Positions 1 through 32,000 of a stretch of 32,000 nt of DNA are shown here, piece by piece. Source of the DNA: Dickeya dadantii NCPPB 898 (GTDB taxonomy: Bacteria; Pseudomonadota; Gammaproteobacteria; Enterobacterales; Enterobacteriaceae); the NCBI RefSeq assembly GCF_000406145.1, contig NZ_CM001976.1, forward strand, positions 1,982,161 through 2,014,160, written 5' to 3'. Within the stretch, counting starts at the first letter, position 1. Each line of letters opens with the position of its first letter. Below the pieces are notes generated by a model. It was not told the origin of the DNA, ran no database searches, and saw only the letters and a program-made list of their open reading frames with translations. Position numbers and translations under genes: made by a program.

Positions 1-87
1 TCGCCATTGAAAACCGTAATCAGACGGGGACTCAGGCATTGGAACACGAACATTAATTTTTTTCTTATTCCTTCTTGTGATTTCTTC

Positions 88-113
88 GCCCCGATTTTTA
101 TCGGGGCTTTTTT
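88..113 (+). terminator. Rho-independent terminator closing a + strand gene that lies upstream of the window
   Basis: The 8-bp stem GCCCCGAT/ATCGGGGC has a TTTT loop and is followed immediately by a T6 run. Confidence 0.7.
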
Positions 114-439
114 ATAAGTAATATTTAAGAGTGCTTGACTGATACTGCCATAATCGTTGCAGGTTGTCCGTCGCTGTATATAAATGTTTATTTTCTTTGG
201 TTTTATGGTGATAGTTTCTCTGGGGTAATGGTTGGGAATATTCTGATACCGATATGGGTGAGGTCGGATAAGCTCTTATTATCAGAGTTGTATGGCTGTG
301 TGATATCAGTAGAAATCATTAAGTCAGTAACAGGTAATAAATGTGTATTAAAACTCACAGGTGAAAATCCTGATTCAGAGTATGGATATGACGCTTTGTG
401 AGGGTTTATTAATCTTAACTTACTTAGAAGGGTGCTCTT

Positions 440-832
440 ATGAAATATGTATATGGTGGGGTTTTGTGTGTGATGTCGACTCTCCTTTTTTCAGGTGTGG
501 CTGAGGCTAAAGACGAAAATCTATATGATGGCAATACTTATGTGATTAACGAAAGTGGTTATTGTGCTGTTGTTCACCGTAAAGACGGTGGTAATCTCAG
601 TGGTGATTTCAAGGGCGGTGAAAGTTTACCGCGCATTTATATTAAAGATGATAGTGGTGAGACCGTGATGGGAAAACACCCTGTTTATGTCGATGTTGAT
701 TTTTATGTGCCTGACAGTAACGATGGCAAGATTGGTAATAACCCTTGTAAGGGGGCTTTCTATATGAAAGGGAAAAAACACCTGAAGTTAGATCGCCCTA
801 TGGTAGCAATAACGAGTACTGTACAGTACTAA
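440..832 (+). CDS. Small exported protein, the divergent paralog 1 of a local two-cysteine family
   Basis: ATG start with an AAGGGTG Shine-Dalgarno sequence. Sec-type signal peptide MKYVYGGVLCVMSTLLFSGVAEA|KD. It shares the motif NT[YHQ]VxNx[ST]GYC and a second conserved Cys with the ORFs at 1243 and 1761. There is no lipobox. Confidence 0.6.
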   Translation: MKYVYGGVLCVMSTLLFSGVAEAKDENLYDGNTYVINESGYCAVVHRKDGGNLSGDFKGGESLPRIYIKDDSGETVMGKHPVYVDVDFYVPDSNDGKIGNNPCKGAFYMKGKKHLKLDRPMVAITSTVQY

Positions 833-1242
833 CAGGCATTGATAATGCCGAAAAATCAAAATGACACCTAGTGCTTGCGTAGCGGTTGGTTGTGTTTTTG
901 GCGGTTTTTACAACTTTTATTTTTTGAAATAATAACTATGGCACGGGCTAAGGTAACCATGATTCAGGCATGGCAGAGGTTGCTAATACTTATAATCACT
1001 TGACTTACTGTGTACAAATACACTGGTGATTGTATGGATATTTATAGGCTGGATTATCAACCTGTTAAAAATAACAAGTTGGATATTTATATGGGCCGGG
1101 TTTGCATGGTGTTGGACCAAAATTCCGTCCCGTAATACTTTATATTGATTTTTATAAATCTGATGTCTGATAAAAGGAATTAAAATGATGTGCCTTGTCA
1201 TGGTTCTTTAGAGGATAACTTTAACAACATCAGAGGTGAATT

Positions 1243-1617
1243 ATGAAGTATGCTGAAAAATTTTATTGTGCGATAGCCTTGCTTCTCATGTCATCGGGGG
1301 TGGTCGTGGCAGAAAATAAAGAAGTTTTTTCTAAGAATACGCATGTGGGAAATGCAACCGGGTATTGCATCACGATTTCCAGAATGGATAAAAAAGCGTT
1401 TAGCGATAATAAGTCGGTGTATTACCTGCCGGATGAGTACCTGGAGGCCACTATCGCCGCGAGTACCGCTGTTCCCCGGCCGATAAAACTCCATGTCGTT
1501 TTTTATAAGAGTTCGAAAAATGACACGGTACAGCAGTGTGGCGGCAGTAAATACAGGGAAAAAGATAAGCATTTTTATTATCCGTTTGATGCGATAACCC
1601 TGGACGATGTGCCCTGA
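1243..1617 (+). CDS. Small exported protein, paralog 2 of the local two-cysteine family
   Basis: Strong SD (GAGGTG) 6 nt upstream of the ATG. Signal peptide MKYAEKFYCAIALLLMSSGVVVA|EN. Motifs KNTHVGNATGYC and QQCGG. It forms a roughly 518-bp tandem repeat unit with the next copy. Confidence 0.65.
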   Translation: MKYAEKFYCAIALLLMSSGVVVAENKEVFSKNTHVGNATGYCITISRMDKKAFSDNKSVYYLPDEYLEATIAASTAVPRPIKLHVVFYKSSKNDTVQQCGGSKYREKDKHFYYPFDAITLDDVP

Positions 1618-1760
1618 TGGTCTGGTTACTATGCCCCGGCAGTTGTCGCTTACTGTCGTTTGTGAGGAGACTTTGGATAATGGAGTATCTCACATCCTGA
1701 GAGATGTTACTAATAACAAGAATATTGTTTTGGTCATTTTAACAACATCAGAGGTGAATC

Positions 1761-2150
1761 ATGAAACATGCTGAAAAATTAGATTCTGCGATAGCCTTGC
1801 TGCTCATATCATCGGGAATAGCCGTGGCAGAAAAGAAAGAAGTTATTAATAAGAATACGCAAGTAGGAAACGCAACCAAATATTGCATCAAGATCGACAG
1901 AATGGATAAAAAACCCTTTAGCAATGAAAAAACCGAACTATTACCTGCCGGATGACTACCAGTAAGGCAACCATCCCCAAGAATCGACCGTCTAAACCCC
2001 GGCCGATAAAACGCCATGATCGCTGATGAAAAGAATGATTCAGTAAACAATGACAGCGGTCAACAGCGAGGGCGGCCAGAAAATACAGAGATAAAAGAGA
2101 AGCATTTTTATTATAAGTTTCATGAGATAAACCTGGACGATGTGCCCTGA
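1761..2150 (+). pseudogene. Decayed third copy of the small exported protein family
   Basis: It has the same leader (TTTAACAACATCAGAGGTGAAT) and the same N-terminus (MKHAEKLDSAIALLLISSGIAVAEKKEVINKNTQVGNATKYC) as the 1243 gene. The frame breaks after codon 64. DNA homology to the 1243 copy continues through several stops to the shared 3-prime end CTGGACGATGTGCCCTGA at 2133-2150. Confidence 0.7.
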
Positions 2151-2201
2151 TGGTCTATTTAATATGCCCCGGCAGTTTCGCTCACTGCTTTTCGTGGGAA
2201 T

Positions 2202-2879
2202 GTGGACGGGAAACCTATACCTGTGATTCGAATTGAAAATGTGCACCACTGCTATGGTGATATGACCATATTGCATTCACTTTCATTACATCTTCGGCAT
2301 GGGGAAACCTGTGCCGTTCTTGGTCGCTCCGGCAGCGGCAAAAGTACGCTGCTCAATATCCTGGGGCTGCTGGAGCCGCTACAGCAGGGCAGTTATCATC
2401 TGGATGGCGAGGATATCCGGCTGTGTTCCGCTGGTTTGCGTGCCCGGCTGCGTAATCAAAAACTGGGATTTGTGTTCCAGCATTTTCATTTGCTGACCAG
2501 CCATAACGTGCTGGATAACGTGGCGCTGCCGCTGTTGTATCGAAATATCCCCGTGGCGCAGGCCCGCCGCCGCGCCGCCGACGTTTTGGACGAATTGGGG
2601 ATGTATTCGTATCGTCTGCAACGCCCGGCAACCCTGTCCGGCGGGCAACGCCAGCGGGTCGCATTGGCCCGGGCGCTGGTGGGCGAACCCTCCGTGTTGC
2701 TGGCGGATGAACCGACCGGCAACCTGGATGCCGAAACCGCGCAAGAGATCCTCAGCCTGTTATTGGATATCAACCGCCAGCGGGCATTAACCCTCGTGAT
2801 GGTGACCCACGACGAGCAACTGGCACAACGGCTGCAGCGACGTTGTCGCATGAAAGACGGCGTGCTGGTTGCGGAGTAA
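2202..2879 (+). CDS. ABC transporter ATP-binding protein (MacB/LolD/DevA-like, separate ATPase subunit)
   Basis: Walker A GRSGSGKST, signature LSGGQRQRVALARAL and Walker B LLADEPTGNLD. GTG start. Its end overlaps the start region of the permease ORF. Confidence 0.9.
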   Translation: MDGKPIPVIRIENVHHCYGDMTILHSLSLHLRHGETCAVLGRSGSGKSTLLNILGLLEPLQQGSYHLDGEDIRLCSAGLRARLRNQKLGFVFQHFHLLTSHNVLDNVALPLLYRNIPVAQARRRAADVLDELGMYSYRLQRPATLSGGQRQRVALARALVGEPSVLLADEPTGNLDAETAQEILSLLLDINRQRALTLVMVTHDEQLAQRLQRRCRMKDGVLVAE

Positions 2880-4068
2880 GTGCGGCATGAATGTGATGCA
2901 ACAATGGCTTGAAGCTTGCCGCAATCTGATCGCCTTCCATCAGCGTGCGTCGCTGGCGATGTTGGGCATCGGCGTTGGCAGCGCATTGGTGGTGACCCTG
3001 TTAATGCTGGGCAAAAGCGCCCAGCAGATGGCAATGAGTGCGTTTGACCATTTGGGCGGCGATATCATTGTGGTCGATATCGGCATCAAGGAGGACAGTC
3101 ACTCGCCGGTGCCGTTGTTGCCTGTCAAGCTGGATCTGTCGGCGCTGTCCCATGTGCACCGCGGCATTCGGCGTGTTGTCCCGGTAGCGCGCTGGAATGC
3201 CTCGTTGCCACAGAAAGGGGATGATGACGGCATCCCGTTGATGGTGATCGGCTCTACGCCCGACCTGATGCCGTTGCTGGGGTTGACGCTGGCGCAGGGG
3301 CGGGCGTTTTCCCGTTACGACAGCCGCAGCACCTATGCCATCGTCAGTGCGGATCTGGCCTCCCGGCTTTCGGGTTCTGCCCCGGCGCGCACTTTCCGGC
3401 TCGGCCATTATGGCTTTGATGTTATTGGTACCCTGAAATCAGCGACGTTATCAATCGGCGGTCAGACGACCGAGCATATTGTGTTGGTGCCGATAGAAAC
3501 CATCACGCGGATTTCGCCTTTTGCGACCACGGATCTGCTGTACATACAGGTGACGTCGACCACGCTCCTGACGTCGGTTGTCGATGCGATCCGGCCCTGG
3601 CTTGAGCAGATGCTGCCGACGCGGACGATCCAAGTTCAGATCCAGCAACAACTCATCGATAGCATGGCGCAGCAAAATGCGACCTTCCGCTATCTGCTGG
3701 CTGCGCTGGCTGCCGTGGCGCTGCTAATGGGCGGGATTGGCGTCATGAACGTCATGGTGATGAGCGTGTCAGCGCGTCGGTATGAGATCGGCCTGCGTCA
3801 GGCTATTGGTGCCCGTTCGCTGGATATCGGCGTGTTGTTTCTGTTGGAAGCTGCTCTGCTTTCATTGCCCGGCGCGGTGCTGGGCAGCGTAGCAGGGGCG
3901 CTGCTCGCCTGGGCTTATACCCGTTACGCCGATTGGCCGCTGATGGTCGAGCTGTGGGTGTTTCCGCTGGCTATCGGCAGCGCGTTGGTACTGGCGGTCT
4001 TTTTTGGTTTGAAACCCTCTTTGACCGCTGCTCGTTTATCTCCTGCGGAGGCGTTACGTGAACATTAA
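2869..4068 (+). CDS. ABC transporter permease with a MacB-like periplasmic domain and an FtsX-type C-terminal TM bundle
   Basis: An N-terminal TM helix (LAMLGIGVGSALVVTLLML) is followed by a soluble domain of about 220 aa and then three C-terminal TM helices typical of the FtsX/MacB family. The ORF opens at a TTG at 2869, but the ATG at 2887 (MNVMQQW) is the more likely start. Confidence 0.85.
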   Translation: MRSKCGMNVMQQWLEACRNLIAFHQRASLAMLGIGVGSALVVTLLMLGKSAQQMAMSAFDHLGGDIIVVDIGIKEDSHSPVPLLPVKLDLSALSHVHRGIRRVVPVARWNASLPQKGDDDGIPLMVIGSTPDLMPLLGLTLAQGRAFSRYDSRSTYAIVSADLASRLSGSAPARTFRLGHYGFDVIGTLKSATLSIGGQTTEHIVLVPIETITRISPFATTDLLYIQVTSTTLLTSVVDAIRPWLEQMLPTRTIQVQIQQQLIDSMAQQNATFRYLLAALAAVALLMGGIGVMNVMVMSVSARRYEIGLRQAIGARSLDIGVLFLLEAALLSLPGAVLGSVAGALLAWAYTRYADWPLMVELWVFPLAIGSALVLAVFFGLKPSLTAARLSPAEALREH

Positions 4069-5503
4069 CCCGGCGTATGCCGCCGCTTTTTTATCGTTAC
4101 TGGTCGCACCCTGGCTGTCGCTGGCGAATGGTGCGACAGCCGGCGTGCCGTTATTACAGGAAAAGGTGCCGCTTACGCTGGCCGATGCGGTCGCGCTGGG
4201 CGTACGCAACAGTAATACGCTGAAAAGCGTTGCGTTAACCCGGCTAATGGACAAGTTTGATCTGCTGGTTGCCGAAGATGGCTTCCGGCCGCATCTGGTG
4301 TTGAACAATCAGTATCGTCACAACATGGGGGCGCAGTTGCCCGGGCAGGAAAATCATGCCGGTCTTTCCGCCAGCCTGCTGACGCCATTGGGCACGCAGT
4401 TTGAGGCTGACTGGAACGATGACTATTCCGGCCAGTCATCGGCAGGAAGTTCCCGCAGTCTGGGAAACTCGGCCAGTGTCGTGCAGCCGTTGTTAAAGGG
4501 CGCCGGTGTTGACTTTAATACCGCGCCGGTGCGTTTGGCCCGGCTTGATGAGCGCATTGGTCACCTGAACCAGCAAAAGCAGTTCGCCGACACCATTACC
4601 CGGATTATTCAGGCTTACTACGGCTTGCTGGCCGCACAGCAAGGGGTGATGCTGGCGCAGGAATCGCTGCAACGCGCCAGCGCGCAGCGCGACGTGATGC
4701 AGGCATTGATTGACAGCGGCAGGCAGGCGGCGCTCGACAAACTCCAGAGCGATGCCGATATATCCTCGCAGCAGTTAAATCTGGAACAGCAGGAGAATGC
4801 GTTGAACGAGCGACGTCTGGCGCTGAACGGTTTATTGGGCATTGACACCCGTACGCCGTTGAGTGCCAGCGAGCGCCTCGACATACAGCCGATCACCCTG
4901 AAAGCGCCGCAGGCGATAGCGTTGGCGATGAAAAATCAACCTGATTATCTGATTCAGCAACTCACGGCGGACAAACAGCAGATCTACCTGATGCAGGCGA
5001 AAAACCAGCGCCTGTGGGGGGTGGATCTGGTCGCCGGGGCCGGGCGGGTGAATACCCGGGCGGCAGATATCGAGGATGATGGCCGCTGGCAGCGCTATGT
5101 CGGCCTGAATGTCTCCATTCCGTTGAACGACCTGCAGGCGCGTCAGGAAGAGCAGCGCGCCTGGGTGGCGGGGAAAATACAGCTATTACAGATGGCGGAT
5201 GTGCGTCAGCAACTGGAAGAAACGGTCACGCAGCAGGTCAACGCGCTTAATAGCAACTGGCAGCAGTTTTTGATTGCCGATCGCCTGACGCGACTGTCGG
5301 AAAAAACATTGCAGGCGGAGCAGGCCAAGCTACTGGCAGGGCGTTCATCGAACTTTCAGGTGCTGAGCTACCAGACCAGTCTGCGCACCGCGCAAAGTGC
5401 GCGCGTGTCCGCGCAGATCGCCTATCTCAACGCGCGTGCTGAGCTGGATCGCGTGCTGGGCACCACCCTTAACCACTGGAGAATACAGCAGAATGATCGG
5501 TAA
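4058..5503 (+). CDS. TolC-family outer membrane efflux protein (OMF)
   Basis: Signal peptide MNINPAYAAAFLSLLVAPWLSLANG. Two long coiled-coil-rich repeats and the LTLADAVALGVRNS N-terminal motif are typical of OMF proteins. The GTG start overlaps the permease stop by 11 nt. Confidence 0.8.
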   Translation: MNINPAYAAAFLSLLVAPWLSLANGATAGVPLLQEKVPLTLADAVALGVRNSNTLKSVALTRLMDKFDLLVAEDGFRPHLVLNNQYRHNMGAQLPGQENHAGLSASLLTPLGTQFEADWNDDYSGQSSAGSSRSLGNSASVVQPLLKGAGVDFNTAPVRLARLDERIGHLNQQKQFADTITRIIQAYYGLLAAQQGVMLAQESLQRASAQRDVMQALIDSGRQAALDKLQSDADISSQQLNLEQQENALNERRLALNGLLGIDTRTPLSASERLDIQPITLKAPQAIALAMKNQPDYLIQQLTADKQQIYLMQAKNQRLWGVDLVAGAGRVNTRAADIEDDGRWQRYVGLNVSIPLNDLQARQEEQRAWVAGKIQLLQMADVRQQLEETVTQQVNALNSNWQQFLIADRLTRLSEKTLQAEQAKLLAGRSSNFQVLSYQTSLRTAQSARVSAQIAYLNARAELDRVLGTTLNHWRIQQNDR

Positions 5504-6767
5504 TTTTCGCTGGTGGCGGCGGGTGCTGTATGGCGGAGTAATCATATTGGTGGCAGCGGCCTCGGTATTTTTATCCCGACGGGCCGAGAGCGAGGGGGAA
5601 ACCGGGACACAATGGCGTGCTGTCACGCCATCGCCGGTGGAAAACCATATTACGCTGTTGGCGCACGTGCAGGCGGCGGAGCAATATTTGGTCAGCGCCC
5701 CTTTTGATAGTCATATCAGCCAATTGAGCGTTCAGGAGGGACAAGAGGTGCATAAAGGCGATCCCCTGCTGGTGCTGGACACCACCCCGCTGCAGATTGA
5801 GTATCGCGACGGTCAGGCGCAATTTCTCAAGGCACGTCAGTCGCTACGAAATTTACGCGCCTGGGAAAACAGCAATGAAGTGATGTCGGCTCAGCGGGCG
5901 TTGGTCATGGCGGAAATGGGCGAACGCGACGCCGCCAGCCAGTTGAATGCGGCGGAGCCGCTGTATCACCAGGGGATTATTGCACGTTCGGAGCGCGACA
6001 GCCTGGCTCAGCAACTGGCCAGCCGCCGCCTGGAGTTGCAGGCGGCGCGTCAGGCGCTGACATCCGTACGGGCGTCGGGAAGTGCGGAAAATCAGACGGT
6101 GGCTGAACTGGAGCTGAATAACGCCGAACAGAAATTACAGCAAATTCGTGACCAGCAGGCACGCAGTTGGCTGTATGCGCCCGGTGACGGTTATGCCGTT
6201 CGTATACAAAACGACGACAAAGATAAGGTAACGTTTCCCCGACTAGGCCAGCGTGTCGGCGCGGGGGAGCCGTTATTCATGCTGGCGGGCGTGACGCGCT
6301 TTGACGCGCGGGCCAAAGCCGACGAAGCCGATATCGAGCATCTGCGGCCGGGTATGCCCGTCACGCTTACCAGCGAGGCGCTGCCCGGCCAGCCGCTGGC
6401 TGGCACATTACGGATGGTCAGCCCGCAGGCTAATTACACCGAAGGGCAGCCAGGCGCTACCTATGATGTTGTCTTCAATCTCGATTGCTGCCATGCCGGG
6501 CAGGCGGTGCCGCGGTTTGGTATGTCCGCGCTGGTGACAATCACCATATTATCCGACCCGAAAGGCATGGTGCTGTTACCGGATGAGATCGGCCAGGATG
6601 AGCAGGGAAAAACCGCGGTTTATTATCGCCGCACACCACAGGCAGCGCCGGAAGTGAGGCGGATTGACGTCGTCAGCCCGTTGCCACAGGGTGTTCTGGT
6701 AAAAGGGCTGGAGCCCGGCGAGGTCCGAAAGTGGGATTGTTGCCGCGAAACTACCGCTACCCGCTGA
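5493..6767 (+). CDS. HlyD-family periplasmic adaptor (membrane fusion protein)
   Basis: The ATG at 5493 overlaps the OMF stop (ATGATCGGTAA). It has an N-terminal anchor helix (VLYGGVIILVAAASVFL), a lipoyl-like segment (GQEVHKGDPLLVLD) and a long coiled-coil hairpin. The listed ORF start at 5397 lies inside the OMF gene and is unlikely. Confidence 0.8.
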   Translation: MIGNFRWWRRVLYGGVIILVAAASVFLSRRAESEGETGTQWRAVTPSPVENHITLLAHVQAAEQYLVSAPFDSHISQLSVQEGQEVHKGDPLLVLDTTPLQIEYRDGQAQFLKARQSLRNLRAWENSNEVMSAQRALVMAEMGERDAASQLNAAEPLYHQGIIARSERDSLAQQLASRRLELQAARQALTSVRASGSAENQTVAELELNNAEQKLQQIRDQQARSWLYAPGDGYAVRIQNDDKDKVTFPRLGQRVGAGEPLFMLAGVTRFDARAKADEADIEHLRPGMPVTLTSEALPGQPLAGTLRMVSPQANYTEGQPGATYDVVFNLDCCHAGQAVPRFGMSALVTITILSDPKGMVLLPDEIGQDEQGKTAVYYRRTPQAAPEVRRIDVVSPLPQGVLVKGLEPGEVRKWDCCRETTATR

Positions 6768-6780
6768 GTGTTCGAAGAAA

Positions 6781-6807
6781 AGAGTGGTGCCGGGCTGGCA
6801 CCGCTCT
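6781..6807. terminator. Hairpin between convergent genes, most likely the pemB terminator
   Basis: AGAGTGGTGCC-GGGC-TGGCACCGCTCT forms an 11-bp stem with one G-T pair. It is flanked by an A-rich tract on the + strand, which reads as a U-tract on the - strand. Confidence 0.5.
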
Positions 6808-6836
6808 TCGGCTGAAAGCCATACGGCATATCGGCA

Positions 6837-8138
6837 TTACTCGCGCAGCAGCACCTGGGTGTTGTATTCCCACAGTCGGTTGAAGTGGATGTCGTCCAGA
6901 TCGCGCTGCGGGCTGATATTACCCTTGAACGGCCGGTCGGTGGTGGCCGCTGCGCCCCACGGGTTGACGAGGTCGTAGCTGCTGTCGATGGTACTGTCGC
7001 GGATCACCAACTGGCCGTTGGCGGTTTTGCCCGGCAGGTAGCCGGTCTGTTTCGCGCCCTGATCCCAGGCGCGGCCCAGCTTGGCCTTTTGCGCGCCGCG
7101 ATAGCCGCTGTCGCCGGTCAGTTGGCTGTTGATCACCAGAAAGCCGTATTTTACCGATGGAATGCTGTCCGGTGCGAACACATAGGCTTCTTTCGAACCG
7201 CGGCTGGACACGGTATGGAAACGCACCCTGTCAAACACGGCGGTGGCGCGGCCGAACACGTAATCGACATCCCCTTCAATGTAGCTGTCCTTGATGTAGG
7301 CGCGGCTGTAATGGTCGGTGACATAGCTGTTTTGGCGGTCGCTGGTATTGACGAAGAAGGTGTCCTGACGGCTGAGCAGGCGGACATTTTCCAGTTGTAC
7401 CCGATCGCCGTCGGTGCGCAGCGCGACCGCCTGATGGGTGCCGCTGTCGACCGTGTCCAGCAAGGCGTTGACCACCGTCAGATTTTTCAACTGAAAATCA
7501 TTGCTCTGCGACCACATCACCGCCGAGCAGGTGGTATTGATGGTGGCGCCCGCTTTTGTGGCGCAGGCGTTGTACATATACCAGGCCGGGTCGGCGGGTT
7601 GATACTGGCCGTGCGGATTGACGCGGGCGCGGTAGTCGGCCGGCGACATCATCGAATCCAGCGCCAGCGACACCACCACCTGTTCCGGCCGGTCACCCGC
7701 GCCGAACAGCGTCAACGGCGGCGCGCCTTCCGGTATGTATACCGTACCGGTATAGGTGCCCGGCAGCAGTTTGATGTACACCCGCGTTTGCCCTGGATGC
7801 TGGCGCAGCGCCGCGTTCACCGCCTGCTGGATGCTGGTATGGGTGGCGCCCGCCACGCCGGCGCGGGGGCCGACCACATAGGCGGCAGTAACGCGCGAGG
7901 TGTCAATGGGCGTTGGCGTCCAGCCATCCGCTACCGGCTTGGCGTATTCACCGCCGTGGGCGAAATAGTGCTGCGGGGTAAAGCGACCGGCCTCCTGCGC
8001 CGATAGCACCGGGCGACTGACGGTGCCGGGAAACACCGGCTGGAAACGCGCCGAATTCGGCGTCTGGCCGCCGCAGGCGGTCAGAATCAGTGACATGGAC
8101 ACCGCGGCGGCCAGCCCGGAATAGTGTGTCAGACTCAC
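6837..8138 (-). CDS. pemB: Pectinesterase (pectin methylesterase), outer-membrane lipoprotein
   Basis: Lipobox LILTAC|GG. Pectinesterase motifs QAVAL, DYVFG and LGRAW are present. The 433-aa length and the N-terminus MSLTHYSGLAAAV match my recollection of Dickeya (Erwinia chrysanthemi) PemB. GTG start with an AAGGAG SD 7 nt upstream. Confidence 0.9.
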   Translation of the reverse strand: MSLTHYSGLAAAVSMSLILTACGGQTPNSARFQPVFPGTVSRPVLSAQEAGRFTPQHYFAHGGEYAKPVADGWTPTPIDTSRVTAAYVVGPRAGVAGATHTSIQQAVNAALRQHPGQTRVYIKLLPGTYTGTVYIPEGAPPLTLFGAGDRPEQVVVSLALDSMMSPADYRARVNPHGQYQPADPAWYMYNACATKAGATINTTCSAVMWSQSNDFQLKNLTVVNALLDTVDSGTHQAVALRTDGDRVQLENVRLLSRQDTFFVNTSDRQNSYVTDHYSRAYIKDSYIEGDVDYVFGRATAVFDRVRFHTVSSRGSKEAYVFAPDSIPSVKYGFLVINSQLTGDSGYRGAQKAKLGRAWDQGAKQTGYLPGKTANGQLVIRDSTIDSSYDLVNPWGAAATTDRPFKGNISPQRDLDDIHFNRLWEYNTQVLLRE

Positions 8139-8246
8139 AGCGTACTCCTTTCAGGTTGAGGTCATGTTGCTGTATTCGTATACGTTAGGCTGTGGCAGCC
8201 TACGCAACCCGCTACGAAAAAACGCGAAGCGGGATCATAATTTCCG

Positions 8247-8270
8247 AAAAATAAACCTGCGTTTCATTTT
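8247..8270. promoter_or_regulatory. Candidate KdgR operator upstream of pemB
   Basis: AAAATAAAC-CTGC-GTTTCATTTT lies about 110-130 bp upstream of the pemB start. The right half matches the GTTTCATTT half-site of the KdgR box as I remember it. The left half is imperfect. Confidence 0.4.
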
Positions 8271-8423
8271 TGTCTGCGAACTGCTGCGACGAAACATAGC
8301 GCAATTCTGATTTTTAGCGGCTTTTCTGTTAGATATAGAAACGTTCCGTCAGGGATAGGTGGCGGGAAGGACGGACGTGACAGACGGGCCGGATGGTAAA
8401 CCGATAACTGAACAGCATAAAAC

Positions 8424-8762
8424 ATGGCATTACTGATAAAGGCGGCGCTAGGCGCGCTCGTGGTGGTATTGATAGGCCTGTTGGCCAAAACCCGTAATTA
8501 TTATATTGCCGGGTTGGTGCCGCTGTTTCCAACGTTTGCGCTGATAGCGCATTACATCGTGGGGGCGGAGCGCGGCGTGGAAGCGCTGCGCACCACCATT
8601 CTGTTTGGCATCTGGGCGGTGATCCCTTATCTGGTGTACCTGATTTCGCTCTATTACTTTACCGGTGTGATGCGCCTGCCGTCGGCGCTGATGCTGGCGG
8701 TGGTGTGCTGGAGCCTGTCGGCGGCGGTGCTGGTGAAAGTCTGGAGCAGTTACTATGCCTGA
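8424..8762 (+). CDS. GlpM/YdgC-family inner membrane protein
   Basis: 112 aa with four TM helices. The sequence MALLIKAALGALVVVLIGLLAKTRNYYIAGLVPLFPTFALIAHYIV is closely similar to E. coli YdgC as I recall it. Confidence 0.85.
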   Translation: MALLIKAALGALVVVLIGLLAKTRNYYIAGLVPLFPTFALIAHYIVGAERGVEALRTTILFGIWAVIPYLVYLISLYYFTGVMRLPSALMLAVVCWSLSAAVLVKVWSSYYA

Positions 8763-8846
8763 TAGGATATGAGGGCGCGGCGCAGGCGGTAAACACGCCC
8801 GGCGCGACCAGCGCCGGGTGGCAATGCTACCGTTACGGGTCGTCAG

Positions 8847-9380
8847 TTACAGGTCGTCCTTGGTGATGCCACGGGTGACCGGTGCGGCGGTTGGGCCGGC
8901 GCTGACGCTGTTTTCGGCGTTGTACACCAGGTAGATATTCTTCCGATTGTCGATGCCGTTGTCGAACACCAGCGTGATGTTGTTCTTGTCGAACCGGGCG
9001 GTCACACGGGAATTAGGCTTGTTCATGAAGGTATCGACATCACTGGCGGACAACGGTGTGGTCATGCCGTATTTGCTCTTCAGTCCTTCCACGACGCTGG
9101 GCACGTCGGCCAGCGCGATCGAAATCGCCAGACGGTTGAACTTGTCACTGCTGAAACTGAAGATCGCCTGGGTTTTTTTGTCGGCGAAACCGAAATCCGG
9201 GCAGGTATACACGGTCTGCCCCATAATCATTTCCGGGCCGCGCAGTGAACAGTTGGCCTGCTGTCGGATGGTGGCCGCGGAGGCGCCGAATTTCAGGTTT
9301 TTGTAGCCGTCGGCGGCGGATGCCGTCAGCGACAGCAGCGACAGGGTAAGCGCCAGCAAGGGGGGATATGGCCTGTTCAT
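8847..9380 (-). CDS. Hypothetical exported protein
   Basis: Signal peptide MNRPYPPLLALTLSLLSLTASA|AD. Composition and codon usage are typical of the host. I recognise no family. Confidence 0.6.
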   Translation of the reverse strand: MNRPYPPLLALTLSLLSLTASAADGYKNLKFGASAATIRQQANCSLRGPEMIMGQTVYTCPDFGFADKKTQAIFSFSSDKFNRLAISIALADVPSVVEGLKSKYGMTTPLSASDVDTFMNKPNSRVTARFDKNNITLVFDNGIDNRKNIYLVYNAENSVSAGPTAAPVTRGITKDDL

Positions 9381-9922
9381 GAGAACCCTCGTGATTGTAT
9401 GTTGCTATGATATTGTGCGTTGCAATGGTACTGGGCCTCGCGCCTGACGGGGGGACAGGAACCGTACGGGCTTGGCGGTGATAATACGTCTATCTTACGT
9501 CGACTGCCGGATTCTCAGAACGATTTATTTGCTATGGCTAAACGTTGCTCGGGCGCTCAGAAACGATCCCAGGGAACCAGCAGCAGCACCAGTTCAATCA
9601 CAACCACCACAATCAGCAGCGCAATCAGCTTCTTACGCCATAACCAGTCATCGAACTGCATTGTTGTTTTTCCCGCGTTATAGTCGATATCTCCACGTAC
9701 TCTAGCGAGTTTTCCCGGCGGATACGACCGCCAGCGGGATGGCGGTGATCATTCCTGAACCGCGCCTTATCGCATTCGGCGCCAGAGTGCGGCGAATCGG
9801 ACGTTGATAGCGACGCTGGATTAGCCGTTTTTTTGCTAACCTTATGCGATTTACGCGCTTTGGTAAGCCTGCTCCCCGGTGCAATATTCGAATTTTTATC
9901 ATTCCAGGGGAAGTAAAACACA

Positions 9923-11482
9923 ATGCGTAAATTGGCCTTTTCAGCATGGGCGGCGGCCATGATGCTGTCGTTGGGCGTTAGCGGTCAGGCCGCGGCGGAG
10001 ACGACAGCCAACGCGGGCGGCAATCTGATCATCGGCATCACCAGCGGTGACCCGCTGGTGATGAATCCGCTGTATGCCAGCGACCGAACCACGCTCACCA
10101 TCATGCAGGCGCTGTATTCGCCGCTGTACAGCTACAACGAGGGTAAGGTGGAGTGGGGGCTGGCGGAAAGTCTGACGCCATCAGCCGATAACCGGACCTA
10201 CACGCTGAAACTCAAACCCGGCCTGAAGTGGCAGGATGGGCAAGCCATCACGGCCGATGATGTGGTGTTCACCTTCAATAAACTGCTGGATGAGAACCAA
10301 CATAGCTTTTTCCGCAGCATGTTTGTGTACAACAACCAGCCGGTGGCGGTCAGCAAGGTGGACGACCTGACGGTGAAATTCACGCTGCCGCAAGTCAGCG
10401 CCGCCTTTGCCGGTTCGCTGGTGCAGATTTACCCCATCCCTCAGCATGTTTTTGCCAACGAAGCGGATTTATCGAAAAGCGCCAAAAACGATGCGCCGGT
10501 TGGTTCTGGTCCGTTCAAATTCGGTGAATACCGCTCCGGTCAGTACTATGCGCTGAGTCGTTTTGATGAGTACTGGAACGGCAAGCCGAAGCTGGAGGCG
10601 GTGACGTATCGCTTCGCCAGAGATGCCAACGCCGCCAGGCTGGCGATGCAGAATGGCGAAATCAACCTCAAGCTGATCGACCCGCAGGACGTCAGGCCGC
10701 TCAAGGCCACCGGCCGCTTTGACTTCATCATCTATCCGGAGGGCCGTCTGGCTTACATGGTGTTCAACCAGAACGTCGACAGCATGAAGAACAAAGCGCT
10801 GCGTCAGGCGATCGCCTATGCCATCAACAAGGACGAACTGGTGCAGACTGCGTTTACCTCGCTGGATTACGCCAAACCCGCCAATTCGATTCTGACGCCG
10901 GATACGCTCTACCAGACCGGGGATGTCGAGGCGTATCCCTACAACCTCGATAAGGCCAAAGCGCTGTTCCGCGAGTCCGGTCAGCCGCAGGGGCTGAAAC
11001 TGCGGCTGGCGTATATCAACGCCAACAAAACGCAGGAGAGCATGGGGCTGTATATCCAGCAGCAGCTCAAGGGTATCGGCATCAATGTGGAGTTACTGCC
11101 GCTGGACGCCAACGCCATGTCGCAAAAAGGGCGCGACAAGAACAACACCGCCTACGAACTGAGTCTGGGCGGGTACATCATGGGCGCCGAGCCGGACGGC
11201 TACAAGTCGCTGTTCATGAGCAACGAAGATTACAACTACGCGCACTACAAGAACCCGGCGTTTGACGCGCTGTGGGACAACGGCGCCGTCGAAACCGACG
11301 CGGGCCGGCGCGCGGCGATCTATAAGGATATTCAGCAGACGGTGGCAAACGAGATGGTCTGGTATCCGATCGCCTACACCAACGCGGTGGTGGCGGTAGA
11401 CAAACGCTTTGGCGGTACGCAGGAAGCGGAGCCGAAACCGGTCTACCTGTTCCAGGATTTGTCGAAAATCTATCAGCAATAA
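9923..11482 (+). CDS. ABC transporter substrate-binding protein, family 5 (peptide/nickel/opine type)
   Basis: Signal peptide ending GQAAA|ET. The 519-aa length and overall pattern fit the DppA/OppA/NikA-like SBP_bac_5 family. It is the first gene of a five-gene importer operon. Confidence 0.9.
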   Translation: MRKLAFSAWAAAMMLSLGVSGQAAAETTANAGGNLIIGITSGDPLVMNPLYASDRTTLTIMQALYSPLYSYNEGKVEWGLAESLTPSADNRTYTLKLKPGLKWQDGQAITADDVVFTFNKLLDENQHSFFRSMFVYNNQPVAVSKVDDLTVKFTLPQVSAAFAGSLVQIYPIPQHVFANEADLSKSAKNDAPVGSGPFKFGEYRSGQYYALSRFDEYWNGKPKLEAVTYRFARDANAARLAMQNGEINLKLIDPQDVRPLKATGRFDFIIYPEGRLAYMVFNQNVDSMKNKALRQAIAYAINKDELVQTAFTSLDYAKPANSILTPDTLYQTGDVEAYPYNLDKAKALFRESGQPQGLKLRLAYINANKTQESMGLYIQQQLKGIGINVELLPLDANAMSQKGRDKNNTAYELSLGGYIMGAEPDGYKSLFMSNEDYNYAHYKNPAFDALWDNGAVETDAGRRAAIYKDIQQTVANEMVWYPIAYTNAVVAVDKRFGGTQEAEPKPVYLFQDLSKIYQQ

Positions 11483-11565
11483 TCTCCCCCGGCCGTTCGC
11501 CGCGACGGCGGGCGGCAATATGTGCGAAGACTCATGGATAACATTAATCGTGGATAACATTACTT

Positions 11566-12519
11566 GTGGATAAGATCGTGGCGCGTCGGCTTGTGCAACT
11601 GTTGCCGATGCTGTTTTTTATTTCACTGGTGTCGTTTCTGCTGGTGAAGCTGGCGCCGGGCGACCCGGTGCAGGCGTATATCACGCCGCGTATGAGCCAG
11701 GATGACATCGAGCGGGTGCGCCATAGCCTCGGGTTAGACCGGCCGCTGGCGATGCAGTACCTGTTGTGGCTGAAAAACGTGGCGCGCGGCGATCTGGGCT
11801 ATTCGCTGATTTCCCACCGCCCGGTGCTGACCCTGATCGTCGAGCGGCTGCCGGCGACGCTCGGCCTGATGGGCGCGTCGATGCTGCTGGCGGTGGCGAT
11901 CGCCATATCGTTCGGGTTGCTGGCGGGCGCGTTCCGGCACCGCTGGCTGGATCATTTGCTCAATCTGGTGGCGTACATCGGTATTTCGGTGCCGATTTTC
12001 TGGTTCGGTATTCTGCTGATCATCATTTTTTCGGTCCAGCTTAACTGGTTGCCGAGCATGGGAATGCGTACCGTCGGGGCGGCGGATTCCTGGTTAGACG
12101 TGGTGCGGCACGGCGTGCTGCCGTGCGTGGCGTTGACCTTTTACAACCTGTCGCACTATGTGCGTTACATCCGCTCCCACACCATCACGCAACTCTCCGC
12201 TGACTACGTGCAAACGCAACTGGCGTATGGCGCAACGCGCGCGCATATCCTGTTTCGGCATGTGCTGAAAAACGTGATGTTGCCGGTTATCACCCTGTTC
12301 GGTCTGTCGTTTTCTGAACTGGTGGTAGGCGCTTATGTGACGGAAAGCGTGTTCTCCTGGCCGGGAATGGGATTGCTGGGCCTTCAGTCCATCACGTCAT
12401 TGGATTACCCGCTGATCATGGCGATGGTGATGCTGTCGGCCTGCATGCTGGTGATCGGCAATTTGCTGGCGGATGTACTGTATCGCGTGGCCGATCCGCG
12501 CATCAAGGCAATGAGGTAA
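11566..12519 (+). CDS. ABC transporter permease (DppB/OppB-like)
   Basis: The N-terminus IVARRLVQLLPMLFFISLVSFLLVKLAPGDP is typical of DppB-type permeases, and there are six TM segments. GTG start. Confidence 0.9.
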   Translation: MDKIVARRLVQLLPMLFFISLVSFLLVKLAPGDPVQAYITPRMSQDDIERVRHSLGLDRPLAMQYLLWLKNVARGDLGYSLISHRPVLTLIVERLPATLGLMGASMLLAVAIAISFGLLAGAFRHRWLDHLLNLVAYIGISVPIFWFGILLIIIFSVQLNWLPSMGMRTVGAADSWLDVVRHGVLPCVALTFYNLSHYVRYIRSHTITQLSADYVQTQLAYGATRAHILFRHVLKNVMLPVITLFGLSFSELVVGAYVTESVFSWPGMGLLGLQSITSLDYPLIMAMVMLSACMLVIGNLLADVLYRVADPRIKAMR

Positions 12520-12524
12520 GGCTG

Positions 12525-13370
12525 ATGGGAAGACGTTGGCAACAGGCAAGACAACAGCTGCGCCGCAACCGGCCGGCGCAGCTGGCGCTGGCGGTTCTGG
12601 CGGTGTTCGGCGCGACGTCGGCGCTGGCGTGGCTCAGCCCGTGGGACCCGAACGCCATGGCGATTCAGGCGCGGATGCTGCCGCCGGATGGCGCACACTG
12701 GTTCGGCACCGATGAATACGGCCGGGATTATTTTACCCGCGCGCTCTACGGCGGGCAGATTTCGCTGATGGTGGGCGTGCTGGCGATGGTGTTTTCCACC
12801 CTGATCGGCACGTTGGTGGGGACCGTCAGCGGTTACATTGGCGGCCGTCTGGATACGGTGCTGATGCGGGCGGTGGATATGCTGATGTCGATCCCGGCCT
12901 TCTTTCTGCTGCTGGTGTTGAATGCTTATCTTAAGCCGGGGGTCGCCAACATTATTCTGATCATCAGCGCGCTGACCTGGATGAGCCTGTCGAGGCTGGT
13001 GCGGGCGGAAACCCTGTCGCTGAAAGAGCGGGAGTATGTGCTGTACGCGCGCGCCTCCGGTGAACGGGCGTGGCGCATCATCCTGCGTCACATCATCCCC
13101 AATATTCTGCCCACCATTATGGTGGCGGCGACGCTGAATATCGCCTCGGCGATCCTGATGGAGTCCACGCTCAGCTTCCTCGGGCTGGGCGTGCAGCAGC
13201 CTAACGCCTCCTGGGGCAGTATGCTCAACAACGCGCAGGCGTATATTGGCGACGCCACCTGGCTGGCGCTGTTCCCCGGCGTGCTGATTCTGCTGACGGT
13301 GCTCAGTTTTAATGTGCTGGGCGATGTGTTTCGCACCGCGTTTGAACCGGGAGCGCAACGTGATGAATGA
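12525..13370 (+). CDS. ABC transporter permease (DppC/OppC-like)
   Basis: The HWFGTDEYGRDYFTRALYG motif is typical of DppC/OppC N-termini. It starts 5 nt after the previous stop. Confidence 0.9.
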   Translation: MGRRWQQARQQLRRNRPAQLALAVLAVFGATSALAWLSPWDPNAMAIQARMLPPDGAHWFGTDEYGRDYFTRALYGGQISLMVGVLAMVFSTLIGTLVGTVSGYIGGRLDTVLMRAVDMLMSIPAFFLLLVLNAYLKPGVANIILIISALTWMSLSRLVRAETLSLKEREYVLYARASGERAWRIILRHIIPNILPTIMVAATLNIASAILMESTLSFLGLGVQQPNASWGSMLNNAQAYIGDATWLALFPGVLILLTVLSFNVLGDVFRTAFEPGAQRDE

Positions 13371-14364
13371 GGCCGTGATGAGCCATCCATTATTGGCGAT
13401 TGAAAACCTGCGTACCTCCTTTTTTACCCGCGCGGGGGAAGTGCAGGCGGTGCGCGGCGTCAGCTTCAGCGTTAACGAGGGGGAAATCGTCGGTATCGTC
13501 GGTGAATCTGGCTGCGGGAAAAGCGTCACCTGTAAATCGGTGATTCACCTGCTGGGCGGCAATGGGCGTATCGTGGGCGGGCAGATCCGCTTTCGCGGCG
13601 ACGATCTGGCCGGTTACAGTCCGCAGGCGCTGCGTCGATTACGCGGCAACGATATCGCTATGATTTTTCAGGACTCAATGACCGCGCTTAATCCAGTGCT
13701 GACGGTTGGGCGGCAGATGCGTGACATCCTGATGCGCAATCAGCAACTCGATAAAAAAACCGCCCGACTACGGGCGATCGCCATGTTACAGCAGGTGGGC
13801 ATCGCCCATGCCGAGCAGCGCTACGATCAGTATCCCCACGAATTCAGCGGCGGCATGCGCCAGCGGGTGATGATCGCCATCGCGTTGTCCTGCCATCCGG
13901 CGCTGCTGATTGCCGATGAGCCTACCACCGCGCTGGACGTCACGATTCAGGCGCAGATTCTGCGCTTGCTTAAGCAACTGCAACGGCAGACCGGCGCCGC
14001 CATCATGCTGATTACCCACGATTTGGGAGTAGTCGCGCAGCTTTGCTCGCGGGTGGTGGTGATGTATGGCGGTCTGGTGATGGAAGAAGGACGCGTGGAA
14101 GATATTTTCTACCGACCGGCGCACCCTTACACCCGGGGATTGCTGGCGTCGTTGCCACGGCATGACGCCGCGCGTCAGCGGTTATCGCCAATTGAGGGCG
14201 TTCCGCCGGGACTGTTGGAACCGCCGACAGGCTGCCCGTTTGCCGCGCGTTGCCCACAACGTATGGACATATGCGCCCAGCAGCCGGACCGGCGGCAGTG
14301 CGGCGATAGTCACTGGGTGCGGTGCTGGCTGGCGGATTCCGCGGAGGTGCAGCATGCCGAGTAA
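13363..14364 (+). CDS. ABC transporter ATP-binding protein (DppD/OppD-like)
   Basis: The ATG at 13363 overlaps the permease stop. Walker [10 protein letters not shown], signature [12 protein letters not shown], Walker [12 protein letters not shown] and a C-terminal oligopeptide-transporter domain containing GCPFAARCP. The listed start at 13312 lies inside the upstream gene. Confidence 0.9.
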
Positions 14365-15346
14365 CCGACAACCGCTGTTGCGTATCCGCGATCTCAAAAA
14401 GTATTACGACATGCGCCGGGGCTGGCGCAAACAAGGCGAGCCGGTGCGGGCGCTGGATGGCGTCAGTTTTGACATCTGGCCGGGCGAAACCTACGGGCTG
14501 GTGGGGGAGTCCGGCTGCGGCAAGTCGACCCTCGGGCGCAGCCTGCTGCGACTGGTCGAGATTACCGCCGGTGAGATCCAGTTTGACGGCGAGCTTATCA
14601 GCGCGTTACCGGAAGCGGCGCTAAAGCCATTTCGCCGGCGTGTACAGGCTATCTTTCAGGATCCTTATTCCTCACTCAATCCAGGAATGACGGTGGCGCA
14701 ACTGATCGCCGAACCGATGCAAATTCACGGCTATGCGCGGGATGAGCGACAGGCGCGCACGCTGGCGTTGCTGGCGCGGGTGGGGCTGAAGGCGGAGCAT
14801 TTGCCGCGTTTTCCCCATGAATTCAGCGGCGGACAACGGCAGCGCATTGGCATTGCCCGGGCGTTGTCGGTGAATCCGCAATTCGTGGTGTGCGATGAGC
14901 CGCTGTCGGCGCTGGATGTGTCGGTGCAGGCACAGGTGGTTAATCTGCTACAGGATCTGCAACAGGAACGGGGGCTGACGTATCTGTTTATCGCCCATGA
15001 CCTGTCGATGGTGCGCCATATTTCGGATCGGATTGGGGTGATGTATCAGGGGCGGCTGGTCGAGGAAGCGCCGGCGGAACAGTTGTATCGCCATCCGGCA
15101 CACCCATACACCCGCATGCTGCTGGCATCCATCCCGATACCGGACCCGCGAGCGCAGGCACCGGATGAGCCGGTTGCCGCCGAGCCGGACGAGCCTGCGC
15201 CGGCGATGGCTGGCTGCCCGTTCTATGCCCGCTGCATGCTGGCGAGCGAACCGTGCCGCATCGCCGCGCCGCCGTTACGCGAGCTCGACGCCGGGCACCG
15301 GGTGGCCTGCTGGCACGCGGTGCAGGAACCAGCAAGCCAGCAGTGA
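14354..15346 (+). CDS. ABC transporter ATP-binding protein (DppF/OppF-like)
   Basis: The ATG at 14354 overlaps the previous stop (ATGCCGAGTAA). Walker [10 protein letters not shown], signature FSGGQRQRIGIA, Walker B VVCDEPLSALD and a C-terminal GCPFYARC motif. The listed start at 14162 is an upstream in-frame extension and is unlikely. Confidence 0.9.
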   Translation: MPSNRQPLLRIRDLKKYYDMRRGWRKQGEPVRALDGVSFDIWPGETYGLVGESGCGKSTLGRSLLRLVEITAGEIQFDGELISALPEAALKPFRRRVQAIFQDPYSSLNPGMTVAQLIAEPMQIHGYARDERQARTLALLARVGLKAEHLPRFPHEFSGGQRQRIGIARALSVNPQFVVCDEPLSALDVSVQAQVVNLLQDLQQERGLTYLFIAHDLSMVRHISDRIGVMYQGRLVEEAPAEQLYRHPAHPYTRMLLASIPIPDPRAQAPDEPVAAEPDEPAPAMAGCPFYARCMLASEPCRIAAPPLRELDAGHRVACWHAVQEPASQQ

Positions 15347-15361
15347 TAATGGGCGCTGCTG

Positions 15362-15670
15362 GTGTTGGCCCGGCTGGCGCAAACGCTCGAACCGGTTCGC
15401 TTCAATGCGCTGAAACGCGGCATCAAGGGGATAACGCAAAAAATGCTTACCCAAACATTGCGTAAACTGGAGCGCGACGGGCTGATTTCACGCAAGGTGT
15501 TTAACACCGTACCTGTAACCGTAGAGTATGCCTTGACGCCATTGGGCTACACACTGACGGAAACCGTTGCCACGTTGGCGCACTGGGCGGAGAAGAATAT
15601 TGACGCCGTACTAACGGCTCAGGCGGCGTGGGATGCCCGCCAGCAAGCGGCATCCGACGCGGAAGCCTGA
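15362..15670 (+). CDS. HxlR-family winged-helix transcriptional regulator, apparently 5-prime truncated
   Basis: RFNALKRGIKGITQKMLTQTLRKLERDGLISRKVFNTVPVTVEYALTPLG is the HxlR wHTH core. The frame is open only from the TAA at 15347-15349, so the usual N-terminal segment of about 20-25 aa (C...IGGKW) is missing. The only available start is the GTG at 15362. Confidence 0.75.
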   Translation: MLARLAQTLEPVRFNALKRGIKGITQKMLTQTLRKLERDGLISRKVFNTVPVTVEYALTPLGYTLTETVATLAHWAEKNIDAVLTAQAAWDARQQAASDAEA

Positions 15671-15684
15671 TGTGATGCTCATCG

Positions 15685-15725
15685 CTGTCGTCAGGCGATG
15701 GTATCCTGACACCGCCTGACGACAG
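15685..15725. terminator. Hairpin terminator between convergent genes
   Basis: The perfect 13-bp stem CTGTCGTCAGGCG / CGCCTGACGACAG has a 15-nt loop. It lies between the HxlR stop and the stop of the chagasin-like gene. Confidence 0.6.
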
Positions 15726-15732
15726 GGTGACG

Positions 15733-16098
15733 TTATTTCACCGTCACCTTAATAACCGCTTCTTTATCATCAGGTTGAGGCTGTTTTTCCCAGGGGCGGG
15801 CATAGGACAGGTCGATTTCGCCTTCACCGGCTTTCACCGCCTTGAAGTGAAACATTTCATGACCGCCGCATCCCACTTTGTCGTGGCAGTCTGCGCCGGG
15901 TTTGTAGGTTTTGCCGGTTAACACGGCGACGTCAGGCAACTTTTTAATCGCCCAGGTATAACCGGTGCTGGGATTGGCCGGCAGCGTCACTTCAAACTGC
16001 TCACCGACTTTGACTTCTTTATGCTGATTATCGACAGCGGGTGCCGCCATCACGCTCAATGGAAATAACAAACCAATTGCAAGGGCGAGTTTTTTCAT
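15733..16098 (-). CDS. Chagasin-family (MEROPS I42) cysteine-peptidase inhibitor, periplasmic
   Basis: Signal peptide MKKLALAIGLLFPLSVMA|AP. All three chagasin loop motifs are present: NPSTGYTW, GCGG and RPW. Confidence 0.85.
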   Translation of the reverse strand: MKKLALAIGLLFPLSVMAAPAVDNQHKEVKVGEQFEVTLPANPSTGYTWAIKKLPDVAVLTGKTYKPGADCHDKVGCGGHEMFHFKAVKAGEGEIDLSYARPWEKQPQPDDKEAVIKVTVK

Positions 16099-16573
16099 GC
16101 GTTACTCCAGAGATAATTATGAATGCAGTAAGATAGGGCCTGTATATGGGTGTTCATGGCCCCTGTTTTTGCATGAACAGGCAATGGTGCTCGCGGCGAT
16201 AATTAATGTAATACAAGGAAAAAATATTATTTTTCAATAATAAAAGTGATTGGGAGTTGGTTGATCGATAAATCATCTCTAATGGCATGCTCTTACCTCA
16301 CTAATAAGGTGGTTATAATGTCTTATAAGGATGGCATAAGTTTTTAAAATGGCAATAAACACTTTTTTATGTCGAGAGGACCGCTTTGGCGATGAGACTA
16401 TCCTTTCCATAAGGATATATTTTGTTTTTAAATCGTATCACATAAAATAATTCATTCTGTGTTTTTAATTTTGATGGTTTATTTTTTATCTTTATGATTC
16501 TTTGAGTGAAAGTTTTAAGTCGGTTGCAGCGAAAATATAAAAAGGCAATGACTGGCGAATTAAATAGCAGCCT

Positions 16574-16783
16574 TCAAATTATGCTTGTTTTGAAATCTTG
16601 AGCGTCTTGGTTTGCATCGGTTTTCAGGGCCAGGATCAGACGAAGCGCTTTACTTTCATCGATGTGGAAATGAGCTATTAATGGGATAGGCGCTAAACCC
16701 TTCACCGCATCGACCTCTTTATCCTTTTGTCGGTAGCAGAAATGGTGAAGGGTGTTATCAGCGTGAAAACCGTTAGTCATCAA
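16574..16783 (-). CDS. Hypothetical small protein
   Basis: 69 codons. The start overlaps the upstream DUF1304 gene stop by 4 nt (ATGA), which suggests translational coupling. I recognise no family. Confidence 0.45.
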   Translation of the reverse strand: MMTNGFHADNTLHHFCYRQKDKEVDAVKGLAPIPLIAHFHIDESKALRLILALKTDANQDAQDFKTSII

Positions 16784-17130
16784 CGAAAAAACAGGGCGAT
16801 TAACGCAGTCGATGCCGGTATCGCCTGAACGTAAAGTATTTTCCTGCTGGCCGTCACTGCACCAAAAATCCCGGCAATCAACACGCAGACCAGAAAAAAG
16901 ACAGTGACCTGAATTCCGCTTTCACCCAGCCATAATCCCCAAAGTAAACCTGCCGCCAGAAAGCCGTTATACAGCCCTTGATTTGCCGCTAACGTGCGGG
17001 TGCTGCGCGCAAAATCAGCATGGAGATTAAATGCTTTTCGACCGATTTCCGTATCCCACAAAAACATTTCGAGCACAAGAATATAGAGATGTATAACAGC
17101 AATAACTGCGACAAGGATATTGGCTAACAC
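16780..17130 (-). CDS. DUF1304-family membrane protein
   Basis: HLYILVLEMFLWDT...AANQGLYNGFLAAGLLWG matches the DUF1304 pattern as I recall it. There are four TM helices. Confidence 0.8.
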   Translation of the reverse strand: MLANILVAVIAVIHLYILVLEMFLWDTEIGRKAFNLHADFARSTRTLAANQGLYNGFLAAGLLWGLWLGESGIQVTVFFLVCVLIAGIFGAVTASRKILYVQAIPASTALIALFFR

Positions 17131-17276
17131 GGGGACCCCTAATGGATGAGAATAAGTACAGGGAAGTATAGATAATTATGGTAGGTGAGGCATTGGGTCT
17201 GAGCTAATACAGCTCAGTGAATCCAGATTGAACGCCTGGTATGCCGTAACACATACCAGGCGTTTTCATTTCAGAC

Positions 17277-18305
17277 TTATTCGTCGCGCCAGCCCATCGC
17301 CGGAGCAACATGTTTCAGTATGGACTCGATAACGTGCACGTTGTAATCCACGCCCAGTTGATTCGGCACGGTTAGCAATAATGTATCCGCTTCGGCAATC
17401 GCTTCATCCTGTTTCAGTTGTTCGATCAGCTTGCTCGGCTCTGCGGCATAGCTGCGCCCGAAAATCGCGCGGGTTTTCTCATCAAGGAAACCGACCTTAT
17501 CGCTGTCGTCACGGCTTGAACCGAAATACATCCGGTCACGTTCATCCATCAGGGCAAAAATGCTGCGGCTGACCGAGACACGTGGCGTGCGTGTATGCCC
17601 GGCTTCTGCCCAAGCTTCGCGATACGCACGGATCTGTTTTGCCTGCTGAATGTGGAAAGGTTCGCCTGTTTCATCGTCTTTCAACGTGGAACTTTGTAGG
17701 TTCATGCCCAGTTTTGCAGCCCACATCGCGGTCGCATTCGAACCAGCGCCCCACCAGATGCGGTCGCGTAAACCGTCTGAATGAGGCTCAGGGCGCAACA
17801 GGCCCGGCGGGTTCGGGAACATTGGCTGTGGATTGGGTTTCGCAAAGCCTTCTCCACGTAACACGTCCAGCAGCACTTCGGTATGACGGCGCGCCATATC
17901 AGATTCGGTTTCCCCTTCGGAAGGGACGTAACCAAAATAGCGCCAGCCATCAATCACCTGCTCCGGGGAGCCACGGCTGATACCAAGCTGTAAACGCCCG
18001 CCGGAGATCAAGTCCGCTGCGCCCGCATCCTCCGCCATATACAGCGGATTTTCATAGCGCATATCGATAACACCGGTGCCGATTTCAATACGCCGGGTTT
18101 TCGCGCCTATCGCCGCCAGTAGGGGGAACGGTGAACTGAGCTGGCGGGCAAAGTGATGCACCCTGAAATAGGCTCCGTCTGCCCCCAGTTCTTCGGCGGC
18201 AACAGCCAGATCGATGGATTGCAGCAGTGCGTCAGCGGCCGAACGGGTTCCCGATTGCGGAGACGGCGTCCAGTGACCAAATGACAAAAATCCGATCTTT
18301 TTCAT
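17277..18305 (-). CDS. LLM-class (luciferase-like) flavin-dependent oxidoreductase
   Basis: 342 aa. The N-terminus MKKIGFLSFGHW and the motifs GADGAYFRVHHF and GGRLQLGISRG are typical of the luciferase-like monooxygenase family. Confidence 0.85.
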   Translation of the reverse strand: MKKIGFLSFGHWTPSPQSGTRSAADALLQSIDLAVAAEELGADGAYFRVHHFARQLSSPFPLLAAIGAKTRRIEIGTGVIDMRYENPLYMAEDAGAADLISGGRLQLGISRGSPEQVIDGWRYFGYVPSEGETESDMARRHTEVLLDVLRGEGFAKPNPQPMFPNPPGLLRPEPHSDGLRDRIWWGAGSNATAMWAAKLGMNLQSSTLKDDETGEPFHIQQAKQIRAYREAWAEAGHTRTPRVSVSRSIFALMDERDRMYFGSSRDDSDKVGFLDEKTRAIFGRSYAAEPSKLIEQLKQDEAIAEADTLLLTVPNQLGVDYNVHVIESILKHVAPAMGWRDE

Positions 18306-18594
18306 GACGTGTTTATCCTGGTTTTCAGGGGAATTATCAGCAGGCGGGCACTATTCATGATGAAGCAAACCTGCGCCTGCCTTGGGTTATCCCTACTTTA
18401 CGCATTACCTGATGAGATTAAATATCAGTTGTTTAACATAATGCATCAAATAAATTGATTGAGAGGGGAGGGACGTGCTCTGGATATGCCAATAGGTAAG
18501 GTCTGAATGGCGTTGTTTCGGTATCACAGGGATGAAGTTGTCATGACAAACACATGCGATTTGGCATATATTAAATTTCGTGCTGGAGGATTTC

Positions 18595-18927
18595 ATGACT
18601 ACCTTGACCCCGCTGGAACTGTTTAAGGCGTTATCTGATGAAACCCGCCTTTCGATCGTGCTGTTGCTGCGAGAAGTGGATGAGTTGTGCGTGTGTGATT
18701 TGTGTGAGGGGTTACAGGAACCTCAACCCAAGATCTCCCGTCATCTTGCACTGTTGCGCGATGCCGGGCTGTTAGTGGATCGCCGCCAGGGTAAATGGAT
18801 TCATTATCGGCTTTCACCTCATGTCCCTGCCTGGTGCGCCACGATTATTGAGCAGGCATGGTTGAGTCAGCGTCACACCGTTGCTGGCGTGATAAACAGA
18901 CTTGGGCATCAGCGGGTTTGCGAATAA
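18595..18927 (+). CDS. arsR: Arsenic-responsive transcriptional repressor ArsR
   Basis: The ELCVCDLC metal-binding motif and QPKISRHLALLRDAGLL HTH are closely similar to E. coli/R773 ArsR. The ATG at 18595 is preferred over the listed GTG at 18580. Confidence 0.9.
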   Translation: MTTLTPLELFKALSDETRLSIVLLLREVDELCVCDLCEGLQEPQPKISRHLALLRDAGLLVDRRQGKWIHYRLSPHVPAWCATIIEQAWLSQRHTVAGVINRLGHQRVCE

Positions 18928-18979
18928 AAAATTTATCCTTATATATTTGTTATTTCATATATGTTGATGGGAGCATGGC

Positions 18980-20264
18980 ATGTTACTGGCTGGAGCCGTT
19001 TTTATACTGACGTTAATCCTGGTCATTTGGCAACCTCGTGGGTTGGGCATCGGCTGGAGTGCATCGTTTGGGGCTGCGCTGGCTTGGGCAACCGGGGTGA
19101 TTCACTTAGAAGATATTCCCGTGGTATGGCACATCGTCTGGAATGCGACTACCACGTTCATTGCGGTGATTATTATCAGCTTACTGCTCGATAAGTCGGG
19201 TTTTTTTGAGTGGGCTGCGCTACATATGGCGCGCAGAGGTCAAGGGCGGGGCAAACGCTTATTTACTTTGATGATTGTGTTGGGGGCATTGGTCGCCGCG
19301 CTGTTTGCCAACGATGGCGCCGCGCTGATCCTGACGCCGATTGTGGTGGCGATGCTGGCAGCGCTGGGTTTTAGCCGCGCCAGCAACGCTGGCATTCGTG
19401 ATGGCGGCTGGCTTTATTGCTGATACCTCCAGTTTGCCGCTGGTGGTGTCGAATTTGGTTAATATCGTCACGGCGGATTACTTCCGCATTGATTTCAATA
19501 CCTATGCGCGGGTGATGATCCCGGTGGATATCGTTGCCGTCGTTGCCACATTGGGTGTGTTGCACCTGTTTTTTCGCCGGGAAATTCCAGTCGATTATGA
19601 TTTGGGCAAGCTTACAGATCCCGCTGCGGCGATTCGCGATAGACAGACATTCAACGCAGGATGGCTTGTTCTGGCACTGTTGTTAAGCGGCTTTTTCGTG
19701 CTGGAACCGCTGGGCGTACCCATCAGTCTGGTTGCGACTGTGGCAGCGGTAATTCTTTGGCTGGTAGCCCGAAGCGGGCAAATCATTGATACCGGCAGTG
19801 TACTGCGTGGCGCACCCTGGCAGATTGTGGTGTTTTCACTGGGCATGTATCTGGTGGTGTATGGTCTGCGCAATGCCGGGCTCACGGATTATCTGACACG
19901 CGTGTTGAATGATTTTGCCGCGCAGGGACTATGGACTGCGACAATCGGCACCGGTTTTCTCACCGCATTATTGTCATCGGTGATGAACAATATGCCGACG
20001 GTCCTTATCGGCGCGCTGTCGATTGACGCGTCTTCGGCTGATGGCGTAATCCGTGAGGCCATGATTTACGCCAACATTATCGGCTGTGATTTAGGGCCCA
20101 AACTGACACCCATCGGCAGCCTTGCCACGTTGCTGTGGTTACATGTGCTGGCGCAGAAAGAGATTCGTATCAGTTGGGGATATTACTTCCGCGTTGGCGT
20201 CGTGATGACGTTACCGGTGCTGTTCGTGACGCTGGCGGCGCTGGCGCTGCGTCTTTCTATCTGA
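18980..20264 (+). pseudogene. arsB: Arsenite efflux pump ArsB, split by a +1 frameshift near 19382
   Basis: ORFs 18980-19423 and 19341-20264 together reproduce full-length ArsB. The N-terminal part reads [28 protein letters not shown]...LGFSRA, and the second frame continues [25 protein letters not shown]. The frames join if one nucleotide is removed in GCCGCGCCAGCA (19375-19385). Confidence 0.85.
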
Positions 20265-20307
20265 TGGATGTGGCGGCTCACCGCAGGCTTTTAAAGAGAA
20301 TTAGGCA

Positions 20308-20739
20308 ATGACAGAGATTACCATCTACCATAATCCGGCGTGCGGCACATCCCGTAATACACTGGCGTTAATTCGTAATAGTGGTGTTGAACCAACCATC
20401 ATTCACTACCTTGAAACCCCACCCTCCAGAGAGGAACTTATTGGGTTGATTATCGCGATGGGCATTAGCCCACGTATGCTGTTACGCCAAAACGTCGAGC
20501 CTTATAGCGAGTTAGGGCTGGCCGAAGATAAATTCAGCGATGAACAATTGCTCACCTTTATGCTGACTCACCCCATACTGATTAATCGCCCGATTGTCGT
20601 CACGCTGCTCGGCACCCGGCTATGCCGCCCGTCAGAAGTGGTGCTGGATATCCTGCCTGATGCACAGCAAGGCGCGTTCGTTAAAGAGGATGGAGAACAC
20701 GTCGTCGATAAATTAGGCAAGAGAATAAAATTGAATTGA
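20308..20739 (+). CDS. arsC: Arsenate reductase, glutaredoxin-coupled type
   Basis: ITIYHNPACGTSRNTL...HPILINRPIVVT..GTRLCRPSEVVLDIL is near-identical in pattern to E. coli/R773 ArsC. Confidence 0.95.
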   Translation: MTEITIYHNPACGTSRNTLALIRNSGVEPTIIHYLETPPSREELIGLIIAMGISPRMLLRQNVEPYSELGLAEDKFSDEQLLTFMLTHPILINRPIVVTLLGTRLCRPSEVVLDILPDAQQGAFVKEDGEHVVDKLGKRIKLN

Positions 20740-20993
20740 AATCATAAAGGCACAGAAAATGGGCGATAAAACTTATTTGAAATCTATGTGTTAATGCTGG
20801 GATGTACCGCATCCCGGCACGTCTGATTCTGGCGTGTAGCCATGCACGCTCTTTGTTTCATGGCAGCGTCCTCCTCGTTTAAGGGTCGCGTTGGATTGAC
20901 CCATTGAACTCTCGGCGTGAACCGAACGTACTAGCCATAAAGTGTGTAGATTCAGCCAGAATACATTGTAAATTAAGACTAAATCAAAATGCG

Positions 20994-21683
20994 CTAATCA
21001 ATGGGGAGCAGGTCAGCCAGAAGTGCTCTTGCTTCCTGCAAGTGCTTATGGAACCGGGTAGCGTAGTCCCCGGCGACGGCCGTCTGAATACTAGGGCGCT
21101 TAGCCAGTGCACGACGCCAATCCGCCACTCGATTTAGCCCATCAAACACAGGGTGGCTGGACTCAACGTTAAGTATGTCGAAGTAGCGAAAAACTGGAGC
21201 TATGGCAATGTCTACCATACTGAGCTCTTCTCCGGCGAAATAAGGGCCATCCGATATTTCGGCATTAAATCGTTCCAGTTTTCCTCTTAAAGCTGCGGAT
21301 TTGGCAAGGGCTGTCCGCGGGTCGGAGGCGTTCAGAAATCCCCATGCATCCGACAGCGTGGCAGATACGAATTCAATCCATGCGCGGTGTTGTGCTCGGA
21401 GTAACGCATTCATTGGATGCAGTGCTGGTTCGGGGTACACATCCTCGAGATATTCGCAGATTGCGATGCTCTCGAATAGAACGGACTCACCCCCATGGCT
21501 GTCTGGAACTTTGAGCAACGGAACCTTGCCCGTTGGCGATATCGCAAAAAACCAGTCTGGCTTGTTTTGAAGATCAACATTAATCCTCTGAAAGGGAATG
21601 CCTTTTTCGAGCAACACGATGGCAACTCGCTGAACAAATGGGCATAAATGGTGGCTGATGAGTGTCAACTGTGATTGGGACAT
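20994..21683 (-). CDS. Glutathione S-transferase family protein (Cys-type, CPF active-site motif)
   Basis: The thioredoxin-like N-domain carries HHLCPFVQRV and GKVPLL...ESIAICEYL. It is followed by a helical C-domain. The ATG at 21683 is preferred over the listed GTG at 21719. Confidence 0.8.
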   Translation of the reverse strand: MSQSQLTLISHHLCPFVQRVAIVLLEKGIPFQRINVDLQNKPDWFFAISPTGKVPLLKVPDSHGGESVLFESIAICEYLEDVYPEPALHPMNALLRAQHRAWIEFVSATLSDAWGFLNASDPRTALAKSAALRGKLERFNAEISDGPYFAGEELSMVDIAIAPVFRYFDILNVESSHPVFDGLNRVADWRRALAKRPSIQTAVAGDYATRFHKHLQEARALLADLLPID

Positions 21684-21829
21684 GGGAAGACGCCTAATAA
21701 AATGATAGCCCACCGCCACGAATGGGAGCGGGCCGTGTGGAAGATAAGGTTTATGACTTCAGGAAATCCTGGGTCGTCATTGCATTACCGTAAAACGGCA
21801 AGATACGTTTCTGCTGCTATCGCTGGTCG

Positions 21830-22576
21830 CTAGAGCGAGCGACCGCCATCGACGATAATTTCCGAGCCGACCGTCCATCGTGATTCGTCTGAAGCCAGGT
21901 ACAGCACAGCCTTGGCCACCTCCTCGGGCGTACCGAAGCGGCCGAGTGGGATGGTTGAAATGATGTCTTTGTTGACCTGCTCGCGATAGGCATCGGGAAT
22001 TCCGAGCTTATCGTAAAGCGGCGTTTCGATCGGGCCAGGGCTGACAGCATTGACGCGAATACCGCGTGGGAGCAATTCGGTTGAAAGCGTCTTCGCCATG
22101 TTCAGGAACGCAGCCTTTGTCGCCCCATAGACCGATGAATTTGCTGCGCCGACGTGTGCATTGACCGATGTATTAAGCACTACTGATGCGGGGTTTGCGA
22201 AGAGCGGTAGCAATGCCTGCATCAGGAAGTACGGCCCCTTGACGTTAATGTCGAAGGAGTGATCGAACATTTCTTCCGTCCACTGTTCGATTGGCAACCA
22301 AACGGATACACCCGCATTGAGAAAGGCGATATCGAGCTGACTATAGTGAGCCTGGACGGTATGCGCCAGTTCCTTCTGCGCTGCAATACTGGCTGAATCA
22401 GCGCGCAGCACCGGAACCTCACTCCCCAGTTCCGCCTGGGCGTTTGCGATTGACTCCGGATTGACTCCTGTAACAATCACGCGCGCGCCTTCAGCGAGAA
22501 ACTGTTTGGCTGTTTCAAGGCCGATGCCGCTGGTGCCACCGGTAATGAGGGTGCGTTTGCCTTGCAATCTGGACAT
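21830..22576 (-). CDS. SDR-family oxidoreductase
   Basis: Motifs [11 protein letters not shown] and YGATKAA. The ATG at 22576 has an AAGGAG SD. The listed start at 22642 is an upstream extension. Confidence 0.9.
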
Positions 22577-22716
22577 GACATTCTCCTTTACGTTATTGGC
22601 GATCAGTCGTTGTGCTGACCTGCCTGGTGGAGAACTATGCACTCATGCCTAAATTTTGATAAGATTGCCTTTTTAGATATATTTCATGCCTATTTTGCAT
22701 AAATCAGAGGTTATGA

Positions 22717-23652
22717 ATGGATCGATTACTGCTGATGACATGCTTTGTCCGGGTTGTTGAGACAGGAAGCTTCTCGGCTGCAGGGCGCGCCTTGGGTTTA
22801 GGGCAGCCCAAAGTCAGCCGTCATGTAGCGGCGCTGGAAGATCATTTACAAACCAGACTGCTTCACCGATCAACGCGTAAGCTTGCCCTCACGCCGGAGG
22901 GAGAGCGCTACTATGCAGAAGCCCGACGTATTCTTGACGCCGTGGAAGAATCAGAGTCGTCGTTCAGAGAGAACGTCGCCCCGTCCGGATTGTTACGTGT
23001 CGCATGCCCGACCGCGCTAGCCCATACATTCGTGGTGCCGCATGTACCCGCCTTCTTAGAACGATATCCAGAGTTGACGCTCGAGCTCCAGATCAGTGAC
23101 CGCTACGTAAATCTGGTCGACGAGGGGGCTGAACTGGCGATCCGGATCGGGCATTTAGAAGACAGCACATTGCGTGCCCGGCACCTGGGGTTGTTCGAAC
23201 GCGTATGCGTCGCCAGCAAGGGATACCTGGCTAAACGCGGAATCCCCAATACTCCCGATGATCTAAGAATGCACGATTGTTTGGTCTACACTCTGTTGTC
23301 GACAGGCGCCACATGGCGTTTCCGAAATGCCGATATTCCCGTTTCTGGCAGGCTTAGGGTCAACTCACCGGAGGCCATACGAGAATGTGTCAATGCGGGA
23401 CAAGGGATCGCTCAGGGGCCAGAATGGCTATACGAGGAAGGGCTGAAAAATGGCAATTTGCAGTTGTTGCTGAGGGACTACACGGCTCCGCCTGTGCCCA
23501 TTCAAGTCCTTTACGTTGCCGCCCGGCTTCTTCCCAAGCGGGCCATCGTATTCATGGATTTCATCGCCGAGATATTTGCAAAAACTCCAGCACTGAACAA
23601 CGGAAGAGATCAAGATGCTTGCGCGGTGGTACGCACTGAAAATGGCGTATGA
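22717..23652 (+). CDS. LysR-family transcriptional regulator, divergent from the SDR gene
   Basis: N-terminal HTH FVRVVETGSFSAAGRALGLGQPKVSRHVAALEDHL followed by a LysR substrate-binding domain. Confidence 0.9.
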   Translation: MDRLLLMTCFVRVVETGSFSAAGRALGLGQPKVSRHVAALEDHLQTRLLHRSTRKLALTPEGERYYAEARRILDAVEESESSFRENVAPSGLLRVACPTALAHTFVVPHVPAFLERYPELTLELQISDRYVNLVDEGAELAIRIGHLEDSTLRARHLGLFERVCVASKGYLAKRGIPNTPDDLRMHDCLVYTLLSTGATWRFRNADIPVSGRLRVNSPEAIRECVNAGQGIAQGPEWLYEEGLKNGNLQLLLRDYTAPPVPIQVLYVAARLLPKRAIVFMDFIAEIFAKTPALNNGRDQDACAVVRTENGV

Positions 23653-23711
23653 TGCTGCGTACTTTATTGCGCACCGTTTTGCTGTAACCCGTGAACGGTC
23701 AGACTTACCAC

Positions 23712-23981
23712 TCACCATGTGGACGATAAATGCCAGTGGATATGGAAAATGCGTAAGATCTGAATGGTGTTGTTTTCTACACGGTAGGGGATATAGGGGA
23801 TGATGCGATAGCACCCGTTCGTGCGTCTGGAACGCGCCCCGGTCGCCCCATTGATGGCCGCTCCGGCAGGAGTTGCGTTAATCATCTGACCTCACTGACA
23901 AACTGGTCAGCTGCTTGCGGGTTATCTTGTGTAATATGGTGGCATTCGGTTGGCGGCTATGCGTCGCCATTTAATTTCCAT
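23712..23981 (-). pseudogene. Decayed orphan ParE/RelE-family toxin gene, paralog of the intact toxin at 24559-24843
   Basis: The first 15 nt (ATGGAAATTAAATGG, MEIKW) are identical to the intact toxin. Similarity then continues across three reading frames: QDNPQAADQFVSEVR*LTQLLPERPSMGRPGRVP, then THERVLSHHP, then IIPYIPYRVENNTIQILRIFH. There is an in-frame TGA. No antitoxin ORF lies upstream. Confidence 0.7.
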
Positions 23982-24146
23982 GCCACGAGAGAGGTTGAAT
24001 TTATGGTTTAAGTATTTATTTATATTGCATTAATTATAGGTTTGTTTTTTATCATATAACTAAACGTATAACTAAAACGAAAAGTCATCCTGAAAAATAG
24101 TCTGCGCATGACATTAGGGTTTCGTTTGATACGCTGATTTTTAGCC

Positions 24147-24500
24147 CTAGATGCGTTGTACATTTAATTTTGCTTTACGACGCTCCAACACCATCATTTT
24201 TCGGGTGTGTTGCCACAGAATCCCATCGAGCAACATAAACTCACGCCATTCTGCTGTACCTAAAGAAAGAGATTTGTGCATCAACTCACCCACACGTTCG
24301 GCAAGGAGCAGGTTTCTTACTCGTAGCAATTGCAACGGCGTGAATCGCCCATTATTACCAACCAAAGGAAAGAATGCCTGGCGGCTGCGTTCCCCATGTT
24401 TCACGGCATTGGTGTTACCAACGGGAGCACCTGCGCCGATACGTTTCCCGCCCCAGCCGGACGATCTTGATTGTTGGTTATGTTTTTTGTTGTCTTTCAT
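24147..24500 (-). CDS. Hypothetical protein with a GAPxGNxNAxKHG motif, third gene of the toxin-antitoxin operon
   Basis: It lies 20-60 nt downstream of the toxin stop on the same strand. The motif GAGAPVGNTNAVKHG resembles the motif I associate with YjcR/terminase-small-subunit-like proteins. The start is uncertain: ATG at 24500 or TTG at 24539, neither with a clear SD. Confidence 0.45.
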   Translation of the reverse strand: MKDNKKHNQQSRSSGWGGKRIGAGAPVGNTNAVKHGERSRQAFFPLVGNNGRFTPLQLLRVRNLLLAERVGELMHKSLSLGTAEWREFMLLDGILWQHTRKMMVLERRKAKLNVQRI

Positions 24501-24558
24501 GGCTGCGTGGCGATTAGTTAGTGGATGTATGTTCGTCAAAATTCAGAAAGGCAGTTGT

Positions 24559-24843
24559 TCACCATTTCGCGGGTAAACGCCTGTGCGTATGAAAGACGCG
24601 CAGAATCTGGATCATATTATCTTTCACTTGGTAGGGTATGATGTAGGGATAGTGCGTTAACACTAGCTCACGCGTTCCTGGCACACGGCCTGGCCTTCCC
24701 ATTGCTGGCTGTTGCGGTAGTAATTCCGTTAACCGTTGGACTTCATCTACGAACTGGCTGGCAGCCAGTGGATCGTCTTGCGCGATATAGAGGTACTCGG
24801 CTTCCAAATTGGCCGCGGCTTTACGCAGCCATTTAATTTCCAT
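24559..24843 (-). CDS. Type II toxin, RelE/ParE family
   Basis: 94 aa. MEIKW...GRPGRVPGTRELVLTHYPYIIPYQVKDNMIQILRVFHTHR is the characteristic ParE/RelE pattern. The start overlaps the antitoxin end by 11 nt. Confidence 0.85.
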   Translation of the reverse strand: MEIKWLRKAAANLEAEYLYIAQDDPLAASQFVDEVQRLTELLPQQPAMGRPGRVPGTRELVLTHYPYIIPYQVKDNMIQILRVFHTHRRLPAKW

Positions 24844-25078
24844 GTCTTACCGTACCTAACTTTTTAAACAGATTGTTCATCTCATCTGATGAGACAAAAT
24901 CACCCGCATCGGCTTCTTTAATAGCCTGCTCAATCTCTGCTATCTGCCAGGCTTCCCGCGCAAGATAGTCTTCAATAGCTTGTCCGGCCAGAAAAGAGCG
25001 GGTACGTCCCGTAGCTTTAGCCAAGGCATCAAGCTGCGCGGCTGTTTCATCATTCAATCGAACGGACATAACGCCCAT
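24833..25078 (-). CDS. Type II antitoxin, ribbon-helix-helix (CopG/ParD-like)
   Basis: 81 aa. The N-terminal RHH reads MSVRLNDETAAQLDALAKATGRTRSFLAGQAIEDYL. A GAGGTG SD lies 6 nt upstream of the ATG. The gene sits immediately upstream of the toxin and overlaps it. Confidence 0.8.
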   Translation of the reverse strand: MGVMSVRLNDETAAQLDALAKATGRTRSFLAGQAIEDYLAREAWQIAEIEQAIKEADAGDFVSSDEMNNLFKKLGTVRHGN

Positions 25079-25085
25079 GTTAACA

Positions 25086-25124
25086 CCTCACTACATTGTA
25101 TGTTTTGTATACATTGTAGTGAGG
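25086..25124. promoter_or_regulatory. Probable autoregulatory operator of the TA operon
   Basis: Inverted repeat CCTCACTACATTGTAT-N-ATACATTGTAGTGAGG. The outer 10 bp are perfect, and TACATTGTA occurs twice. It lies 8-46 nt upstream of the antitoxin ATG. Confidence 0.5.
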
Positions 25125-25236
25125 TGAGGGGAGAGAGACAAGTGGTTACTCAATGGTATTTGGGATGTTGCTCTCTATGCAGGTATGGATTAGCCTCTGG
25201 AGTCTGTTAAGAGTTGTGAGTTCAACCGATGGATGC

Positions 25237-25261
25237 AACACCTTCGCCTGAAGGTGTTTTT
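25237..25261 (+). terminator. Terminator-like hairpin between the cassette and the TA promoter
   Basis: The 9-bp stem AACACCTTC-GCCT-GAAGGTGTT is followed by a T5 run on the + strand. The T-tract orientation fits a + strand terminator, although the neighbouring genes are on the - strand. Confidence 0.4.
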
Positions 25262-25307
25262 ATCCAAACATAGTATCGCTAACTTAATTTATTTTCTAAG
25301 CGGAGTA

Positions 25308-26549
25308 TTAATCATTTTTTTCTTCATTTTGAATAACAACTCCTTTATTTCTTAAGAATTCATCAACCTTTCTGTTTAACTCGACATCTTCATCTTCAAA
25401 GCTAGCATCAGTATCATCTAATTCGGATATTAAATTACTTTTAAATGTTTCAAAATCGCGCTTAAACTCCCAGTTCTGAAATTGTTCGGAGGCATAAACA
25501 ATAACCCTGTCAATTATTCTTGCTCCGATCGATAATGTTTTCGCACTTGATACAGCTAAAGAATGCACAAGTGAAAAATATTGAGGATCTGATAATGATT
25601 GCGTCGATGCTGTTATGTCAAGAAATTTATGAGGAGATACAACCCATCCGGCATGCGATGCTTCTTTGCTAACTTTTATCATGGTATTGTCAAAAGTTAA
25701 GATTATCCAGTGAGCATTCGAATCAGTTATTTCGTTCTGGGTGAATTGCAAAGCCCACAAATCGTGATCCATAAGATAAGGCGATTTAGTCTGGTTGCGT
25801 GACTCCAGATAAGTATTATATTCATGCTCGAATTGGGCGCAATCTCCATTTTGATAAAATGGAATATCTATAAATTGAACGCCTGATTTACTTAATATAG
25901 ATTGAATGTCAGTCATAACAAATCTTACCCAATCCTTCCAGTTATCCCGTTCAATAAGGACGGCGGAACTGAAAGTTTTTAAATAATCAAAAATATTATC
26001 AGGAACTGTTACTCCTTGTAATTTTAGTGCGTAATAATTAGCGATGAAGGCATTTTTAGAATATTGTAGCTCTTCGGGGTTTTCATAGTCCTGAAGAAAT
26101 GAATACTTCCGAGCCATTAACAAATGAGAGGCGCATTCATTAATGTAAAAGAATGGGATAAACGGCATAGCATCTAGTTTTAATGCTCGTTTTATGGCTT
26201 TTTTGCTAATATTATAAAAACCATCGATATTTCCATTGTAAAGGCAAGAACATATCCAGTGGATAGCTACTGTAGGCTCGACTAAGATATTAAAATCACT
26301 CCACCTACTTGCTCCGAGAGCTTTTGCAGAGGTTATTGTATTTTTACCCTCTAAAGCTACATATATAGATGCTCTAGCAAGTTTAATTATGAGAGGATGA
26401 TTCGATGCGCTTTCAAGTATAGCCAGAGCAGCCTCATTAGCTTTTTTATTTGTTAGGCCTGATTTATTTTTTATATAGTCTCTTATGCTTATTTTTGTCT
26501 CTATTTCTGTGATTGAAAAATGACTCAATACTAATCTTAGCCTTAACAT
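25308..26549 (-). CDS. Hypothetical protein B of the AT-rich cassette, no recognisable domain
   Basis: A long ORF in very AT-rich DNA, where random ORFs should be short. It is co-directional with gene A. The only canonical starts are the ATG at 26549 and the TTG at 26591, and both lie inside gene A in another frame. The acidic C-terminal tail reads DDTDASFEDEDVELN. Confidence 0.6.
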   Translation of the reverse strand: MLRLRLVLSHFSITEIETKISIRDYIKNKSGLTNKKANEAALAILESASNHPLIIKLARASIYVALEGKNTITSAKALGASRWSDFNILVEPTVAIHWICSCLYNGNIDGFYNISKKAIKRALKLDAMPFIPFFYINECASHLLMARKYSFLQDYENPEELQYSKNAFIANYYALKLQGVTVPDNIFDYLKTFSSAVLIERDNWKDWVRFVMTDIQSILSKSGVQFIDIPFYQNGDCAQFEHEYNTYLESRNQTKSPYLMDHDLWALQFTQNEITDSNAHWIILTFDNTMIKVSKEASHAGWVVSPHKFLDITASTQSLSDPQYFSLVHSLAVSSAKTLSIGARIIDRVIVYASEQFQNWEFKRDFETFKSNLISELDDTDASFEDEDVELNRKVDEFLRNKGVVIQNEEKND

Positions 26550-27459
26550 CTGACAAAAGTTCAAGTTGGTTTGATATGTAAGAGTCAGCAATGTAAATGC
26601 TTATTTCCTTTGACTCTTCCAAAGTCCAGTTAACTTGAAAATCTTCCCGCATAATATCTATTTGGACTGCGGCGAGATCACTTAACTCTTTCTCGTAGAT
26701 TCTTTTTCTGGCTTCGATATCTTGACTTGAACCTTGCGAAAGTCCGATTAATCCTTCGTCATTCCGCTGTAATAGGGATTTTGAGAATAAAGCACCGATA
26801 CGTTTCCTTAAGTATGATTCTTTATCTGACTCAACATTAAGAAATTTGATGACATTTCCTACCAATTCATCTTCTTGTAGGTTTTTAGAGTCAGATAAAA
26901 TAAAAAGTATTGTATCATCATATACACCATCCCGCATGTATTTGACTTCATTTGACATCACAGTATAACCATGAAGCGCCATTTCTCTATAATCTGGATT
27001 GCTTTGAAATGATCTAGGAAGAGGATAATTGGTTTCATCCAAAAATTTATTGAGAAGATTTCCGTCGAGCAAAAACTCGGCAATGTGCCTAGCACTAAAA
27101 AATGAAACTTGAATTTCTAGCTCTTCATTATATTTCCTTTCAAACTTTCTGCACTCAACCTCACTAACGTTGTTTGTTGTGAAAAAATAAAATCTTCTGG
27201 CTGAAAGTTTTTCAACTGCCTTCAAGATATCACTACCTAGTTTTTGAGGGATTTTTTCTTTTTGAGTAGTGAGTTGGTAAATCGTGTTAGTCCTAATCCC
27301 ATCATTACTTATATTTATAAAATCAGCGCCGCCATCATTAGAACCATCAACATTTATTGCGTTGATTTTAAAATAGTCTTTAAGGACTATTTTACAAGCC
27401 GCATCAAAGAAATTCTTACTCAACCCGCGAATATGGTTAACTAAAGTATCGTGGTCCAT
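26464..27459 (-). CDS. Protein A of the AT-rich cassette: N-terminal Mrr-like restriction-endonuclease (PD-(D/E)xK) domain, putative winged helix, helical C-terminus
   Basis: ATG with a GAGGG SD. Residues about 17-125 (FFDAACKIVLKDYF..NVDGSNDGGADF..IYQLTTQKEK..RRFYFFTTNNVS..ARHIAEFLL) follow the Mrr_cat pattern xLLxxxGy..V....DGGhD....hQxK....hhhhTT..hs....A. Residues about 180-240 (ILFILSDSKNLQEDELVGNVIKFL...LLQRNDEGLIGLS) look like a wHTH. Confidence 0.7.
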   Translation of the reverse strand: MDHDTLVNHIRGLSKNFFDAACKIVLKDYFKINAINVDGSNDGGADFINISNDGIRTNTIYQLTTQKEKIPQKLGSDILKAVEKLSARRFYFFTTNNVSEVECRKFERKYNEELEIQVSFFSARHIAEFLLDGNLLNKFLDETNYPLPRSFQSNPDYREMALHGYTVMSNEVKYMRDGVYDDTILFILSDSKNLQEDELVGNVIKFLNVESDKESYLRKRIGALFSKSLLQRNDEGLIGLSQGSSQDIEARKRIYEKELSDLAAVQIDIMREDFQVNWTLEESKEISIYIADSYISNQLELLSDVKAKISIESFFNHRNRDKNKHKRLYKK

Positions 27460-27531
27460 GCGTGCCCTCTTCTATGAAGTTAATAAAACGAGCTTGAAGA
27501 TATTCACTGCTTTGTTTGAAAGTATTTGGTT

Positions 27532-27560
27532 ATTATAGGACTAATATATCATTATTTTAA
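27532..27560 (-). promoter_or_regulatory. Candidate sigma70 promoter for the AT-rich cassette
   Basis: On the - strand, TTAAAA is separated from TATAAT by 17 nt. The -10 element lies about 70 nt upstream of the gene A ATG. Confidence 0.3.
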
Positions 27561-27965
27561 GCTTGGATGTGTTCTAAACGCCCACTTTGGCACATAGCAG
27601 ACCGTCGAGCTTAGCTGCTCTCCAGTAGTGATTGACTCTGTCATAGATCGAAATTACTCCCAATCTATCATTTCAAGCACACTCCCCACACCATCCCCCG
27701 CCGCGCCGACCACGAAAAAACCTTAGCATTTCGATACATGCGTACCGACCAAAAAATTGATTTCAAATTGAATAAAATGAGGCGTGGCGCGGGTTGAAGC
27801 GAGGTACGCAGTTCGCACAGCAATGCGTACAATTGCGTATGAACTGCGAACCACATTGCGAATTTTACCGTAGCTGTTCAGTGTCGTTTTGCGCACTTTC
27901 TTGCTGGGAATGCTTTTAACCCATCATGATTTTTGTGTGCGCAAATTCTTATAGATAAGCAAAAG

Positions 27966-28224
27966 TAGGTCGGTTCGGTAGATTCAGTCGGTTCACGTAG
28001 TCAACTGATTGATAAATAGGGTGATTATTTTCAGAATTGAACCGACCTATGGGTAGGTTCACGCGGTGTGAAAGTCGGTTCATCAAGCCAGCCAGAAAAA
28101 GGGCGTTTGGTTAGGTCGGTTCAAAATGGCTAAAGTCGGTTCAGGGTCGGTTCACTATTCAAATAAAAATAACCATAAATCAATGTATTAAAATAATGAA
28201 CCGACTGAACCTACCGAACCGACC
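27966..28224. repeat. Iteron field, probable origin of replication of the island
   Basis: At least 10 copies of GTCGGTTCA or close variants (GGTCGGTTCGG, GTAGGTTCA) occur in both orientations. Forward copies are at 27968, 27987, 28053, 28074, 28115, 28135 and 28146. Inverted copies are at 28038, 28197, 28206 and 28214. An AT-rich stretch (28158-28198) lies inside the field, which sits directly downstream of the primase-helicase gene. Confidence 0.7.
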
Positions 28225-28245
28225 TTATTTTACCTTACGCGTGAT

Positions 28246-30852
28246 TTACTCTTCTTCGTCGTCGAGTGTCATGAGCACCACAAAGCGCGGCTGCTTACCG
28301 TCAATGCGCAGTGATTTACGTGTAATGCCTTTGGCGGGTTTATCCAGCATTCCGGCATCGGCCAGCACCTGCGCAAACGCGGCGGCATTGGCACCAGCGG
28401 CAATTTCGTTATTGAACACGGCGGGGAAGGTGTGAAACACCAGCGTATCGGCTCCTGGCTTTTTCACCCGATACCCCGCCAGATCCTTGATGGGTAAATC
28501 GCGTGGATCTGGATTGGGATGCGGTAAATAACGGCTGTAGCCAAACTGGTGCAAAAAGGCATCAGCCTGTTCTACCCAAGCTTTGGCCTCACGGTTGCCC
28601 ATGCCAAATTCATTTACCCAGGCATAGAAGCTATGCTGTAACGCATCGTGGCATTCTTGCGCTGTCCAACCAGTTAAAGAGGCTGAGAGTAATAAAGCCG
28701 CCTCTAATACGGCAAAACGTGACGCCACCCGCCGCACTTGTTCGCTGGCATCATCGGGCAAGAGTGACAACCAGCGTCGCTCTGTTTCGCGGTAGGTTGC
28801 CAGCGCATTTTCTTTCTGGCTGGCAAGGTAGGCGATCCACTCTCGACCGACCGCGCCATAATGGGCGTTGCTGGCATCACGGATCGCGTCAGCATGGGCT
28901 TTGCCATCCTGATAGCTATGAAATACCGTCGCTTTGGTGATCGGGACATTCAGCAGGCGTACCAATTGACCGGCATTCACTCGCCCACCGTCAGCGCGGA
29001 TATAGCTTTCCAGATCGATCTCGCCGGTACTGAATGCCATTGCTCGCCAGCGTTTTAACTCTCGGTTGCCGCCTTCTCTGGCTCCCTGAATCTTACCCAC
29101 GCCGTTAAACAGCGCATAGGCGGCATCGGCCACGGCTTTGCGATTGCTGCCTTGCCCGATTTCATCCAACGGCATAAAGCCGTCATTGTGGGCGGCGGCT
29201 TCGTTCACCAGCCCCAACGCGGTGGAATACCACGTTAGTTTAAGCGCATTAGGATCGCCATAGACAGAAGAGGCGATATTGCCGGTGGTGGTTTTGCCCG
29301 CAGATGAACCGCCAAACAGGTGGACGCCGAACCCGTCCGCGTTTGCCAGCCCGATAAGCGGTGCGGCAAAGGCGCAGGCGATCCCCAGCATCATGGAGGG
29401 ATTACCCTGTGCCAGCGCTGCGACGTTTTCACGCCAGCTTTGCGCCGTTCCGCTGGTGGTATAACCTTTGGCGGCACCTGATTTACCGTTGAACAAGACG
29501 GGAATACTTGGTGTACCGATAACGGAACCATCCGGCATCAGGTATGCGCCATGCTGCCAGCCGGTCGCGCTGGCGATTGCCCAGCGACAACCCGCATGAC
29601 TGCGACACACGTGATCGGCCAGTATTGCCCGTAACCCGCCTTTGGCCGTGACCGCCAGCCCACCTGCACGCAATCGCGCCCAGCCTTCACGTTCTCCAAT
29701 ATCTCGCATTGGAATGGCTTCGGTACGGGGTTGGCTCTCACCGCTTGGTGTCCAGCTTAAAACCAGATAACGCTCTGACTCATCTGATCCGATACCCGCT
29801 ACCGTAATAGGGTCAGACAGCCAGCTTTCACGCTCGATAATGTCGCCGCTGTCATGGTCAGTCTTCGGCTCTACCCAATACAGCCCGCCATGACGAATGG
29901 CTGCGTAAGGTTTTAAGGGGGAATTGGAAGACGGCAGCGGCTTTTGTCCTGGTTGATAAAGTGAGGCAGCAAAGGCCAATATGGATACCGCCGCGCCATG
30001 TTGTTGGTAGTAATCATTCCAGTCGGCTTTTTCAGTGGTGGGCGGGAGCGCGACCCAACCGTTTACCGCCAGTGCCGCTTTTTCAGCCGCGATTTTTCCC
30101 GTGTTGTTACCATCGGGTTTACGATCATTATCCGCAGCAAGGATGATTTTGGCATCCGGCCAGACAGCACGGCAAGACCGCGCAACGTGAATCAGATTCC
30201 CGCTATCTAATGCGCTGATAGCGACACCTTGCATCAGTAACGATGCCGTAATTGCCGTGGCGTAACCTTCGGCAATGATCACTGTGTCCGTGTGTTCAGG
30301 TAGGGTATTAACGGGAATGAATGCACCTTTCTTGCGGCTACCGGCAATCAACTTTTTCTCGCCATTAGGTTTGATTAGCTGTGCGCCGGTGGGAGTGCTA
30401 CCCATGTTTTGCAGCACCAGCAACAGAGAACCATCATCTAAGAGTAGTGAGGATCGTTGCAGCCCCTTATTCAGCAGATAGGCAGATTGGCCGGATACCG
30501 CTTTCGACACCAGCGAATTCACCCGTTTGATAATCGTGCGATTATCAGGCTTCTCACTGGCGGGCGTAACGACCGGCAACGGAAGCGCCAGCACCTCAGC
30601 GACCTGTTCCGCTGCTTGTCTCGCGCCACACTTATTCACTTTCATCACCAGATTTAGTCCGGTTCCTGCACCGCAGTGAGAACAAAAATAGGTGCCTCGA
30701 CCTTCTTTATCGTCAAAACGGTAGCGGGTATTCCCGCCACAGTTGGGACATTCACTTTCCTGCCGATTGGTCGGGATGCCTAACCGCTGCAAAATCCCCT
30801 CCCAATGGTCGTTGGCTTTTGTCCGCACGTCTTGAATAAACGTGTTGCTCAT
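28246..30852 (-). CDS. Phage/satellite-type primase-helicase (zinc ribbon, Toprim, DUF927 P-loop helicase; functionally P4 alpha-like)
   Basis: Zinc ribbon CPNCGG...FCSHCG. Toprim motifs IIAEGYATA and LAADNDRK. Walker A GGSSAGKTT. 868 aa. The start is coupled (ATGA-type overlap) to the upstream small gene. Confidence 0.9.
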   Translation of the reverse strand: MSNTFIQDVRTKANDHWEGILQRLGIPTNRQESECPNCGGNTRYRFDDKEGRGTYFCSHCGAGTGLNLVMKVNKCGARQAAEQVAEVLALPLPVVTPASEKPDNRTIIKRVNSLVSKAVSGQSAYLLNKGLQRSSLLLDDGSLLLVLQNMGSTPTGAQLIKPNGEKKLIAGSRKKGAFIPVNTLPEHTDTVIIAEGYATAITASLLMQGVAISALDSGNLIHVARSCRAVWPDAKIILAADNDRKPDGNNTGKIAAEKAALAVNGWVALPPTTEKADWNDYYQQHGAAVSILAFAASLYQPGQKPLPSSNSPLKPYAAIRHGGLYWVEPKTDHDSGDIIERESWLSDPITVAGIGSDESERYLVLSWTPSGESQPRTEAIPMRDIGEREGWARLRAGGLAVTAKGGLRAILADHVCRSHAGCRWAIASATGWQHGAYLMPDGSVIGTPSIPVLFNGKSGAAKGYTTSGTAQSWRENVAALAQGNPSMMLGIACAFAAPLIGLANADGFGVHLFGGSSAGKTTTGNIASSVYGDPNALKLTWYSTALGLVNEAAAHNDGFMPLDEIGQGSNRKAVADAAYALFNGVGKIQGAREGGNRELKRWRAMAFSTGEIDLESYIRADGGRVNAGQLVRLLNVPITKATVFHSYQDGKAHADAIRDASNAHYGAVGREWIAYLASQKENALATYRETERRWLSLLPDDASEQVRRVASRFAVLEAALLLSASLTGWTAQECHDALQHSFYAWVNEFGMGNREAKAWVEQADAFLHQFGYSRYLPHPNPDPRDLPIKDLAGYRVKKPGADTLVFHTFPAVFNNEIAAGANAAAFAQVLADAGMLDKPAKGITRKSLRIDGKQPRFVVLMTLDDEEE

Positions 30853-31016
30853 GCGGCCTCGTCCTCCTGCGCTCGGTGGAGCGCATCAAGCCGCTCGGCA
30901 AGAATGAACATCAGGATCTCTTTTGCCTGCGGCTCCCTTAACTCCATGATGGCATAAGCCAACGCACGACACTGATCGATCAGTTCTTCCTGCTCCAGCG
31001 GCGTGTTATCAAACAT
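30849..31016 (-). CDS. Small hypothetical protein (55 aa) translationally coupled to the primase gene
   Basis: The ATG at 31016 is preceded by a strong SD (CAGGAGGTG). The stop overlaps the primase ATG. It is the only supported part of the listed 275-aa ORF. Confidence 0.6.
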   Translation of the reverse strand: MFDNTPLEQEELIDQCRALAYAIMELREPQAKEILMFILAERLDALHRAQEDEAA

Positions 31017-31209
31017 GGCGCACCTCCTGGGCGGGAAGACGAGCAGCGAAAGCGAATGTGAAACATGGAGACAGCATTTGCCGTGCTTCCTGCTCTGAAT
31101 AGGATTCAACGGATAGGCGACAAAACGTTTTTGCCTGCGAAGAGTAGGGCAGTACCAGAAAGCGATACTGAAATTTAAGGCGAGTTTGGGTAGACTGTGA
31201 ATCAGCCAT
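31009..31209 (-). CDS. Small island protein (66 aa), possibly Icd-like
   Basis: An AAAGGAG SD lies 7 nt upstream of the ATG. The 3-prime end overlaps the next gene start by 8 nt. The pattern FQYRFLVL...SVESYSEQEARQML...FAARLP resembles the Icd-like small proteins of P4-type islands as I remember them. This assignment is uncertain. Confidence 0.55.
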   Translation of the reverse strand: MADSQSTQTRLKFQYRFLVLPYSSQAKTFCRLSVESYSEQEARQMLSPCFTFAFAARLPAQEVRHV

Positions 31210-31300
31210 GACGTTACTCCTTTTAACGCTGTGGTCAGAAGCCCGGTATGTGTTGCTGCACTGCCGGGCTTCGTTATGTTAACCTTGAATTCAATCAAGG

Positions 31301-31333
31301 TGTGCGCACAGGATAGTTCTTGGTGTGCGCACA
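31301..31333. promoter_or_regulatory. Twin palindromic operators in the divergent control region
   Basis: The perfect 10-bp palindrome TGTGCGCACA occurs twice (31301-31310 and 31324-31333, each preceded by GG). The centres are 23 bp apart. The sites lie between the divergent starts at 31209 (-) and 31399 (+). Confidence 0.5.
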
Positions 31334-31398
31334 CGTCAAGCGCTTTAAATTTCAATTTTTCAGGCAGAGTACCGTCAGTGTCTTTAACGGAGTTAGGC

Positions 31399-31590
31399 AT
31401 GGCTACAGGCAATAACAATAGTAAATCCACTAAAAAGGGAATCCGTTTCCCACACGAACTTATTGATGAAATTGATGCCAGTGTAGCGCGTGAAAAAGTA
31501 GACAATCCCAACGCTAATTTTTCTGCGTGGGTATTGGATGCCTGCGGACGTAAGTTAGAGGCGGAAAAAGACGATAAATCAAAACCGTGA
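31399..31590 (+). CDS. Small DNA-binding-like protein (63 aa), YlcI/YnfO (DUF3950)-like
   Basis: MATGNNNSKSTKKGIRFPHELIDEIDA...NFSAWVLDACGRKL resembles prophage YlcI/YnfO-family proteins as I recall them and has an RHH-like N-terminus. The ATG at 31399 is preferred over the listed GTG at 31231, which would run through the operator region. Confidence 0.65.
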   Translation: MATGNNNSKSTKKGIRFPHELIDEIDASVAREKVDNPNANFSAWVLDACGRKLEAEKDDKSKP

Positions 31591-31729
31591 TTTGAGCGTT
31601 TTTCTAAATAGCTGATGTGCTGATTTTTGGCGTAACAATGCCCGTTCCAGCCAGCGCCAGATTTTTGGATCATCATATTTTTTGATTCCGATATGCCGCT
31701 ATCGCGGCAATAAAAATGGATGTGTTGGC

Positions 31730-31945
31730 TTATGCGGTTTCGGTTTGCTGGTCACGTTCGGCAATGCGTTGCCTCAACCAGTCGCTAACTTCATCCTCGA
31801 ACCAGCCTACGCGCCGTAAGCCAACCCGAAACCCTTTGGGGAATTCTCCGGCATTGATCATTTCCTGAAAGCTGCTGTCCGAGCTAACGCGCAGAATGGC
31901 TTTCACTTCTTTCTTTAACAGGATTTTTCTGTCTAACAGGTTCAT
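31730..31945 (-). CDS. alpA: AlpA-family phage/island transcriptional regulator (excisionase-like HTH)
   Basis: LLKKEVKAILRVSSDSSFQEMINAGEFPKGFRVGLRRVGWFEDEVSDWL is the AlpA/Phage_AlpA pattern. The ATG at 31945 has a GAGGT SD 8 nt upstream. Confidence 0.85.
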   Translation of the reverse strand: MNLLDRKILLKKEVKAILRVSSDSSFQEMINAGEFPKGFRVGLRRVGWFEDEVSDWLRQRIAERDQQTETA

Positions 31946-32000
31946 AGCGATATACCTCATCAATGACCGGTCGTATCCGGTCGATGAGGCTATTCAATAA

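Follow-up and report, generated by a model that had tools for sequence, protein, structure and literature searches.

The window is a stretch of 32,000 nt from Dickeya dadantii NCPPB 898 (NZ_CM001976.1), and all coordinates refer to it (Table 1). It contains an island with an integrase, an AlpA-type regulator and a primase/helicase (Pfam on the window and the gene table of locus L030). The primase/helicase is the upstream neighbour of a cargo slot, in which two overlapping ORFs, A and B, lie on the minus strand. A ParE/RHH pair, separate and complete, is the next cargo module downstream; it is missing from the Brenneria and Klebsiella contexts. This layout agrees with the original prediction, made from the sequence, of island cargo beside a toxin-antitoxin module. 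The island ends in an att-like direct repeat, for which a pattern search gave one match in the window with none expected. The second repeat lies past the edge of the window, immediately upstream of the integrase gene, and the two are 10.3 kb apart in strain DSM 18020. A 130-aa ORF (24147..24539) has a sub-threshold TerS-like match (20.8 bits against a 120-bit cut-off). No capsid or packaging hijack gene (psu/delta/sid, capsid-morphogenesis or Rpp-type) has a Pfam or PHROG match in the island. The combination of int, AlpA and primase alone is an ambiguous satellite signature (De Sousa et al. 2023, PMC10085698).

Table 1. Features of the locus in window coordinates.
Feature	Coordinates	Strand	Basis or remark
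ORF A	26464..27459	minus	331 aa: 323 native residues and 8 out-of-frame
ORF B	25308..26591	minus	up to 427 aa; native residues 324-716, other frame; stop 25308-25310
Whole gene, 716 aa, broken by 1-nt insertion	25308..27459	minus	ORF repair and collinear relatives
Extra-base site	26489..26490	minus	alignment with CP023467; DNA alignment with L006, L007
Mobile cassette (promoter, gene, hairpin)	25238..27572	minus	blastn of window against L006, L007
Predicted sigma-70-like promoter, TTAAAA-17-TATAAT	27532..27560	minus	consensus scan, 10/12 matches
Shine-Dalgarno GAGGG	27465..27469	minus	5 nt upstream of ATG 27459, read from sequence
G+C-rich hairpin, 9-bp stem, 4-nt loop	25237..25258	minus	50 nt after stop codon
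Predicted PD-(D/E)xK restriction-endonuclease fold, Mrr-like, residues 1-135	27055..27459	minus	Pfam, Foldseek, conservation
Predicted winged helix, residues ~172-240	26740..26946	minus	AF2: three helices and beta hairpin
Predicted long helices (coiled-coil-like hairpin and helical region), residues ~242-380	26319..26736	minus	AF2
Predicted divergent PIN-like alpha/beta nuclease domain, residues ~385-620	25599..26306	minus	AF2, Foldseek, conservation
Predicted three long helices and acidic C-terminal tail, residues ~630-716	25311..25571	minus	AF2, family consensus
22-nt att-like direct repeat, island end	24055..24076	minus	repeat search of L030, family D2
RHH antitoxin	24833..25078	minus	Pfam RHH_1 1.1e-6
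ParE toxin	24559..24843	minus	Pfam ParE_toxin 2.8e-19
Island primase/helicase (Zn ribbon, Toprim, DUF927)	28246..30852	minus	Pfam; same layout in L030

The block 25308-27459 has a GC content of 34.6%; that of the primase gene is 55%, and that of the whole window 52%. This bears out the foreign composition that had been proposed, and the counts of 13 and 40 G/C quoted for the 60-nt samples starting at 26461 and 29281 are exact. The GC content of the gene is below that of its flanks in nearly every locus examined. The promoter-like site and Shine-Dalgarno sequence that had been described are also present. The promoter-like site lies within the block conserved with Brenneria and Phytobacter; such sites are no more frequent in the AT-rich stretch (13) than in shuffled sequence (10.6 +/- 3.6). 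The hairpin after the stop codon has a predicted RNA fold of -21.5 kcal/mol (z of -2.4) and is a possible terminator, although it is not followed by a U-tract on the minus strand. A terminator scan found none.

The original prediction described two co-directional genes. Both ORFs exist, but the region 25308-27459 is almost certainly one gene, split here by one extra base. Deleting one A at 26489/26490 joins ORFs A and B without a gap into a 716-aa protein. The identical protein, WP_107768273.1, is encoded by D. dadantii DSM 18020, a second genome with the same island. Positions 15308-32000 of the window align with DSM 18020 (CP023467) over 16,693 nt; the alignment has a single gap and no mismatch, so that the extra A is the sole difference. 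On the minus strand the break reads AAAAAT-AA-GC in the window, AAAAAT-A-GC in DSM 18020 and AGAAAC-A-GC in Brenneria and Phytobacter. Because the extra A shifts the frame, RefSeq has the gene as two hypothetical proteins, WP_038911054.1 (331 aa) and WP_152490681.1 (406 aa).

The relatives are collinear with the repaired gene. A single ORF of 701-727 aa starting with ATG is found in 22/22 complete species-representative GTDB loci (24 in all, of which two cut by contig ends were left out of the count), and 6/6 viral contigs carry an intact single ORF of 714-727 aa. The homologs of A and B, which had been expected to be linked as two genes, are thus fused throughout; the Klebsiella copy is also one fused ORF. 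An exhaustive profile search returned 333 clusters at 50% identity, most of 690-735 aa. Short database proteins that contain only B are products of damaged copies or lie on contigs of 1-3 kb. In the only other split copies the damage is plain: an IS insertion in L005 and a frameshift at residue 636 in L001.

It is very improbable that the locus encodes a genuine two-gene defence system, in which B, translated separately, would be the orphan partner or sensor of an Mrr-like nuclease (A). Translation of ORF B might in theory be coupled to A, from TTG 26528 or ATG 26549, but both candidate starts are inside ORF A, within the 128-nt overlap of the two ORFs, and lack a good Shine-Dalgarno sequence. 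Inspection of the sequence found no ATG for ORF B 3' of the ORF A stop. RefSeq does list two proteins in this genome; however, the split requires exactly one extra base, and every intact relative, the otherwise identical D. dadantii genome among them, encodes a single polypeptide with A as its N-terminal and B as its C-terminal part. The L005 copy is divided in the same linker as the window, between residues 301 and 322, but this is the work of an IS element, and no natural two-gene version was found among the relatives examined. The correct unit for further work is the 716-aa ORF, for example WP_107768273.1 or the Klebsiella allele. On the two-gene reading, one would clone a broken gene and look for an interaction between partners where there is none.

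The frame break is probably a 454-type sequencing error, and otherwise a very recent mutation. A real frameshift would make this copy a recently inactivated pseudogene, for example of a costly or toxic nuclease, and the locus would be functionless in this strain. Defence and toxin genes are often lost by such inactivation, and independent damage is seen in other copies (the L001 frameshift, the L005 IS insertion and a truncated C-terminus in L002). The extra base also changes A to AA outside of any long homopolymer. A pseudogene is nevertheless unlikely, since the NCPPB 898 type-strain draft is a product of single-end 454 pyrosequencing, for which run-length indels are the typical errors. The lack of any substitution in 16.7 kb suggests that a single strain, or two almost identical ones, lie behind both assemblies, and DSM 18020 and NCPPB 898 are presumably equivalent strains. 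The dN/dS against Brenneria is 0.075 upstream of the break and 0.099 downstream. The downstream value is about as low as the upstream one; therefore, the distal part gives no sign of relaxed selection. Programmed frameshifting and phase variation were rejected because the site is A versus AA with no long tract and every relative is in frame.

The gene moves as a self-contained, low-GC cassette of 2.3 kb. In blastn the cassette is ~86% identical at the nucleotide level to its counterparts in Brenneria izbisi and Phytobacter massiliensis, whose flanks are unrelated; the homology ends at 25238 and 27572. The Brenneria copy is amid TraC, TraU, TraG_N and DUF1525 genes with an integrase, which indicates a conjugative element, and a K. 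pneumoniae copy is at a prophage end adjoining an integrase fragment. With the satellite-like island of Dickeya, the cassette is found in three kinds of mobile element. The K. pneumoniae contigs with a member of the family number well over a hundred. The slot itself is variable, as had been proposed. A sister island (L042) with a 95% identical primase has an Avs2 homolog in the same position downstream of the primase. Remoter primase relatives (at most 69% identity) belong to other element types and were rejected as uninformative on the cargo slot.

The 716-aa protein likely has a two-nuclease architecture, in which an Mrr-like domain and a PIN-like domain are joined by a winged helix and long helices. 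Both nuclease assignments come mainly from predicted structure, with weak Foldseek E-values (5.3e-4 for the restriction-endonuclease fold and 5.8e-3 for PIN). The AF2 model has a pLDDT of 77 at full length and of 82 for the C-terminal part, with a core above 90. A Foldseek search of the PDB with the whole model gave nothing at E <= 0.001, and the PDB structure search was informative only once the C-terminal part was modelled alone.

The N-terminal domain is predicted to have an Mrr-type restriction-endonuclease fold, as had been proposed. The AF2 core is alpha-beta-beta-beta-alpha-beta, and the best Foldseek match among viral models (BFVD) is a phage 'Restriction endonuclease' (E of 5.3e-4, prob 1.0), followed by Mrr-domain proteins. 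The weak matches of the full model in the PDB included EcoT38I, FokI and Mus81/FANCM, and it also returned a 'PIN like domain'. Pfam Mrr_cat (PF04471) matches ORF A with an E-value of 0.005 and 17.4 bits, which is below the 21-bit gathering score; the repaired protein scores 15.8 bits, and 3/9 relatives have a match at E <= 1. The DGGAD motif and Q62 occupy positions that are conserved across the family, where D38, G39, D42, G43, G44, D46, Q62, T/S64, K73 and D77 stand out among 85 members. Within the Mrr catalytic triad, D46 is conserved in 96% and Q62 in 95% of these members, but the position two residues further is T/S in 97% and not K. Since the lysine of the (D/E/Q)xK motif is replaced in ~97% of members, the site departs from the canonical form and may have another mode of action or no activity. 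An invariant K73, together with D77, is on the helix after the Q62 motif. For the winged helix, profile searches gave weak matches to cullin/Cdc53 WH-B (E of 0.0096 and 0.021), and Foldseek gave MarR-type matches. The frame break, at residue 323/324, falls in the long-helix region.

No motif had been recognized in protein B, which is mainly a predicted, divergent PIN-like nuclease domain with an alpha/beta/alpha fold around a parallel sheet. PIN domains make up five of the six best Foldseek matches of the C-terminal model in the PDB (four VapC chains and PAE0151), with prob 1.0-0.97, E-values of 5.8e-3 to 2.2e-2 and a TM score of ~0.5 on the target. These PIN matches include 3zvk_B (E of 5.8e-3, prob 1.0), 6nkl, 2fe1 and 7vwo (VapC); the best of them are followed by 7vwo, Exo1, HARP RNase P and Nmd4. 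The conserved residues are D/E394, E441, H445, S467, N469, D566, T588 and D590, and the acidic ones are at the topological positions expected for PIN folds in the AF2 model. Conservation among the 85 members is 100% for D/E394 (D in 88%), 99% for E441, D566 and D590, and 95% for T588. The domain carries a helical insert of ~100 residues. Sequence methods did not detect this fold: no Pfam PIN family matched nine members at E <= 1, PDB searches with 9- and 85-sequence profiles returned only the weak cullin winged-helix matches and no PIN, and hhalign of the family profile against the VapC (PF01850) alignment gave no match (probability of 0.2%). The VapC alignment was built from a query 98% identical to Shigella VapC, and its profile is narrow (Neff ~2). 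With the narrow profile and the long insert, the hhalign result weakens the PIN assignment but does not exclude it. The C-terminal tail has a conserved TDxFLxxxGI motif.

The protein matches no named defence family, in agreement with the original prediction. PADLOC-DB v2.0 (2023), searched with A, B and six full-length relatives, gave no match at E <= 1, and Pfam, NCBIfam and PHROGs gave nothing above threshold for A, B, the repaired protein or relatives. PDB searches found no solved relative of the 716-aa protein, and a literature search by accession, domain combination and context found no named system for it. BLAST returned nothing for the cassette in plasmid and E. coli genome collections, or for the protein in phage records. 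The family, with its 333 clusters, is absent from Pfam, NCBIfam and PADLOC.

As a raw fraction, about a third of some 27 loci have known defence or toxin genes at a distance of no more than ~4 genes or 10 kb. The neighbours include Thoeris, TIR and Fic genes (L002), a Shedu-like gene (L005), AbiU (L009), AbiEi/AbiEii (L020) and Fic (L001 and L029), and BrxL, mREase_IV and PDC-S02 matches also occur among the neighbours of family loci. Many loci have housekeeping neighbours such as HSP70, SRP54, EF-Tu and capsule genes. There is no conserved methyltransferase or other partner among 137 neighbouring proteins from 21 loci; the only N6-methyltransferase among them is in L022. No methyltransferase is adjacent to the gene in the window or in the DSM 18020, Brenneria and Klebsiella contexts. 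A conserved partner gene was also sought by clustering 177 neighbours from 29 loci and was rejected: only Fic (3 loci) and one 221-aa protein recurred, the latter confined to three closely related Bacteroidales loci. A conserved small antitoxin gene immediately upstream, as in VapBC, was not found across loci.

The best explanation overall, favoured by a little more than an even chance, is a single two-nuclease gene on a mobile cassette that encodes a single-protein anti-phage or anti-mobile-element nuclease. A defence role taken by itself is plausible, with roughly even odds. The gene is cargo on phage satellites, prophages and conjugative elements, which makes it a reasonable candidate anti-phage gene. 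In the proposed mechanism the Mrr-type PD-(D/E)xK domain would be followed by the winged helix, the long helices, the PIN-like domain and the helical acidic tail. The long helices probably mediate oligomerization, and the winged helix and helical region may recognize an invader-associated nucleic acid or cue. The Mrr-like site would then cut DNA, and the PIN-like site, with its putative full acidic metal-binding set, would cut RNA, or flap or single-stranded DNA. Since there is no methyltransferase partner, the protein would act as a Type IV or abortive-infection enzyme and not in classical restriction-modification.

The intact protein could instead be a selfish or housekeeping nuclease of mobile elements, such as a structure-specific enzyme that processes DNA flaps or junctions, a weapon aimed at rival elements or an addiction toxin. 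The gene is always on or beside mobile elements, but the cassette, with its own promoter-like site, is in three mechanistically unrelated element kinds and in plain chromosomal sites, which makes a role in the replication, packaging or transfer of one element unlikely. An addiction toxin is at odds with the lack of a conserved antitoxin-like partner. Foldseek matches to the FEN/Exo1 family and Mus81/FANCM-type nucleases fit a DNA-processing enzyme, and many loci have no defence neighbours; however, the slot of the sister island holds Avs2, a validated defence gene. On balance a non-immune nuclease is rather improbable.

A broader version of the single-protein defence reading is tentative and falls somewhat short of an even chance. 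The 716-aa protein would found a new single-protein immune family, with Mrr-type and PIN-like domains joined via the winged helix and coiled coil. The cassette, from promoter to hairpin, would have spread through Proteobacteria, Bacteroidota, Planctomycetota, Desulfobacterota and archaea on satellites, ICEs and prophages, among them common ones of Klebsiella pneumoniae. If this is true, it would be unusual for a single polypeptide to attack both DNA and RNA with neither an NTPase nor a partner. The gene is a compact and readily testable candidate for a new nuclease-based defence gene, with relevance to Klebsiella phage therapy and soft-rot Dickeya. A defence role would, at the same time, add one more domain combination to a long list and no new principle.

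The host island resembles int-AlpA-primase satellites (P4-like or 'Type C PICI' in SatelliteFinder) in its tyrosine integrase, AlpA, DUF927-Toprim primase, small regulators and 22-nt att repeats, and differs from P4-like and PICI satellites in that no psu/delta/sid or capsid-redirection genes were recognized. The protein shares the PD-(D/E)xK fold, the DGGxD ... Q signature and a winged helix with Mrr and other Type IV restriction endonucleases, which are also stand-alone genes with no cognate methyltransferase nearby. The order is reversed, however: the winged helix comes first in Mrr itself, whereas here it comes after an N-terminal nuclease. The Pfam match is sub-threshold, T/S replaces K two residues past the Q, with the invariant K73 on the next helix, and ~480 extra residues, including the second nuclease-like domain, have no Mrr counterpart.

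The predicted PIN-like domain has the alpha/beta/alpha fold and strand order of VapC (PF01850), with an acidic residue at the end of beta-1 (L-D-A-S-V here and L-D-T-N-I in VapC), E441 at the start of the helix after beta-2, D566 in the helix before beta-4 and a T-x-D motif (T588, D590) after beta-4. It differs in having no sequence or profile match, in forming part of a 716-aa protein that lacks a VapB-type antitoxin, and in the ~100-residue helical insert, which recalls the FEN/Exo1 arch more than VapC. Shedu (SduA) is likewise a single large protein in which a PD-(D/E)xK nuclease is joined to helical or sensor regions that are not catalytic; it has no partner gene and occurs patchily in defence islands and on mobile elements. 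The present protein has no DUF4263/SduA homology (PADLOC negative), its nuclease is N-terminal and it has a predicted second, PIN-like catalytic domain.

Proteins with Mrr_cat effectors, such as the Avs/NLR-like STAND proteins and Lamassu LmuA, have a similar N-terminal Mrr-type nuclease as the effector. The 716-aa protein differs from Avs/STAND and Lamassu in having no STAND/NTPase module, repeats or SMC-like partner, and is less than half the size of Avs2. Avs2 nevertheless occupies the same cargo slot in the closely related island (L042), and Mrr_cat effectors occur in satellite hotspots (Rousset et al. 2022, PMC9122126).

ORFs A and B of the AT-rich block are one gene. They share an overlap of 128 nt, and ORF B has no start codon downstream of the stop codon of ORF A. 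Removal of one A near position 26490 joins them into a 716-aa protein. Metagenomic proteins of 641-673 aa found in a homology search with ORF B start like A (MDQETLTNHI...) and continue into B, and the joined protein aligns to them ungapped across the junction. Relatives were surveyed with one genome per species (GTDB), which gave 24 loci; 22 contain one ORF of 701-727 aa with an ATG start, and contig ends cut the remaining two. The ORF has exactly 716 codons in Brenneria izbisi (90% identity) and Phytobacter massiliensis (89%), where the junction DNA is AGAAAC-AGC compared with AAAAATAAGC in the window. An exhaustive profile search resulted in 333 clusters at 50% identity with full-length members mostly of 690-735 aa, and intact copies of 714-727 aa occur on six IMG/VR viral contigs. 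The only other split copies are visibly damaged: L005 is interrupted by an IS element (between residues 301 and 322), L001 has a frameshift (residue 636) and L002 has a truncated end, with the C-terminus replaced after residue 645. These three independently damaged metagenomic members are consistent with a costly, easily lost gene, with assembly errors as an alternative.

The 90%-identity cluster of fragment B includes WP_107768273.1, a 716-aa D. dadantii protein encoded in the same island of strain DSM 18020 (CP023467). In a blastn alignment of window positions 15308-32000 to CP023467, the extra A is the one gap in 16,693 aligned bases, and there are 0 mismatches. Translation with this A removed gives exactly WP_107768273.1. 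The original prediction was a two-component system of A and a partner, with B homologues linked to separate A-like genes. The homologues are instead fused A+B, as a single ORF in the GTDB loci, the viral contigs and DSM 18020. The apparent two-component system is an artefact caused by a single base; given the fused protein in an otherwise identical D. dadantii island, it is almost certainly incorrect. "Protein A" (323 native and 8 out-of-frame residues) and "protein B" are not biological units, whether the extra base is an error or a mutation.

Features of the gene, its predicted product and the surrounding island (window positions, or residues of the 716-aa protein where stated)
Feature	Position	Strand	Remarks
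ORF A	26464..27459	-	331 aa, ATG start
ORF B	25308..26591	-	up to 427 aa, counted from a TTG
Promoter-like site TTAAAA-17-TATAAT	27560..27532	-	
22-nt direct repeat	24055-24076	-	partner at L030:3071-3092 (DSM 18020 locus)
Last island gene	24147-24539	-	130 aa as ORF; called 117 aa in DSM 18020
275-aa ORF from mechanical ORF list	30849-31676	-	overlaps 31231-31590 (+)
Predicted restriction-endonuclease core, alpha-beta-beta-beta-alpha-beta	residues 1-135		Foldseek on AF2 model
Predicted winged helix	residues about 172-240		weak cullin WH-B profile matches; MarR-type Foldseek matches
Predicted long helices	residues 242-380		AF2 model
Predicted beta-alpha-alpha-beta-alpha ... beta-alpha-alpha-beta-alpha-beta-alpha domain	residues about 385-620		PIN domains are the best PDB matches
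Predicted three helices and acidic tail	residues 630-716		AF2 models

The absence of substitutions over 16.7 kb suggests that the window and DSM 18020 come from separate assemblies of a single strain or of two almost identical strains. The DSM 18020 genome is D. dadantii, and DSM 18020 and the type strain NCPPB 898 are presumably one culture. Run-length indels are a frequent type of error in 454 pyrosequencing. The NCPPB 898 draft was produced by single-end 454 pyrosequencing (PMC3837183), and the extra A is probably a sequencing error. A very recent real frameshift, which would make the gene a recently inactivated pseudogene in this strain, is a rather unlikely explanation. The dN/dS relative to Brenneria is 0.075 before the break and 0.099 after it; therefore, no decay is apparent in the distal part. 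A pseudogene would concern this copy alone and is compatible with a defence role of the intact gene.

The AF2 models have a pLDDT of 77 for the full-length protein and 82 for the C-terminal 388 aa, with a core above 90. They predict two nuclease-type domains linked by a winged helix and long helices, and both putative active sites are strongly conserved. The top Foldseek match of the N-terminal domain among viral models is a phage 'Restriction endonuclease' (E 5.3e-4), followed by several Mrr-domain proteins; matches in the PDB (EcoT38I, FokI, Mus81/FANCM) are all weak. Residues D38, G39, D42, G43, G44, D46, Q62, K73 and D77 are 88-97% conserved among 85 full-length members. Two residues past Q62 the family has T/S where lysine is expected, so the N-terminal site is not textbook Mrr. 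The Mrr-like N-terminus that had been proposed is thus supported by the conserved DGGAD and Q62 and the predicted endonuclease core, but the QxK lysine is absent and the Pfam match of ORF A to Mrr_cat is below threshold (E 0.005, 17.4 bits vs 21).

Protein B had been described as showing no motif, and ORF B has no match in Pfam. The fold and acidic residues of the C-terminal part are nevertheless predicted to be PIN-like. The best PDB match of residues 385-620 is VapC2 (3zvk_B, E 5.8e-3, prob 1.0), followed by VapC-1 (6nkl), PAE0151 (2fe1) and VapC (7vwo) and then by Exo1, HARP RNase P and Nmd4. D/E394 is located at the end of beta-1 (L-D-A-S-V), E441 and H445 at the start of the helix following beta-2, D566 in the helix preceding beta-4, and T588-x-D590 beyond beta-4. 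Each of these residues is at least 95% conserved in the 85 members, and in the models they occupy PIN active-site positions. The structure-comparison E-values for this assignment are weak, and there was no PIN match for the protein in the Pfam PIN families, in a PDB sequence-profile search or by hhalign to a narrow VapC alignment. On the modelled fold, residues about 385-620 are very likely a PIN-like domain. Like VapC it could act on RNA or, like FEN/Exo1, on flap/ssDNA, the latter being considered because of a helical insert of about 100 residues.

The gene is part of a mobile cargo cassette. The GC content of the block is 34.6%, compared with 55% in the adjoining primase gene and 52% in the entire window, which bears out the earlier description of an AT-rich block of foreign composition with two minus-strand ORFs; the G/C counts given for two 60-nt segments (13 and 40) are exact on recount. 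In nearly every locus the GC content of the gene is 5-20 points under that of its flanks. Nucleotide similarity to Brenneria and Phytobacter (86%) is bounded at 25238 and 27572, an interval that contains the promoter-like site, the gene and a hairpin. A GAGGG 5 nt upstream of the ATG of ORF A agrees with the claim that the cassette has its own SD. The claimed promoter site is present; however, such matches in the AT-rich DNA are not enriched (13 found vs 10.6 +/- 3.6 expected from shuffles), so it is a plausible candidate promoter. Low-GC stretches also occur at window positions 1-2000 and 16001-16500 (35-41% vs about 55-60% around them) and suggest further horizontally acquired DNA.

The Brenneria copy is inside a conjugative element with TraC, DUF1525, TraU and TraG_N genes and an integrase. 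Immediately upstream of it, in the ICE transfer region, is a gene for a 789-aa HATPase_c_3 protein (GHKL/MORC-like ATPase; L006:7348-9717), which has no match in PADLOC and is possibly another cargo or defence gene. A Klebsiella pneumoniae copy is located at the end of a lambdoid prophage next to an integrase fragment, and the contig collection has 149 indexed blocks with copies from this species.

The window has the primase gene (Zn ribbon, Toprim, DUF927) upstream of the 716-aa gene and an RHH/ParE pair downstream of it, with AlpA further upstream. The island order in DSM 18020 is integrase, a 294-aa gene, AlpA, DUF3950, two small genes (one repressor-like), primase, the 716-aa gene, RHH/ParE and a 117-aa gene, followed by a core LysR gene. 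The primase of the sister island on IMG/VR contig L042 (IMGVR_UViG_2900061112_000003) is 95% identical, and its AlpA is 99% identical. There the 716-aa gene and the ParE/RHH pair are replaced by a gene for a protein of at least 1352 aa (L042:11436-15494), which lies directly downstream of the primase and on the opposite strand. This protein matches Avs2 (PDB 9o4e_A, E 5e-38) and is an AVAST type 2 homologue. Therefore, the cargo in the slot after the primase varies, as was proposed, and in the sister element this slot holds a validated immune gene.

The 22-nt direct repeats flanking the island, TTTAGTTATACG[C/T]TTAGTTATA, are 10.3 kb apart in DSM 18020 and are probably attL/attR. The window contains no tRNA gene and ends before the integrase gene. 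Under SatelliteFinder criteria, int, AlpA and primase together are only an ambiguous 'Type C PICI' (PMC10085698). The product of the last island gene has a GNTNAxKHG-type motif and an NCBIfam TerS-like match far below threshold (20.8 bits vs 120), and might be a packaging-redirection (small-terminase-like) protein. The 275-aa ORF is probably not a gene, as the identical DSM 18020 stretch has three other called genes: a 66-aa repressor-like gene (phrog_1743), a 55-aa gene (phrog_16030) and, on the opposite strand, a 63-aa DUF3950 gene. Just beyond the att-like repeat (about 23712-23982, minus strand) is a seemingly decayed second parE. A 30-nt copy of the parE start (87% identical) is found there outside the island, and a 57-aa ORF (23712..23885, minus strand) ends in ...IIPYIPYRVENNTIQILRIFHIHWHL, resembling the ParE C-terminus. 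An earlier island may have left this remnant, or it may come from a tandem integration at the same site.

The 716-aa gene has neither a partner nor a methyltransferase, and no gene consistently adjoins family members across the loci examined. Neighbours include Thoeris, TIR and Fic (L002), a Shedu-like gene (L005), AbiU (L009), AbiEi/AbiEii (L020) and an N6-methyltransferase (L022), and BrxL, mREase_IV and PDC-S02 matches also occur among the neighbours. Fic-domain (SoFic-like) genes are the sole neighbour family seen in more than one lineage, one to three genes away in three unrelated loci (L001:12667-13788, L002:14011-14670, L029:12202-13188). In three related Bacteroidales/Prevotellaceae loci (L019:9336-10001, L021:517-1182, L023:9336-10001), the start codon of the family member coincides with the end of the gene for a 221-aa protein, which has hydrophobic N-terminal segments and no match in Pfam; the arrangement may reflect a clade-specific partner or no more than conserved synteny. 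Defence or toxin neighbours occur in roughly a third of the loci as a raw fraction, which is suggestive of a defence association, and housekeeping or capsule genes surround the others. A role of the protein in defence has about an even chance, while a selfish, element-competition or DNA-processing nuclease is an improbable reading.

In a defence role, the protein would act as a single-protein nuclease against phage or mobile elements. The winged helix and helical region would serve in recognition and probably oligomerisation, the Mrr-like site would cut DNA, and the PIN-like site would cut RNA or structured DNA. In its behaviour such a protein would be comparable to Type IV restriction enzymes or abortive-infection enzymes, and unlike classical restriction-modification. 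The family behind the artefact is real, widespread, unannotated and easy to test.

Neither ORF A nor ORF B matched in PADLOC, and no named system for the 716-aa protein was found in PADLOC v2.0 (2023) or the literature searched, in agreement with the original prediction. As a candidate for single-gene nuclease defence, the protein combines predicted domains in a new way. Its modelled N-terminal domain can be likened to the nuclease domain of Mrr/Type IV enzymes, although the protein fails the Pfam threshold and is without the canonical QxK lysine. For the C-terminal domain, the predicted fold and the acidic residues resemble those of PIN nucleases, but no sequence-level test gave a match. Mrr_cat effectors of Avs/NLR-like proteins have been described in satellite hotspots (PMC9122126); the logic is similar, but the 716-aa protein has no homology to them and no NTPase. 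Although it also has no homology to Shedu-type single-protein nucleases, its overall logic is like theirs.
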